64,000 bases of DNA, from NCBI GenBank assembly GCA_963782915.1, contig CAWALK010000012.1:32001-96000 (forward strand). The letters run 5' to 3'. The notes under the pieces were generated by a model. It saw nothing but the letters and a program-made list of their open reading frames with translations. It had not been told where the DNA came from and ran no database searches. This document shows positions 1 to 64,000 of this stretch, piece after piece (positions within the stretch are counted from its first letter, which is position 1; every line of letters begins with the position of its first letter). This stretch comes from an uncultured archaeon (GTDB lineage: Archaea; Thermoproteota; Bathyarchaeia; Bathyarchaeales; Bathycorpusculaceae). A program made the position numbers and the translations under genes.

Positions 1-351
1 CCAGCTGACTATGGCGGATACGCAGATGTGCACCCTAATTTGGTGGATAAAGCCACAGTCAATTCTCCCGTTGACCTCTCAAAAGCCGAAGCCCTAACCA
101 AAAAATACGGCGACAAAATCCGCATCTACCCAGGGTCAATGGAACTCAGAGACGGCAAAAACTACGCCCTCAAATCCAGAGCCATCGGCATCTTAGGCAT
201 CGGTGACAGCATCGAGGAAGCCCGCCAAATCAGCCAAGAAGGAGCCAAAGCCATAACAGGCGGCGCACTCTGGAACCGCACCGACGTCGCAGCCAAAAAC
301 CACATCCAAAAAAGCGTCACTAACATGGAGCAGTTGAGGAACAAGGCTTGA
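1..351 (+). CDS. purD: Phosphoribosylamine-glycine ligase, C-terminal part (5' truncated by window edge)
   Basis: GARS C-domain pattern YGGY..., SRAIGILGIGDSIEEARQIS, LWNRTDVA; lies in a purine gene cluster. Confidence 0.8.
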   Translation, partial: PADYGGYADVHPNLVDKATVNSPVDLSKAEALTKKYGDKIRIYPGSMELRDGKNYALKSRAIGILGIGDSIEEARQISQEGAKAITGGALWNRTDVAAKNHIQKSVTNMEQLRNKA

Positions 352-1430
352 AGCGCCTCTTCGTCTCCGACTGCGAAGGACCCATCAGCAAAAACGACAA
401 CGCCTTTGAGTTAGCGGAGAATTTTATTCCTAACGGCGACAAACTCTTCGCCAATATAAGCAAATACGACGATGTACTCGCCGATATTATTCATAAACCC
501 GATTACTCGGCGGGCAGCACCCTAAAACTGATTTTGCCCTTCTTCAAAGCATACGGCATAACCGACCGCCAAATGGAAGAGTTCTCAGAACAAAACATCG
601 TCTTAATCGCCAACAGCCAAACCACCCTGCAGCATGTGCAGCAGATAGCCGACGCCTTCATCGTTAGCACCAGCTACGAACACTACATCCGAGCCCTATG
701 CAAAGCAGTTGATTTTCCATACAAGAACACTTACTGCACAAAAGTAAGCCTCGACAAAACCCCCATAACACAACAAGAAACAGAACAACTCAAAGTAATC
801 GCGCAGGAAATCGCCCAAATGCGCATAATCGACATCCCCGCAAGCGTAACCTGCATTGAAGATTTTTCGCACTGCGACCAAACACTCATTCAGCGGTTGG
901 ATGAAATTTTCTGGAGTGAAATCCCCAAAATGTTCGTGGGCAAATTGCTCACTGACGTGGTAACCGTTGGTGGGGAACAGAAAGCAGAATCCATCCGTGA
1001 CGCAGCAAAACGCCTCCACGCCGAACTTGCGGATGTTATGTATGTGGGCGACAGCATAACCGACGTAGAAGCCTTCAAACTGGTGCGGGCTAACGGCGGC
1101 TTATCGGTATCCTTCAACGGCAACAACTACGCCGTCAAAAACGCTGAAGTAGCAGTACAATCCGAAAGCAACATAGTAACCGCTGTAATCGCCGACTTAT
1201 TCTGCAAATACGGCAAAGAACAAACCATCAAAGCCCTGAGCGCATGGAACATTGAAACCCTAAAACAAAACCACGTAGACGAAGCATTACTCAAACAACT
1301 CACCAAACTATACCCAGAAACCCTGCCGAAGGTTCAAATAGTCACAACCAAAAATATGGACATAATAGTCAAAGAGAGCAGCGCGTTCAGAAAACAAGTT
1401 AGAGGCATAAGCATAGGAAGATTGGGTTAA
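348..1430 (+). CDS. HAD-superfamily phosphohydrolase, COG4030 / EhaR-like
   Basis: Motif I FVSDCEGPISKNDNAFE, motif II IVSTSY, motif IV YVGDSITDVEAF, SFNGNNYA; TTG start overlaps the purD stop (TTGA). Confidence 0.8.
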   Translation: MKRLFVSDCEGPISKNDNAFELAENFIPNGDKLFANISKYDDVLADIIHKPDYSAGSTLKLILPFFKAYGITDRQMEEFSEQNIVLIANSQTTLQHVQQIADAFIVSTSYEHYIRALCKAVDFPYKNTYCTKVSLDKTPITQQETEQLKVIAQEIAQMRIIDIPASVTCIEDFSHCDQTLIQRLDEIFWSEIPKMFVGKLLTDVVTVGGEQKAESIRDAAKRLHAELADVMYVGDSITDVEAFKLVRANGGLSVSFNGNNYAVKNAEVAVQSESNIVTAVIADLFCKYGKEQTIKALSAWNIETLKQNHVDEALLKQLTKLYPETLPKVQIVTTKNMDIIVKESSAFRKQVRGISIGRLG

Positions 1431-2336
1431 TTGAATAAAAAAATTGATGATACTTACATTGAAGCATTCGCAGGCATTTTCTGCCGCGTAATCGTTACTG
1501 CAGACGATTTGGAAACCGTGCGGAAAGCAGCTGAAGATGCAACCGCAACACCATCCGTTGTGATTGGCAGAACCGAGGGCGGCATAGAAAAATACCTCAC
1601 CGAAAAACAAACCCCCGACGGACGCCAAGGCGCCATTTTACAGTTCTGGGGCGAAATCAACCCAAAAAAGACCTTCCCCGAATCACTCAAGAAATTCGAG
1701 ACTGAACTCTCTTACCGCATCCGCCAAGACATACTCGTTAAACCCTTCACAGCAGTCTACGATGCACTGCCAAGATCTGAAGGCAAACTCGACATGATGG
1801 AGCGTGTAGGTCACTGCGGCGACGGCTACGAATGGGTAGAGCAACGTAATGGCAGAGAAGTCATCGTTGTCCCCTTGATGGTTCCAGACTTCGTTATCGA
1901 ACGCTACATTGGCTATGCCCGCGGAGTTATGGGCGGCAACTTCTGGATAATGTGCACCACCAAAGACGCCCTCAAAGAAGCAGGCGCAAGAGCATTAAAG
2001 GCAATTCACAAAGTGCATGGCGCAGTAACCACCTTTGACATCTGCTCAGCAGGTTCCAAACCCGAAACCCATTTCCCACAGATTGGTCCCACAACCAACC
2101 ACCTCTATTGCCCCTCACTCAAGAAACGTTTAGGCAAGGAATCATTAGTTCCAAACGGAGTGGGCTACATCGCAGAAATCGTCTACGACGGAATGTCCCT
2201 TGATGCAATTAAAGAAGCCACTAAAGTAGGAATCAAAGCAGTCGTAGACATAGAAGGCGTAGTACGTGTCTCCGCAGGCAACTATGGCGGCAAACTAGGC
2301 GAATATAAAATACAATTAAATGAGTTGTTTGTATGA
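1431..2336 (+). CDS. ftr: Formylmethanofuran:H4MPT formyltransferase-family protein (Ftr/EhaS-like)
   Basis: [55 protein letters not shown]; starts directly after the HAD stop codon. Confidence 0.88.
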
Positions 2337-3248
2337 CAAAGTTTGATGTTATCGGTTTCGGCGCACTCAACGTTGACACATTGCTAAAAGTTGACAAAAT
2401 CGCTGGTGCTGAAGAGGAAAGCTTCATCCGCGACTACACAGAAGCCTGCGGCGGTTCAGCAGCAAACACCATCGTTGGGTTAGCGCGTCTTGGCTGCAAA
2501 GTGGGCTTCATCGGCAAAGTCGCAGATGACCACGAAGGCAACCTCCAAATTGACTGCTTCAAAGCCGAAGGCGTAAACACCGACGGCATCATCCACTCGC
2601 CAAAAGGCAAAAGCGGCGTCTGCCTCGGCTTCGTAGACAAAAAAGGCGCAAGAGCACTCTACATTAACCCAGGCGTAAACGACATCATCGAACCCAGAGA
2701 ACTCCAATATGAATACGTTTCACAAACCGAAATATCTGCACCTGTCTTCCTTTGTTGGCGAAAAATCTTTCCGAGCCCAAAAGAAAGTCCTAAGCGGCTT
2801 GCCTGAAGGCGTCAAAATCAGCTTCGACCCAGGCTCCCTCTATGCACAGAAGGGCTTCTCAGCAATCGAACCCATAATCCAAAACAGCTTTGTGATGATG
2901 CCAAACGCCGTAGAACTTAAACTCATAACTGGCGAATCGGACATTCCCGAAGGCGCAGCTATGCTAATCGGTGCAGGCGTTAAAATCGTCGCAGTTAAAC
3001 TGGGCGATAAAGGCTGCTATGTCACTAACGGCGAAGAAAAGAAAACTATAGCGCCCTTCAAGGTTCCAGTAGTCGACACAACAGGCGCAGGTGACGCATT
3101 CAACGCAGGCTTCCTCTACGGTTTAATCCAGAACAGAACATTGGGCGAGTGCGGTAGAATAGGCAATTTTGTGGCGGCTAAAAGCGTAATGAAGATGGGT
3201 GCGCGCGACGGTTTGCCAAAAGAAGAAGATTTAGCATACCTCGGTTAG
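2333..3248 (+). CDS. PfkB/ribokinase-family kinase, split by one extra base near 2729
   Basis: GGSAANT and [13 protein letters not shown] signatures in two overlapping ORFs; span is 305 codons + 1 nt; ATGA overlap with ftr. Confidence 0.85.
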
Positions 3249-3289
3249 CATGTCGCTATCCAACCGCTTTCTCTTCCTTTTCAACTCTT

Positions 3290-3439
3290 TTATGCAATCG
3301 GTAAGGCAATAACCTGCCTTTTTCTCTTGTTTACGGTATGGTCAAGACCGCAAACTGGGCAAAAGACTATTTCGTGGTCAGAAAAGTTCTCGGGGTGAAA
3401 ATCGAATTTTCCGTCGCATCCAACACATTTTACCTTCAA
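3290..3439 (-). CDS. Small zinc-ribbon protein, 49 aa, LysW-like (absent from ORF track)
   Basis: Manual translation MKVKCVGCDGKFDFHPENFSDHEIVFCPVCGLDHTVNKRKRQVIALPIA; TTG start preceded by AGGAGTAAGGAG. Confidence 0.7.
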   Translation of the reverse strand: MKVKCVGCDGKFDFHPENFSDHEIVFCPVCGLDHTVNKRKRQVIALPIA

Positions 3440-3463
3440 CTCGGTTTTCTCCTTACTCCTTAC

Positions 3464-3646
3464 TTAGAATTCGAAGTACTCCAGTTCTAAGCCTCTGCCT
3501 TTATTCACGGTAACTAAGTTGCCTCCACATACTGGGCATGGAACAAGCTGGTATTCCCCGACTTGGTCATACTCAAAGCTTTTTTCACATAGTGGGCAGG
3601 TGAATTTTATTGGGGTGGATTGAAGTGTTTGCATTTTGCTCTCCAC
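3464..3646 (-). CDS. Small LysW-like zinc-ribbon protein
   Basis: CPLC...CPVCG pairs with LysW-like spacing; no C-terminal EDWGE. Confidence 0.7.
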   Translation of the reverse strand: MESKMQTLQSTPIKFTCPLCEKSFEYDQVGEYQLVPCPVCGGNLVTVNKGRGLELEYFEF

Positions 3647-3737
3647 TCTTTAATTGTCTATTTAGAGATAAGAGAAATATGTTAGTAGAAAATAGAAACT
3701 ATATAGAAAGATGAGTGTTCTAAAAGAGGAGCGGTAA

Positions 3738-3815
3738 ATGCTTCCACATCCACACCGCGGTGGTTTGTGCATGGAGCTATGTTGGGTGTGTGGAGAAAAA
3801 ACGATTATCCCAACA
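3738..3815 (+). repeat. Dispersed repeat family A, partial copy
   Basis: ATGCTTCCACATCCACACCGCG...CATGGAGCTATGT...GTGTGGAGAAAAA matches 24690 (+) and 30581 (-). Confidence 0.65.
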
Positions 3816-3916
3816 GTTATCAAAATTCGGTTACCTGCTTGAGGAATCAGCCACAACCATCCTGCAATAAGGAAGGGACGCAGATGCTAAAAAGCAATCA
3901 AAAACACAAGCTGTTG

Positions 3917-3954
3917 GTTGTTGTTGTGTATAGCAGCTTTTCGCCAACAACACC
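3917..3954 (+). repeat. Stem-loop repeat family B
   Basis: GTTGTTG-TGTATAGCAGCTTTTCGC-CAACAAC, close to the copy at 50978-51017. Confidence 0.55.
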
Positions 3955-3993
3955 CTGAGAAAAAACAAAAGAGGGGCTAAAAAAGTAGAAAGC

Positions 3994-4863
3994 CTAAATT
4001 TCGCTTCCAACTGGTACAGCAAACGTACTCCCAAATGTGCTCTTCGAACAAGTTTTGGTTAGTTTGTTGATGATGCTTTGGAAAATGTATTTTCCGTGAC
4101 CATACTGAAGCATCTGGCTTTCTTTTGTCCAGCCTGGCAGCTGCCACCAATACATCGCCCTCTCAGGATGCGGCATCAAACCGAAGATGTTGCCTTCCTT
4201 GTTGCATATGCCTGCTATGTCATAGAAGCTGCCGTTGGGGTTTTGGGGGTATTTGCCTTCTGCTACTGTGCCGTCTTTGCTGCAGTAACGGAAAACAAGC
4301 ATGTCCTCGTCAACGAGCTTCTTGAGCAATGCTTCTTCTTTTTCTTTGGGGAATAGTAGTCTGCCTTCGCCATGCGCAATTGGTAACTGGATGGTTTTGC
4401 CTTGTGGAATGCCGTCGGTGAAGGCGCATTTGCCTTTGTTCTCCTGTTTGAGGTAAACCCATTTACATTTGAAACCTGCTGGTTCATTAGTGGTCAATGT
4501 AGCTTCGGGGTAATCGCTGATGCCCTCGAAACCTGGTAGCAAACCGTATTCAACCAAGATTTGGAAGCCGTTACATATGCCAAGGATGGGTCTGCCTTCG
4601 TCAACGAAGCTTTGGATTTCTTTGCCCAGATTCGCTGAGAGGTGCCTTGCGAAGATGACGCCTGAACGCACATAGTCACCATACGAGAAGCCGCCTGGGA
4701 AAACCAGCATGCTATAGTCGAGTAGGTTGCGGCGTTTGATCATGTCGCTGACTTGGACAACTTCAGCTTGTACACCGAGTTCAGTGAATGCTCTTTGGGT
4801 TTCGGCGTCGCAGTTAGTTCCGCCAACGCGTAGTACGCAGACTTTGATGTCTTCGTGGTTCAT
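3994..4863 (-). CDS. purQ: FGAM synthase glutaminase subunit PurQ
   Basis: GTNCD, PGGFSYGD, GICNGFQ, AHGEG, NPNGS, GLMPHPER. Confidence 0.97.
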   Translation of the reverse strand: MNHEDIKVCVLRVGGTNCDAETQRAFTELGVQAEVVQVSDMIKRRNLLDYSMLVFPGGFSYGDYVRSGVIFARHLSANLGKEIQSFVDEGRPILGICNGFQILVEYGLLPGFEGISDYPEATLTTNEPAGFKCKWVYLKQENKGKCAFTDGIPQGKTIQLPIAHGEGRLLFPKEKEEALLKKLVDEDMLVFRYCSKDGTVAEGKYPQNPNGSFYDIAGICNKEGNIFGLMPHPERAMYWWQLPGWTKESQMLQYGHGKYIFQSIINKLTKTCSKSTFGSTFAVPVGSEI

Positions 4864-7247
4864 TGTGTTGTCTCCTCTGGGTTGAGGGTTTTTTTCCAGC
4901 TTTGCCGCAGCTTATCCAGCGGTGCATCAACGACGATTTCGCCGTTTAAGCCAGTTATGCTTAGTTTTGGTTCTTTGGTTACTATGCCGATTTGGCTGCA
5001 GTTTTTGCCTTTCATAAGTTCTTCGAAGTCCTCTTTGTCCCTTTGTGCGACTTCGATTAGGAAGCGGCTGTTGGATTCTGAGAACAGCACAAAATCGTTG
5101 CGCGCTACATCTTTGACGGGTACCATTTGCAGGTTAATTTCTAAGCCTAAGCCGCTTGCAAACGCCATCTCCGCCGCAGCCACCGCCAATCCGCCCTCGG
5201 AGAGGTCATGGCACGATTTCACCATGCCAAAATCGATGGCTTTAGTAACCACATTAAACGTGCGTTTAGCTTTGCCGCCGTGCACTTTAGGCACAGACGC
5301 GCCTAAGTAACCTTTGAGTTTGTAATATTCGCTGCCGCCTAGTTCAGGATAGGTTTCGCCTATGATGTAGATGGGGTTGCCTGCTTCTTTGAGGTCAACG
5401 GAGACGGTTAATTCGATGTTGGGGTTAACGCCGATTGCTGTGATGAGCAATGTTGGGGTTACGGGTCCGAGTGGGGATTCGTTGTAGAGGCTGTCTTTGC
5501 CTGAGATAAACGGTGTTTTGAACATGACTGCAAAGTCGTAGCATGCTTCACAGGCGCGTACTAGTGAGCCGAGGCGTTCTGTTTTTTCTGGGTTGCCCCA
5601 GGTGAAGTTGTCTAAGATGGCGATTCTTCTGCCGCCTACTGCGATGTTGTTGCGTATGGCTTCGTCGATTGCTGAAGCTGCCATCCAGTATGGATCGATT
5701 TTGCCGTAGTTTGGGTTCATGCCGCAGCTGATGACTAAGCCTTTGATGGAGTCATCGACTGGTTTGAGCACTGCCGCATCGTTGGGTCCAGCATAATCGC
5801 CTTGCAATGGCTTGAGTAGGGTGTTGCCTTTGACTTCATGGTCGTAGGTGCGGATTACTGCTTCTTTGCTGGCAATGTTGGGCGCCGCAAGCAGTTGCAG
5901 AAGTGTTTCTGTGAGGTCAGCTGGCTCCGCAAACTCTGGTTCCACAAGTTTGGGTGTTTCGATTGTGGCGATTTTAGTGGTTTCACATGGGCTGAAGAGG
6001 AATTCCATGTCGATGTCTGAGACTAACTCGCCGTTGTAGCTGAGCTGCAATCGTCTCTCTGGAATAAGTTGACCAATAGCTGTTGCGAGGACATCTTCTC
6101 TTTCGAAAATCGTCATAACCCGCTCCAAGTTCTCGGCAGGTATAGTCATGAGCATGCGTTCTTGTGATTCAGAAAGATAAATCTCCCAAGGCGACAATCC
6201 CTGATATTTCAAGGGAACTTTGCCAAGGTCAACCGCGACTCCGCAGTTGAAGCGTTCACCTGTTTCGCCCACAGCTGAGGATAAGCCTCCGCCGCCTATG
6301 TCAGTTATAGCTGAGCCCAATTGTAAGTCTCGGATTGCAACCACTGCCCGTTTGACTTTCTCTTCCTCGATGGGATCGGCGATTTGGACTGCTGGGCGGC
6401 TGATTTCCTCTGATTTTTCGGTGAGTTCGGCTGATGCGAAGGTTACGCCGTGGATGCCGTCGCGTCCTGTTTTTCCGCCTGATAATACTATGTAGTCGCC
6501 GACTTTGGCGCTTTTAACGTATTTGTCGAGTGGGAGTAGTCCGATGCAGCCGCAGTAGACGACGACGTTTCCTGTGTAGGATTCGTCGAAGTATATTGCG
6601 CCGTTAACGGTTGGGATGCCCATGTTATTGCCATATGCGCTGATGCCTGCGGTGACGCCCCGATAGATGTATTTGGGGTGTTTTACGCCTGCAGGTAACT
6701 TGTTATAATCATAATCTAGGGGACCAAAACCTAAGACGTCTGTGCATGCGATTGGGTCTGCCCATACGCCTAAGATGTCTCGGATGACGCCGCCGACACC
6801 TGTTGCTGCACCGCCAAAAGGCTCCACCGCTGAGGGGTGATTGTGGGTTTCCACTTTCGCTGCGATGCCATAGCCCTTATCGAATTTGACAATCCCCGCG
6901 TTGTCTTCAAAAACGCTAAAGCACCATGGCGCCTTAATTTCCTTCGTTGCTTTGGCTAGGTATGTTTTGAATAGGCTGTTGATTTCTTTGCCGTCGAGTT
7001 TGATTTTGCCTTTGAAGGTTTTGTGGCAGCAGTGTTCACTCCACGATTGGCTAATCGTTTGCAACTCGACGTCGGTTGGGTTGCGGTTTTCTTTTTTGAA
7101 GTAAGCTTGAATAACCGATAGTTCCTCTGCACTGAAGCCCAATGCGAGTTCGCTGTTGATTTCAGCTAACTGCTCGGGTGTGGCTTTGGCTGTTTGGATT
7201 TCTAGAACAGGGCTGTTTTTGCGCTGTGCAATGAGGTCGGCGTTCAT
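4860..7247 (-). CDS. purL: FGAM synthase subunit PurL
   Basis: WSEHCCHKTF, ETHNHPSAVEPFGGAATGVGG, GRDGIHG, SESQERM, SGKDSLYN. Confidence 0.97.
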   Translation of the reverse strand: MNADLIAQRKNSPVLEIQTAKATPEQLAEINSELALGFSAEELSVIQAYFKKENRNPTDVELQTISQSWSEHCCHKTFKGKIKLDGKEINSLFKTYLAKATKEIKAPWCFSVFEDNAGIVKFDKGYGIAAKVETHNHPSAVEPFGGAATGVGGVIRDILGVWADPIACTDVLGFGPLDYDYNKLPAGVKHPKYIYRGVTAGISAYGNNMGIPTVNGAIYFDESYTGNVVVYCGCIGLLPLDKYVKSAKVGDYIVLSGGKTGRDGIHGVTFASAELTEKSEEISRPAVQIADPIEEEKVKRAVVAIRDLQLGSAITDIGGGGLSSAVGETGERFNCGVAVDLGKVPLKYQGLSPWEIYLSESQERMLMTIPAENLERVMTIFEREDVLATAIGQLIPERRLQLSYNGELVSDIDMEFLFSPCETTKIATIETPKLVEPEFAEPADLTETLLQLLAAPNIASKEAVIRTYDHEVKGNTLLKPLQGDYAGPNDAAVLKPVDDSIKGLVISCGMNPNYGKIDPYWMAASAIDEAIRNNIAVGGRRIAILDNFTWGNPEKTERLGSLVRACEACYDFAVMFKTPFISGKDSLYNESPLGPVTPTLLITAIGVNPNIELTVSVDLKEAGNPIYIIGETYPELGGSEYYKLKGYLGASVPKVHGGKAKRTFNVVTKAIDFGMVKSCHDLSEGGLAVAAAEMAFASGLGLEINLQMVPVKDVARNDFVLFSESNSRFLIEVAQRDKEDFEELMKGKNCSQIGIVTKEPKLSITGLNGEIVVDAPLDKLRQSWKKTLNPEETTQ

Positions 7248-7495
7248 TTCTGTTCAACAACGCTGATTGTGTAGTTGTCTTTAGTTGGGTTAGCCAGTAG
7301 GCGTTTGCTCATTTCTTCCGCTTTCGCCTTCGCTTCAGCAGGAGAGGTTGCTTCCAAAAAGACAGTGTAGACTTTGCTGACATCAACGGCTTCTACTCTA
7401 TAGCCGAGTTCGATGAGGAGTCTTGCGGTGGTTTCGCCTTCCGGGTTGCTGTGTCCGGGTTTGAGGCTGACTTCGATTTTGGCAGCGTATTTCAT
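7244..7495 (-). CDS. purS: FGAM synthase subunit PurS
   Basis: 83 aa, LKPG..NPEG, LLANP; overlaps purL start. Confidence 0.93.
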   Translation of the reverse strand: MKYAAKIEVSLKPGHSNPEGETTARLLIELGYRVEAVDVSKVYTVFLEATSPAEAKAKAEEMSKRLLANPTKDNYTISVVEQK

Positions 7496-7553
7496 AGTCC
7501 TCTAAATTAAGCAATCGGGATTTAAACGCTTTCGCCACAAACACTGCAAAACT

Positions 7554-8636
7554 CTACGATAGAATCATGTGTTTCTTACCGTGCTCTATCTCGACGACGC
7601 GTTCTTTGTTGGTTACTTTGCCGATTCGCTGTGGTGTGATGCTGTCCTGTTCCAGTACATTCATGGCTTTGTCGATGTCGCTTTTGTCGACGATGATGCC
7701 AAAGCCCCAGCCCATGTTAAAGGTTTTGAACATTTCCTCGTCAGTTACTGTGTAACCTAATTCGGCGGCGGTTTTCTGGATTAAGCCAAAGATTGGTTGG
7801 GGTGTGAAATTGGTGAATTTGAAGCCGATGCCCGGTGAGAAGTTGGCGAGGTTGTTGAATTTGGTGTAGCCGTCGCCTGTAATGTGGACTGCGCCTTTAA
7901 CCTTGACTTCCCGTGCTAACTTGAGCAGCGCTTTAACGTAGATTTTGGTGGGTTCCAAAACTTCAAGCGCTACTTCGCGGTCTAAACCCTCTGGGATGTC
8001 GGTCGCGTCGTATTTGCCTCCCCACTGCTTGAATAGAATCTTGCGTACAAGCGTGATGCCATTGCTGTGGACGCCGCTGCTGGCTAATCCGATGATGGGG
8101 TCGTCTGGTTTTATGTCTTCGCCGGTTATGATGTTTTGGCGCTCCACTTTGCCCACGCAGGAGGCAACCATGTCAAAACCTGAGTTGGGTTTAATGCCCT
8201 TGATGATTTCTGCGACGTCACCTGTTTCGCCGTTCACTATTGGGCATTCGGATTGCTCTGCGCCCGAGATTAAGCCTTTGAGCCATGCGTTGACGAGTTT
8301 AGGTTCACTCGCTACTGCGTGAATGTTATCTGCGAGGGCGAGCGGTGTTGCGCCGCTGCGTATAACATCATTTACCACCATAGCTACGGCGTCGATGCCG
8401 ATGGTGTCATATTTTTCGGCGAGTTCAGCGATTAGGACTTTAGTGCCGACACCTTCGATCTCAAGGTCCAAAAACGTGTCTTCACCGACTGGAAAAATGT
8501 TACTGTAGGGCAAATGCATGATGCCGCCGAAGCCAATGTGCTTATAGGTTTCTTTGAGGCTTGAGAGTGCTTTTTTGGATTCGACGCGTTGGGCTCGGTT
8601 GACGCCGGCGTCTGTGTAGGTGTAGTTTTTGGGCAT
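7554..8636 (-). CDS. purM: AIR synthetase PurM (start moved to MPKNYTY)
   Basis: YTDAGV, EGVGTK, GETG, SSGVHSNG, LEPTKIY, HITG, TFNMGWG. Confidence 0.93.
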   Translation of the reverse strand: MPKNYTYTDAGVNRAQRVESKKALSSLKETYKHIGFGGIMHLPYSNIFPVGEDTFLDLEIEGVGTKVLIAELAEKYDTIGIDAVAMVVNDVIRSGATPLALADNIHAVASEPKLVNAWLKGLISGAEQSECPIVNGETGDVAEIIKGIKPNSGFDMVASCVGKVERQNIITGEDIKPDDPIIGLASSGVHSNGITLVRKILFKQWGGKYDATDIPEGLDREVALEVLEPTKIYVKALLKLAREVKVKGAVHITGDGYTKFNNLANFSPGIGFKFTNFTPQPIFGLIQKTAAELGYTVTDEEMFKTFNMGWGFGIIVDKSDIDKAMNVLEQDSITPQRIGKVTNKERVVEIEHGKKHMILS

Positions 8637-8744
8637 ACTGGTTCGCCTGTACGCTAATTGTGTAGGTTTCTGTCTGATAACGATTACGTTTGGGGCTGGT
8701 GTCTGTGGATGCTGGGTTGTTTGATTTTTGGTTTTTCTAGTCTT

Positions 8745-8778
8745 AGAAGAAGGCAGAGACCTCCTATACCCTTCTTCT
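8745..8778 (-). repeat. Stem-loop repeat family B
   Basis: Minus strand AGAAGAAGG-GTATAGGAGGTCTCTG-CCTTCTTCT, perfect 9-bp stem; flank also matches 63956-64000. Confidence 0.6.
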
Positions 8779-8909
8779 TCCCGTGGGCTTTGCTGACGGC
8801 TGCTTTTTGGGTTCTGCATTTGCTTTGGGTTGAAGGTTGGTTATGGAGCAAACCGCAAACAGAAGGCAGCAGGGCAACGTTTTAGTGCACATAACCAGCA
8901 CAATACACT

Positions 8910-9743
8910 TTGATTCACATGCCGACGCCCAAATACCACATCTACATAGAATACAGTGAAACGGAAAAAGGCGGATTCCGATTCAACATCACCCAAGAAG
9001 AACTAGTGCGCACTTTTTCAGAACCCTTCAGTGCCGGCAAACCCTTCTGGTTTCTGGGCAGGCTCCTTAACCCCCTCAAAGTCACTAAAACCGTCCTGTT
9101 CTGGTCCTACGAATCTGCCAACATGCTATGGTTGCCCAACCAAGAGACGCTTATAGCTGCCAAAGACAAAAAATACGTAGTAGACAGCATCGAAAAAGGG
9201 AAAGTCAAAGGCGCCTATCTTTGCACAGAAAAATATTTGGCTAAACCCCAAACAGTAACCGCACAGTCGGTAGCATCCTCTTCGGCAAAACGCAGGATCC
9301 TTGTGGTTTGTGGCGCAGACGATGAAATGAAAAAAGCAATAACCTCAGCTCTGAGTAAGCTTTGGCTCATTCCTGTCCTGTTATGTGAGGAGCCAAGCCA
9401 CGGCAGAAAACTCCTAGAACGCTCTGCAGACTATGCCGATGTCGGTTTTGCCGTGGTTTTGCTGTCGCCTGACGATTTTGCTTACGCCAAAAACGAAGAC
9501 TCTACCACACGCAAGCTTAAGCCCCGGCAAGAAGTGGTTTTCGAATTAGGCTACCTGCTGGGCAAACTCGGAAAGGCAAATGTGCTTGTTTTCTTTAAGG
9601 AATGCTTGAACTTTGAGCCGCCCACTGATTTTGAAGGCATGAAAACGGTAGCGTTTGATGCGCTTGATAGCTGGAAGCTTGCCCTCATCCGTGAACTGGG
9701 CAATAGTGGGTACGTGGTGGATGCGGGTAGGATACTGGAATAA
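8910..9743 (+). CDS. TIR-like nucleotide-binding domain protein (CAP12/Pycsar-type TIR) with unknown N-terminal domain
   Basis: C-terminal FAVVLLSPDD...KPRQEVVFELGYLLGKLG...PTDFEG. Confidence 0.8.
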   Translation: MIHMPTPKYHIYIEYSETEKGGFRFNITQEELVRTFSEPFSAGKPFWFLGRLLNPLKVTKTVLFWSYESANMLWLPNQETLIAAKDKKYVVDSIEKGKVKGAYLCTEKYLAKPQTVTAQSVASSSAKRRILVVCGADDEMKKAITSALSKLWLIPVLLCEEPSHGRKLLERSADYADVGFAVVLLSPDDFAYAKNEDSTTRKLKPRQEVVFELGYLLGKLGKANVLVFFKECLNFEPPTDFEGMKTVAFDALDSWKLALIRELGNSGYVVDAGRILE

Positions 9744-9819
9744 CCCTGCGGTTGGATGCATGGGTTTTTAGGGTGTTGGGGTATGCTATCGTATACGGAA
9801 TTGAGTAGTTTATGTTAAC

Positions 9820-10182
9820 TTACTCATGTGCACCCTTGGTTTTTTGCTCTATAATAGCCAACAACTCCTGAGGCTTTACAGGTTTCAATAAGTACGCATC
9901 CGCCAATTCAGCACTATTGGACACACTCACAATAGAACTTGTGAGGACTATCCTCGCCGTTTCGTTATCCCTTTCCTTTAGCTTCTCAAGAAAGCCTAAG
10001 CCCTCAGTGTCGGATAGGCAGAAATCAACCAACGCCACATCATAATGATTCAAACCCATCTTCTGCAATGCCTCCTCTCCGCTATGCGCAACATCCGCAC
10101 TGTAACCGTTCCTCTCCAAAATCCGTTCAAACGTCCGCGTAATGCCGGCATCAGCATCGATAATCAACACTACTTTACCCAA
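9820..10182 (-). CDS. Single-domain response regulator receiver
   Basis: VLIIDAD, DVALVDF (phospho-Asp), VLTS, YLLKPV. Confidence 0.85.
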   Translation of the reverse strand: MGKVVLIIDADAGITRTFERILERNGYSADVAHSGEEALQKMGLNHYDVALVDFCLSDTEGLGFLEKLKERDNETARIVLTSSIVSVSNSAELADAYLLKPVKPQELLAIIEQKTKGAHE

Positions 10183-10327
10183 CCTTACTCCTCCTCGAGT
10201 TACCGATTAGTTGATTCTTCTCCAATCTCTCAATAAAGCTCAAAGATATAAAGCACTATTATTGAACTTGAATACTCTACAAGAACCAATATATTCCCCG
10301 AAACCCAACAAAAAACAAGCAACACGT

Positions 10328-10403
10328 GCGGCTGTAGTCTAGCTCGGTAGGACTCCAGCTTCCCAAGCTGGCTACCCGGGTTCAAATCCCGGCAACCGCA
10401 CCA
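10328..10403 (+). tRNA. tRNA-Gly(CCC), CCA encoded, no intron
   Basis: GCGGCTG...CAACCGC-A-CCA; anticodon arm CCAGC-TTCCCAA-GCTGG; T-arm CCGGG-TTCAAAT-CCCGG. Confidence 0.93.
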
Positions 10404-10501
10404 ACTCTAATTTTCACTTTCGTTTCAGGGTATATTTTATATTACGAATCAGCGCTAATGCGTTTACAATAAACAAGAAATTCAGGGGAAACGAAAGCAA
10501 A

Positions 10502-11818
10502 ATGAAAAAAACAAGAAAATTAGCAATTTTACTATTAATCAGTCTCCTATGCTTAGGAGTAACAACACAACTGTCTCAAGGGGCAACCACAGGCATATGG
10601 ACCTACGGTGAAAGCCAATACGACGGCGCAATATGCAACATTGGAATCATGGATGGCGGTCACATCATAGTCGGTAGCACAGAAGGCTACGGTGCAGTCG
10701 GTGAAGATTTATGGATGTTCAAAGTCAACAGCGACGGAGCAGTAGCTTGGAATAAGCACTATGGTGGAGCAGGCAACGAATCCGGATTCAACGTAATCGG
10801 AACAAGTGACGGCGGCTACGCGGTGGTAGGTGCCACCACCTCCTACGGAGCAGGAGAAGAGGATATTTGGCTAATAAAAACTGACTCAGAAGGTAACATG
10901 CTATGGAACCAAACCTATGGCGGCGTATACGACGATGAAGGCTGGATGCTACTCCAGACCTCTGACGGCGGCTACCTCGTAACAGGGTTAACCTGCACCT
11001 CAGAAGGCATAGCTGACGGTTGGCTACTAAAAGTCGACTCATCCGGTAACCTGCAATGGCAGAAAACCTATGGCGGAAATGGTGACGACGGTTTGTACGG
11101 CATAACAAAAACCTCTGAAGGCGGATATGTCCTGGCTGGCTTCACAAACAGCACCGGCGCAGGCAAATACGATGCTTGGGTCATAAAAGTCGATTCCGCA
11201 GGCACTCAGCAATGGGCCAAAACCTACGGCGGAGCAGACGTAGATGTAGCCTATCAGGCCTTTGAAACCACTGGCACCGATTATGTAATCGACGGCATAA
11301 CCCACTCTTTCGGTGCAGGCGAAGCCGACATATGGCTATTTATGACTGACGCAATGGGCGGCATGATGTGGAACTACACCTACGGCGGACCACAAGACGA
11401 CAGCGGCTGGTACGGCGTCAAAACACCCGACGGCTACGCATTAGGCGGCTACACATACTCTTACGGCACAAACGGTAACGCTGCGGCGTGGCTGGTTAAA
11501 GTCGATGTAAACGGCATGACAATGTGGAACAAAACCTACGGCGCAGACAAAGACTACTACGGATGGGCTGTAACACAAACCGCTGAGGGCGGCTACGCAA
11601 TATCTGGCGAAGTAGAATCTGCGGATTCATCGACGTGCCATGCGTTCCTTATTGTTACCGACGCATCAGGCGTTGCAGCAATCGAGAATGGCCCAATGGC
11701 TGGGGGAATTCCGTTTTGGATAATCGGCGCAATCATCGCAATAATAATAGTGGTATTATTGGCTGCTGTTGTTGTGCTGATGAGAAGAAAAAAGAAACAG
11801 CCTCAGCCTCAACCATAA
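10502..11818 (+). CDS. Secreted, membrane-anchored beta-propeller repeat protein
   Basis: Signal peptide; about 7 repeats W.KTYGG...D...TSDGGY..G.T.S.G.G..D.WL.K.D..G; C-terminal TM followed by RRKKK. Confidence 0.8.
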   Translation: MKKTRKLAILLLISLLCLGVTTQLSQGATTGIWTYGESQYDGAICNIGIMDGGHIIVGSTEGYGAVGEDLWMFKVNSDGAVAWNKHYGGAGNESGFNVIGTSDGGYAVVGATTSYGAGEEDIWLIKTDSEGNMLWNQTYGGVYDDEGWMLLQTSDGGYLVTGLTCTSEGIADGWLLKVDSSGNLQWQKTYGGNGDDGLYGITKTSEGGYVLAGFTNSTGAGKYDAWVIKVDSAGTQQWAKTYGGADVDVAYQAFETTGTDYVIDGITHSFGAGEADIWLFMTDAMGGMMWNYTYGGPQDDSGWYGVKTPDGYALGGYTYSYGTNGNAAAWLVKVDVNGMTMWNKTYGADKDYYGWAVTQTAEGGYAISGEVESADSSTCHAFLIVTDASGVAAIENGPMAGGIPFWIIGAIIAIIIVVLLAAVVVLMRRKKKQPQPQP

Positions 11819-11844
11819 TCTTTCTTTCTTTTTCTTTTTATTTT

Positions 11845-12067
11845 TTACTGTTTTTGTCCGCATTCAGGGCAAAAATGCGCTGCTTCAGGAATTCGGTTCT
11901 TGCATTTTGGACAGATTTTTAGAATAATCTGCGGCGGTTTGAGTGCTGTGCCACAGTAGTTGCAATAGTTAGAAACTGCGGTTACCTGTGAGCCACATTT
12001 TGGGCAAATTATGTATTCGGTGTATGTTGGGACTGGAATTAGGATTGATGCAGAAAGAATTAGGCAT
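11845..12067 (-). CDS. Double zinc-ribbon protein (absent from ORF track; one extra base near the start)
   Basis: Manual translation ...YIICPKCGSQVTAVSNYCNYCGTALKPPQIILKICPKCKNRIPEAAHFCPECGQKQ*; ATG at 12067 is out of frame by 1 nt. Confidence 0.7.
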
Positions 12068-12167
12068 CACCACATAAAATAGTGATAATGATGTCTTTAA
12101 CTTTTTAGCTCTGTTAAAACAGCAAAAGTTCATTTTCAAGCAGTCCCAAGTGACTAGTGAGGATGTA

Positions 12168-12881
12168 ATGAGCGAATTTTTAAAAATCATCCAACACCGC
12201 CAATCCGCCCGCATACCCTTCGACCCAAACCATCCGATACCAAAAGACCACTTAAAACTCATCTTAGAAGCCGCAAAATGGACCCCAACCGCCCACAACA
12301 TGCAAAACTACGAAATCATAGTAATCGACGACAAAGCCGTCCTTGAAGAAATCGGAAAAATCAAGCAGCACATCTCAGAAGAATTCCTCCGCGAAAACTA
12401 TGAACAACTCTCCTTCACAAAAGAGGAACTGTCAGAGAAGAAAACTGGAATTTTAGCATCTGGTTTTCCTCCAGCTTGGGTTGACCCAGCCAAAATCCCT
12501 CAAGTCGCCGCAGAAGCCGCATCTATACCGCTTACCCAATCCGTCAGGGGCAGCCCAACCCTGCTATTGGTCCTATATGATTCCCGCAAAAGAGCCCCTG
12601 CATCAGGCGGCGACGTTTTAGGCTTCATAAGTTTAGGGTGCCTTATGGAAAACATTTGGCTCATGGCTCAATCTTTGGGCGTTAGCATGCAGATTCTGAG
12701 CTCATTTGCCACTGCACCCGTTGAGACTGAACTAAAACAGCTACTAAATGCACCTGAATTCCTAAAAATTGCTTACGCATGCCGCTTAGGATACCCAACA
12801 GCAGCAACCAAAAGCTTCAGGGTCCGCCGCAACATAGAAGACTTCACCCATCACAACAAGTTCGGCACCAAAGGCATCTAA
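12168..12881 (+). CDS. Nitroreductase-family protein
   Basis: IQHRQSAR, ILEAAKWTPTAHNMQ, MENIWLMAQSLG, LGYP. Confidence 0.9.
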   Translation: MSEFLKIIQHRQSARIPFDPNHPIPKDHLKLILEAAKWTPTAHNMQNYEIIVIDDKAVLEEIGKIKQHISEEFLRENYEQLSFTKEELSEKKTGILASGFPPAWVDPAKIPQVAAEAASIPLTQSVRGSPTLLLVLYDSRKRAPASGGDVLGFISLGCLMENIWLMAQSLGVSMQILSSFATAPVETELKQLLNAPEFLKIAYACRLGYPTAATKSFRVRRNIEDFTHHNKFGTKGI

Positions 12882-12949
12882 TCCGTTGCTGATTCTCTCC
12901 AATCACAAAGTATTATTATCCTTTTGCAGATTGTTGTTTTGGTGAATTT

Positions 12950-13180
12950 TTGGGTAATATAGTTCCAGACAATCAAGAAAACGTACAGCTTTGCATATGC
13001 CCTTCTTGTCAAACATACACGAAATCGAAGTTAACGGATACTCTTTTTTGTGCTAGGGGTAAAGCGAAAGAAAAAGCCAAATCCGATGGTTGCACTTGCC
13101 CCACTTGCCCAGTCTGGAAAAATGATTCGCTAAACCAAATGTATTACTGTATCCAGGGCAAATCCACAGATATTAAGTGA
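12950..13180 (+). CDS. Small Cys-rich protein, DUF2769-like
   Basis: CICPSCQTY, LFCARGK, CTCPTCPV, YYC. Confidence 0.75.
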   Translation: MGNIVPDNQENVQLCICPSCQTYTKSKLTDTLFCARGKAKEKAKSDGCTCPTCPVWKNDSLNQMYYCIQGKSTDIK

Positions 13181-13188
13181 TAACTTGC

Positions 13189-14181
13189 CTATTTTTTCTG
13201 TGTTTGTTTCTTGTAGACGACAGCCAACACGATGACAGCTAACATTATGGCTATTAGGATTTGGATTGCTGGGAATTCTGGTGCTGTTGGCGTCTGGGAA
13301 GGCGTAATAGTGGGTGATGTTGCAGGCGTTGGCGCCGCAGTGGGACTGGCGGTTGGAGTTGGCGTTACTGCAGGGCTTACTGCCGAAGTAGGCGTTGGTG
13401 CAGGCGATGAGTCCATATAGAGCGTATGCAAAACATCCGCAACGGCATTCACAGCCAGATTCAGCGATTCCCCACAACGGTCCTTAAAACTGCGACTGCT
13501 CCAATCGTAATTGGCATTCATCCAAGTACATGTTAAGGAGCCGCTATCCCCAAAAGTGGTGTTGTAAGCAATATTTTTCGCCGCGTCAAATGCGGAACCA
13601 GTGGTTAGGCTGCCGTCGAAATGCAAGTACACATCAAAGCTTGAATCATACATATCGGTTTTATCGGTTACGTAGTTTTCATAGTTTGAATGTGTATTGT
13701 CGCCTTCTGCACCCCAATCGGTGTTCACACCCATAACATGCCCAAACACTGCTACATCTGCAATGTAGTGGGTCATTGTTCCAGCAGTTCTTGAGGCGTT
13801 CACGAAGTCATTGGCTTTTAGAAACGCCAAGGCTTTGCCATATTCGGTTTGGGCTCGCTGTGCAGAAGCATTATCCATCAAGACGCCTGCAGCCGAGTAG
13901 TAAACATGGTGTTTTGTGGTGTCGCCGATGCCGCCTTGAGTGGTTGGGAGATCGGGCAATTCTGTGCCATAGAGGTAAGTTGCTAAATTGCCGGTGATGT
14001 ACTGTTTTTCCTCTGCTGGGAGGTAATCGAGGGCGTGCTGGGCTATCCAGTCATGGGTTCCATAGTCGGGGTGGGTTGTGTCTGCTGAGTAGCCGCCGTT
14101 GCTCCAGCACAATGCAGGCGACAGACTGGCTAAGAGAGCTGCTGTCAAAAGGATTGGTAGAATAATTCTAGTGATCTTCAA
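13189..14181 (-). CDS. Zinc-dependent phospholipase C / P1-nuclease-fold protein with PEF-CTERM-like anchor
   Basis: Signal peptide then W-S-N-G...GTHDWIA, PD, HH, HYIAD...H, H..YE Zn ligands; PT-rich linker; PEFP-TM-KK tail. Confidence 0.8.
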   Translation of the reverse strand: MKITRIILPILLTAALLASLSPALCWSNGGYSADTTHPDYGTHDWIAQHALDYLPAEEKQYITGNLATYLYGTELPDLPTTQGGIGDTTKHHVYYSAAGVLMDNASAQRAQTEYGKALAFLKANDFVNASRTAGTMTHYIADVAVFGHVMGVNTDWGAEGDNTHSNYENYVTDKTDMYDSSFDVYLHFDGSLTTGSAFDAAKNIAYNTTFGDSGSLTCTWMNANYDWSSRSFKDRCGESLNLAVNAVADVLHTLYMDSSPAPTPTSAVSPAVTPTPTASPTAAPTPATSPTITPSQTPTAPEFPAIQILIAIMLAVIVLAVVYKKQTQKK

Positions 14182-14334
14182 CTGTTTGCTTCACTCAGAC
14201 CCTGCCTATGCCTTTGACCGCTTAAATGCTTTATCAATCAAGCCCCCGCTATGTTACCCGCACATCACTGCTACAAACAACCATTAGCAAACAATTTTTT
14301 ACCTTGAAACCCTTAACATAAACTGGGAATACCA

Positions 14335-14697
14335 ATGACTGTTTTTCTTGTAAGAACCTACGTTGTTAAACCAGACAAACTCAGTGAACACAATGCTTGG
14401 GGCAAAAAGCTGGTGTCTTCGATGAAGAAGCAGCCGAACCTGTTTAGGGGTGTTAAGTCGCTTAGGGTTTTAAGCCACAAATATGGCGGATGTGTCGGCG
14501 GGTTTACGGCTATGTGGAAATTTGAGAGTTTAGCCGAGGCTGAATCGTGGGAGAACGGTTTTGTTGAGGTTGTGGGGCAGCCTAATTTGCGTTCTGAATT
14601 TATGGATTTGATTGTGCCGGGGTCGTATTCTGAAGTTATCTGGGAACCGGTGAGAACTATTAATCGTAAATCCAAAAAACAACGCTGTCTCCCATAG
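14335..14697 (+). CDS. Hypothetical protein, possible dimeric alpha-beta barrel (NIPSNAP-like)
   Basis: RTYVVKPDK, WKFESLAEAE pattern. Confidence 0.5.
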   Translation: MTVFLVRTYVVKPDKLSEHNAWGKKLVSSMKKQPNLFRGVKSLRVLSHKYGGCVGGFTAMWKFESLAEAESWENGFVEVVGQPNLRSEFMDLIVPGSYSEVIWEPVRTINRKSKKQRCLP

Positions 14698-14824
14698 CTG
14701 ATCCGCTATCTTGGAATCGCACGGGTGGCAAACGTGCACTAAGCACAAGCTAAACCCAACAAGCATTGCATTTGCATAGTGAATATTCAATGAATGCCGT
14801 TGTTTCATTGGGGTTAAGCTGCAT

Positions 14825-14870
14825 TTGTTATTCTATATATAAGGGAGGGGGGTCCTCGGCAGAGCAACAA
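14825..14870 (+). repeat. Stem-loop repeat family B
   Basis: TTGTTATTCT-ATATATAAGGGAGGGGGGTCCTCGGC-AGAGCAACAA between convergent genes. Confidence 0.65.
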
Positions 14871-14884
14871 AGCTTAGTACCGCT

Positions 14885-17209
14885 TCATCTTAGGATTTTA
14901 AAAATCACATATCGGTCGTTAGAGTAAACCAACTGCAACAGCTTGCTGTTAATCACCTGAGTATCCAACTCATTCTTGTCATACACAATGAAGCCGATGT
15001 TGTTGGCTGCGATGTAATAACTAAAGTCCCGTGATTTAACCGCAAACTCTGCTGCTTTATAATCGAATAATCCCTGCAGCGCTTCACGGTTAAGTGTGGG
15101 ATAACTGCTCCCTGACAAAGACAACTCCTGATAAGACCTCATAACCGTCTGGTTAGCTGCGATGTCGCCGAAGTTGTATTGGAACCTGACTGCATCAATT
15201 TGGCGATTGCCCAATGCACCGATGTTTCCCCAATCAGGCAAATCCACAAACTTGAACGCAAACCCAATCTGGTTAGTGCCATCGTATACGCCAAGGTAGT
15301 TATCTTTCAAGTTTACACCTGCAAAAGAAGCCACTGCCCACGAATTTTGCTCCCCATAGTTTCCGTTTGCTGTCTTGATGGGTGCAGGTGCATCCCAAGG
15401 ATTAACCCAATCCAACAAACCCGGAATATCCGCTTGTTCAAACTGCCAACGCAAATCAAAATTCGTCGTTAAATACAAACTGGCATCGCTAACTTGACCC
15501 TTAAGCGGAGTCAAAGTCCAAGACACGTCTAAGGGGTAACTGGTGTTTTGGATGGTTATGGTTTTGGTTACTTCTATGTCGTTGTTTGAGAAAACAAACG
15601 TTAAGCTTTTGGGCGAAGTTTGGTTTTGGAAAACGATTTCTTTGCTTAACTCTGAAAGCCGATACTCATGGTTCACGCCGTTTAAGGTGTAGTTGAGGGC
15701 GTCGCCGCTTCCCGAAGTAGATGAAACCCGAGTCCAAATCTCATCTATAGAAACATAGTTCTCATCTAGCGTGTCGCCTTTGGCTTGGTAGGCTTTAAAC
15801 AAAGTTTGTGGGTGCTCCAACTCATAGGATAAAGTCAAAACAGCTTCAGCGATTTCTGTTCGCTGCACCGTCAAATCCGTCTGCGCAATCACATCTTTGC
15901 CCGAGAATTCTTGGAACCAGAACCCAGGAACCTCAGTTGCAACCACCGTGGTATTCTCCGGATAGTGCTCTTTTAGCCAGAGCCCTGCATCCATCGCTTT
16001 CAAATCAGTAGTGGAATAATAAACGCCGGCTTCCATTATTCTGCCGTAAACTATGTCGGAACGGTAAACAACCATCACAGACATAGCAACGATTAAGCAC
16101 ACTACCACGGTTCTGACCCAATTTTTCTTGAAAGCAGATCGATGTTTACCATAAAACGCCCAGACTCTATCGCCGGCGAATACAACAGTGACAGCCGCAA
16201 GAATCGCCAACGGCGCAGTCATGTAATAGATGAACCAACCAAACGGCATATAGAAACCGACTAAGTAGGATTCAGCGAAGAAGAACGGCACAAACAAAGC
16301 CAGTACCAATATGAGCCAATACAGAGGCTTCTTCTGCTTACGCAGCAAATAAAAAGAGATTCCCACACCGGCTAGTCCCAGGAAGAAAATAAACCCATAA
16401 TTAGTCATCAAAGCACTAAAGCCGGCTGCCGGAATCTGGTAAGCATACGTTTTAATCGCAAAAAAAACGTAGAGGATGACTAAGTCAAGGTAGGCGAACA
16501 TAGCTTGGAAATAGTAGAGGAAAAACGCTATACCACCGCCAAAAACTAAGGCGAGGACAACTTTGAGGTTTTTACCCCGCGATTTTATGAGCATAAACAA
16601 AAGAATCGGCGGCATAATGAACGCTGCCAAAAACGCTCCTAACTGGTGACCTAGCACAAGCGAGAAAGCCGCAAAAAACGCGACTACAAGATAACCTAAC
16701 TTATCCACCGCTAAAGGCGTGTACAATAGCACCAAAAGCATAAACGCCAACGCCAAAACCGTTGTGTAACCGCCAAACTGGTTAGCTTCAAACACCGGAA
16801 AACACATCAGCAACAAAACAACTGCTACCATGGCAACTTTTTTGTTAAAAAATCGGCTGGCAACCAAATAAACTGACATGAACAGCAGCCAATCCATAAC
16901 CGCCGTCAGAACTCTCAGAACAACGATGTACTGCCCAATTTCAGCTGCACCGGTGAAAGAGATGATCATGGCAAGGACAATCTGGTACATCGGCGGCGTC
17001 CAACCCAAATTAGCCAAAGAGATTTCGCCTGTGTTTAGGAAAATCTGGGCTTTCTCAAGATGCACCGCTGGGTCATTGCCCAATACTACACCATTCATTG
17101 AGATGACGATGTAGAATGTGGCAAGGATAATCACTGAGAAAACGGTTATGAAGGCTACTTCAATTTTTTTTTCTTTGGGCATTGCGTTTAGCAAGGCGAC
17201 TTTGTTCAC
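14885..17209 (-). CDS. Multi-pass membrane protein, GT-C-like glycosyltransferase
   Basis: LGNDPAVH in first loop, TPPMYQ, about 12 TM segments, large extracellular C-terminal domain ending LVYSNDRYVIFKI. Confidence 0.65.
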   Translation of the reverse strand: MNKVALLNAMPKEKKIEVAFITVFSVIILATFYIVISMNGVVLGNDPAVHLEKAQIFLNTGEISLANLGWTPPMYQIVLAMIISFTGAAEIGQYIVVLRVLTAVMDWLLFMSVYLVASRFFNKKVAMVAVVLLLMCFPVFEANQFGGYTTVLALAFMLLVLLYTPLAVDKLGYLVVAFFAAFSLVLGHQLGAFLAAFIMPPILLFMLIKSRGKNLKVVLALVFGGGIAFFLYYFQAMFAYLDLVILYVFFAIKTYAYQIPAAGFSALMTNYGFIFFLGLAGVGISFYLLRKQKKPLYWLILVLALFVPFFFAESYLVGFYMPFGWFIYYMTAPLAILAAVTVVFAGDRVWAFYGKHRSAFKKNWVRTVVVCLIVAMSVMVVYRSDIVYGRIMEAGVYYSTTDLKAMDAGLWLKEHYPENTTVVATEVPGFWFQEFSGKDVIAQTDLTVQRTEIAEAVLTLSYELEHPQTLFKAYQAKGDTLDENYVSIDEIWTRVSSTSGSGDALNYTLNGVNHEYRLSELSKEIVFQNQTSPKSLTFVFSNNDIEVTKTITIQNTSYPLDVSWTLTPLKGQVSDASLYLTTNFDLRWQFEQADIPGLLDWVNPWDAPAPIKTANGNYGEQNSWAVASFAGVNLKDNYLGVYDGTNQIGFAFKFVDLPDWGNIGALGNRQIDAVRFQYNFGDIAANQTVMRSYQELSLSGSSYPTLNREALQGLFDYKAAEFAVKSRDFSYYIAANNIGFIVYDKNELDTQVINSKLLQLVYSNDRYVIFKILR

Positions 17210-19635
17210 CCTTGATTGAGGTCCCCATTTACCTTGTAGATTGCTACTTCTTCGTTAATAAAGACAAGGCTAAACAAGGGGTCATAGACGGAATTTGTGG
17301 TAAACATCGATTTTCAGTTTTATCTGGGATATCATTTTTACTGCAATCCGCAAAGCAATGTAAGAGATGTCGGCGATTGATCAAGTTCTTGCTGATAATC
17401 AAAGACCGTAAAGCCATGATCTACAGGTATGCAATCCATTGATGTACCTAGGTTGTTTTTAACGATTTCGTCAAGAAATAGTTATCCCTTGCATGTTGAT
17501 TCAACGTAGTAGCTTGGATCATTAGATACTGAGTATGCGCCCATGCAAGCAGCTGAAATTGACGCTTGAGTCTTGCTTTGGGCAAAGAAGTATGTATACA
17601 TCAACTGGTTTTACGGTTGATCACTTACTTTTGAGCGGATGCAATGGTTTCTGGGTACTGTATTGAAAATCAGTTGACCAAATGACTTCATGCCTATATC
17701 CACCAAACCAATGTTCGAATTGTCATCACTATATTACTTGGTGAACCTGTTCGTTTGAATTTCCATGTTAAATCGTCTAAAGTTACGAGAATGCAGGGTT
17801 AGTCAGTACTAATTATTGTCAGTTATTTACAAATCTGTGACACCTCGTAAGTGTGGTTAATAGTGTGTAATTGAAGTCATCATTGCCATGAGTGACGATA
17901 ATGGTGGCAGTGTTGGCTGTCATTTTCCATATGCATATCTATAACTGGAAGGTCTTCAACGGATGACATTAGTTCGGTTGTTATACGCCATTTATTTGGT
18001 ACTCCATATGGCGTAGTTGTTAAAATTGAAGAATGGGTATGGATAGTATGTCCAGTTTTGTTTAACTAAAATCTCTGGGTTATGCCTTAAAGATATCCGC
18101 CGTCTTCCCGAACTTGGATATAATTGTTATCAATTAAATAATCAGTATCCAAGTAATTTACTGGCGAAGGTGGCATTATCCACTTCACGTTTAAGCGGTC
18201 AAATATGCAGGCTCAACAGCACTCAAAGTTGGCCGCTGCGCAAACCCGCCAAACCACCAACCATACCATGCATCAGCAACAAACACCGCATCCTTCAGTT
18301 GTATTCTGTTTAAGCCCACTGCAGCTTCCCAATTTGGGCTATCCATCGTTTGATAGAAGTTCTGGAAGACTGTCCCAACATTGATAAAAGTGGCTGTCAT
18401 AAAAATTGGTAAAGCAACAAAACGAGAAAACAAGAAAATTAACACAAAAATACTGGTAAAGATTCTTCTGTGTCGAAGCAGTTGATATTCGTCTTGAAGC
18501 GTTTATGCAAGTATTTCTCTGTGCGTTGGATTCCTGTTAACCTTTATTTGGTTAACGTCCAGATTGACTGTACCCTGTATCTGTCGATCTCGAGTGCAAA
18601 AGTTTCTGAGCCATAATCAATCAGAACCGCCAATAAACATCAACAATTGGCAGAACCAAGAAGTAAAGAAAACGGTTATAATCAAAGCGGAAACTCAACC
18701 AAGTAGCCTTGAGTAAAAATTAATGACACAAAAACCCAGACTGCAACAGAAAAGTTGGAATCGTGAACCATCTGTTGAAAATATTTTAAAGAGAACAGCG
18801 AAAGCTGGCAACTACACCGAAAAGCGGTAATAACCAACGGCAGATTTAAGGTAAGATGCTTTCCGATGTCGCTGAGCCAGTTGAGCATTAGAACATACTT
18901 ACACTTGAAGATAAGCTGGTATAACTTGAATAAGGAATGGTGAAACCAAGCAACGCACCAATATACAATTGGTAGAATCCAGTAAAGAACATTTTTCTCT
19001 TAGCTCCCATGTTTTTAGGCAAGAGCAAAACAAAGAGAACAGCGGGTGCTAAAATGGCAACAAACATCGCTGCACTCAACGAATGGGTTAGGAAGAATGA
19101 GCCTACCAAAATTGATGTGGAAACAAAAAAGGGCACTTTTGAGAAACGATCTTTTTCTAGATACAGATAGAAAGTTAGGGGAATAAGCAATAAAGTTATG
19201 ACGTTGGGGTATCCTGCCCACAGCAGCATTTCTATATCAAACCGTGAAATAATCGCCAAAAAGGCAACGATATAAGCGGCTGAAGTAGACCATACCCGTT
19301 TCGTTACCAGAAACGCGCATAACACAATGAGTGAAGAGAACAATGAGACAACTGCTGCATGTGCAACATACTCCTGGCAGCCCCGTGAGCATAATTACGC
19401 TTGCAGTAAAGATGTGGTAGCCTGGAAAAGTCAGCGATATCCGCCGCCAATGTGGTAGAAGTTATAAAGAAAATCCACATTAGCCCGAGCCAGTTATCGA
19501 GTAAATAACGCTATTATGCAAGCCTATGTCTGCGCCTGGCGGAAACCCCGCCCAAAGCATCAAAAGCATACGATACACAAACGAGAAAGTGAAAATTAAC
19601 AACAGCACGATGTATGATCTGTTTGCTTTGAGCAT
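17206..19635 (-). pseudogene. Paralogous GT-C-like membrane protein broken by many indels
   Basis: Start MLKANRSY...PPGADIGLH, fragments WAGYPN, VFVADAWYGWWFGGFAQRPT, end DPLFSLVFINEEVAIYKV; its stop overlaps the GTG of the downstream paralog. Confidence 0.7.
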
Positions 19636-19742
19636 TTACTTTCCCGCTTAATATGCCAAGGTTTGAATTATTGGTAAAAGGTTAAATATGAAACTCGAGT
19701 ATAAAAACCCCCAGAGTATCAAAAGGAAAAAAGGTGTTTAAT

Positions 19743-20168
19743 ATGTCTTGGCTTAAATCTATGATGGAAAAAGAACCACCAGAACCAGAGAATCCACTCG
19801 GCATAGTCGTTATCGGTAACATTGAACCAGACATGCACGACACAGCTAAAGAAGCAGTCAGACGCAGTCTAAAACGCGCAGGCTTCAAAACCATTGACGT
19901 CGGAAAAAGCGTTGCACCACAAGTATTCATTGACAAAGTCAAAGAAAACAATGCAAACTTGATCGCAGTCTCAGTTAACACTGTTCCAGCAAAGAACAAC
20001 CTAGCAAAACTAGACGAACTCCTCAAGGCAGCAGGCCTTAAAGACAAAGTCGGCATCATCATGGGCGGCGCAGCCGTTAAAAAAGAAGATGCTGATGCAC
20101 TAGGTGCACTCTTCGGCAAGAACAAAGAAGAAGCTCCAGAACTGGCAAAGAAAGCACTCAAGAAATAA
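19743..20168 (+). CDS. Stand-alone cobalamin-binding (corrinoid) protein
   Basis: IGNIEPDMHDTAK (DxHxxG variant), GFKTIDVG, IAVS, IMGGAA; no N-terminal cap domain. Confidence 0.85.
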   Translation: MSWLKSMMEKEPPEPENPLGIVVIGNIEPDMHDTAKEAVRRSLKRAGFKTIDVGKSVAPQVFIDKVKENNANLIAVSVNTVPAKNNLAKLDELLKAAGLKDKVGIIMGGAAVKKEDADALGALFGKNKEEAPELAKKALKK

Positions 20169-20188
20169 GTCCATCAGAAGTGGAAGTA

Positions 20189-21100
20189 ATGTCCTTCAAA
20201 TTCAACACAAACCAAAATATCTACACAGTTGGTAAAGCAAAAGTAGGCGGTCAGCCAGGAGAACTACCAACTTTCCTGATCGGTTCTATCTTTTGGCTAG
20301 GCCAAAAAATGGTCCAAGATGCCAACAAAGGCATTTTCGATGCAAAAGCAGCTGAACAAATCATCAACACAATGCAAACTCAAAGCGACATAACAGGTGT
20401 ACAATTTGCACTTGACATTGTCGGCACCACTGAAACTGCATTCGAAAAATACATTGACTTCGTCCCACAACACACTGACGCACCACTCATGCTCGACGCA
20501 ATGAGTCCAAAGACCAGAATGGCAGCAGCTAACTTAGCAAAGAAAATGGGCCTAACAGATAGATGCCTCTACAACTCAGTCTATAAAGGCGTAACCGATG
20601 CAGAATTGGCAAACCTCAAAGAAAGTGGCATTAAAATGTCCATTGTTCTAGCTGACGATCCTAAAGACACCACAATGGAAGGCAAAATGAAGGTTATAGT
20701 AGAAGCCTTAGCATTAGCCGAAAAAGGCGGAATCACAAAACCACTCATCGACACTGCCATTCCAGCATTCGAACCAGACATGGGCACAGCCGTCAGAACC
20801 ATTCCAATCATGAAAGAGAAGTATGGTCACCCTGTAGGCTTAGGCAGCGGTAACGTTGTCACAACCATGGGTTGGGTCAAAGCAAACGTTGCAAAAGAAT
20901 TCCGCAAGGGAACAGTAACTGCCACAAACACTATCATGCAAATGGCAGGCGCCAACTGGCTCATGATCGGACCAGCCGAACAAGCAGAATGGGTCTTCCC
21001 AGCCGTCGCAGTGACAGACACATACATTGCATCTGCCGCAGCGGACCTAGGAACACGTCCACTCGAAGAATCGCACCCGATCTACAAAGCTTTCATGTAA
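20189..21100 (+). CDS. mtrH: MtrH/MtgA-family pterin:corrinoid methyltransferase
   Basis: VGGQPGELPTFLIGSIF, FDAKAAE, YNS, PLIDT, YGHPVG, GANWLMIGP. Confidence 0.85.
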   Translation: MSFKFNTNQNIYTVGKAKVGGQPGELPTFLIGSIFWLGQKMVQDANKGIFDAKAAEQIINTMQTQSDITGVQFALDIVGTTETAFEKYIDFVPQHTDAPLMLDAMSPKTRMAAANLAKKMGLTDRCLYNSVYKGVTDAELANLKESGIKMSIVLADDPKDTTMEGKMKVIVEALALAEKGGITKPLIDTAIPAFEPDMGTAVRTIPIMKEKYGHPVGLGSGNVVTTMGWVKANVAKEFRKGTVTATNTIMQMAGANWLMIGPAEQAEWVFPAVAVTDTYIASAAADLGTRPLEESHPIYKAFM

Positions 21101-21143
21101 AGCTTTTTCCTTTCTTTTCTTTGTTTAGAAAAAAATATTTGAA

Positions 21144-21560
21144 GTGTTTGCCCTGAAACCGCTTAGATGGTTTGAAATCGTCGTTTCGTTTACAGTATTA
21201 ACGTTAGTCGCTACTTATCTTATCTCAGCAGATTCTTACTTGGTTGGTATCCGCTATGTTTTAGGATACTCCTTCATCGTATTTCTACCAGGCTACTGCC
21301 TAGTCAACATACTCTTCCTGGGCAAAAACCGCATAGACTTCGTCGAAACCCTCGTGCTATCAATTGCCCTAAGCTTCGGCTTAACCGGCATAGTCGGCTT
21401 ATTCCTTGGCCTATCTCCTATAGGAATAACATTCGTTCCCATCACAGTATCATTAGGTACACTGGTGCTCGCTTTAGCAGCAATAGCATACATAAGAAAA
21501 AATAAGGAAAAAGAGCTACCAGTACTTCAAGTGCAAAGCCCGCAGCAAATAAGCGCCTGA
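21144..21560 (+). CDS. DUF1616-like membrane protein
   Basis: RYVLG...FLPGY.LV..LF...E.LVLSIALS motif, 4 TM segments. Confidence 0.7.
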   Translation: MFALKPLRWFEIVVSFTVLTLVATYLISADSYLVGIRYVLGYSFIVFLPGYCLVNILFLGKNRIDFVETLVLSIALSFGLTGIVGLFLGLSPIGITFVPITVSLGTLVLALAAIAYIRKNKEKELPVLQVQSPQQISA

Positions 21561-22898
21561 AGTTCTAACCGCTGATTTTCCGTAAGTTCCGCCTTTACGC
21601 ATCATATGCAGAACATATCCCGGGCGGAGATAGAATTGTTGGTAAGCTTTGCCTCGGAGTTCAGCTAGTTTCTCCATGCTTAACTGGGGAGTTTCAAAGG
21701 TTGGTCCGGCTGTATCGAATTTGTCAAAGTCACTGATTTTTAGCCAGCCATTCTTAACGACTTGCTCATACATTGGCGTTCCCGGATAAGGTGTTGCTAC
21801 ATAGAATCCTACGTCGTCAGGGTTAACTTTTTTCACGAATTGGATGGTTTGCTTAGCTGTTTGTTCTGTTTCGCCTGGGAAACCCAACACCACGTTTGCG
21901 ATTGTTATTAAGCCGACTTTTTGGGCTGTTTTGAAGGCTTTGAGTGTTTGATCCAGTTTAATGCTCTTGTTCATCGCTCCCAATATGGCTTCGGAGCCTG
22001 ATTCCACGCCCATCCAAACAGCGATGCAACCAGCTTTACGCATAGTCGTCATTAGTTCCCGGTCAACCATGTCAACGCGTGTGCCGCAATCCCACATTAA
22101 GTTGAGTTTTCGTGCGTTGAGTTCCTCGCAGATTTGAAGCACTCGGTTGCGGTCTACGCTAAAAGCGTCATCGTAGAAAGTAACTTGGTCGACACCGTAT
22201 TTTTCGTGGACAAACTGCATTTCATCAACCACGTTTTTGGCGCTACGCATGCGGTAACCCCTGCCAAACATTCGCACAGTGCTGCAGAAGTCACACCAAA
22301 ACACGCATCCGCGGCTGCTGACGAGTGGGACGAGAAGTTTGCCATTATGCTTGAGGTTATCAAGAGGCATAAGATGATGAGCGGGGAAGGGGATGCTGTC
22401 GAGGTCTTTGATGTATGGCCGATCAGGGTTGCGAATGGTTTTGTCGCCGTCACGATAAGTAATACCTAATACGCCATCGAGTTTGGCGCCGCTTTCGAGT
22501 TTCTCGGCTAGTTCCACAAGGGTTAATTCGCCTTCGCCTCGGACGATGATGTCAACTGCTGGGTACTCTTTGAGTGCGTTTTCATCCCAGAAAGTGCCAT
22601 GGCTTCCACCGAGGGCAATGGTGGCGTTGGGTTGAGCTTCTTTTGCGATGGTGAGAATGTGCATGGCGGATTTATAGAGAAGCGTCGTGGAGGTTGCCCC
22701 GATAAAGTCTGAAGGTGTTTCAGCGATGCGACTGCGGAAGGTTTCATAAGTTAATTTTTCGGCTTGGCAATCAATAACTTTGACTTGGTGGCCTGCTTTC
22801 TCGGCGACTGCACCCAAATATGCTAATCCCAATGGGATGAAGGGTGGATGGGAATGGACGCTTGGCGGATAAGGTGGATTGACGAGGGTAATTTTCAT
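21516..22898 (-). CDS. Cobalamin-dependent (class B) radical SAM protein
   Basis: N-terminal B12-binding domain (PLGLAYL, GGSH), SRGCVFWCDFC, FYDD, GVESGS, TPYPGT. Confidence 0.92.
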   Translation of the reverse strand: MKITLVNPPYPPSVHSHPPFIPLGLAYLGAVAEKAGHQVKVIDCQAEKLTYETFRSRIAETPSDFIGATSTTLLYKSAMHILTIAKEAQPNATIALGGSHGTFWDENALKEYPAVDIIVRGEGELTLVELAEKLESGAKLDGVLGITYRDGDKTIRNPDRPYIKDLDSIPFPAHHLMPLDNLKHNGKLLVPLVSSRGCVFWCDFCSTVRMFGRGYRMRSAKNVVDEMQFVHEKYGVDQVTFYDDAFSVDRNRVLQICEELNARKLNLMWDCGTRVDMVDRELMTTMRKAGCIAVWMGVESGSEAILGAMNKSIKLDQTLKAFKTAQKVGLITIANVVLGFPGETEQTAKQTIQFVKKVNPDDVGFYVATPYPGTPMYEQVVKNGWLKISDFDKFDTAGPTFETPQLSMEKLAELRGKAYQQFYLRPGYVLHMMRKGGTYGKSAVRTSGAYLLRALHLKYW

Positions 22899-23019
22899 GT
22901 TAAGTCGGCCTTGTAGAGTGATTTCTAATGTCAGATGCCATATATTGCTTTCTTAAAAAAACGGTGCCGACAGAGAAATGAGAAAAGACCGCTTTAGCGG
23001 CCAATACCCTGAAATGGGT

Positions 23020-24420
23020 TTAGGAGAGTTTTACGTGCATTGCGCGAAGTGCATAAGCCGCAGATGTTTTCAGTCCGGATCGGCCGTATGTTCCGCCTCT
23101 GCGCATCATCTTGAGCATGTAGCTTGGTCTTAGGTAGAATTTTTGGTGGGCTTTGTATTTGATTTCTCTGAGGAGTTCCATGCTTAGCTCTGGGGTTTCG
23201 AATGTTGGGGTTGCTGTGTCGTATTTGTTGAAGTCTGTTACTCTTAGCCAGCCGTTTTTGACGACTTCCTCGTACATTGGTGTCCCAGGGTATGGTGTGG
23301 CGATGTAGCAGCCGATGTCGTCTGGGTTAAGTGAATTGATGAAGTTGATGGTTTCCCATGCGGTTTCTTCTGTTTCGCCGGGGAAGCCGATGACTGCCGA
23401 GGCGATGGTCATCATGCCTGTTTTCTGCGCAGTTTTGAAGGCGTCTTTGACTTGTTCACGGTTAATTTTCTTATGCATCTTTTCAAGGATCTTGGTTGAG
23501 CCGGATTCTACGCCGAACCAAACCGTAATGCAGCCTGCTTTACGCATGATTTCAAGCAGTTCTTTGTCGACTGCGTCTACGCGTGTTTCGCAGTCCCACT
23601 CGACTTTTAGTTTGCGGTCGAGGATGTCTTGGCACATTGCGATTGTATGATTGCGGTTGATGGTGAATGCGTCGTCGTAGAAAGTGAATTGGCTTTCGCC
23701 GTATTTGTTATGGAGGGCTTCCATTTCGTCTACGACTTTGTGGGGGTTGCGAACTCTGTATCCTCTGCCGAACATTCGCACAGTGCTGCAGAAGTCGCAC
23801 CATTGTACGCATCCTCTGCTTGTGACTAGTGGGAAGATGGTTTTGCCCATGCGGTGGAATGCGTCTACTGGGAGAAGGTGGTAGGCTGGTGATGGGAGGC
23901 TGTCGAGGTTCATGAGGAATGGGCGGTCTTCATTTCGGATGATGGAGCCGTTTGGTCCCCGATAGGTTATGCCCAAAATGCTTGCAAATGATTGTTTATT
24001 TTGTAGGGCTGATAAGAGTTCGGTGAATGTGTTTTCGCCTTCGCGTCGGACGATAACGTCGATTGCGGGGCATTCGTTTAGGGCGTTTTCGTCCCAGAAG
24101 GTTACGTGGCTTCCGCCGATCATGGTGGTTGCGTTGGGGTGGACTTCTTTGGCTGCTGTTATGATGGCTTTAGCTTGGTTATAGAGCAGCGTGGTTGAGG
24201 TTACGCCGATAACATCGGGTTGTACTTGGCCGATTCGGGCTCGGAATGCCTCGACGGTGAGGCGTTCGGCTTGGCAGTCAATAACATTTACTTCATGTCC
24301 AGCCTGTTCTGCAACAGCGCCCAAATAAGCTATGCCTAATGGGATGAATGGTGGATGTGAATGAGCATTTGGAGGATAGGGTGGATTGACAAGAGTAACC
24401 TTCACGATTCTTAGCCCCAA
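23020..24420 (-). CDS. Cobalamin-dependent (class B) radical SAM protein, tandem paralog
   Basis: PLGIAYL, SRGCVQWCDFC, GVESGS, TPYPGT; collinear with 21516-22898; start may be GTG at 24405. Confidence 0.92.
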   Translation of the reverse strand: MGLRIVKVTLVNPPYPPNAHSHPPFIPLGIAYLGAVAEQAGHEVNVIDCQAERLTVEAFRARIGQVQPDVIGVTSTTLLYNQAKAIITAAKEVHPNATTMIGGSHVTFWDENALNECPAIDVIVRREGENTFTELLSALQNKQSFASILGITYRGPNGSIIRNEDRPFLMNLDSLPSPAYHLLPVDAFHRMGKTIFPLVTSRGCVQWCDFCSTVRMFGRGYRVRNPHKVVDEMEALHNKYGESQFTFYDDAFTINRNHTIAMCQDILDRKLKVEWDCETRVDAVDKELLEIMRKAGCITVWFGVESGSTKILEKMHKKINREQVKDAFKTAQKTGMMTIASAVIGFPGETEETAWETINFINSLNPDDIGCYIATPYPGTPMYEEVVKNGWLRVTDFNKYDTATPTFETPELSMELLREIKYKAHQKFYLRPSYMLKMMRRGGTYGRSGLKTSAAYALRAMHVKLS

Positions 24421-24684
24421 TATGTGACTGCTTAGACGTTAAAACGCCATATAATGTTTACGATAAAACGGTAAAACTTGGGTTTTGGCTGTGGATTGCT
24501 GTTGAGGCTGTCTTGGTTGGTGCTTTTGTAGTCGGTTGGTTTTTTATTAGTAGTTGTTGCTGTGGCTCCTTCTTATTTCGCATTGAATCAAAAGCTTGTT
24601 TGTTTGTCTGGTCAATTTTTAGCCACTTTTTAGTTCCTACACTTTACCGCGTAAGGGCTCGTGTAAAAATTATTCTACCCGATA

Positions 24685-24865
24685 TGTATCTCCACATCCA
24701 CACTGCGGCCGCTTCAACATAGAGCCATGTATGGCATGTGAAGAAAAACCAATATCCCACACCGAAACAGGCGCTAAAAAACGTTGCAATCCCAAGAAGG
24801 AACCTCGGAAGCAAGCCATCTTGTGGAGAATTAAAAACCGCCACATCCACATAAAGACAAAAAAC
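24685..24865 (+). repeat. Dispersed repeat family A, full copy
   Basis: Aligns over about 180 bp with the reverse complement of 30405-30585; CCACATCCACA occurs at both ends (24692, 24841). Confidence 0.75.
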
Positions 24866-24895
24866 AAGTCCAAGAAATGGAACGTTTTGGGTTGT

Positions 24896-25516
24896 TTAAG
24901 CTTCTCGGATAAAATCCCTAACCAACATTAAACCCTCTTCAGTTAAGCTAAACGGTCTATTCCTATGCTGCACCGCCGAAGAAGACACCACAAAGCCTGA
25001 CCTTCGAAAATCCACCAAGATACTGCCTAAACTATTATCTGGCAAGGGATACTTGTTGAATTCACTCAATATTCTTTTGAATACTGCCAAATCAATCTGT
25101 TCCTGCTGCAAACCCATCTGAAGAGCATAAGCCACTATTCTTATAGCATCTCTTTGAGCCGGATGCGCTGTTAGAATAGGTACCCAATCTTCAGAGTCAG
25201 GTCTCTTTTGGAAGGTGAGAACCTTCTGTAGTTGCTCAACGGAGACACCTGTGTCTACGCAGATTCGCTGGTAACCTTCAAAGTCCACGTTACTGTCAAT
25301 CGGCATCTCTCCTTTGAATTTCACTTCACCCAGTCTGTCGTTGAAAATTGGTAGGCTCTCGATTATTCCTGTTTCAGGGTTCTTCTGCACATACTCAAAC
25401 ACTGTTCTAAACAGGTCTTTGCTTGAGTCTCCAAAGTACTCTATCTCTTTATTGCCCCATTTAATTCGAAAACCTAACTGCCCCGTATTACCATTGACGG
25501 CTGACATACCGCTCAA
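24896..25516 (-). CDS. Hypothetical protein, possible C-terminal winged helix
   Basis: 206 aa ORF; C-terminal FSLTEEG wing-like motif. Confidence 0.55.
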   Translation of the reverse strand: MSGMSAVNGNTGQLGFRIKWGNKEIEYFGDSSKDLFRTVFEYVQKNPETGIIESLPIFNDRLGEVKFKGEMPIDSNVDFEGYQRICVDTGVSVEQLQKVLTFQKRPDSEDWVPILTAHPAQRDAIRIVAYALQMGLQQEQIDLAVFKRILSEFNKYPLPDNSLGSILVDFRRSGFVVSSSAVQHRNRPFSLTEEGLMLVRDFIREA

Positions 25517-26314
25517 TCCTTATTCAAACGTTTAAGCATATAAATTTTGGCAAATAATGGCGGTGCCTGTACACAAAATAAAGCGACCAAAGAATTATCG
25601 CCCGAAAACATAACGGGCATCTGAGAAATATAAGAGAAAGCTTGAAAATTTGCCTATGCTTCCTTAACATTCGTATTGATTATTTTTATTCTCAAAAATG
25701 AGGGTTATTTGTTTTTAGCGCTTGAAGGTAAGCAAGTACGTTTTATGAGCAACCATTCTGTGCGTACGTAACTCGTCAGGATTTTTAAAATGAGCCGAGC
25801 ATATCCTGCACTTATAATTTTCTTGAAGATAAGATTTGTAATCCAACATTGAGGTATCACCTTCAAACTGTTTCTTGCAAAAACCGATTCTTTACAAGCC
25901 ATTAAAGAATGGGTTTGCCGACTTATAAAGAAAAGATTTTCTGGCAAATTTTGAGGGCACAAAAATTTTTTTTGTTCTGCTGTTAGGGCTTAATTGTTAT
26001 TGTCTTTAGTGTTTTTCATTTAATACGCTTATTAGCGTGATGGCATACTGTTAAATAAAATAAAGAGTTAGCTCATTCTTGGATTCAACCAATTAAGTGG
26101 TTGATCTTTGCGAATTCTTTCAGGTAGTGGTTTAATGAAAACAAATAAAAACGCAGCGAATAATGATCGCTTTACAGGCAAGGACCAGTTTTGAGTCGAC
26201 CTCACCAAAGACGTTTTGAAAGACCTGAATGCAACGGTTGCATGTACAAATCAAGCCCCTACTGCTACAACCAATGCTCGCTTAATATCTGGAAAAATCA
26301 ATACCAATAAATAA

Positions 26315-26567
26315 TCAAGTTATCCCATTGGGATTCTTAGTCAATAGCTTCAAGGCGAAAGCTTCTGCTTTAGATTCAGTTGGAAAGTCAGGTGAAATTA
26401 CTTTGGCATCTTTTTGTTCAGTTTCTTGTCCTACAAAGACAATGACATGGTAGTCACAGCTGAATTGTTTCTGAACTACCATCAAGGTTTGTCCTGTGCA
26501 TTCGTTAATGTAGCCGCCTTCGTGTTTTAGTCTCTTCCAGCCTTTGATTGTCTTGATAAATTTTCAC
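26315..26567 (-). CDS. Small hypothetical protein (absent from ORF track; one extra A after the GTG)
   Basis: Open frame FIKTIKGWKRLKHEGGYINECTGQTLMVVQKQFSCDYHVIVF...SPDFPTESKAEAFALKLLTKNPNGIT*. Confidence 0.5.
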
Positions 26568-26632
26568 CTATTATTAATAAATTAGAACATGGGCAAAGCC
26601 CACGTGAGATTTTGGAATGGTTTAGGATGGAT

Positions 26633-26902
26633 TTAGCTGTGTAGTTCAACAATTGTTCCCAGTGCTTCACCAGGAACGCCATGTCGGAATTTCACTTTAA
26701 CCATGCCGTTTTTGCCATGGGCACCTTTAACTTTTCCTTGAAGCATACTTTTTCCTGCTTTCCAAGTTACTTTTTGTCCGACTAATCTGCCTGCTAACGC
26801 TGCAGAGTCTATGCCTTGGAATTCTATTAGGCATTCACTTGGTGTTTGTGATTTAGGGCCCATTCGGTAATTGGTTATTCTACCGTAAACTTTTTGTGAC
26901 AA
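26633..26902 (-). CDS. rpl35ae: 50S ribosomal protein L35Ae (eL33)
   Basis: GRITNYRMG, LVGQKV.W, GAHGKNGMVKVKF, PGEALG. Confidence 0.92.
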   Translation of the reverse strand: MSQKVYGRITNYRMGPKSQTPSECLIEFQGIDSAALAGRLVGQKVTWKAGKSMLQGKVKGAHGKNGMVKVKFRHGVPGEALGTIVELHS

Positions 26903-27058
26903 AATTATTTCCCCGTTTTAGTGGCTTTCTAAAGGTTATGCTGGCTTTTAAATATGCAGTATTCGAAACATCATTCTAAAATCATGTAGACGCTTAAGAC
27001 GCAGAAAATCGCTCAAATTGTTAAAAAGAAAAAATAAGCTTTGCCGCTTTTCGAGCAG

Positions 27059-29135
27059 CTAAAGATTAGTAGGCCAAGTTAAGGGCTCTATATTTTTAGA
27101 AGGTTTTCTACGCTTAACCAACACTATGCTAATCACTGCAATAACAACAACTATTACGACTGCTCCGATTATTAGCAATGTGTTATCGCTTTGAGGCTCG
27201 GCAGACAGCATCAGCACTACTGCCCGGGGGTTACCCTTGAACTCAAATGTTTGCTCTAATGGCGCATACCCTGTTTTCGTAATTTCAAAAGTATACGACC
27301 CATTAGCTACATTTTTGAAGGTAACATAGCCAGTTGCATTTGTGGTACCAGACAACGCCCTTGATCCAGCGGATTGGTTGACTGCACTAACCAATGCATC
27401 GCTAACGTAGTTGCCATTGCTATCTTTGATGTATAACTGTAGTTTATTCGAAACGCTGTTACCAGTTGAATTAACATTGGTGCCTGCCGTTGGAGGGAGT
27501 ACAACGGTAATTTGAGTGGTTCCAAGGGCGCTCAAGAATCCTGTTTTTGAACCATTTACAGTTATTATGCAAGTTGTTGTCTTTGAGACGGACGGTGCTG
27601 TAAAGGTTGTTTTATAGTAGCCTGCTTGGTCTTCTTGGGTTTCAGTGAATGTTCCATTGCTGTTTGATGTGAATTGCAGCGTTGCTCCTGTTATGGGGTT
27701 GTTTTCCGCTGATATGTAAGCAGTGATTTCTGTTGTGTTTGCGTTGAAAATACTTTGTGGGTTAGCTGTTAGAGTGATGGCTAATTTTGAGAAGTCGATG
27801 GTATAGGTTGTTAGTGTTGCTTGGCCTGTTGTGTACCCTGAAGCTTGGGCTGTAACAGCTGCTTCGCCGGGGACATTTGTCACGGTTAATGTTCCAGTAG
27901 TGCAGGTTTTCCCGAAAGGTATTGTTACCGTTGGGTTTACTGCAGCTACGGTTGGTTGAGAAGAGAACAGATTTACAGTTAAGTCCACTGGAGCTTTTGC
28001 CGGCCGTCCCTGTGCGTCCTGAAGTTGCACTTGGACCGCTCGATAAGCTGCTTTATCTGAAGGTAATGTCGATAGAGCACAATATACGGCTAGTTTTGAG
28101 GCGGTATAACCTGTTGTAGTGATGGTTTGGCTGGCGACTTCAAAGTTGGTTGCAGCTGCGGTAATAGTAGTTGCGCCAGCTTTGTAGGTTGAACTCAATG
28201 TGGCCAGTGCATAGGTCTTTGAAACCGGAATTGTTATTTTGGTTTCTGTTTTGCCTATGCTTTCATCGGCCGATGCTATCGTTACTGCCAGATCCGAAGA
28301 CGCCGATACCAAGGCGCCTTCATACATTATTTGAACTGCAATCTGCTTGTATGCAGAGTTATCGGCTAGAACCTTTCGTTGGCCCAGTTGAAATCACAAG
28401 TTTGCCCGAGTTTCTGATGGTTTGAGGCATGGTTGTGATGGTGGTACTTGTGGCTCCATAATCGCTGGCAATGGCAGTAACAACTGCCTGACCAGTTGAT
28501 GATGTGGTGTAAAAGGTAGCCGTGGCATAAGTTTGCCCCTCAGGAATTGTGACTTTTGCGGTAACATCCCCTACAGTTACGTTAGAGCAAGAAAGAGAGA
28601 CTTCCGTGCCTCCTCTGGGTGCTTTAGCAGGTGACAAACTAGAATCTTGCAGTTGCACCATTACCGCCTCATAGGCTCCTGCATCGGCCGGTAAAGTAGC
28701 CGGGAACCCATAGACTCCTATTGTGTAGGGTTTTGGACCAACCGTTGCTACCGGCGATTGCACGGTTGCGTAGCCAGTGGCAGCGGCTGTTATGATTGTG
28801 GTGCCGGGTGTGAATGTAGCGTAAAAGTTTGCTGTTGTGTAGGTGGCGCCTTTTGGTATGGTTGCTGTCTGGTCTACTGTTCCGATTTCTGTGATGGAGG
28901 TTGAGAGGCTTATGGTTGTGTCTTGGAGGGCTCGGGCGGGGTTTCCGTTTGTATCTTGCAATTGTACAAAAATGCAGTTGTATGTGCTGTTGTCTGCGGG
29001 TAGGCTTGGTGGGTTTACGCTGATTTCCAGTTTTGTTGGGTTATAACTTATGTCGGAGGAAACTTGCCCAATGAGTAGTGAGGAGCAAATGATCATGGAA
29101 ATTATTATAATAGCGGTTAGTATTTTTCTGCTCAT
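27059..29135 (-). CDS. Surface protein with Ig-like/invasin-type repeats and C-terminal TM, split by one extra base near 28373
   Basis: Signal peptide MSRKILT; repeats P..LPAD...Y..V.VQLQD..G.PA.A; TM + KRRK; span is 692 codons + 1 nt. Confidence 0.75.
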
Positions 29136-29358
29136 TCTCTGTTTCTCCTTTTTTGTTAACTGTAATTCTGTATTACTAGTATACAGCAAGTAAAAATTGC
29201 AGCGTGTAATAAGACTTGCTATATTATATACAGTTTGTAGTCTTGTCCTAATGTTGTACAAAAGGTTGATTTTATACGATCATAATTTTGCGAGAAAACA
29301 GCACACGAGAAAGGAATGTTAAAACTAAAAAAAATAAAACAAAAAGGAAAGGGGAAAA

Positions 29359-30261
29359 CTATTTGTAGAGTTTTTCCCAGCGGGCGAACAATTCCAAAAC
29401 GTCGTCGCCGTTGTGGTCCTTGAGGAACTCACGTGTTTCTTTGTCTGCGGCGGCTTCTTTCTGGAATTTCTGGATGTATTCAGCTTTTTCTGCTAGGAAG
29501 ATGATGCCGTCTACGCCTTGTCTTGCGACGCGGGTTGCTACTGTCATGATTTGTTTTGTCGGTGCAACTGTGTCCCATGTTTCGTTTGGTCCGCGGACAT
29601 AGAAGTTTACCATGACTGGCTTCTTTAGGAAGCTCTTGTAGCCTCTTGCGATGGTTTCCCAGTACCAGGGTGTTGGGTATGCTTTGCTGAACATTGGAAT
29701 GACGAAGTAATCTGCGTATTGTGCCATTGCTTCGAAGTCATAGCCAAAGCGTTCTTTGCCCATCAATGGGTCTGGTAGGCAGTTTACGAAGAGTGGTTTA
29801 CCTTGGACGACTTCTTTAACTTCTGCTAGGAAGTCAGTTACTACTTTTGCTCTCCATTCAACCCATTTGAGGCCGCTTTTGCGTTGCTGCTCGATGCATC
29901 TTGGGCAGGTGCAGAAGCCTTGGTCTGCGAAGTGTTGGCTGCTGATGCTGATTCCTGGGCTGATTTTGGCTGTTTCAGCGATGATTTTGAGGTTGTATTC
30001 TCTTGCTTCTGGGTTAGTCATGCAGACTACGTCCCAGCGGAGGTTATAGTGCTTGTTTGTACGGAGTGCTGGACCGTATGAGCTTGTGGATACCCAGTCT
30101 GGGCGTTTTGCTGCCATGTTATTGTCGCCGAAGACTGCGATGTTAGTGTACATTTTAGGGTTAGCTTTACCGACTATGCCGGATTCAGATTTCTGTCGGT
30201 AGAAGTTATAGTCGACGCCTTCAACAGGCTCAGGTTGGTATAGGAATACGCCGAATTTCAA
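29359..30261 (-). CDS. Hypothetical TIM-barrel/GHL10-like protein with CxCxxC motif
   Basis: VCMTNP, FCTCPRC, WVEWR...VTDF, PDP..GKERFG.DF; homologous to 39594-40478. Confidence 0.6.
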   Translation of the reverse strand: MKFGVFLYQPEPVEGVDYNFYRQKSESGIVGKANPKMYTNIAVFGDNNMAAKRPDWVSTSSYGPALRTNKHYNLRWDVVCMTNPEAREYNLKIIAETAKISPGISISSQHFADQGFCTCPRCIEQQRKSGLKWVEWRAKVVTDFLAEVKEVVQGKPLFVNCLPDPLMGKERFGYDFEAMAQYADYFVIPMFSKAYPTPWYWETIARGYKSFLKKPVMVNFYVRGPNETWDTVAPTKQIMTVATRVARQGVDGIIFLAEKAEYIQKFQKEAAADKETREFLKDHNGDDVLELFARWEKLYK

Positions 30262-30404
30262 GTTTAATACACCATTTATGATTTTGTTCAAAACATGATT
30301 CTGCAACCTTATTAAGTCTTCGCAGGATGTCTCTGTTAGGTTGTTTTTTATTTTTTGGGTTGCTGGTTTGTTTATTTTGTGTTAACTTCAACTTTTAGGC
30401 GTTT

Positions 30405-30585
30405 TTTCTCTCTTTATGTGGGTATGGCGAGTTTTAATTTTCCACAAGACTGTTGGGGAAGGCGACTGCTTTTGTGGTTTGCAACGGTTTTTGGCGCCTG
30501 TTTCGGTGTGGGGTAGAGTTTTCCTTCACACGCGATACATGATTCCATGTTGAAGCAGTCGCGGTGTGGATGTGGAAGCATGCAC
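30405..30585 (-). repeat. Dispersed repeat family A, full copy
   Basis: Reverse complement matches 24685-24865 (CCACATCCACAC...CTTCAACAT...CCCACACCGAAACAGGCGC...TCTTGTGGA...CCACATAAAGA). Confidence 0.75.
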
Positions 30586-30631
30586 AGAGCGATTATTCTG
30601 CCACAGTTTATCAGGCAACAACAAGAAGGTG

Positions 30632-30675
30632 TCTGTTGCTCTGCCGACCTACCCCCTCCCTTATATATAGACTCA
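30632..30675 (-). repeat. Stem-loop repeat family B
   Basis: Minus strand TCTATATATAAGGAGGGGGTAGGTCGGCAGAGCAACAG, very similar to 14825-14870. Confidence 0.65.
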
Positions 30676-31059
30676 GTATCTGTTGGCTAAGCAATTGGGT
30701 GCATATGCATCTGTAAAGATGACCCTTATTCTGATAGGCGCTTGTTGGATGAGACTGATTTTTTGTGAGCATTTGCCGCAGTACTGCAAGCGGAAAAGAC
30801 AAACAGACGCAGATAAGCATCTACCGCGAAAGGTGAGTGTCCTAATTAGCCGAATGCCAAAAACAACAGTAGGCGAGTTGCAACTGGCAAAGCAACTTAT
30901 TTTCTTGGTTGATAACTCAGCGAAGTGTTCCTCTTCGCAAGCAAAGACTCTGTAATCACCTGCCAAGTTTAATCAAGAAAGCTTGACCTGTTAAAGTCAA
31001 GACTTGTATACAAGAAACTTTTAATTGCCTCAACTGTTAAATCGCTTGATGAGCAAAGA

Positions 31060-31974
31060 ATGCCCAGCAATCACTCGATCTTAGCTGCTGTTTTGTTCGT
31101 CGTCTTAGTCATGATGGTCGTCTCGCAGTCAATAGGCGATGCACAAGCCAATCCCTATATTAGGGAACGTAAAAGTGAAGGAACAATACCTGCACCGACT
31201 GGTACAGAACCGCCCACAATCACCGTCGTTACTCCGGTAAACCAAAGCGACAACTACGTCAACAACGTTTACCTTAATTTTACGGCTGCTATAGAAAACT
31301 CGAATAGCACATCATTCACCGTAACCGAGGTATCTTATAGAGGAAGCTGGCAAAAAATGAAAACAGAAATCGACCCCTTAACCATCTTCGCAAGAAACCT
31401 CCAAAGAGGTATCCGTGAGTGGCCTTCAAATTTTTCAGCTAATATAACCGATATTCCGCCGGGTCCACATTGGATAGAAATCACTGTAACCGTCACTACT
31501 GCAGCGTATGATACCCGAACCGAAATCGACGGAATTTTCTACACTCAGTACTTCATTAATTACGCCATAAGCAGTACATCGACTGTTTATTTCACAACTG
31601 GAGACATCCCGAGAATCCAATCTGTATCCGTGGAAAATAGGACTTTCATTTCACAGGATGTACCGTTAACTGTTATGTTTGAAAAGAAAGTCAAGGAAGC
31701 ATATTATAATCTGGATAATAGGGGCAATGTAAGCTTCAGCGGTAACACCACACTGATTGGGTTGGAAAATGGGTGGCACAACGTGACTGTTTATTCAACC
31801 AATGACGGTGGTTTTGCTGGAGTCCCAAAAACTGTGTGCTTTAACGTTGAGGTGCCGCTATCGTTTTGGCCTGTAGTGGCAGTTTTTATTTTGATTATTT
31901 CGGTTATAGTGACGGTTGTGTGGTTTTTTAGGTTTTACCTTAGTAATGAGGCAAAAGAGAGGTCTAAGGATTAA
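31060..31974 (+). CDS. Secreted surface protein with Ig-like domains and C-terminal TM
   Basis: Signal peptide ending AQANP, GNTTL.GL.NG.HNVTVY, TM anchor. Confidence 0.7.
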   Translation: MPSNHSILAAVLFVVLVMMVVSQSIGDAQANPYIRERKSEGTIPAPTGTEPPTITVVTPVNQSDNYVNNVYLNFTAAIENSNSTSFTVTEVSYRGSWQKMKTEIDPLTIFARNLQRGIREWPSNFSANITDIPPGPHWIEITVTVTTAAYDTRTEIDGIFYTQYFINYAISSTSTVYFTTGDIPRIQSVSVENRTFISQDVPLTVMFEKKVKEAYYNLDNRGNVSFSGNTTLIGLENGWHNVTVYSTNDGGFAGVPKTVCFNVEVPLSFWPVVAVFILIISVIVTVVWFFRFYLSNEAKERSKD

Positions 31975-32197
31975 CTAAGGCTCAAATGTAGGTTACAACC
32001 TACAACCTCTCGACCATAATAATATCCGAGCCGCCAATGCTTATTGCCCAAAATCCTAGCAGCGACACAGAACAGTTTCAATTTATTCAGAATATGCTGT
32101 TATAGCAATCATGTGGCCTGTTCCTGCAGCGGAACACCCTGTTCCTCGAGGAGAGCTAATAGACACTTAATCCTACAGACTTTTGCTGGGTAGAAGT

Positions 32198-33637
32198 ATG
32201 ACAAAACGTTTGACCGTCTTATTTCTCGTTTGTCTGCTGTTAATAAGTGCAGTTCCTTTTATAGAAAATAGCGCTGCTTCAAGAGCGATTGTTGTTCCCG
32301 ATAATTATCCCTCAATTACCATGGCTATTGCCAACGCCGCAGACGGCGACGTGATATACATTAGAAGTGGATTCTACAACGAGACTATATTGGAGATAAA
32401 CAGGGCAGTCACGATAAAGGGAGAAGACGTCAAAAACACCATAGTCAAATTGACCCCGCCTCTGAGGAATTACACTTGTATTATGGGCCATGTTCATTGG
32501 GAGCCCTCTGACGCCATAAAGATTAACGCTGACAACGTCAAAATATCCGATTTGACAATCTCTTCCGCAGGCAGCATCTCGGGCAACGGAGACGGAATAG
32601 AGTTAGTAAGCAACATCATAAACGTCACAATGAGCGCCCGCCTAACTGGCAATAAGATAACCGTCGCGAGGAACACCATAAACGCGGACGACTGGAGAGT
32701 GACTGGCTCCGACCTTACACTTGCACAAAACACGATCAGCCCCCGCGGCAAAGAGGTTCATAGTGATGGGAACAACTGTAACATCACTGAAAACGCCATA
32801 AACGGTACGCTCTGGCTCACAGGTTCCTCGAACAGGGTAATCGGCAACTCCTACGAAGCCCTGTTCAGCCCACAAGGAGATTCAAACGTCATCAGCCACA
32901 ACTCAGGCCCAATCAGTCTGGGAAACTCTGCTTATTCCTGCTCCAACAACATCATTTCAGGCAACCTCATCAAAGGGCCCTCTGTGTGGGGAATATGGAT
33001 AGGCGCACACTGCAACAACAACCTCTTTATCGACAACTACATCGCAGACGAAGGCTATGACCCAATAGGAGGCGCATTTAACACCGCCATAAACTTCGGC
33101 GGCGACAACAGCATAGGAACTAACAACACCTTCTACCACAACGCCTTTGTAAACAACCAAGCTAACGTCAAATTCAACAATGGAATGGTAATCAGCGGAA
33201 ACAACTGGGATAACGGCATCCAGGGCAACTATTGGAGTGACTACAACGGCTCAGATACTGACGGCGACGGCGTAGGCGATATACCCTACATAATCAACTC
33301 CGCAAACAGCGACGGCCATCCACTAATTACCCAACCATTCAATATGCCCACCATAAACGTGCCCCCACCAATCTATGATTCGCCAATAACGATACCCGAC
33401 GCATTGCTTACTCAACCTTCCACCCCAACACCGACAACTAATCCAACACAATTAGCCACAAACAATAAGCCAGCAACACAATCAACCACACCTAATAATC
33501 CAGCCTCTCAACAAACGATTCCAGAATTCGCCACCGCATTGGTTTTGCTTTTGGCGGCAATAGCCCTGGTTGTTGTAATAATTGCGTTAAGGCTGAAAAA
33601 ACCTATACCCAAAGGCGGGTTACAACCAACATACTAA
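32198..33637 (+). CDS. NosD/pectin-lyase-like beta-helix surface protein with PEF-CTERM-like anchor
   Basis: IVVPDNY.SI..AI, Asn-rich repeats, GNYWSDYNG.D.DGDGVGD.PY, IPEF-TM-KK. Confidence 0.8.
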   Translation: MTKRLTVLFLVCLLLISAVPFIENSAASRAIVVPDNYPSITMAIANAADGDVIYIRSGFYNETILEINRAVTIKGEDVKNTIVKLTPPLRNYTCIMGHVHWEPSDAIKINADNVKISDLTISSAGSISGNGDGIELVSNIINVTMSARLTGNKITVARNTINADDWRVTGSDLTLAQNTISPRGKEVHSDGNNCNITENAINGTLWLTGSSNRVIGNSYEALFSPQGDSNVISHNSGPISLGNSAYSCSNNIISGNLIKGPSVWGIWIGAHCNNNLFIDNYIADEGYDPIGGAFNTAINFGGDNSIGTNNTFYHNAFVNNQANVKFNNGMVISGNNWDNGIQGNYWSDYNGSDTDGDGVGDIPYIINSANSDGHPLITQPFNMPTINVPPPIYDSPITIPDALLTQPSTPTPTTNPTQLATNNKPATQSTTPNNPASQQTIPEFATALVLLLAAIALVVVIIALRLKKPIPKGGLQPTY

Positions 33638-33725
33638 CCTTAATGGGTATCCTCCTCACCAGCAAAGCCTCTGCCTCGCGACATCGCACAACTTACCTTA
33701 ATAGCGTAAGATTTTAGATTACGAG

Positions 33726-34265
33726 TCATAGTTTGCTCCCGATTAGAAGAATCACAAAAATTGCGCTCACATGCAAAACATATACTATGACTGCGAATTT
33801 TTTAGTCGCCATTTTTTTCACTGAAGTCATCAGTATAATGCCGATTTCTGTGGGAAGCGGAGAAGCAATAAGAATACCAGCGACCGCCATAAGTAGATAT
33901 GACCTCAACAAAGCGGGTATCCGTCTACTAAGTGCCTGAACGATAGTTTCTTTTGAGAGTTTTTGTACTTCATCGCTAAAACTGAATTTTACAAAAAAGA
34001 AGATCCCCATGTCACTGATAAGAGCGCCAACTGAAGCAATAATTCCCGCCAAGAACAAGTTTTGTTCTTTAGCAAGAATAAGCAATATTGCCGTTCCAGC
34101 GGTAGAAGCGAATGAATAGGGGTACAGTAGACCTGCAAGAAAAGTCCCAAGATACCCTAAGTATACAAGAGCAATATGTAAGGGCTCATATAACAATCCA
34201 GAAAAAAGAAAATAAACAACAACGACGGTTATTACAAATAACGAAAGTTTAGGATATTTATACAC
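33726..34265 (-). CDS. Membrane protein (VTT/DedA-like)
   Basis: About 5 hydrophobic segments, GALISD, ASPLPTE.G. Confidence 0.6.
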   Translation of the reverse strand: MYKYPKLSLFVITVVVVYFLFSGLLYEPLHIALVYLGYLGTFLAGLLYPYSFASTAGTAILLILAKEQNLFLAGIIASVGALISDMGIFFFVKFSFSDEVQKLSKETIVQALSRRIPALLRSYLLMAVAGILIASPLPTEIGIILMTSVKKMATKKFAVIVYVLHVSAIFVILLIGSKL

Positions 34266-34469
34266 TAATTTCTTTACCTGTTCGAATATTCGTTATAAAA
34301 AGAGCATATCCTATCAACGAATCTATCCAATAAATAAGTTGCCATAATCGACCCTGTTCATGTTTAATGCGTTAGTATGAATTACACTAAAGATGAGTTA
34401 CAACTAAAACATCGCCACTAACTAGTGCCTTTCTGTTTGTTATAGTGCTCAGAATCAACTATCAAAGCG

Positions 34470-34835
34470 CTACTGTGTAGCGTTATGTTCTGGACCGAGA
34501 ACTTTCTGCCTTAACTCCCTAATCGCCAAAACAGGTCCCTCAACAACCACTTTACGAGTGATTAAAGCTCGGGTAGCCCCTAATTTGTTGTCTAAAATAT
34601 TTTGAAGCGTTTCTACTTTGCATGAAACCGTTACTGCTGCTTCTTGTTTGGATGGGAATTTCTCTACGGCTTCTACTTTGCCGCTGACTATTTTTATTCT
34701 GTAAGCCATGTTGGCGTCGGTGAAGTAGAATTGGATAACTTTGGTGTAGTTGCTGATGGTGGCGGTTTTTGCGTTAATTTTGTTAGTTACGTTTTTGATT
34801 GTTTGTTCAGCGTTTAGCAGATTGGTTTCCAGCAT
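34470..34835 (-). CDS. SCP2 sterol/lipid-binding domain protein
   Basis: IQFYFTD, TVSC..ETL..IL...L...RALITRKVVVEG. Confidence 0.7.
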   Translation of the reverse strand: MLETNLLNAEQTIKNVTNKINAKTATISNYTKVIQFYFTDANMAYRIKIVSGKVEAVEKFPSKQEAAVTVSCKVETLQNILDNKLGATRALITRKVVVEGPVLAIRELRQKVLGPEHNATQ

Positions 34836-35134
34836 TCCTGTGACCTCTGATTATAGTTGAATGATTGTTATTTTGGGTATTAGTCGTTTATGAATCGAAA
34901 ATATTGACTGCTAATCTTGCAAACGATCAAATAAAGAATCATTTTGTTCGAGTAAACCCTGTAGGCAGTTATAAAACATTGGCTGCTGGTTTAAGTATCC
35001 CCGATTAAGCGAGTTCTGGAATCGTTATTTGAGAGATTTCTTTAGTCAAGGTTTGTGAACTAAGTTTAGTCATGGAATCTATACAAAAAGTCTTTAATTC
35101 AAAGTTCACCCACGGCTCTATAGTGGCTGTTAAC

Positions 35135-35947
35135 ATGAAAAAATCCCTCACTTCAATCTTGATACTTGTGATGGTGGCATCAAGCATCATTATGGCACAG
35201 AATGCTTCGGCGCAAACAATGCCCAAACCATCTGTTCCTCAATTCAGCATCCAAGTGGTTGACCACTCCTACGATGTCCCAACAACATATTCCACCGACT
35301 CTTACACTGGGAAGCAGATCACAATTCCTGGTTACCACGTTGACGACATAAGAGTGGAGGGCAAGATCAAAAACCAACATTTCACTCCATACACGATACC
35401 TAATCCCAATTCAACTAACAGTAACTTGGACATCGAGTTCTATTATAATATAAGCTATAAGGGGCACTTCGGAACCGAATGGAGACAGCTTGATGGCAGT
35501 GAAGATGTAGATTTCTTAAAACAAAGCTATAGTTCTGAGTTCACAGATTTCAACATCAGTCGGAATGATGGTATAGACTTGCAAGACGGTAGTCAAATAG
35601 ATGTTCGAATTAAGGCGGTTATTGGTTTTGAGACTTGGGGGTTCGTTGCAGCGTGGCCTTACCGCATATTAAACGGTGAAGATAGCGGGTGGAGCAGCAC
35701 TCTAACAATAACCGTTAGCAAAAATGCAACCTCCGACAATATGTATGCATCCACGATTGACAGTTTGCCATACCCAACATTAACATCGCCCCAGTCGCTC
35801 TCAACTCCAACACCAACTTCCTCTGTATCTCCCACACCCACTGTTCCAGAATTTTCCATCTTAGCGGTCTTTGCTTTATTTGCTATTATACCTGTAATAA
35901 TAGTGATGTTTGTACGGAAGAAAGCTACGCTCAAGGTTTATAACTAG
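35135..35947 (+). CDS. Secreted protein with PEF-CTERM-like anchor
   Basis: Signal peptide, KPSVPQF, SGWSSTLTIT, PT-rich linker, VPEFS-TM-RKK. Confidence 0.75.
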   Translation: MKKSLTSILILVMVASSIIMAQNASAQTMPKPSVPQFSIQVVDHSYDVPTTYSTDSYTGKQITIPGYHVDDIRVEGKIKNQHFTPYTIPNPNSTNSNLDIEFYYNISYKGHFGTEWRQLDGSEDVDFLKQSYSSEFTDFNISRNDGIDLQDGSQIDVRIKAVIGFETWGFVAAWPYRILNGEDSGWSSTLTITVSKNATSDNMYASTIDSLPYPTLTSPQSLSTPTPTSSVSPTPTVPEFSILAVFALFAIIPVIIVMFVRKKATLKVYN

Positions 35948-36140
35948 AGGTAATACTCGCGCTTAGAAATTGGCTACGTATAAGGCAGTGGAAGATTACT
36001 AAGCCCAAGAGGTAGTTACAATCAGTCTCTACCACAATTTTTGAGTACCTCCTTGAAAAACCAAGGACTCTGCCTTTCATCATATAAACAGAACTATTTC
36101 TTCAATTTAGATGAACAAAAAATGCCTTGAGAAGTTGACT

Positions 36141-36416
36141 CTACTCTTCAAAGCATTTTTGCTGCTCAATATGAAATTTCGCTGTGCAGGCTTCAGAGCA
36201 ACATTGCACTTTATGCCTTTTAGTCGTATGTTTATCTGGCACAAATAATGAATCGGAAGCGTGAGTTATCAAACCTCTTAACTGTTTTTTGCATGTTGGG
36301 CAAACTAGATTGCCGTCGCTGTCGAATTGCTCTTTTTCTACGATATTTTTAGCCGGAATTTCCTTTGCTGCTTTAGCAACTGTTAGTTTGCTTTTACCTT
36401 TCTCTGTTTTGGACAT
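36141..36416 (-). CDS. Small hypothetical Cys-containing protein
   Basis: CPTC...CCSEAC (TRASH/YHS-like). Confidence 0.5.
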   Translation of the reverse strand: MSKTEKGKSKLTVAKAAKEIPAKNIVEKEQFDSDGNLVCPTCKKQLRGLITHASDSLFVPDKHTTKRHKVQCCSEACTAKFHIEQQKCFEE

Positions 36417-36539
36417 AGAAATTACACTGTACCCGTGTTGAACCCACTATAAGTGTATAGCAATCAATTAATAGAATTTCTAAGGGCATTTTTCATTTAC
36501 TTACCCTTTTTTTTCGTCGCAGTAAAACACCATTAACTT

Positions 36540-38238
36540 TTATTTTTTTTTGAAGTAAGCAAATAAACCTATAACAACTGCCAAAAGAACAATTAAGGTA
36601 ACCCCTGCTCCAACCCATACCGAATCGATGGGTGACCAACTTACATTTTGAGGCACGTTAAAGATTATTGAGATTTGATGCCTGCTAAAACCAGTCGTAA
36701 ACCAAACATAGTAGTTTGTCTCGTCTTGGCTGTAACCTTGATTCTCTGCTTTCTTATCATCGATAAAAATTATTGGCGCAGTTCCTTCATAAATTAGGTT
36801 TTTTGATAAAGTCATATTGCAAAAACCGGTGGAGTGGCTAGCGCCTGTTACTGTAAGATAAAGGTAGGCTGATGTTGTATTCCGGTCCATCGTTAAGTAA
36901 ACATTAGAAATCTCAGAACTGGAAACGTTACCACTTAAGGTAATATTGACTGTTTTCCCTTCATCGGTTAAAGCTTGCATAATAGTTGGCAGTGAAGACT
37001 GAGAAGCAGAACCGGGTAGTTGAAGTGCAGAAAACACGTCAGACCCAAAGTCAAAATACATGGCGTTTTCATCGATTGCAGAAGACTTAGAAGGAATAAT
37101 GTTTAAGTCATGAGCGGAAAGACTCGAGTCCCATATCCTATGCCCATTGTAGGAATTCAAAGCGCTAATACTGCCTCTAACATCGGCATAAACAGCCCCA
37201 TTGACGACAGTAGGGGGCGCCGCAAAAGCATCCCTACAATTCCAAAGTTTAGCGCCGTTAGAGGCTTTCACCGCTATCAACCCGCGCTCATTCGGTGAGA
37301 ACACGTAGACTACGCCGTTAATAGCCGTCGGCGAACACAACTCAGCATGCAACTCACCACCACTCTCTATGGTATAATTCCATAATTTGGCCCCTGTAGC
37401 AGCATTCAAAGCGTAAAGGTCTTTGTCGGCACAGAAGAAAACTGCTCCATTAAGGACTGTAGGAGTAGATACCCAATATCCAGTAGTATAATTCCAAAGA
37501 AAACGGCCACTGTTTGCATCCAATGCATTCATTGCGTAACTAGGAATGAATTCACCTTTTTCATTTGGGCCATTAAACATAGAACCGACATAAAGAATTC
37601 CATTGCTAACCGCCGGCAAAGTCGCTCCAAATTCGGAAGCTTCCCACATTTCAGTGCCGTCAGCTACGTTAAAGGCATAGAGGGTTTTGTCTTAAAACGC
37701 CAAAATTCACGTACACGGTTTTTTCATTTATAACGGGAGATGAAATTTCGCCCACTGCGGTGTAATTCCAAACTAAATCTCCAGTGGTAGCATTAAGCGC
37801 TTTTAGCGAATTTACATCATCATAGTGTATCCCTTCGCCTGCACTAAAGAAGACTATTCCATCGGCAACAACGCAAGACTCCATTATAAGTTGTGAGTCG
37901 TCTTTGTAATCCCAAATTACGTCGCCGTTTGAGGCGTTGAGGGCATAGAAATTACTCCACCAATCGGGATCAGTCGGAGGAGGGTTGATCCAGAATGGAT
38001 AACAGTTGATAAATGTAGTTGCGCCTACATAGACTACTCCATCGACGACTGTTGGAGCGGACCACTCGCGGTCATCGTACTCGGTGCCTACCGGATAACC
38101 GAACTGTTTTTGCCAAAGATACTTGGGAGTAAGTATAGTGCCTGACTCGCCAGAGGCTATGCCGATGAATGCAGATTGAGCCAGAACTGGTAAAATTAAA
38201 AGAATAAGAAGGATACCAAGGGCTAACTTATTTCTCAT
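36540..38238 (-). CDS. PQQ-like beta-propeller surface protein, split by one extra base near 37692
   Basis: Repeats ALNA.TG..LWNYT, PTVV.G.VY; signal peptide and C-terminal TM + KKK; span is 566 codons + 1 nt. Confidence 0.78.
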
Positions 38239-38271
38239 AATTAGGCGTTAGGAATTGTTTGCTTTAATAGT

Positions 38272-39304
38272 TTACTCATTTGTATTTTTTACAATTTTAA
38301 TTAATGCATCCCTTATGAAGGGTGGCAACTCGACAGCATCATAACCCTGCAGCTTTTTGTAGTTCCCAGTATTGCCTATGCAGTCTGTTATTTGGTTCCA
38401 GTTTTGAAAGTCAGTTGGTAGCAGGTTTTTCTTGTAGTCATCATCCATTTTCGCAGCCGCCAACAGGGAAGCCAACGCCGACGGATTATTCTGCAGTAGT
38501 TCCGTCAATTTTTCGGCAGTGATTTCTAAGCCTTTGATTTTGGAGACTTCAGCAGCCAACTTCTCAACTGGGAGATGCCGCTCTTTTAGCCTGTCGAGAA
38601 CGGAGCGGTTTGCCCAAAAAGGCTCCTGCCGAACCAGCGCCTCAGTAACAGCAAGCCGAGCACAGTAACCGACTATTTTCCCAAACTTCGACGCAGGACC
38701 ACCCAAAACGATAGGCGCCCCTTTGCCTGTAGAAGCTACGGTAACGCTGTCGGTTATTGAGCCCGTTGCGGAATCGCCACTATAGCGGCTTCTAACATCA
38801 AAATCGCGGAGCGCCGCCGACTTGGCTTCAGTGGCAGTAATCAATGCAGCAACCATGCAGCTTTCAAGTGGTGCCCCATCCACAAAAACGATGATGTTAA
38901 TGGTTCCTGTGATTTCCTGTACATCTATTTGCTTCGCCTGAGGATTCGCCGTGTTGGCATCCAGCGGTTGCAGCTACAGCGACAGTGTAAGCATCTGTTT
39001 TTTTGGTTACTAAACTAAAGTTGTGAACGTTTGCCGCTGTAACCATTGCAAGGTAATCTTGAGTTATGCCCAATTTGGCTGCGGAGGTTGTGATGAGTTC
39101 CATGGGGTCTATGTGGAGGGCTTTGTCACTGTACCCTTTAGGCACCCCAACATTGAGCACATACTTTACACGTTTGGCTCCGCCGTTAAAGAATGCTGAA
39201 CTAACAGTCGCCAACCCATCCGGCGAAGAAACAGCTAAAACGTTGTCTTTAACAATAAATTTAACGTTGCTTGCTAAGTCAAGCTCCTGATCCAAATTTG
39301 CCAA
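38272..39304 (-). CDS. cbiZ: Adenosylcobinamide amidohydrolase, split by one extra base near 38932
   Basis: SSAFFNGG, MVTAA, ATAG, GTIN, TATEAK, ATGSITDS; span is 344 codons + 1 nt. Confidence 0.82.
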
Positions 39305-39314
39305 ACCCCATTGG

Positions 39315-39533
39315 CTACTTTTGGGGGGTACCAGAATTTAAGGTGATGGCTTTATTTGGGCACAAGTTAACGCATACGCCGCATTTGGTGCAGGTTACAA
39401 CTTCTATAACCTGAGGTTTACGGTTCTTGCCCTCTTCTAAAACGCCCTGTGGACAAACACCTATGCAGACTTGCCCCGTACATGGTGGACACTTTTTGGC
39501 GTCGATAGTTATTGGTGACTTTTGTTTGCCCAT
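39315..39533 (-). CDS. 2x[4Fe-4S] ferredoxin
   Basis: CPPCTGQVCIGVCP and CTKCGVCVNLCP. Confidence 0.88.
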   Translation of the reverse strand: MGKQKSPITIDAKKCPPCTGQVCIGVCPQGVLEEGKNRKPQVIEVVTCTKCGVCVNLCPNKAITLNSGTPQK

Positions 39534-39593
39534 GTGAAATCAACAATTAATTAAGCGCCAAGAATATATCTGTTGCGAGCAAAGGTAGTTGGC

Positions 39594-40478
39594 ATGCAAA
39601 TAGGCTTAGTCACATACAAACCTGAATTTGTAGAAGGCTATGATGTTCACGTTTACTTTAGCAAATGGGTTGATGGTCAAGCTTTTCCGGCTGCAGCAGG
39701 CATGCAGAATGATGTTACGGTTTTCTGTGATGCTAAATCCATCCGAGACGACCCGGGTATCGTTTCAGTTTCTAAGGGTGGCCCGGCACTGCGGCGGAAC
39801 AGTAAATCGAATTTGGCTTTTGATTTCGTTTGTCCCACTCACCCGGGGTACCGCCAGAAAGTCTTCGACTACCTCGACAGCGTATCTAAACAGGACATCC
39901 AAGGAGTTACATTAAACCTGTACCACTTTGCAGACCAAGACTACTGCACCTGCCCACGATGCACAGAACAACGGGAAAAGAGCGGTTTAAGCTGGACAGA
40001 GTGGCGTGCCCAAACCATAACCGAATTTCTAAAAGAAGCAAAAACCCACACAAAGGGCACGTTTGCGGTTGAAATGTTCCCCGACCCGGTGTTGGCTAAG
40101 GAACGCTTCGGCATAGACTTCAACGCCATCGCTGAACTGGTAGACTACTTCCATGTACCCTTGTCAAGTAGGGATTATTTGACTAATTATTGGGTAGACA
40201 CCATCGTCCGCGACTTTGTCTCATTCCTCAAGAAACCCGTAGTGGTTGAGTTAAGTGCGGAGATGCCGACTGACGAAAAGATGGATGCACTGCTAAAAAC
40301 AGTCGCCTATATTTCGCGGCATAACTTGATGGCGGTGTTGCTCCTTGTGCATGACTCTGAGAATGCTCGGCAAGTGGCACGGTTTGCAGTCCACAACGAA
40401 GGCTTCCGTGAATGGCTCAAAACCTATGAGTTCACAAAAATGGAAAAGATAGTAGATAATTGGGCTAAAATCTATTAA
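39594..40478 (+). CDS. Hypothetical TIM-barrel/GHL10-like protein with CxCxxC motif (paralog of 29359-30261)
   Basis: VCPTHP, HFADQDYCTCPRC, WTEWR, PDP..AKERFG.DF. Confidence 0.6.
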   Translation: MQIGLVTYKPEFVEGYDVHVYFSKWVDGQAFPAAAGMQNDVTVFCDAKSIRDDPGIVSVSKGGPALRRNSKSNLAFDFVCPTHPGYRQKVFDYLDSVSKQDIQGVTLNLYHFADQDYCTCPRCTEQREKSGLSWTEWRAQTITEFLKEAKTHTKGTFAVEMFPDPVLAKERFGIDFNAIAELVDYFHVPLSSRDYLTNYWVDTIVRDFVSFLKKPVVVELSAEMPTDEKMDALLKTVAYISRHNLMAVLLLVHDSENARQVARFAVHNEGFREWLKTYEFTKMEKIVDNWAKIY

Positions 40479-40479
40479 T

Positions 40480-41226
40480 TTAGCCTGTCTGCTTTTTGAT
40501 TCTACCGTTGGCTTTCTCTATTACACTGTAAATTATAGACTGCGAAGTGAAACCTAACGCAATCAATGCCAACAAACTCAGCACCAGCCATGGTAGCTTT
40601 GCAGTGAACTCAAACGGCGAGAACTCAATGTATACTAGCGAGAAAAACATCGTTAAGAAACTGGTGAAGAATCCCACGTTACGCAGCCAGTCGCCAACGC
40701 TCCATGGGTCCTTGATGCTGGGGAAGTAGGTGAGTGATTCTTTAGATTGCATGTCTTGGCGTATGTTTCGGCGAAACCCCACAATAGCGGCGAGTAAACC
40801 GATGAAAACTGCGGTTAAACCCGTTGCGACGCCGATTATAGCTTGAATTGAACTACTCATAGAAGTCGCGAATAGTGCAGCTGCCACCGTCAACGGAAAC
40901 ACGCAGGTGATCCCAACAAAGGCATAGAACACTTTGTTAGCCTGCGCCGAAACGGAAGGGTCTTTTTTGGATGGCATACTGGATTCCATGACCTGGACGG
41001 CTCGGATGGCTTCGTATCCGTCGTCTGAGAGTTTGTATAAGCCGCCTTGGTCGAGGTAGATTAGGGTGTCGAGTTTTTTGAGGTGGTGGTCGAGGTTGCC
41101 GTTACTTTCTATATGTAACGCGTTTTTTAGTTGGCTAAAATTCATCGGGTTATCTTGTAGAAAGCTGAGGATTTTTAGGCGGGTTGGGTGGGAGATTTTT
41201 TCGAAGAGTTCAGCGATTACTGACAC
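40480..41226 (-). CDS. ArsR-type winged-helix protein with C-terminal TM segments
   Basis: FEKISHPTRLKIL, NLDHHLKKL, YKLSDDG, then 4 TM segments. Confidence 0.78.
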   Translation of the reverse strand: MSVIAELFEKISHPTRLKILSFLQDNPMNFSQLKNALHIESNGNLDHHLKKLDTLIYLDQGGLYKLSDDGYEAIRAVQVMESSMPSKKDPSVSAQANKVFYAFVGITCVFPLTVAAALFATSMSSSIQAIIGVATGLTAVFIGLLAAIVGFRRNIRQDMQSKESLTYFPSIKDPWSVGDWLRNVGFFTSFLTMFFSLVYIEFSPFEFTAKLPWLVLSLLALIALGFTSQSIIYSVIEKANGRIKKQTG

Positions 41227-41330
41227 TTGAGTTCACCGTGAACCTCATTGGTGCACTCGATATTTAACCCCTGACTTGTTGACATAAAGTCAAGAAGGAA
41301 ACGGCGACAAAACAAACCGCAAAGGTGGGT

Positions 41331-42086
41331 TTAGGCGTTCTTTTTTAGGTTAGCTCGGTATTCTCGCAGCTTTGCCATATCTAAATCCGCAGACAAGATG
41401 CTGTCTTCGGGTGCATCCGTAACTTCACCCAATACTCCCCATGGAGCTATAATGGCGCTTCTGCCCCCTCGCACACTTGAACCTACGTTACCGACTTTTA
41501 ACACGAACACGCCATAGTTGCGAGCCATAGCTTCAGTTAAGGGGTGACCTTTGACGGTTGGATGCGTTCCCATCGCCGCAACGGGTAACGAAACGATTTC
41601 TGCACCTAACTCCGCAACTTGCTTAACCAAAACGGGGTCGAAACTGTCTGCGCAGACAATCATGCCCAACTTGCCCAGTTCGGTATCAACCACCAGCGGT
41701 GTGCAGCCTTTGGCTACGCCGGCTTTAACTTCACATTCGATAGGGTTAATTTTTTTGTATTTAGCGATTAAGGATCCGTTTTTCCAGAGTGTACTGGTGT
41801 TGTAGTATTTGCCGTTGTCTTCTTGGAGTACCGTGCCGCCTAGGAGGTAGATGTTGCCGATTAATGCGGAGATTTCCTGTAGGAAATCGAGGGTTTTATT
41901 GCAGGTTTCTTTTGAAATTTTTGGGGCGTCGGTGAATTCTGCCATGCAGTTGGGTACGGTGAAGTATTCGGGAAGGCTGATTAGGGCTGGTTTTTGTTTT
42001 GCCGCTTTGAGTACTGCGGTTTTGGCGGCTTTGAGGTTTTCTTCTAGTGTTAGGCGGATTTCCATGTGGAGTACGCTGACTTTCAA
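41331..42086 (-). CDS. Carbon-nitrogen hydrolase (nitrilase family)
   Basis: Catalytic triad LPEY / YKK / VCAD; GRSAIIAPWG. Confidence 0.9.
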   Translation of the reverse strand: MKVSVLHMEIRLTLEENLKAAKTAVLKAAKQKPALISLPEYFTVPNCMAEFTDAPKISKETCNKTLDFLQEISALIGNIYLLGGTVLQEDNGKYYNTSTLWKNGSLIAKYKKINPIECEVKAGVAKGCTPLVVDTELGKLGMIVCADSFDPVLVKQVAELGAEIVSLPVAAMGTHPTVKGHPLTEAMARNYGVFVLKVGNVGSSVRGGRSAIIAPWGVLGEVTDAPEDSILSADLDMAKLREYRANLKKNA

Positions 42087-42363
42087 TGTGGGTCCCTGTT
42101 TGGTTGTGTTGTGTATTGGTTTTGGTTGATGGCTTTTCAAGTTTACTGTTTTTGGCTGTTTTTTCTCTTGGTAAGGGGGTGTGGTTGTGATGTGTTTGTG
42201 TTGGTTTGCCTGTTTTTTGGATAGTTTTCCGTCGGCAATTCCTGTTTGTTCAACTTCCCAGTTAGTTTTAGTACAATTGTTTAGGTTTTAATCGCTTTGG
42301 TATGCATACGGTTAACTTTATAAGAGACGCAGATGACAAACACTATAATATCGAGGGAAAGAA

Positions 42364-43347
42364 ATGGCCATTAACGAAACAGAAGTAGCCCAACTTACCC
42401 AACAAGCAAGAACACTAATCCACAAATGTGTCAAAAAGAACCTGGCCGACGGATTCCTCTTTTCCGCCGGAACAGACACACAAATAATCGCCTACGAAGC
42501 AGTAAAATACAAACCCGACATCCCCTGCCTAACCCTAGCATTCAAACATGGACAACCCAAAGACACCCAATACGTCAAAATGATGGTAGACTTCCTCCAC
42601 TTAAAACAAGAAACCTACCAGTTCGGCAAAGAAGACCTCATGAAGTTCTACCCCAAAGTCGTCGAAGCACTCAAAAAATATGACCCTATGGAAATCAGAA
42701 ACAGCCTCCCAGTCTACATAGGCTTAACATTACTCAAAGAGAAAGGCATCAAAACCGTCTTCACCGGCGACGCATTAGACGAACTTTTCGGTTACCCCTG
42801 GCAATTCCACCTAACAGAAGAACAATTCGCAGTTAAACAGCAAGAAATGTGGGCTGAAATGGGATTCTCATCCTTGCCCATGGCAAAATCGTTAGGCATG
42901 GAAATCAAGGCACCTTACCTTGAACCTGAATTCCAGGAATGGGCAAAGAAGGTCCCCATCAAATACAAGATTAACATGTATAACGGGGTAAAATACGGCA
43001 AATGGATTCTACGCAAAGCTTACGAAGACGTCATACCCAAAGAAGCCATCTGGAGACCCAAAGCACCACTCGAAGCAGGCACAGGAACCGAAACATTACG
43101 CACATACTTCAACGATACCTTCACACCAGAAGAATTCAAAGAAAAAGTCGCTAAAATCAAAGAAGAAGACGACGTAGAAATCGCCGATCAAGAGCAACTG
43201 CTTTACTACCAAACCTTCCGCAAACTCTATGGCAAACCCAAAGACGTGTTCCCCAAGATCCCAGGCGCAATCCAGTGTCCTAAATGCAAGAGTTGGCAAG
43301 TAACTAAGATTCAGTTCTGCAAGAAATGCGGAGCTTACCCCATCTAA
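42364..43347 (+). CDS. Asparagine-synthase-like ATP pyrophosphatase domain (no glutaminase domain) with C-terminal zinc ribbon
   Basis: PP-loop FSAGTDT, TGDALDELFGY, APYL, KWILRKA, RPKAP..GTG; CPKC...CKKC. Confidence 0.82.
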   Translation: MAINETEVAQLTQQARTLIHKCVKKNLADGFLFSAGTDTQIIAYEAVKYKPDIPCLTLAFKHGQPKDTQYVKMMVDFLHLKQETYQFGKEDLMKFYPKVVEALKKYDPMEIRNSLPVYIGLTLLKEKGIKTVFTGDALDELFGYPWQFHLTEEQFAVKQQEMWAEMGFSSLPMAKSLGMEIKAPYLEPEFQEWAKKVPIKYKINMYNGVKYGKWILRKAYEDVIPKEAIWRPKAPLEAGTGTETLRTYFNDTFTPEEFKEKVAKIKEEDDVEIADQEQLLYYQTFRKLYGKPKDVFPKIPGAIQCPKCKSWQVTKIQFCKKCGAYPI

Positions 43348-43569
43348 TCTTTTTCTTCTTTTGTCCATTTTTTAAGTTTAATATTTCATTTAGAACTAAA
43401 ATTCGACTGAAATACGGTCATTAACAGACTAACTGCCACTTATCTACGCCTTAAAAGATGAAGCAATGCTGATTGCATGCCCCATATTGATGGAGCAGTA
43501 GTGGCTTTTTGGGAAAAGACTTAATTCTTTAACTGATTAATTCTCCAATCGAACAAGAGAGGGTACTGC

Positions 43570-44613
43570 TTGGCTAATCTTTCACAACTCAAATTTGCAA
43601 TGGCAACATCCATCTTCCTATCCACATTCATATTCGGCCTGTTAATCTTCGCCATAGTTTACTTCCTGCAATTAGACGCCTTCACTGGGCTTCTGATTGC
43701 CGTAGGCGGCTCAGCGCTTTTCATCCTATTCCAGTACGCTGTGGGGCCAGTCATCGTTGCCGCAACAACCCGCCTGCATTACCTGCAGCCTGGCGAGAAC
43801 CCATGGCTTGAAAAAACCGTCAAAGAATTAGCCGACAAAGTAGGTCTACCCATGCCTAAACTGGCAACAGTGCCCAGTAATACACCCAACGCTTTCACTT
43901 TCGGCAGAAGCACCAGCGGCGCCACATTAGCCGTCCATGAAGGGCTACTAAGGCAACTAAACGAAGCCGAAGTCAAAGGCGTCATAGCTCACGAGTTGGG
44001 CCATGTTAAACACAAAGACTACATCGTAATGACTGTGCTCTCAGCTCTACCATTAATTGCATACTACATTGCGCAAGTAACGCTTTATGCAGGCGCATTC
44101 AGCGGCGGCAGAAGAAACAACAAAGATAATTCAGGTGCCATCTTGCTGGTTATTGGCGTCATTGCTTTTGCAATTTACATTGCAACCTTCGCAATCGTCA
44201 TGCGCCTAAGCAGACTGCGCGAGCATTATGCTGACGCTTTCTCAGCTTACGCTACTGGGTCGCCAAGAGCATTGGAAAGTGCCTTAGCAAAAATCACCTA
44301 CGGCTTATCCATCTCTCCCAAAGCCCCTGAAGGAGTCAGAGCTTTCTACATCGAAGACCCTGGAATGGCAAAACAGGAAATTTCCCAGATAATGGACAAG
44401 AAAAGCGAATATGACCTTGACCATGACGGTGTCTTAGATGAGCGTGAGTTAGAGTTGGCGATGGAGAAAGAGGCCAAATCCAGATGGGTACAGATGAACA
44501 GTGTCTTTGCAACCCACCCAGCCACCTTCAAACGCATCATGCTTCTAAGGGAAATAGAGCAAGAAATGGACACGGGCAAGTACAGCAACGACCAAATGTA
44601 CAGCCACGTCTAA
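43570..44613 (+). CDS. htpX: Zinc metalloprotease HtpX (M48)
   Basis: PNAF, AHELGH, SRLREHYAD, FATHP. Confidence 0.92.
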   Translation: MANLSQLKFAMATSIFLSTFIFGLLIFAIVYFLQLDAFTGLLIAVGGSALFILFQYAVGPVIVAATTRLHYLQPGENPWLEKTVKELADKVGLPMPKLATVPSNTPNAFTFGRSTSGATLAVHEGLLRQLNEAEVKGVIAHELGHVKHKDYIVMTVLSALPLIAYYIAQVTLYAGAFSGGRRNNKDNSGAILLVIGVIAFAIYIATFAIVMRLSRLREHYADAFSAYATGSPRALESALAKITYGLSISPKAPEGVRAFYIEDPGMAKQEISQIMDKKSEYDLDHDGVLDERELELAMEKEAKSRWVQMNSVFATHPATFKRIMLLREIEQEMDTGKYSNDQMYSHV

Positions 44614-44707
44614 CCCTTTTTTTAGGGAAAATTTTTCCATTTTGATGCGAAGACTAATATTTCCCAAACAGCGATTTATAGTAAAACCAAAAAAGGGCAT
44701 CATAAAA

Positions 44708-44914
44708 ATGGTAAATTATTGTCCTGAATGCGGCGGAGAAATCCAATACATCTCTTTGACAAAGCATTATGTATGCAAGAGCTGCGGTTTATCCTGTACA
44801 GGCCAAGAACTAAACGATTTACATGACAAGAACAGACCAGCCGACGAAACCGCAGAAGAAGCCAGACAAGCCCGCCGAAAAGAATACCTTAAATGGTATC
44901 TTAGCAAAAAATAG
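44708..44914 (+). CDS. Small zinc-ribbon protein
   Basis: CPECGG...YVCKSCG; C-terminal RRKEYLKWYL. Confidence 0.7.
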   Translation: MVNYCPECGGEIQYISLTKHYVCKSCGLSCTGQELNDLHDKNRPADETAEEARQARRKEYLKWYLSKK

Positions 44915-45024
44915 GTCCGCTACTATCAGCGGAAAGATATTTTCTTAGCTTTGACTCTGAACCCTAATTTTTGGGAAGGCTAATTAAACCAAACCACCCA
45001 TCCACTACCCTAAGGGGACATGCC

Positions 45025-45837
45025 TTGACTGTAGAAGTAGAAATCATCTGCATCGGCAACGAGTTACTTATAGGCAAAATCCAAAACACAAACGCACACT
45101 GGCTAGCCACGCAAACCACAAATTTAGGTGCAAACGTAAAAAGAATAACCGTCATCCAAGATATCATCGAAGAAATCGCGGATTGCATCAACGAAGTAAA
45201 AGCCCGAAAACCCCAATTTATAATCACCACAGGCGGCTTAGGTCCCACCTTCGATGACAAAACCTTCCAAGGCATCGCCAAAGCCCTAAACCAAAAACTC
45301 GCAGTTAACCCCGAAGCGCTCGAAATGGTTAAGGCGAAATGTATTGAATATTTCAAGAAAAGAGGCATAACTACTGAAGTTGAGATGACGCCGCCAAGAG
45401 TTAAAATGGCTGTTTTCCCAGAAAACACCGAACCCGTCATCAATCCAGTTGGCACTGCACCAGGGTTACGCGTCGATTTAGGCTGCACTGTCCTGTTTGC
45501 CTTGCCAGGTGTACCCATGGAGATGGAAGCAATCTTTACTCAAACCATAGCACCCCTCATCAAGCAAGCTGTAGGCACAGGAGTTTTTTGTCAAAGAAGC
45601 CTCTTCGTAGAAGGCATTGGTGAAGCAATTTTCGCTCCCCTAATCGATAAGGTGATGAGTGAAAACTTGGGAGTCTATATCAAGTCTCATCCATTGCGTT
45701 CTGAGGGTAAACCACGCGGTGAGCTTCACTTAACAATTGTTTCTACTCCTGAGCAAAAGCCTGATGAGTTGCTTCTTAGAGCAGCAAAGCAACTGTCTGC
45801 CTTAATTGAGGCGAACGGTGGAACTGTTCAATCATAA
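45025..45837 (+). CDS. CinA-like / molybdopterin-binding domain protein
   Basis: IGNELLIG...NTN, TGGLGPTFDD, NPVGTAPG, LPGVP.EM, YIKSHP. Confidence 0.85.
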   Translation: MTVEVEIICIGNELLIGKIQNTNAHWLATQTTNLGANVKRITVIQDIIEEIADCINEVKARKPQFIITTGGLGPTFDDKTFQGIAKALNQKLAVNPEALEMVKAKCIEYFKKRGITTEVEMTPPRVKMAVFPENTEPVINPVGTAPGLRVDLGCTVLFALPGVPMEMEAIFTQTIAPLIKQAVGTGVFCQRSLFVEGIGEAIFAPLIDKVMSENLGVYIKSHPLRSEGKPRGELHLTIVSTPEQKPDELLLRAAKQLSALIEANGGTVQS

Positions 45838-45917
45838 CTTGATAGGTCCATATTTGGGAATAACCATTTAAAGTATCAAGTCTATTGGGGAAAGCATTCG
45901 GCTGGCTATCCCTGCAA

Positions 45918-47006
45918 ATGAAGAGTGTCTACCTCAAGGCTCTATGCCTAACAGTGCTGCTAGTTATAGTGTTCTCGTTAGTGCCTATTGGCAGAACACA
46001 GGGTGGAGCGCAGGATACGGAGCTTTCTTTTCTGGTACAGAATCACCCAGACGGCGATAAAACCTACGAACTCAACGTAACTATACCCTACAGCCTCTAC
46101 CAATACTACAATCAGCAAAGCCATTTCCTGTTTTCACCCAACGATTTCCCAAAATTCATCACACCCTACACACTCAAACCCATAGCCGACAGACTATGGC
46201 AGATATACAATAACACAGAAGACTTCACTAACGGCGTCTTGATGCTTGTTCACCAAATAACCTACGAAGAAATCGCCGCCAGCAAATATCCAATTGAAAC
46301 GTTGGCTGACGGCAAAGGTGACTGCGACTTATTCGTTTACATTGCCGCTTCGATTTTGGAAGCAGGCGGTGTCCCAGTTGTTTTGCTCTATTACAAGGAT
46401 AAATTGCATATGGAGTTAGCTGTTGATTTGGGCGCTCAACCCGAGGATGCACGATTCCAGGTTTATAGCGTTGACAGCAATAACGTTACCTACTATATCG
46501 CTGAATCTACTGGAGGCAAATGGAGGCAGGGCTGGCGTGTCGGGGAATGCCCAACTGACTACCAAAACGCAACTTCTCAGGTGATAGTGCCTACGAATAT
46601 GGAGCAATCTTCGATTGGGCAAGTAGCCGCAAACCTAAGAGAACTCGACCCCAGCACCTTAACCTTGCATCTTTCTACCCCGTTGATGCTGCAGAATAGC
46701 GAGTTAATTATCACTGGTCAGGTTCTTCCTCAGACACCAAACGAGAATGTCACGCTCAGGGGTCGAACCAACAGTGGCGGCTGGTATGACATAGGAACTG
46801 TCGCTACTGGGTCCGATGGAAGTTTCAGTTATAATTGGCTACCCAGTCAGGGCGGCTTTATTGAGGTTCAGGCTAGCTGGGTGGGGAATCGTCAACTTAA
46901 TGGGGCTTCGAGTGCGTTGGGTAATGTGATTCTTGCGCCGTTTTTTGTGGTTATGCTTGTTTTTATAGGTGTTTTGCTTGCAGTTTTTGTTGGTCTTGTG
47001 CTGTAG
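45918..47006 (+). CDS. Secreted transglutaminase-like protein with Ig-like domain and TM anchor
   Basis: KYPIETL...GDCD, HM, YYIAEST; the basic tail continues in frame to 47087 after TAG-TGA. Confidence 0.7.
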   Translation: MKSVYLKALCLTVLLVIVFSLVPIGRTQGGAQDTELSFLVQNHPDGDKTYELNVTIPYSLYQYYNQQSHFLFSPNDFPKFITPYTLKPIADRLWQIYNNTEDFTNGVLMLVHQITYEEIAASKYPIETLADGKGDCDLFVYIAASILEAGGVPVVLLYYKDKLHMELAVDLGAQPEDARFQVYSVDSNNVTYYIAESTGGKWRQGWRVGECPTDYQNATSQVIVPTNMEQSSIGQVAANLRELDPSTLTLHLSTPLMLQNSELIITGQVLPQTPNENVTLRGRTNSGGWYDIGTVATGSDGSFSYNWLPSQGGFIEVQASWVGNRQLNGASSALGNVILAPFFVVMLVFIGVLLAVFVGLVL

Positions 47007-47127
47007 TGATTAGTGCGCAGAAAACACAAGGCTTCCCCTCCTGCTATCCCAATGCCTGAACCTGTTATGCCCCAGAATCCACCCTAATCAAAACTTATTC
47101 TTGCGATTCTATGTTAGAGCCTTTCGT

Positions 47128-47230
47128 CTGTTTTTTCTGTATAGGGGATAGGGGTCTAGGCAGAGCAACAGCAGCCTACTCTATTTATCCTTTAAATAAG
47201 GGAGGGGGAGGTCTCTCTGAGCAGATAGGT
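47128..47230 (+). repeat. Two tandem copies of stem-loop repeat family B
   Basis: CTGTTTTTTCTG-TATAGGGGATAGGGGTCTAGG-CAGAGCAACAG and CTATTT...TAAATAAGGGAGGGGGAGGTCTCTCTGAGC-AGATAG. Confidence 0.6.
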
Positions 47231-47291
47231 CACGAAGCTATAGCATAGCGTTAATTCTATAAGATTAATTGTTATTCAAAAAATAAAAAAG

Positions 47292-49850
47292 CTAAAAATT
47301 AAGCTCCCAGTTTCCCTTCTTAACCAACTTGTACACTTCAAACCAAACTATACTGCCAAAGCCTGCTACAAAGCAAATCAACAAATTCACTGGCGATATA
47401 GGTATGAACATGAAGAGACTGCTTAGCGGCGGCAAATAAATCACCAGCAGTAGGGCGACTATTGCAAGCACTAGAATTTGCCAGAACGCTCTGTTTGGTT
47501 TGCGTAATATACCTACGATAGATTGACTCCATGAGCGGTTTGTAGCTATCAATGCTATATTTGCTAACACTATCGTTGCGAACGCCATTGTGCGCGCTGT
47601 ATCCAAGCCTAAACCTGCTGAACTAGCGTAAAGGTAAACTGCAGTTACAAGTACCAATGAAACGGTACCTTGCAGACCGGCGATTATTGCGGCTTTCATA
47701 TTGAATAGTCTTGAAGTTATACTTCTGGGTTTTCGCTGCATGACATCTTTTTCTTCTGATTCAGCCTCGAAAGCAGTTGTACATGCTGGGTCGATGATGA
47801 ATTCTAGGAATACGATGTGTAGTGGCAGTAGGATTAGTGGCCAACCAAACAGCACTGGCAGGGCTGAGAGTCCAGCGATTGGAATGTGCACTGCGAAGAT
47901 GTAGGCTATTGCTTTTTTGAGGTTGTCAAAGATTCGGCGGCCCATCTTTACTCCGCCTACAATAGAGCTAAAGTCGTCGTCTAGGAGCACTAATGTTGAG
48001 GCTTCTCTGGCGACGTCTGTTCCTCTTGCACCCATTGCGATGCCGATGTTTGCTGATTTGAGTGCTGGTGCATCGTTTACGCCGTCTCCGGTCATGGCTA
48101 CTATTTCGCCGTTTGCTTTGAAGGCATCTACAATTCGTAGTTTCTGCTCAGGTACGACTCGTGCAAAGATGTTTACGTTCTTGATTCTCTCTTTAAGTTC
48201 TTCGTTGTTCATTTTTTCGAGTTCTGGCCCAGTTATGATGTTCTCGGGATTTCGTAAGCTTATTTGTCGGCCGATATTCTGTGCCGTCAGTGGATAGTCA
48301 CCGGTGATCATGACTACTCTTATGCCTGCGTTGTAGCATTCCTTAACTGCGTCTGAAACGTTCGGTCTTACTGGATCGACGAAGCCAATTAAGCCTATGA
48401 ACTTGAATGAGAAATCATGCTGCTCTTTTGGAAGTTGTCCTTCTGCCGTGCTAAAGGATGTTTTAGCAACGCCTAAGACGCGCAGACCCTCTCCAGCCAT
48501 TTTCTGTACATTTGCAGAGATTTCTTTTGCTTCCGCCTCTTTTAGGTGGCATAAGTCGATTATCGCTTCAGGTGCCCCCTTAGCTGCGATGATATAATCA
48601 GTGCCGTTTGGTGAACCCCAAACGTTTGACATGGCTAGCAGTTTTTGGGATAGGGGGTATTCTTGGATTAGTTGCCAGTCAGAATGGACATGTTCGGTTT
48701 TTGCGAATTCACCTTCTACGAAGTTTGTGATGGCTTTTTCCATGGGGTCGAAGGGGTCTTTTTTGCATGCTAGCACACTGAATTCTACTAGCTCGTGGCA
48801 GCAGTCTGGTGGATTCTTGAGTGCTGAGTCGATTGTGTACATTTTGTTGTCTGTGCATAGTTTGGATACGGACATTTTGTTGAGTGTTAATGTACCTGTC
48901 TTGTCAACGCACAAGACTGTTGCTGATCCAAGATTCTCTATTGCGTGAGGCTGTCTTGTCAGCACATTCTTTTTAGACATGCGCCAAGCGCCGAGTGCTA
49001 AGAAGATTGTTAGCACAACTGGGAACTCTTCAGGCAGCATTGCCATAGCAAGGGTTACACCTGCCAGTATTCCTTCTATCCAGTCAAACCGTGTTAAACC
49101 ATAAACAATTATGACCAAGGCACAAAGTGATAGCCCGAAGATGGCAAAGTTGCGGACAAGCTTTGATACTTCAACTTTTAGTTTGGTATCATCGCGTTCA
49201 ACTTTTTGGAGAACTACGCCTATTTTGCCCATTTCAGATTTAGCGCCAGTAGATTTGACTAATGCAATGGCCTGGCCTTGCGTTACTAGTGTTCCCGAGT
49301 AGATGTATGGTTGGTCGTCTCCGCCTGGTCGCCAAGTTTGCTCTTCTAGTTTGCCAATGGCTTTTCGGACTGGAACTGATTCGCCTGTTAGAAGTGATTC
49401 ATCAACCATTAAATTGTTAGATGACAGTAATAGCGCGTCTGCTGGTACGCGGTCGCCTTCTGCTAGAATCATGATGTCGCCAGGCACGACTTCGCGGCCT
49501 GGGACCCGAATTTGTTTGCCGTCTCGTATTACTAGCGCTCGGGGGCTTGATAAATTCTTTAAGGCATCAAGGGCATTCTCTGTTTTTCTTTCCTGGAAAA
49601 TAGTTATGCCCATGACTACGAAAACAAAGCTTAGTAGAACTAAGCCTTCTGTCACTTCGCCTAGGATGAAGTATATGCTGCCGCTTGCGACGAGTAGGAG
49701 GAAAATTGGTTCCTTAATTACGCTTAATGCAATTTGAAAAACGCTTCGCTTCTTAGATGAGGGCAATTCATTGTACCCGTCGCTCTCCAATTTCTCTTGG
49801 GCTTCGTTGGAAGTAATTCCAGTTAAGGCATCAACGTCAATGTTATGCAT
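47292..49850 (-). CDS. Cation-translocating P-type ATPase (type II-like)
   Basis: LTGES, LPEEFP, DKTGTLT, KGAPE, MITGD, TGDGVNDAPALK. Confidence 0.95.
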   Translation of the reverse strand: MHNIDVDALTGITSNEAQEKLESDGYNELPSSKKRSVFQIALSVIKEPIFLLLVASGSIYFILGEVTEGLVLLSFVFVVMGITIFQERKTENALDALKNLSSPRALVIRDGKQIRVPGREVVPGDIMILAEGDRVPADALLLSSNNLMVDESLLTGESVPVRKAIGKLEEQTWRPGGDDQPYIYSGTLVTQGQAIALVKSTGAKSEMGKIGVVLQKVERDDTKLKVEVSKLVRNFAIFGLSLCALVIIVYGLTRFDWIEGILAGVTLAMAMLPEEFPVVLTIFLALGAWRMSKKNVLTRQPHAIENLGSATVLCVDKTGTLTLNKMSVSKLCTDNKMYTIDSALKNPPDCCHELVEFSVLACKKDPFDPMEKAITNFVEGEFAKTEHVHSDWQLIQEYPLSQKLLAMSNVWGSPNGTDYIIAAKGAPEAIIDLCHLKEAEAKEISANVQKMAGEGLRVLGVAKTSFSTAEGQLPKEQHDFSFKFIGLIGFVDPVRPNVSDAVKECYNAGIRVVMITGDYPLTAQNIGRQISLRNPENIITGPELEKMNNEELKERIKNVNIFARVVPEQKLRIVDAFKANGEIVAMTGDGVNDAPALKSANIGIAMGARGTDVAREASTLVLLDDDFSSIVGGVKMGRRIFDNLKKAIAYIFAVHIPIAGLSALPVLFGWPLILLPLHIVFLEFIIDPACTTAFEAESEEKDVMQRKPRSITSRLFNMKAAIIAGLQGTVSLVLVTAVYLYASSAGLGLDTARTMAFATIVLANIALIATNRSWSQSIVGILRKPNRAFWQILVLAIVALLLVIYLPPLSSLFMFIPISPVNLLICFVAGFGSIVWFEVYKLVKKGNWELNF

Positions 49851-50002
49851 ATACACCGTTCCTTTTTGCGGTATGGCGACAAACCCTATTGCCATTTAAT
49901 CGAGTTGAAGCCATCCACTTTTCATTGGTAACAGCGTACTTGAGAAGCGAAAATACTTAAAGGGCTTTTGTCACTGATATTTTTTCTCAGTGGTGAAAAA
50001 AA

Positions 50003-50812
50003 GTGAAAAGCGTTGAGCTACAAAAGGCACTTGAATCAATGGGCTTAACTGAATATGAGGCTAAAGCATACATTAGCCTAATCCAAATTGGTACCTCAAA
50101 CGCAGGTAACCTCAGTAAACTTACGGAGATACCACATTCAAAAATCTACGAAGTCCTTATTCGTCTCGAAAAAAAGAAACTAATTGAAGTCCAAAAAGGT
50201 AGACCGCTATTTTTCAAAGCAATAAAACCCTCCACTGCCATAGAAGGAATTGAAACCGAACTAAAAGACAACCTGCAGAATGAACTTTCCCAAAAAAAAA
50301 TTGACTTAGAAAGGCTCTATGAAAAAAAAATAGGACAAATATCCAAAGCTCACGGTGTGCTCGGCGAGTTGGATAATTTTTATGAGAAGAATGCAGCTAT
50401 CGAACCTTCTGAAGAATTCATTTGGACGATTCGAGGAAAAGAAAATTTGAATGGCCAAGCTAAAGAGATCATTCAAAGTGCGTCGGCAGAGGTGCGGTTG
50501 ATGATGCCGCTTGACGATTTCTCTGAGTTGTTATCGGCAATTAAGACTGCATCTTCAAGAGATGTTAAAGTTCAACTAGTAATTCATGAGTTAACTACGA
50601 GTGTGCGGAAGCTCAAAGACACCGTTGAGATTTTCTATGACAGGTCACCTTTGCCCACAAATTGCGGAATGATTTTGGCAGATGCCAAAAGGGGTATGTT
50701 TATTTCAGAAAATTCCACGATTGGATTTAAAGCATCCAGTAGGAGTGTTTTGATGGTTCTTGCCCAATTCTATCAGCATGAAGTTGAGGAATCGACAAGA
50801 ATAAAACTGTAG
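50003..50812 (+). CDS. TrmB-family transcriptional regulator
   Basis: GLTEYEAKAY, IPHSKIYEVL..LEKK, GRP..F. Confidence 0.9.
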   Translation: MKSVELQKALESMGLTEYEAKAYISLIQIGTSNAGNLSKLTEIPHSKIYEVLIRLEKKKLIEVQKGRPLFFKAIKPSTAIEGIETELKDNLQNELSQKKIDLERLYEKKIGQISKAHGVLGELDNFYEKNAAIEPSEEFIWTIRGKENLNGQAKEIIQSASAEVRLMMPLDDFSELLSAIKTASSRDVKVQLVIHELTTSVRKLKDTVEIFYDRSPLPTNCGMILADAKRGMFISENSTIGFKASSRSVLMVLAQFYQHEVEESTRIKL

Positions 50813-50824
50813 TCAGGGCATAAT

Positions 50825-50874
50825 TCCACCCCCTAAATATAAATAAGGGAGGGAGGTCACTCAGAGCAGGTGGA
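50825..50874 (+). repeat. Stem-loop repeat family B
   Basis: TCCACC...ATAAATAAGGGAGGGAGGTCACTCAGAGCA-GGTGGA. Confidence 0.6.
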
Positions 50875-50977
50875 GGCTTTCAACATAGCAGCCGTCCTGT
50901 TTGTGGTTTATTGCACAAGCAACCTGCAATCCAGTTAAAACGTAGAATCCAAAACGCAATCTTTAACCCGACTTATT

Positions 50978-51017
50978 GGTGGTTGTTGTGTATAGGGGAT
51001 TTTCGGCAACAACTACC
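50978..51017 (+). repeat. Stem-loop repeat family B
   Basis: GGTGGTTGTTG-TGTATAGGGGATTTTCGG-CAACAACTACC. Confidence 0.6.
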
Positions 51018-51069
51018 TTACAAAAATAGAAAACCAACAAAAAAAAATAAAATAAGAAAGGAAAAAAAA

Positions 51070-52249
51070 TTATTCTTTCTTGGCACACTCAAGAGCTTTC
51101 TTGAGTATCTCTGCCTTGTCGCATCTTTCCCATGGGAATTCGACGTCGTCTCGACCGAAGTGGCCGAAGCATGCGGTTTTCTTGTAGATTGGTCTTAGCA
51201 GGTTGAGTGTGTCGATGATTCCGCGTGGTCTCATGTCAAAGTTGGCTTTGACGAGTTCGAGTATTTGCTCATCTGGGAGCTTGCCTGTCTCGTATGTGTT
51301 AACTAAGCACTGAGATTGGCTGTGCGACACCGATGGCGTAGCTGATTTGGACTTCGCATTGCTCTGCTAAGCCTGAAGCAACTACGTTTTTGGCGATGTA
51401 ACGTGCCATGTAGCAGCCGCTGCGGTCAACTTTTGAGGGGTCTTTGCCGCTGAAGCATCCGCCGCCGTGGCTTCCAACTCCGCCGTATGTGTCAACGATG
51501 ATTTTTCTGCCTGTTAAGCCGGAGTCTGCGAGGGTTCCGCCGATGACGAATCTGCCTGTGCCGTTAATGACATAATTTACGTCTTCTGATAACAGGTTTG
51601 CTGGGATAACGTATTTGATTACTTTTTCGATGATTTGCTTCTTTAGAACTGCATCTTCGACTGATCCGTTGTTTTGTGCGGCAATAACTACTGCTTTGAC
51701 GCATTTTGGTTTGCCGTTTTCGTATTCAACGGTGACTTGGGATTTGCAGTCTGGACGTAGATATGGCATAGTGCCGTTGTGGCGGAGTTCTGCTAATCTT
51801 TTTACTAGTCTGTGAGATAGCAGAATTGGCAGTGGCATGAGTTCTTTGGTTTCATTGCTTGCGAAACCGAAAACCATACCTTGGTCGCCAGCGCCCTGTT
51901 CTTTGCCGTTAGTTGCGTCAACACCCATGGCGATGTCTGGGGACTGCTCAGTTAAGGAAACAAGGATACCGCAGGTTTCCCAGTCTAAGCCGTCTTTGGC
52001 ATTGTCGAAACCGATTTCTTTTAGTGTATTTCGTACGATGCTTGGGATGTTTACGTATGCACAGGTTGTGATTTGGCCTGTAATCATAACTGTTCCCTGC
52101 ATTACGAGGGTTTCGCAGTCAACGTGTGCTTTGGTGTCGTGGGAGAATATGGCGTCTAGGACGCTGTCAGAGATTTGGTCTGCAACTTTGTCTGGGTGAC
52201 CTTCTCCGACTGATTCGGATGTGAACAAATATTTTCCGTTTCTTCTCAT
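51070..52249 (-). CDS. metK: S-adenosylmethionine synthetase, bacterial/eukaryotic type, split by one extra base near 51307
   Basis: [53 protein letters not shown]...FPWE; span is 393 codons + 1 nt. Confidence 0.93.
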
Positions 52250-52412
52250 TTCAGTTCTCTCTTCCGTTCGGTAAGTTGTGCTTAGCTTACTTGCCGTTTT
52301 TCTTATATGGTTTTCTGCATAAAATATTCCAATCGGAATATTGGTTGTTGGGTTAATTCTTGTTTTCCAATACTGTTTTAAGGATAAATGGGCACACAAA
52401 CAAGTGATGGCT

Positions 52413-52791
52413 ATGAAAAAAGCAGTTGTAAGCCCAGATGCGCCTAAACCCATTGGACCCTACAGTCAAGCTGTGCAAGCAGGCAATTATCTCTATGTTT
52501 CGGGGCAACTTGCTATCGACCCCAAAGAGGGCAAGCTCGTTGCCGCAGACATCGCAGTGCAAACACGTCAGGTGATGGAGAACCTCAAAGCAATCCTGAC
52601 AAGCCGCCAACTACAGCCTAAAAGACATCGTCCAAACCACAGTTTACCTCTCATCCATGACGCATTTCGAAGGCTTCAACCGTGAATACGCCAAATACTT
52701 CACTGCAGACTACCCAGCACGCGCCACAGTCGCCTGCGAACTAAAAACAGGTGCACTCCTAGAAGTTTCAGCAGTAGCCTACAAAGAGTAG
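52413..52791 (+). CDS. ridA: RidA/YjgF-family enamine deaminase, split by one extra base near 52601
   Basis: [23 protein letters not shown], then shifted frame ...[17 protein letters not shown]...LLEVSAVA. Confidence 0.85.
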
Positions 52792-52852
52792 CAGCTTTTG
52801 CTTCGATAAGTTATAAGTATCTAGCCAACGCTAAATATCAACAGGCATAACC

Positions 52853-53479
52853 ATGGCGGCATCGTTGAAAAAATTTATGCAGCAGCTTTCAGGGAAAAAA
52901 GGTCCTGGACCCTCGATGTCTTTCACGATTTTCCATGTATTCTATGCTTTGCAGCTTATGGCACAGAAGCCGATTGGAAGGAACAAGTTGGCTGAGCAAC
53001 TTAATGTTGGCGACGGCGCAATACGAACAATAATTAGCAGGTTGCGGGAGGCTGGTTTGATTGAAACCTCTAAAGCAGGCTGCAATTTAACGGAAAAAGG
53101 CAGGGATGTTTGGTGCCAGTTTGAAATGATTTTTCCCAAAGAAACCGAATTACCCAAATCCGAATTAAACCCCTGCGAATTCAACCATGCATTCTTAGTA
53201 AAGAACTGCGCCCAAAAAGTCCAGTCAGGCATCGACCAAAGAGACGCAGCAATAATTGCGGGAGCACGCACCGCTTTAGTCATTGTTTATCGCAATGGCC
53301 ACTTATGCATCGAATCCATCAGCGACGACATAGAAAAACAGTATCCAAAAGCCGCAAAACAACTTTTGGAGCAGCTTGAGCCCAAAGAAAACGATGCCAT
53401 CGTTGTGGCCGGGGCTGAATCGGCTTTGAAGGCCAAGCGTGGCGCTTTTGCCGCCAGCTGGTCACTCATCAGCGCCTAA
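52853..53479 (+). CDS. Archaeal winged-helix protein (DUF4443-like)
   Basis: IGRNKLAEQL.VGDGAIRTII, GC.LTEKG, RDAAI.AGA. Confidence 0.7.
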   Translation: MAASLKKFMQQLSGKKGPGPSMSFTIFHVFYALQLMAQKPIGRNKLAEQLNVGDGAIRTIISRLREAGLIETSKAGCNLTEKGRDVWCQFEMIFPKETELPKSELNPCEFNHAFLVKNCAQKVQSGIDQRDAAIIAGARTALVIVYRNGHLCIESISDDIEKQYPKAAKQLLEQLEPKENDAIVVAGAESALKAKRGAFAASWSLISA

Positions 53480-53483
53480 AAGT

Positions 53484-54245
53484 TTAGGTTGTGTATTTTT
53501 CGCCTTGGTTGAGGATGCGCTCTAAGACGGTGTTGATGTTTACCATGCCCTCGTTGGTTTTTGACGAAACGGGCATTAAGAGGAATTTCATGCCGAGTTT
53601 GTCGATGGCTTGCATCATGTTGCGGCTAAACAGGCGTTTGGTGCCTTCGAGTTTGGTTTCGATAGCGTCTTCGAGTTCACGTGGATTAGCTGACCATGAC
53701 GCGATTGATTGTACGTCTTTTTTTGGGAGCAAATCAGTTTTTGAAAGCACGTGCAGTTGTGGTTGGAAGAAGCGGTTGTAAACTGCTGCTGAGAGGAACA
53801 TGTTGGAGACGTAGTTAAGTGGGTTAATTGAGAAGACTGAGTCGAAGAGGTAGAGGATGGCTTTGGGTTCTTTTGTTAATTCGTTAACGATGTATGGGCC
53901 GGAAGCGCGGAAAGCAAACAGCTCCATTTGTCCAGGGGTGTCAACTATGGTGAAGTCTGCGTGGGCTTCTTCGATGTCGCGGGTTAAGTTTTCTATTTCG
54001 TCAGCGATTAAATCGGCTGCCATAATTAAGGCGCCGTTGGGGCCTAACCCGTATTTTTCCATGATGTCGCCAACGTCTACGTAGTTGCGTACGTCAACGT
54101 CTGGTTGATAAGGCAATTTGAGTGCTCCCGGGTCGAGGTTGACGACTGCAACGTCTTGTTTGCTCATTTTTAGCCATTCAGCAAACGCGGCTGTGAAAAG
54201 TGACTTGCCGCTGCCGGCGGTTCCGATAACAAATGTCATTGGCAT
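53484..54245 (-). CDS. GPN-loop GTPase
   Basis: GTAGSGKS, NLDPG, GLGPNG, DTPGQME, SKTD. Confidence 0.93.
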   Translation of the reverse strand: MPMTFVIGTAGSGKSLFTAAFAEWLKMSKQDVAVVNLDPGALKLPYQPDVDVRNYVDVGDIMEKYGLGPNGALIMAADLIADEIENLTRDIEEAHADFTIVDTPGQMELFAFRASGPYIVNELTKEPKAILYLFDSVFSINPLNYVSNMFLSAAVYNRFFQPQLHVLSKTDLLPKKDVQSIASWSANPRELEDAIETKLEGTKRLFSRNMMQAIDKLGMKFLLMPVSSKTNEGMVNINTVLERILNQGEKYTT

Positions 54246-54364
54246 GAATAATATCTCCGTTTAGCTTGAGCACCGATAATGGTAATGAACCTTTCTACCC
54301 AACAAAAAGGCTCGCTTGCGATTTCAGCTCTATCCCCTTTAGGGCTCAACAAGTGTTGCAGTCT

Positions 54365-54595
54365 CTAACTCTCGAATTTTCTAAAATGTGTATACCCCTC
54401 TTCCTTCAGTGAAGCCAAAAGACCTTCACGTTCAGAATCAGGAAGCATCGGACAGATCCCAAACTGGACATCACCTTTTTCATATTGCTCGTCAGTTGTC
54501 TCATCAGACACACAGAGTTTATTTCCGTCAACCAAAAGAATGCATTTCTCATCCTTGTTAAAGTCACAGCATATTTTTCTTCCGAGCTTGCCCAA
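54365..54595 (-). CDS. Small hypothetical protein
   Basis: 76 aa ORF downstream of the radical SAM gene, several Cys. Confidence 0.4.
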   Translation of the reverse strand: MGKLGRKICCDFNKDEKCILLVDGNKLCVSDETTDEQYEKGDVQFGICPMLPDSEREGLLASLKEEGYTHFRKFES

Positions 54596-54657
54596 AGTTA
54601 CAGACCTTCAGAGAATGTATAGTTAACAAATAGAAAATACCCCAAAGAGGGGTTGGT

Positions 54658-55770
54658 TTATTGTTTTTTGAGTTGTGCGAATGCTTCTTTCTGCATTGCC
54701 TCAAAAGCCTTAGGGTCTTCACGGAGGACCTTGGGGATATAGGCGCATGCTGGATCTGAAGCGAATAAGTCGCCAGTGTAGTATTCAGCGCGTGTTCTGC
54801 ATCCACCGCAGATTTCTCGGTACTCGCATACTCCGCATCTGCCTTTGAGGTTGCTTTTGTCGCGTAGTTTAAGATGGAACTCGCTTTTCTGCAGGTCTGC
54901 CCATGCTTGGCGTAGTTTCGTTTCTTTGACGTTGCCAATGCGGTAGCCTTCGTGGAAGCCGCAGCTGCGGTAGTCGCCGTTTTCGGTGATGCCGATATAG
55001 TTGCCGCCGATGGTGCATCTGCCCAAGTAGCCTTCGTTGAACCAGTCCCAGAAGTCCACGGTGTTCTTCTGTTTCACTATGCGTGCATAGAAGGGCGCGT
55101 AAACATTGACTTTGACTTTGCCGTATAGTCTGCGTTGGATTTCGTAGATTTCGTTGAATGCAACCTCATACTGTTCGGGGGTTGGTGCGATTTCTTCCAT
55201 GTGTTCGCCTGCTCTGCCGACTGGTACAAGGTTATGGTAGACGACTGAGCGTGCATGGTACTGTTCTGCAAGGGCTGCAGTATGTGGCATTTGATGAATG
55301 TTAAACTTAGTCATGGTTGTAACTAAGCAGTCGAGTAATCCGACGCTGCTAAGCTTCTGCATAGCGTAGAGGGCTTTGTCGTAGCCGCCTTTTCGGCGTA
55401 TTTTATCGTTTGTGTCTGGTTCTCCATCGATGCTGATGGCTGTTTTAACATTATACTTTGTTAGTTTGTTGAAGCGTTCTTCATCCCAAGCGTAGCCGCT
55501 TGTGATTAAACTGACGTTTAAGCCGTGCTCTTTTTCTGCGTATTCGATGATTTCCCAGATGTCTGGGCGAATCAATGGCTCTCCGCCGCTGATTCCGAAC
55601 CATTGTGAGCCGAACTCTGCTATTTCATCAACCATATGCTTAGCTTGTTCGGTGCTTAATTCTTGGTCTTTAGCGTAATCTTTTGTGTAACTGCAATAGG
55701 TGCAAGTGCCAACACAGTTGCGGGTACATCGCCAAACAACCATAAACAAGGGGGTTGTCGTCGGATTCAT
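54658..55770 (-). CDS. Radical SAM/SPASM domain protein (NirJ/AhbCD/PqqE-like)
   Basis: CVGTCTYC, SGGEP, SIDG; SPASM CTIG...SC...CGVC...CGGCR.RA...DPAC. Confidence 0.88.
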   Translation of the reverse strand: MNPTTTPLFMVVWRCTRNCVGTCTYCSYTKDYAKDQELSTEQAKHMVDEIAEFGSQWFGISGGEPLIRPDIWEIIEYAEKEHGLNVSLITSGYAWDEERFNKLTKYNVKTAISIDGEPDTNDKIRRKGGYDKALYAMQKLSSVGLLDCLVTTMTKFNIHQMPHTAALAEQYHARSVVYHNLVPVGRAGEHMEEIAPTPEQYEVAFNEIYEIQRRLYGKVKVNVYAPFYARIVKQKNTVDFWDWFNEGYLGRCTIGGNYIGITENGDYRSCGFHEGYRIGNVKETKLRQAWADLQKSEFHLKLRDKSNLKGRCGVCEYREICGGCRTRAEYYTGDLFASDPACAYIPKVLREDPKAFEAMQKEAFAQLKKQ

Positions 55771-55885
55771 TTAATTCACAGTTGACAATAGATTTGCCCA
55801 CTCGATATAAAATTTACTCTACTAAACCGTTTTTCTGCTTCTTTATACAAAGAGCTGTAGCCAACCAAGCAAACCCATTTAGAAT

Positions 55886-56341
55886 CTACTCAGCCGCTAC
55901 ATTGGGGGCTTTACGTCTGCTCTGCAGAAAACCCTCCACAGCAAAAACAGCCATCGCCAACCCCGTAATCAACGTCAAGAGCAAAAAGAAAACTTTGAAC
56001 TCATCCGTCTCAACCCCAAAATGAATAAACAAAATCACCAACTCAACCGCCAAAATCCCTAAGAAAATCAGCGCGTAAATCCACATTTTGGGAAACACAT
56101 TGCGACCAAGCCAAATACTGCCCTTTAAGGGTGCTTTCTTTTTGACGGTGTATTCGCCGTACTCGTTTTTAGCTAAGTAACCCGCGTCTTCGAGCTTCTG
56201 CAGGTGCCTGTATGCTACGCTTGGGCTGCTCAAGTTGGCGCCTTTCATTACATCTCGGGGTCCAACTGGTTTGCCCTTTTTTGCAGCGTAGAGGTACACG
56301 TTTAGGGTTATTCCTTCAAGTTCTTGGTCTGCGGTGGTCAT
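55886..56341 (-). CDS. Membrane-tethered winged-helix protein
   Basis: GPRDV....LSSPSVAYRHLQKL...G, then 2 TM segments. Confidence 0.72.
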   Translation of the reverse strand: MTTADQELEGITLNVYLYAAKKGKPVGPRDVMKGANLSSPSVAYRHLQKLEDAGYLAKNEYGEYTVKKKAPLKGSIWLGRNVFPKMWIYALIFLGILAVELVILFIHFGVETDEFKVFFLLLTLITGLAMAVFAVEGFLQSRRKAPNVAAE

Positions 56342-56574
56342 GTTTGGTTCTCGCGGCTTTAGGATTGTTTAGTGTTTTAGCTGTATTAGCTTTGCCCAAA
56401 ATAGTATTGGAATTGGACCGATTTTTGTTTATCAACCAAACGCGGCAGGCAACTTTTTGTGTAATTTACCCTTTCTTTTTTATTTTCTTTTTCTGTGCCC
56501 TCGAGTTTTTACTCTAAAAATCTGTGTTTAGGCATCCAAAACAGCCCAAAACAGCTAAAACCGCATGTTCCCGA

Positions 56575-56589
56575 AAAAGTTTAATAAGT
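56575..56589 (+). promoter_or_regulatory. Putative BRE/TATA promoter of rnfD-rnfC
   Basis: AAAAAGTTTAATAAG about 45-58 nt upstream of ATG 56633. Confidence 0.45.
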
Positions 56590-56632
56590 CAGCGCTACGA
56601 AATAGCTGATCATTTGAGAAGGTAATAATAAC

Positions 56633-57743
56633 ATGAGTAACGAAACCTCAAATGAACTAGTTGTAAATCCAGCACCACACGTACATGGCACAATGACTAA
56701 GAATCGCATGATGCAATACACATTCTTTGCAATTCTAGCTACAATCGTTGTTTCCGCAGCACTTTGGTCTCAAGTCACAACCCCCTCAGGATGGAACTTA
56801 GGCTTAACAGTTGCTATCTGTGCACTCATATCAACCGGCATCGCCGTCGTATTAGACTTCCTCATCGGCAGAGTAGCCTCTGACAGCGAAGTCAACACTT
56901 GGTCCGCAGCAGTCTTCGGCTTAATCGTCACAGCCTGTTATACCCTCGGTATTCCCTCAATGGCATCAAGAAGTTGGAACCCCCGCTGAAGCACCCCTTG
57001 CATTCTTCTACGTCGCACTAATCTCCGTTATCGGTATGGTCGTTTTCAAGAAAGTTATGAGCTTAGCAGGCAGAAAACTCGTAAACCCCGCAGCAGCAGC
57101 CAAATTTCTCGTTCTACTACCAACCATCGGTACAACCCTCATTGCAGTTGACCACCTGAACACTGGACTGCTGGGCGTTCCCGCACTAGCGCGTGGAATC
57201 GGCTCATCAACCATCGTTGGTGGCAACGGTTTAGCAGCATTCGGTTCCTACCTACAAGGATGCTACGGCTTACCCACAGCATCAAGCTCAGCCAGTATCG
57301 AATCAATCATGCTTCTCACGAAATTCCACGGATGGACCGCCGGCGCATGCAGCATCGCAGTTATCATCGCAGGCATTGCATTATTCGCATTAGGACGCAA
57401 ATACTTCAAATGGAAAATCACCGCAAGCTACCTCATCGCAATGGCAGTCTTATCATTGATATTCTCAGTTGCATTCGGCGACGCAGACTTAACCACAAGA
57501 TTACTCTTCGAACTCTTCGTCGGCAGCTCAATATTCATGGCGTTCTTCATGGCAACTGATCCAGCGACAACACCATTCAGCGGAATCGGACAAATCATCT
57601 TCGGCGTCGGACTCGCAGTTTTGACCATCGTGATACAAACCTTTATGGGTTTCTTCGGCGGCTCTTTGCTAGCATTGTTGATCATGAACCTAACAGTTCC
57701 ACTTATTGACAAAATACGTATCAACAAACCCTTTGGGAGATGA
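56633..57743 (+). CDS. rnfD: RnfD/NqrB-family membrane subunit, split by one extra base near 56968
   Basis: PAPHV, SAAVFGL, KLVNPAA, GWTAG, FFMATDPATTP, LLIMN..VPLID; span is 370 codons + 1 nt. Confidence 0.82.
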
Positions 57744-59038
57744 ATATAATGGCAAACTTTGTACATATACCAGAACAAAAAGAAGTCGCAAGAAAAACAC
57801 CCATTGAAGTCTTCCCAGACCCCAAAATCGCAGTCGTCTTAACCAACCAGCAATCGGGAGCAACAAACCTCCCACTGGTTAAAGTCGGCGACACCGTAGC
57901 CATCGGTCAAAAAATTGCAGACTCCAAAGAACGCGTATCAGCACCAGTCCACAGCCCAATATCCGGAAAAGTCATCAAAATCGAAAACGCCTACAACAGC
58001 TGCTTTGAAGCACCAACCGAAGCCATCTACATCGAAAACGACGGCAAAAAAACCAAAGACACAAGCATCAAACCCATCACAGAAGCACAATTAGCCACAA
58101 CCAAAAACGAAGACTTACTGAAAATCATCCGTGAAGCAGGCATCATCGGCATGGGCGGCGCAGGCTTCCCAACCAGCATCAAACTCGCAGTACCCGCAGA
58201 CAAAAAAATCAAGTACCTACTCGTAAACGGCGCAGAAGGAGAACCATACGACACAGCAGACGAACGCATAATGGTCGAAAAAACCGCAAACTTAGTCCGC
58301 GGTGTCCGCGTTGTACGCAAATTGCTCGGTAACCCAAAAGTCATCGTTGTAACAAAAGAAAGCAAAGTTGAAGCAGTACCAAAACTCAAAGAAGCATTCG
58401 CAAAAGAACCAGACACAGAAGTCCGCGCATTACACTTAACCTACCAGCAAGGCGACGCAGCCATGATGCAAAAAGCAGTCTTAGGCTACGAAACCCCCGC
58501 AGGTAAACGCAGCTACGAAATGGGCACCATCGTACAAAACGTCGCAACCATCAACGCCATCGCAAACGCAGTCTTCGAAGGTGAACCACTCATAACCAGA
58601 GTAACCACCCTCAACGGCGACCTCGCAAAACCAAAGAACCTACTAGTGAAAATCGGCACCCCAATCAGCGAAATCCTCAACGCAAACAGCATTAACGTCT
58701 CAGACATCGGCTCAGTCGTAGTCGGCGGAGTCATGATGGGCACAGCACTACAAACCCCAGATGCACCAATCACAAAACGAACCTCAAGCATAATCTACTT
58801 CGCAAAAAGCAAAGCAAAGAAAGGCCAAAAACCAACTGCATGCATACACTGCGGAAGATGCGTCGACGCATGTCCAGCACGTCTCCAACCAGTAGCAATC
58901 TACAATGCTGTCATAAAAGGCGACTTTGAGAAAGCTGAGAAACTTTGGGCAAAAGACTGCATTATGTGCGGAACATGCTCATACGTCTGTCCAGCCAGAG
59001 TACCGCTCGCATCTAACATAAAGATGGCACGCCAATAA
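57740..59038 (+). CDS. rnfC: RnfC-family electron transport subunit
   Basis: VKVGD.V..GQ, PVHSPISG, GIIGMGGAGFPT, NGAEGEP, GGVMMG, CIHCGRCVDACP, CIMCGTCSYVCP. Confidence 0.9.
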   Translation: MNIMANFVHIPEQKEVARKTPIEVFPDPKIAVVLTNQQSGATNLPLVKVGDTVAIGQKIADSKERVSAPVHSPISGKVIKIENAYNSCFEAPTEAIYIENDGKKTKDTSIKPITEAQLATTKNEDLLKIIREAGIIGMGGAGFPTSIKLAVPADKKIKYLLVNGAEGEPYDTADERIMVEKTANLVRGVRVVRKLLGNPKVIVVTKESKVEAVPKLKEAFAKEPDTEVRALHLTYQQGDAAMMQKAVLGYETPAGKRSYEMGTIVQNVATINAIANAVFEGEPLITRVTTLNGDLAKPKNLLVKIGTPISEILNANSINVSDIGSVVVGGVMMGTALQTPDAPITKRTSSIIYFAKSKAKKGQKPTACIHCGRCVDACPARLQPVAIYNAVIKGDFEKAEKLWAKDCIMCGTCSYVCPARVPLASNIKMARQ

Positions 59039-59075
59039 GGCAAAAATTCCCTTCCTTTTATCTTTTCTTTGTTAT
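59038..59075 (+). terminator. Putative oligo-T terminator after rnfC
   Basis: CCCTTCCTTTTATCTTTTCTTTGTT shortly after the stop codon. Confidence 0.4.
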
Positions 59076-59228
59076 TAAACCCCAATTTGATCTCCTCACA
59101 ATTGATATTTTCGAATAATTTTGCTCTTCTATTTGTTCGATTTTATAAATAAAGAACGGTCTGTCAAGCTTTCAAGCATTAAGCTTATAAATATGCCACC
59201 ATGTAAAGTAAAAGACAAGGGATAAAAA

Positions 59229-59882
59229 TTGGCAGAAAATAAATTTAAATTATCTGACATATTCGGCGGCATTATCATACCGATTATTCTTGTGCTACTC
59301 ATCTATGTCTTTGCGGTCTATCTTAACGTTGGCGGAGAGTTCCATCTTCTTGGCGATCAGAACATCGTTGCTATTATTCTTGTCTCAGGCTTTGCTCAAA
59401 TGATTATTCTTGGTATCCCATTGGTTTTAGGCTTGCTTTGGAATAAATGGGCCGGCGGAGCAGCAGGCTTCGTTATGGGTGGTCTCTATTACGTGGCAAG
59501 TGCAGGTCAGTATACAGCAAGTTATGCAACATATTCTCAGGGGCTTGTCAATTACAACTTCTTTGGCGACATTAGCATGCTTTTCTATCTGGTTAACGCG
59601 GTCATCATCGGCTACATGGCAGGCGCAATTAACAACGGATCCATGAACTTTAAACGAATGCTCCTGGCAGGTTTAACTGCTGCTATGGTTACAGCTGTTA
59701 TCCAAGCGTACATGAACTATTACGTCTCGCTTCCAGTAGCTAGAGGTATGGCTCAGGCGGCTTGGTTAGATGTGCCAAACGCGATATTGGTGAACTTTGT
59801 ACCAAGTATTGCTTTAGGTGTAATCGTTCCGATTCTTGCTAAAGTAATGACCTGGTATGGAATTTATCCGCAGAAACACTAA
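59229..59882 (+). CDS. 6-TM membrane protein, copy 1 (ECF S-component-like)
   Basis: 217 aa hydrophobic; LGLLWNKWAGGAAGF Gly pattern; no Cys. Confidence 0.7.
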   Translation: MAENKFKLSDIFGGIIIPIILVLLIYVFAVYLNVGGEFHLLGDQNIVAIILVSGFAQMIILGIPLVLGLLWNKWAGGAAGFVMGGLYYVASAGQYTASYATYSQGLVNYNFFGDISMLFYLVNAVIIGYMAGAINNGSMNFKRMLLAGLTAAMVTAVIQAYMNYYVSLPVARGMAQAAWLDVPNAILVNFVPSIALGVIVPILAKVMTWYGIYPQKH

Positions 59883-60268
59883 AACCTCTCTTCCCCCCAT
59901 TCTTTTCTTATTTAATCAATTTTTTTTGTCTTCGCCATAGTAAGTTCTCTTATTTCAAATTATTTTCTGATACTGAATTTTAGACAGGAAATTTTTAATT
60001 TTCACAATCTTAATAATATCTAAATTCAGTTAGTGCTCTACCCTTGCCTCAGTAGGCTAGGCCATAATGGTGGAAAAAATTCAATAGACACTTGCATAGC
60101 GCAGATTGTGGCTATGGTAGACATTGATTTAACAGGCTACCCAGAACTAATGGCTCCTCTTGAGCGTTTGTTTCGTCTGATTTAGTGCCAAAATTCTTAG
60201 ATACCTGGCTTTCAAGCATTAAAGCTTATAAACTTGCCCCCATGTAAAATAGAAGCAAGGGATAAAAA

Positions 60269-60922
60269 TTGGCAGAAAATAAAATAAAGATATCTGATAT
60301 ATTCGGCGGCATTATCATACCGATTATTCTTGTGCTACTCATCTATGTCTTTGCGGTCTATCTTAACGTTGGCGGAGAGTTCCATCTTCTTGGCGATCAG
60401 AACATCGTTGCTATTATTCTTGTCTCAGGCTTTGCTCAAATGATTATTCTTGGTATCCCATTGGTTTTAGGCTTGCTTTGGAATAAATGGGCCGGCGGAG
60501 CAGCAGGCTTCGTTATGGGTGGTCTCTATTACGTGGCAAGTGCAGGTCAGTATACAGCAAGTTATGCAACATATTCTCAGGGGCTTGTCAATTACAACTT
60601 CTTTGGCGACATTAGCATGCTTTTCTATCTGGTTAACGCGGTCATCATCGGCTACATGGCAGGCGCACTCAACAATGGCTCAATGAATTTCAAACGTATG
60701 CTAGGCGCAGGTTTAACTGCTGCTATGGTTACAGCTGTTATCCAAGCGTACATGAACTATTACGTCTCGCTTCCAGTAGCTAGAGGTATGGCTCAGGCGG
60801 CTTGGTTAGATGTGCCAAACGCGATATTGGTGAACTTTGTACCAAGTATTGCTTTAGGTGTAATCGTTCCGATTCTTGCTAAAGTAATGACCTGGTATGG
60901 AATTTATCCGCAGAAACACTAA
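60269..60922 (+). CDS. 6-TM membrane protein, copy 2 (4 aa differences from copy 1)
   Basis: Near-identical tandem duplicate including about 60 bp of upstream promoter. Confidence 0.7.
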   Translation: MAENKIKISDIFGGIIIPIILVLLIYVFAVYLNVGGEFHLLGDQNIVAIILVSGFAQMIILGIPLVLGLLWNKWAGGAAGFVMGGLYYVASAGQYTASYATYSQGLVNYNFFGDISMLFYLVNAVIIGYMAGALNNGSMNFKRMLGAGLTAAMVTAVIQAYMNYYVSLPVARGMAQAAWLDVPNAILVNFVPSIALGVIVPILAKVMTWYGIYPQKH

Positions 60923-61002
60923 AACCTCTCTTCCTCTTTCTTTTTTGTTAAACAAAAAATAAGTCGCTTTTATAAAATAAAATAGACATTTTAGAAAAAA
61001 AA

Positions 61003-62310
61003 TTATGCTTTAGCTTGGCTAGGTGCAAATTCCCAAGCTATGTTGCCTTTCCAAAGTTCGCCCTTCTTAGTTAAACGAACTTCCTTGTCGTCAGTTTCAA
61101 GTAAGCCCTCAGCTTTTAGTTTTTCAATTTGCTTCGGGAACACTTTTTCGGGTGTGGTGTTGAATTTCTCCATGAATTCTTTCTTGCTAACTGGCAACCT
61201 GAGATATAAGCGGCTCATTGTACGTCGCATCATGTCATCAGTTGTGGATTCAGATAATCTGGATATGGGCAGTTTACCTGACTTGACGGTTTCCATGTAG
61301 ACGTTGATATCTTCAAGGTTTGAGTAGCTGAACTTCTGGAGGTAACCCATGAAGCAGCCTGCACCGGTGGTTAGGATGCCTCCCCATGGCCAGCCGTTGA
61401 GGCAGTTCTCACGCATGTGCCATTCTACTCGACTGTAGCGGTCGTGACCGACTGCACTGTAGCCTGCTTTAGTGAGCATTTCATGTGCTTTCATGAACAT
61501 TTGTTTTTCGAATTCAGTGTTGCCCTGTGGAGGTGATTGACCGTTCTTAATCATCTTTTCAAGGATGGTTCCGGGGTCAATGTGAAGTGAATAGCAGTCG
61601 ACTTCTGCGTCTAACTCGATAGTTTTCTTTAATGTTGCTTCCCAGCTTTCCATTGTTTGGCCTGGTAAGTTGTACATGATGTCGGCACAGACAACTAAGC
61701 CAAGACTACGGGCGTATTTGATGGCTGCCTCTACGTCTGCTGCGCTGTCTGGTAAACAGAGTGCTTTACGTAGGTTGTCATCAAAAGTTTGTGCGCCCAT
61801 GTCCATTTGGTAGACACCATATTCGGCTAGTTTCTTAATTTTAGGCAGCGCAAGTGTTTTTGATGAACCTGTGACTTTAATGAAGTATTCTTTGCTAGTG
61901 TTAAAGTTCGCTTTGCAGAAATCGATTAAATCAATTATTTGTTCTGCGCTAAGAACACTTGGGGTTCCTCCGCCTAGAACGATTTCGTCGAAGTAACTGG
62001 TCTTCACGTATTTTGTTTTCGCATACATCGCTAACTCTTTTTTGAGTAATGCGAGGTATGGTTCAATTTGGACTTTGCTAGATGCAGTGGTTGGGAAATA
62101 GCAAAACGCACATTTTGAGTCACACACGGAAACCCATGGCTGCAACTCCATCAATCGGCCCGAAGTGTTTTCGGTGTTTAGGAATTGCATGAATGATTCA
62201 TAAGTTTCAGCTTTTATGTCTGGGTAATCTCGGTAAGTGTACGGCGGCCAGTTTTCCCGTGTTTCATAAACTTCTGACTTGCCTTTTGCAGTTGCAGAGG
62301 TTTTTGTCAT
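61003..62310 (-). CDS. HemN-like (class C) radical SAM protein
   Basis: PW..VCDSKCAFC, GGGTPS, MGAQTF, DIMYNLPGQT, HemN C-terminal domain (RLTKKG). Confidence 0.88.
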   Translation of the reverse strand: MTKTSATAKGKSEVYETRENWPPYTYRDYPDIKAETYESFMQFLNTENTSGRLMELQPWVSVCDSKCAFCYFPTTASSKVQIEPYLALLKKELAMYAKTKYVKTSYFDEIVLGGGTPSVLSAEQIIDLIDFCKANFNTSKEYFIKVTGSSKTLALPKIKKLAEYGVYQMDMGAQTFDDNLRKALCLPDSAADVEAAIKYARSLGLVVCADIMYNLPGQTMESWEATLKKTIELDAEVDCYSLHIDPGTILEKMIKNGQSPPQGNTEFEKQMFMKAHEMLTKAGYSAVGHDRYSRVEWHMRENCLNGWPWGGILTTGAGCFMGYLQKFSYSNLEDINVYMETVKSGKLPISRLSESTTDDMMRRTMSRLYLRLPVSKKEFMEKFNTTPEKVFPKQIEKLKAEGLLETDDKEVRLTKKGELWKGNIAWEFAPSQAKA

Positions 62311-62409
62311 TGAAATATATCCCCTTGATTGTACGTTAAAACCGTCTGGTAACGTAATAAAGTTTCCGCAAAAACGTTTAACACAAGAAAGGGGCGAAAA
62401 ATTTGCTGT

Positions 62410-63817
62410 TTATCGATGAAGCGCCGACATTACACGCCAGAGGTTGTAGTTTATGGCGGTTCGGGTCATGATTTTGCTGTACAGGTTGCCTTTGAGGTAG
62501 CCTTTGTTTGCTTGTCTTAGGATGTAGGCTGGGCTGTAGAATTTGTTGTAGAACTGGCGTCGCATCTGCTGCTATCTCTTTGGCTGGCAGGTTGGGGTCC
62601 TCATAGATGGGGTTCATTGTGTTGTATGTTTTCCAATCCTGAGACATAGGCCAACCTTTCTGGACAACGATTTCGCGTAAATGTGTGCCTGGGTAGGGTG
62701 TTGCGTGGCAGAGCCAAACATCATCTGGCTTTAGGTTTCCCGCAAAATCCAGAGTTTCTTTCAGGGTTTCGCGGGTTTCGCCTGGATAACCAAGTATGAC
62801 TGAGACGGTGACGAACATGCCTGCATCTTTTGCCCATTTGATGGCATTCTGTATTTGTTCGTTAGTGACACCTTTCTTGAGGATAGCACGCATGCTAGCG
62901 CAGCCCGCTTCGACACCGAACATGGTTTCGTCACAATGAGCCTTCGCCATAATGTCGAGGGTTTCTTTGTTAACTACGTCTGCGCGGGTACCGCATCCCC
63001 AGTGCAGCTTAAGCTTGCGCTCTATCATGCCGTTGCAGATTTCTATGACGCGTTTGCGGTCAAAGGTGAATGTGTCGTCTTGGAAGGCGATGCCTTCTGC
63101 GCCGAACTCGTTTTGCAGCCATTCCAGCTCGTCTAGGACGTTTTTGGGGCTGCGTGCACGGAATTTTTGGCCGAACATTTGGCTGGCTACACAGAAGCTA
63201 CAGGCGTAGGGGCAGCCTCTGCTGGTGATGACTGGAAGTAGTTTTCTGTTTGAAACCCAGTATTTTGTAAGGTCTAAGAATTTGTAGCCTGGCTTGGGTA
63301 ATGCGTCGAGGTCTTGAATGAAGGGGCGCATTGGATTCTGAATGATTTCGCCGTCTTTGCGGAAAGTTATGCCTTTAATGTCTGCGAGTTTTTGGCCTGT
63401 TTCGGGTCGTTTGGCGAGTTCGAGGAGGGTTTCTTCGCCTTCGCCTCTTACAATTATGTCCACGGATTTATCGTTAGCTAAAACTTCTTTGTCGCAAAAC
63501 GTTGCATGTGGACCGCCCATGACTACGGTGGCTTCTGGGCAGACTTCTTTGGCGACTTGGCAAACTTTGAATGCTGATTCAATGGTTGGTGTCATGGAGC
63601 CTGTGCCGATGAGGGCTGGCTGAAAAGCTGATAATTCTGCTTTGAGTTGGTCGTGGCTGATGTTGTTGACTGGGCAATCGATGATTTTAACTTCGAACCC
63701 GTTCTGATCCAACACAGCTGCCATGTAGGCTAATCCGAGTGGTGGGAACTGTGGGTGGTGACCGATGTCTACTGGGAGTGGCGGATTTACTAGGGCTACT
63801 TTTTTGTTTGTGGTCAT
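62410..63817 (-). CDS. Cobalamin-dependent (class B) radical SAM protein, one extra base near 62568
   Basis: PPLGLAY, GGPHAT, SRGCPYACSFC, FQDD, TPYPGT; corrected C-terminus ...RRQFYNKFYSPAYILR...LHR*; span is 469 codons + 1 nt. Confidence 0.88.
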
Positions 63818-63955
63818 ATGGTCTACACGCACATGTGCTGGAGTGATAATGTTGGGTATAGCTTAACGGACGCTGTTTTTCCTTATGAAGTTTTAGCTAA
63901 CTTTGAGGGTTTATGGATTTTGGGGTTTTGACCTGACTTGGGCTTATCAGGTTTT

Positions 63956-64000
63956 GTTTTTCTAGTAGTAGTTGAAGGCAGAAACCCGTTATACCCTTCT
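63956..64000 (-). repeat. Stem-loop repeat family B
   Basis: Minus strand GAAGG-GTATAACGGGTTTCTG-CCTTC...CTAGAAAAAC, matching 8731-8778. Confidence 0.55.

Follow-up and report, generated by a model that had tools for sequence, protein, structure and literature searches.

A HAD-Ftr2-PfkB gene triad in the purine operon of a bathyarchaeon as a candidate for the missing GAR formylation step

Introduction

Formylation of GAR to FGAR, the third step of purine biosynthesis, is carried out by PurN (EC 2.1.2.2), whose donor is 10-formyl-THF and which needs no phosphatase or kinase partners, or by PurT, an ATP-grasp ligase which uses free formate via formyl phosphate and provides an alternative for folate-free archaea. 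According to the passages on purine biosynthesis in Brown 2011 (PMC3261824), a GAR formyltransferase of any kind is absent in seven archaea, namely two Archaeoglobi, four Methanobacteriales (given as Methanomicrobiales in the text of the paper) and M. kandleri. A divergent paralog of the formyltransferase Ftr, Ftr2, has been reported in ANME-1, Archaeoglobales, M. kandleri, and M. marburgensis (Chadwick 2022, PMC9012536); the sections of that paper dealing with these genes describe ANME-1 as devoid of both PurN and PurT, drawing no tie to Ftr2, and ANME-2a and ANME-2b as carrying Ftr2 together with PurN, which is an exception to exclusivity. The eha operon of Methanothermobacter contains genes of the same three families as those discussed below, i.e., EhaR (HAD), EhaS (Ftr-like), and EhaT (ribokinase-like), which have no assigned function; the descriptions of EhaS and EhaT are those of Kaster 2011 (PMC3087415).

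In this work we analyzed a window of 64,000 nucleotides, which is the whole stretch of DNA under study, from the genome of an uncultured bathyarchaeon. The original prediction held that a HAD protein, an Ftr paralog and a PfkB kinase encoded next to purD form a purine module in which the Ftr paralog formylates GAR or its riboside, and comparative genomics now supports this as the probable reading. No paper linking the triad to GAR formylation was found in the literature searched.

Results

The purine locus is composed of two convergent units whose 3' ends are separated by a spacer of 745 bp. The plus-strand operon has the order purF-purD-HAD-Ftr2-PfkB. Its first gene, purF (C12:29402-30884, in two frames), lies upstream of the window and is followed by the full open reading frame of purD (GAR synthetase; G000:C12:30936-32351), which also begins upstream and scores 234.6 bits against TIGR00877, under the cut-off of 288; its 3' end, at positions 1 to 351 of the window, matches GARS_C and the C-terminus of TIGR00877. 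The same strand then encodes an EhaR-like HAD-superfamily phosphatase of 360 aa (348 to 1430, TTG start), the divergent Ftr paralog Ftr2 of 301 aa (1431 to 2336, FTR and FTR_C domains), which we propose as a candidate GAR or GAR-riboside formyltransferase, and an EhaT-like kinase of the PfkB family (ribokinase-like; 2333 to 3248, Pfam PfkB on both halves). The TTG start of HAD overlaps the purD stop in the TTGA at 348-351, HAD and Ftr2 abut as TAA followed by TTG at 1428-1433, and Ftr2 and PfkB overlap in the ATGA at 2333-2336. This gene set and its three coupled junctions are as originally described, except that PfkB is not a single open frame, being interrupted by a frameshift near 2729-2734. 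The triad does face purM-purS-purL-purQ as originally noted. These four minus-strand genes are purQ (FGAM synthase glutaminase subunit; 3994 to 4863; NF002252, 314.4 bits, cut-off 298), purL (FGAM synthase II; 4860 to 7247; TIGR01736, 683.1 bits, cut-off 525.75), purS (7244 to 7495; TIGR00302, 67.2 bits, cut-off 39), and purM (AIR synthase; 7554 to 8636; TIGR00878, 271.8 bits, cut-off 236.35), whose open reading frame extends to 8819 with the family match starting at the ATG at 8636.

The source genome, which is 93.5% complete, encodes PurF, PurD, PurLSQ, and PurM together with two PurP (tandem PurP-like genes), and a search of the whole of it found neither PurN nor any Formyl_trans_N domain. 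PurT was likewise not found genome-wide, the top score being 41 bits against a cut-off of 502; the genes with the highest PurT scores were pieces of carB and other ATP-grasp genes. The absence of PurN and PurT noted for the window thus holds for the whole genome searched.

The HAD protein has weak matches to generic HAD families in Pfam, matches PDB 1Y8A (AF1437) with an E value of 3.4e-33, and belongs to a family with conserved DCEGP, STSY, GGxxK, and GDSITD motifs. The family is also found outside purine contexts, as in ATP-grasp-HAD fusions amid unrelated genes (L132, L133); a 0.6 Mb Aenigmatarchaeota MAG (G170) has an ATP-grasp/HAD pair with no PurD found, and in a bacterial bin HAD adjoins eda.

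A second Ftr of the genome, Ftr1, is encoded on contig C20 and is 31% identical to Ftr2. Against three solved archaeal Ftrs it scores 313, 301, and 295 bits, vs. 182, 170, and 160 bits for Ftr2 of the window, and the Ftr tree shows a deep split into an Ftr1 and an Ftr2 clade; one archaeon (G171) has a copy in each, and another (G168) has only a HAD-linked Ftr2-like copy and no Ftr1. The oxyanion-stabilising Glu is kept in Ftr2, and the two-lobe fold of Ftr (1FTR, 1M5H, 1M5S) is common to both. Since Ftr2 passes the NCBIfam Ftr cut-off (NF002554, 330.9 bits, cut-off 297) and the two clades have 62 conserved positions in common, it could, as far as its sequence goes, be a true Ftr isoenzyme. A further 26 positions are conserved but different between the two, and Ftr2 has an insertion near residues 75-84 relative to Ftr1.

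Linkage was examined in 75 loci from records titled as Bathyarchaeia or Thermoproteota. In all of them (75/75) purD was directly upstream of HAD, with Ftr2 downstream of HAD in 67 of the 71 assessable loci and PfkB downstream in 63 of 67; where an adjacent Ftr2 was missing, an Ftr2-PfkB pair was present elsewhere (5/5) and was convergent with purQ in three of the five. Complementarity was surveyed in 151 Bathyarchaeia genomes, which are relatives of one another, so that the counts are not independent events. The 62 genomes with HAD all encoded either Ftr2 (57) or a PurN-like protein (5) as well, and Ftr2 was accompanied by HAD in all 57. None of these 57 genomes had a strong PF00551 match or a PurT-like match of at least 225 bits, the exceptions at lower scores being G021, with a PurT-like match of 175 bits, and G166, with a PF00551 match of 79 bits. 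The 63 PurD-positive, HAD-negative genomes carried a PurT-like protein (12), a strong PurN (16), FTw (28), which is our name for a PurN relative of ~270 aa with a PF00551 score below 110 bits, or none of these (7). Of the 58 genomes with a PfkB match of at least 173 bits, 57 were HAD-positive, and the triad was absent in 89 of the 151, many of which retain Ftr1. The expectations of linkage to pur genes, of anti-correlation with purN and purT, and of a separate canonical Ftr standing apart in a phylogeny were all borne out.

The slot directly after purD is occupied by HAD-Ftr2-PfkB or else by PurN in G072, G057, and G082, by FTw with or without PurN in G129, G154, and G090, by PurT in G036 and G026 (families f17 and f22), and by PurN-like-HAD-PfkB in G048 and G157. 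Within family f16 the Ftr2 (two genomes), PurT-like (eight) and PurN (one) solutions exist side by side.

A second archaeal class of 101 genomes served as a replicate, and the genome counts cover these two groups. HAD was found with a PurN-like protein in 21 genomes, all of which have PurD; canonical PurN (top PF00551 score at most 81 bits) and PurT-like matches at E<=1e-20 were found in none of the 21, and PurN (PF00551 of at least 122 bits) is present in 78 of the 80 genomes lacking HAD. The one HAD-positive genome checked for Ftr (G169) has none, and a fused PurN-like-HAD protein (P0206) was also found. The HAD-linked PurN-like proteins retain the Asn/His/Asp triad but have STGRDxAAR in place of the G-x-G-[ST]-N loop, which in E. 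coli PurN holds the GAR phosphate; their second-best family match is formyl-THF deformylase. The module PfkB is present in all 11 genomes whose HAD retains motifs I-IV, and in none of the 10 with degenerate HAD motifs or the 80 without HAD.

Discussion

Because the triad occupies the slot where relatives carry PurN or PurT, we place it in GAR formylation and, judging from sequence comparisons, on balance favour its being a non-orthologous replacement of PurN and PurT at the GAR-to-FGAR step. Gene order and distribution make it quite likely that Ftr2 takes the formyl group from its carrier, H4MPT (or methanofuran), and passes it to the glycinamide primary amine. A phosphate-off, phosphate-on detour by HAD and PfkB is a tentative idea, drawn from their co-occurrence and from PfkB-family chemistry: PurD would make GAR, HAD would hydrolyse its 5'-phosphate, Ftr2 would formylate the glycinamide riboside, and PfkB with ATP would re-phosphorylate the formyl-GAR riboside to yield FGAR for PurLSQ, at a net cost of one ATP, equal to that of PurT. 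The detour is indirectly supported by the presence of PfkB only where HAD keeps its catalytic motifs; the 10 genomes that have a PurN-like protein, a degenerate HAD and no PfkB indicate that the transferase does not always need it. Ftr2 would be an old paralog of the C1-pathway Ftr which retained the fold and the Glu, in other archaea a divergent PurN-like protein would stand in for Ftr2 in the module, and in methanogens the triad would go by the names EhaR/S/T. If true, the triad would be the long-missing third purine step in folate-free archaea.

With PurN the proposed Ftr2 would share the reaction on the glycinamide amine and the position after purD in sister genomes, but its fold is unrelated and its formyl donor would differ; from Ftr it differs in its constant association with HAD/PfkB and pur genes in place of C1-pathway genes. 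Adenosine kinase, which is also a PfkB protein, phosphorylates AICA riboside and so gives a purine-intermediate riboside its 5'-phosphate back; that salvage is opportunistic, whereas here the step would be obligatory in the de novo route. The view recorded in the cited passages of Brown 2011 (PMC3261824), that formyl-H4MPT does not work as a donor of formyl groups, counts against the proposal.

The shared positions, the retained catalytic Glu and the NCBIfam score of Ftr2 would also fit a second formylmethanofuran:H4MPT formyltransferase of the C1 (Wood-Ljungdahl/methanogenesis-type) pathway, placed among pur genes for regulatory or accidental reasons, with GAR formylated elsewhere, e.g., by a PurP-like ATP-grasp enzyme and formate; the genome does have two tandem PurP-like genes, and unexplained PurP duplicates are noted in the same part of Brown 2011 (PMC3261824). 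We consider this improbable, as in the 57 bathyarchaeial carriers Ftr2 never occurs without HAD or beside canonical PurN or a 225-bit PurT, a PurN-like protein swaps for it in the same purD operon (G048, G157), and the HAD-linked copy is the only Ftr of G168. Alternatively, the module might release carrier-bound formyl groups as formate or formyl phosphate, on which PurP and a hypothetical formate-dependent GAR ligase would then draw. Release of this kind is performed for PurT by PurU in E. coli, where it supplies formate for purines, and by Fhc in methylotrophs, and these share the folds of the module's PurN-like and Ftr-like transferases. PurP needs formate according to Kaster 2011 (PMC3087415, in its passage on that enzyme), Ftr homologs work in a formate-producing complex (PMC6926001), and the deformylase match of the PurN-like proteins points the same way. 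Such a route nevertheless leaves the GAR formyltransferase absent and gives no role to a sugar-type kinase and a phosphatase; PurU and Fhc release formate and do not formylate amines, the hydrolase partners (FhcA/B/C-like) are not adjacent here, and true GAR formyltransferases fill the slot after purD in sister genomes, all of which makes it a poor prospect.

It is unlikely, too, that the substrate of the triad is a different ribosyl compound, one belonging for example to the synthesis of H4MPT or methanofuran or to the salvage of a purine-intermediate riboside, and that the link with purine genes is one of co-regulation only. H4MPT biosynthesis includes an unassigned dephosphorylation, HAD relatives exist outside pur contexts, and the NCBIfam matches of HAD and PfkB are all far under cut-off, the best for PfkB being ribokinase and ribose-1-phosphate kinase. 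The distribution nonetheless follows the absence of PurN and PurT and not cofactor use: the many Bathyarchaeia with Ftr1 but no triad presumably have H4MPT, all 21 HAD-positive genomes of the second class are without canonical PurN and PurT, and G169 is without Ftr. The KEGG/JGI names suggest instead that the three proteins belong to an Eha-type energy-converting hydrogenase as structural or accessory subunits. The link to EhaR/S/T is upheld by the JGI name of many HAD homologs, "energy-converting hydrogenase A subunit R", and by the description of the operon in Kaster 2011 (PMC3087415), which reports co-transcription with ehaA-Q in Methanothermobacter and on which, with the JGI naming, the orthology rests. 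A subunit role is nevertheless scarcely credible for three soluble enzyme folds with retained catalytic motifs, sitting here within a purine operon and next to purD at all 75 bathyarchaeial loci; as originally noted, no hydrogenase gene is adjacent, there being no 49-kDa-type subunit in the window and the nearest on the contig lying ~330 kb past its end.

Returning to the favoured GAR formylation module, its kinase is read in two frames, 2333-2806 (157 aa) and 2709-3248 (179 aa), and a genuine break would leave this strain with an incomplete module. Compared with four intact genus-level orthologs (303-307 aa), PfkB of the window has one extra base near 2729, and a single public contig of 98% identity (depth 2) has one base fewer at 2734. 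The +1 frameshift near 2729-2734 is the likelier to be an assembly indel, to go by the sequences, because purF, carB, purP, and cbiZ are likewise split in the same assembly.

Results

The left end of the window carries the last 116 codons of purD (1-351, plus strand), followed on the same strand by genes for a 360-aa HAD-superfamily protein (348-1430), a 301-aa Ftr homolog (Ftr2; 1431-2336) and a PfkB-family kinase which starts at 2333 and whose frame is broken in the assembly. The minus strand carries purQ (3994-4863), purL (4860-7247), purS (7244-7495) and purM (7554-8636). The couplings of the original prediction hold, i.e., TTGA between purD and the HAD gene (348-351), TAA directly followed by TTG between the HAD gene and ftr2 (1428-1433), and ATGA between ftr2 and the PfkB gene (2333-2336). 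The window corresponds to C12:32001-96000 of the source genome (G000), and upstream of it on that contig lie the remainder of purD and purF, the latter in two frames, so that the transcription unit is read as purF-purD-HAD-Ftr-PfkB converging on purQ-purL-purS-purM. Between the PfkB gene and purQ is a spacer of 745 bp with a tandem pair of short zinc-ribbon ORFs (about 55 and 60 aa; 3290-3646, minus strand), both with CxxC...CPVC; this spacer is read as a local insertion because the ends of the PfkB gene and purQ abut or overlap in same-genus relatives.

While the genes and junctions of the triad stood as first described, an unbroken PfkB frame did not, since in this assembly the gene is split into 2333-2806 (157 aa) and 2709-3248 (179 aa) in different frames. 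Each half matches PF00294; of the two signature regions of PfkB kinases, GG...N close to the N-terminus and DTxGAGD, the first can be read as CGGSAAN and the second as DTTGAGD. The orthologs are intact (303-307 aa) in five same-genus relatives, and the gene is split also in a sixth (L013). When four of the intact relatives are aligned with the window at the DNA level, one surplus base appears in the window near 2729, and a public contig differing at 5 of 267 letters (depth 2, single contig) has one base fewer at 2734. The break is read as an assembly indel because purF (G000:C12:29402-30884), carB (C20:169056-172327), purP (C18:213149-214824) and cbiZ (window 38272-39304) are likewise split into two frames or ORFs in G000, which suggests that all five splits are indel errors of the assembly; a strain-specific mutation could also account for the PfkB break. 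At most 0.16 of the words sampled from the stretch occurred in any one sequencing run, and no RNA dataset was among those matching it.

The absence of PurN and PurT originally noted for the window extends to the whole of G000 (93.5% complete, 25 contigs), in which no gene reaches either family cut-off. Searches with TIGR00639 (PurN) and PF00551 (Formyl_trans_N domain) gave zero matches; for PurT (TIGR01142, cut-off 502) the best score was 41 bits, and the weak matches of this type fall on fragments of the carbamoyl-phosphate synthase gene and on two further ATP-grasp genes. The later formylation is covered by two PurP-like genes, and the conversion of GAR to FGAR (step 3) is, judged by gene content, the sole purine step without a known gene in this genome. 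A gap at this step has been recognized since at least 2011 in Methanobacteriales, Methanopyrus and Archaeoglobi (Brown 2011, PMC3261824), to which Chadwick 2022 (PMC9012536) later adds ANME-1.

A second ftr, for which the original prediction proposed a genome-wide search, is present on contig C20 and is closer to solved Ftrs: bit scores against three solved archaeal structures are 313, 301 and 295 for the C20 copy and 182, 170 and 160 for the window copy. The two share 31% identity, and a 65-sequence tree places them in two deep clades, Ftr1 (canonical, with the C20 copy) and Ftr2 (with the window copy); G171, a non-Bathyarchaeial archaeon, has one copy in each. Ftr2 thus stands apart from the characterised Ftrs in a separate deep clade and does not group as an Ftr1 ortholog. 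It carries both Ftr lobes at full length (distal FTR, PF01913, 146.7 bits; proximal FTR_C, PF02741, 177.7 bits). Sixty-two positions are conserved across both clades, a further 26 are fixed within each clade yet different from one clade to the other, and Ftr2 also carries an insertion. Both clades conserve a Glu that lies in IAEIVYDG of Ftr2 and aligns with the Glu in VYEIVING of 1M5H; a conserved protonated Glu (Glu252 in FhcD) is described in PMC6926001 as stabilising the oxyanion. A complex prediction for Ftr2 with the HAD protein (44-row alignments) scored 0.00, which is no answer and was counted neither for nor against.

In the HAD protein the four motifs DCEGP, STSY, GGxxK and GDSITD (I-IV) are invariant or nearly so across 44 orthologs, with Glu at Asp+2 in motif I; Pfam HAD matches are weak, and a homolog of known structure is 1Y8A. 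Many of its 120 closest homologs bear the JGI name "energy-converting hydrogenase A subunit R", and according to Kaster 2011 (PMC3087415) the initial annotations of EhaS and EhaT were Ftr and ribokinase, so that the kinship with EhaR/S/T given in the original prediction is sound at the family level. Like EhaR/S/T, the window's HAD, Ftr-like and PfkB families are coupled in one transcription unit; unlike EhaR/S/T, their neighbors are pur genes and not energy-converting hydrogenase genes. The window has no match to the 49-kDa-type hydrogenase family (PF00346), all three G000 copies lying elsewhere, in line with the original remark that no hydrogenase gene is adjacent.

Linkage to purine genes was assessed with a 12-sequence HAD alignment and one genome per species, which matched 541 species; the best 80 loci were kept, almost all of them Bathyarchaeia, and the 75 titled Bathyarchaeia or Thermoproteota were counted. 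Among these loci, drawn from the best 80 of 541, purD lies directly upstream of the HAD gene in 75/75, ftr2 at most 2.2 kb downstream in 67 of 71 assessable loci, the PfkB gene downstream in 63 of 67 assessable loci, purF upstream in 59/67, and purL within the locus in 48/57. The predicted pur linkage of the triad is thus borne out in Bathyarchaeia. For the four loci without adjacent ftr2 and one that was unassessable, an Ftr2-PfkB pair is found elsewhere in all five, convergent with purQ in three, and PF00551 was detected in none of the five genomes.

The position directly downstream of purD is occupied by HAD-Ftr2-PfkB in the module genomes and in their relatives by one of the following: PurN (G072, G057, G082), FTw followed by PurN (G129, G154), FTw alone (G090), PurT (G036, G026), or a divergent PurN-like protein followed by HAD and PfkB (G048, G157). 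FTw is a PurN relative of about 270 aa (PurN 81 bits; SGSGTN loop kept; C-terminal extension; L115:6186-7001, L114, L125, L098-L101) which follows purD directly in some genomes. In 28 of 151 Bathyarchaeia genomes it is the sole PF00551 protein and so possibly the GAR formyltransferase. Within one family (f26) the same operon holds Ftr2 in three genomes and the PurN-like protein in two. Of the arguments that Ftr2 is a formyltransferase acting on the same acceptor, the strongest is this exchange in place of one formyltransferase fold for another while HAD and PfkB stay.

The predicted anti-correlation with PurN and PurT was found when the same 151 Bathyarchaeia genomes were searched for each protein. 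Ftr2-grade matches (at least 48% identity, in a bimodal distribution with Ftr1 at 43% or less) are present in 57 genomes, HAD in 62, PurT-like proteins (E<=1e-20) in 13, PF00551 in 54 (17 at >=110 bits) and PurD in 122, and these counts overstate the number of independent events because the genomes are relatives. Each of the 62 HAD genomes has Ftr2 (57) or the PurN-like protein (5), and all 57 Ftr2 genomes have HAD. None of the Ftr2 genomes has a strong PF00551 match or a PurT-like score of at least 225 bits, the partial exceptions being G021 (PurT-like, 175 bits) and G166 (PF00551, 79 bits). The 63 genomes with PurD and no HAD comprise 12 with a PurT-like protein, 16 with a strong PurN, 28 with FTw only and seven with none of these; in a further 22 of the 151 none of the five proteins, not even PurD, was found. 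Within the single family f16 there are genomes with Ftr2 and HAD (two), PurT-like (eight) and PurN (one). PurD scores 222-270 bits in most module-bearing Bathyarchaeia (TIGR00877 cut-off 288), including G000 (G000:C12:30936-32351), versus 300-505 bits in PurN- or PurT-bearing relatives. A divergent PurD was rejected as a requirement of the module, since it is canonical in G051 (397 bits) and in all 21 HAD genomes of a second archaeal class.

In that second class HAD is present in 21 of 101 genomes, all 21 with PurD; their best PF00551 scores are at most 81 bits (no match in 2/21), and none has a PurT-like protein at E<=1e-20. PF00551 reaches at least 122 bits in 78 of the 80 HAD-negative genomes, one of which (G275) is unpublished. 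A MAG titled Methanomassiliicoccales (G169, locus L058) has PfkB, PurN-like and HAD genes coupled, its sole other relevant gene being a canonical PurD, and in one protein (P0206) PurN-like and HAD are fused. Eleven of the 21 HADs keep motifs I-IV and ten are without the nucleophile Asp and other motifs; the module PfkB accompanies 11/11 intact HADs, 0/10 degenerate ones and 0/80 HAD-negative genomes. In Bathyarchaeia a PfkB of at least 173 bits occurs in 58 of 151 genomes, 57 of them HAD-positive, and the sole HAD-negative case is G119, whose assembly is 77% complete and has contigs ending at purD and PfkB. The HAD-linked PurN-like proteins keep the Asn/His/Asp triad and have STGRDxAAR where PurN and FTw have the G-x-G-[ST]-N loop, which in E. 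coli PurN binds the phosphate of GAR. The ten genomes that pair PurN-like with a degenerate HAD lacking the nucleophile Asp and motif IV are represented by L159-L166, L175 and L178, and one member of this cluster is named Methanomethylophilaceae.

PurT/PurK-like ATP-grasp proteins fused or adjacent to a DWEGP-type HAD (L132:10001-12895, L133:10001-12913, L018:2079-4854) were considered as a third formyltransferase partner and rejected. In the fusions (P0198, P0208, L018) the ATP-grasp part is only about 33 bits PurT/PurK-like, the contexts in L132 and L133 are without pur or PfkB genes, and one carrier genome shows no PurD; two small conserved ORFs precede the ATP-grasp part, and the surrounding genes are unrelated ones and not pur genes.

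Discussion

Every comparative test run supported the interpretation of the triad as a purine module, and gene content and context argue that it probably supplies GAR formylation. Some facts run contrary to this reading. Ftr2 still clears the Ftr family cut-off (NF002554, 330.9 bits against 297); formyl-H4MPT is not believed to be a formyl donor, according to Brown 2011 (PMC3261824); Ftr2 occurs together with PurN in ANME-2a/2b, according to Chadwick 2022 (PMC9012536), which goes against exclusivity; the HAD relatives fused to an ATP-grasp domain sit outside purine contexts, one of them in a genome without PurD; and in a bacterial genome the HAD gene lies beside eda, which goes against a strict purine role.

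PfkB kinases act on primary hydroxyls, and the GAR scaffold offers only the 5'-OH. Together with the co-occurrence of HAD and PfkB and the changed loop of the PurN-like proteins, this chemistry favors the order phosphate off (HAD), formyl transfer, phosphate on (PfkB). The EhaR-type HAD would dephosphorylate GAR, the Ftr paralog would formylate the riboside, and the EhaT-type kinase would re-phosphorylate the product. We put this phosphate detour forward tentatively, as somewhat less than an even prospect. The degenerate HAD that partners the PurN-like protein is likely a pseudo-enzyme, as its lost motifs indicate, and the ten such pairs without PfkB show that transferase and HAD can stay paired after loss of the detour.

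A broader reading, which we regard as a shade more doubtful than the detour itself, is that the module represents a third non-homologous route to FGAR, widespread in folate-free archaea, and that methanogen EhaR/S/T are the same module. The formyl group would be drawn from the low-potential formyl-H4MPT/formyl-methanofuran pool, and the hydrolysis of ATP would pull this donor, weak by itself, toward purine C8. Co-transcription of EhaR/S/T with the anaplerotic Eha hydrogenase would then reflect the draining by the module of the formyl pool that Eha refills. The locus joins two puzzles, the step-3 gap and the conserved "Eha subunits" without a function, and names three soluble proteins; the route, if true, would close the GAR-formyltransferase gap of Methanobacteriales, Methanopyrus, Archaeoglobales and ANME-1. 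It would also overturn the idea that purines cannot be built from formyl groups bound to methanopterin, and add to the textbook pathway a new analogous enzyme and possibly a phosphatase/kinase-driven bypass. Thousands of genes now named Ftr, ribokinase or EhaR would receive a corrected annotation, and metabolic models would improve for methanogens, methanotrophic archaea and Bathyarchaeia. The full-text literature, whose coverage leaves out most subscription journals, yielded no publication linking Ftr2 or EhaRST to GAR formylation; in the sections of Chadwick 2022 (PMC9012536) that treat them, the distribution of Ftr2 and the missing PurN/PurT appear separately and are never joined.

Other Genes in the Window

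Just past purM lies a gene (8910-9743, plus strand) whose 277-aa product has a TIR effector domain of the CAP12/Pycsar type (76.6 bits), adjoined by a 120-aa ORF with a putative receiver domain, judged by eye (9820-10182, minus strand). An MtrH homolog (261.5 bits; 20180-21100, plus strand) is consistent with the use of H4MPT. Three B12-binding radical-SAM-like genes with near-identical N-termini are found on the minus strand (21516-22898, 23020-24420 and 62378-63832), the family scan having covered the first. Two tandem 217-aa ORFs on the plus strand (59229-59882 and 60269-60922) have almost identical N-terminal sequences, which suggests a recent duplication.
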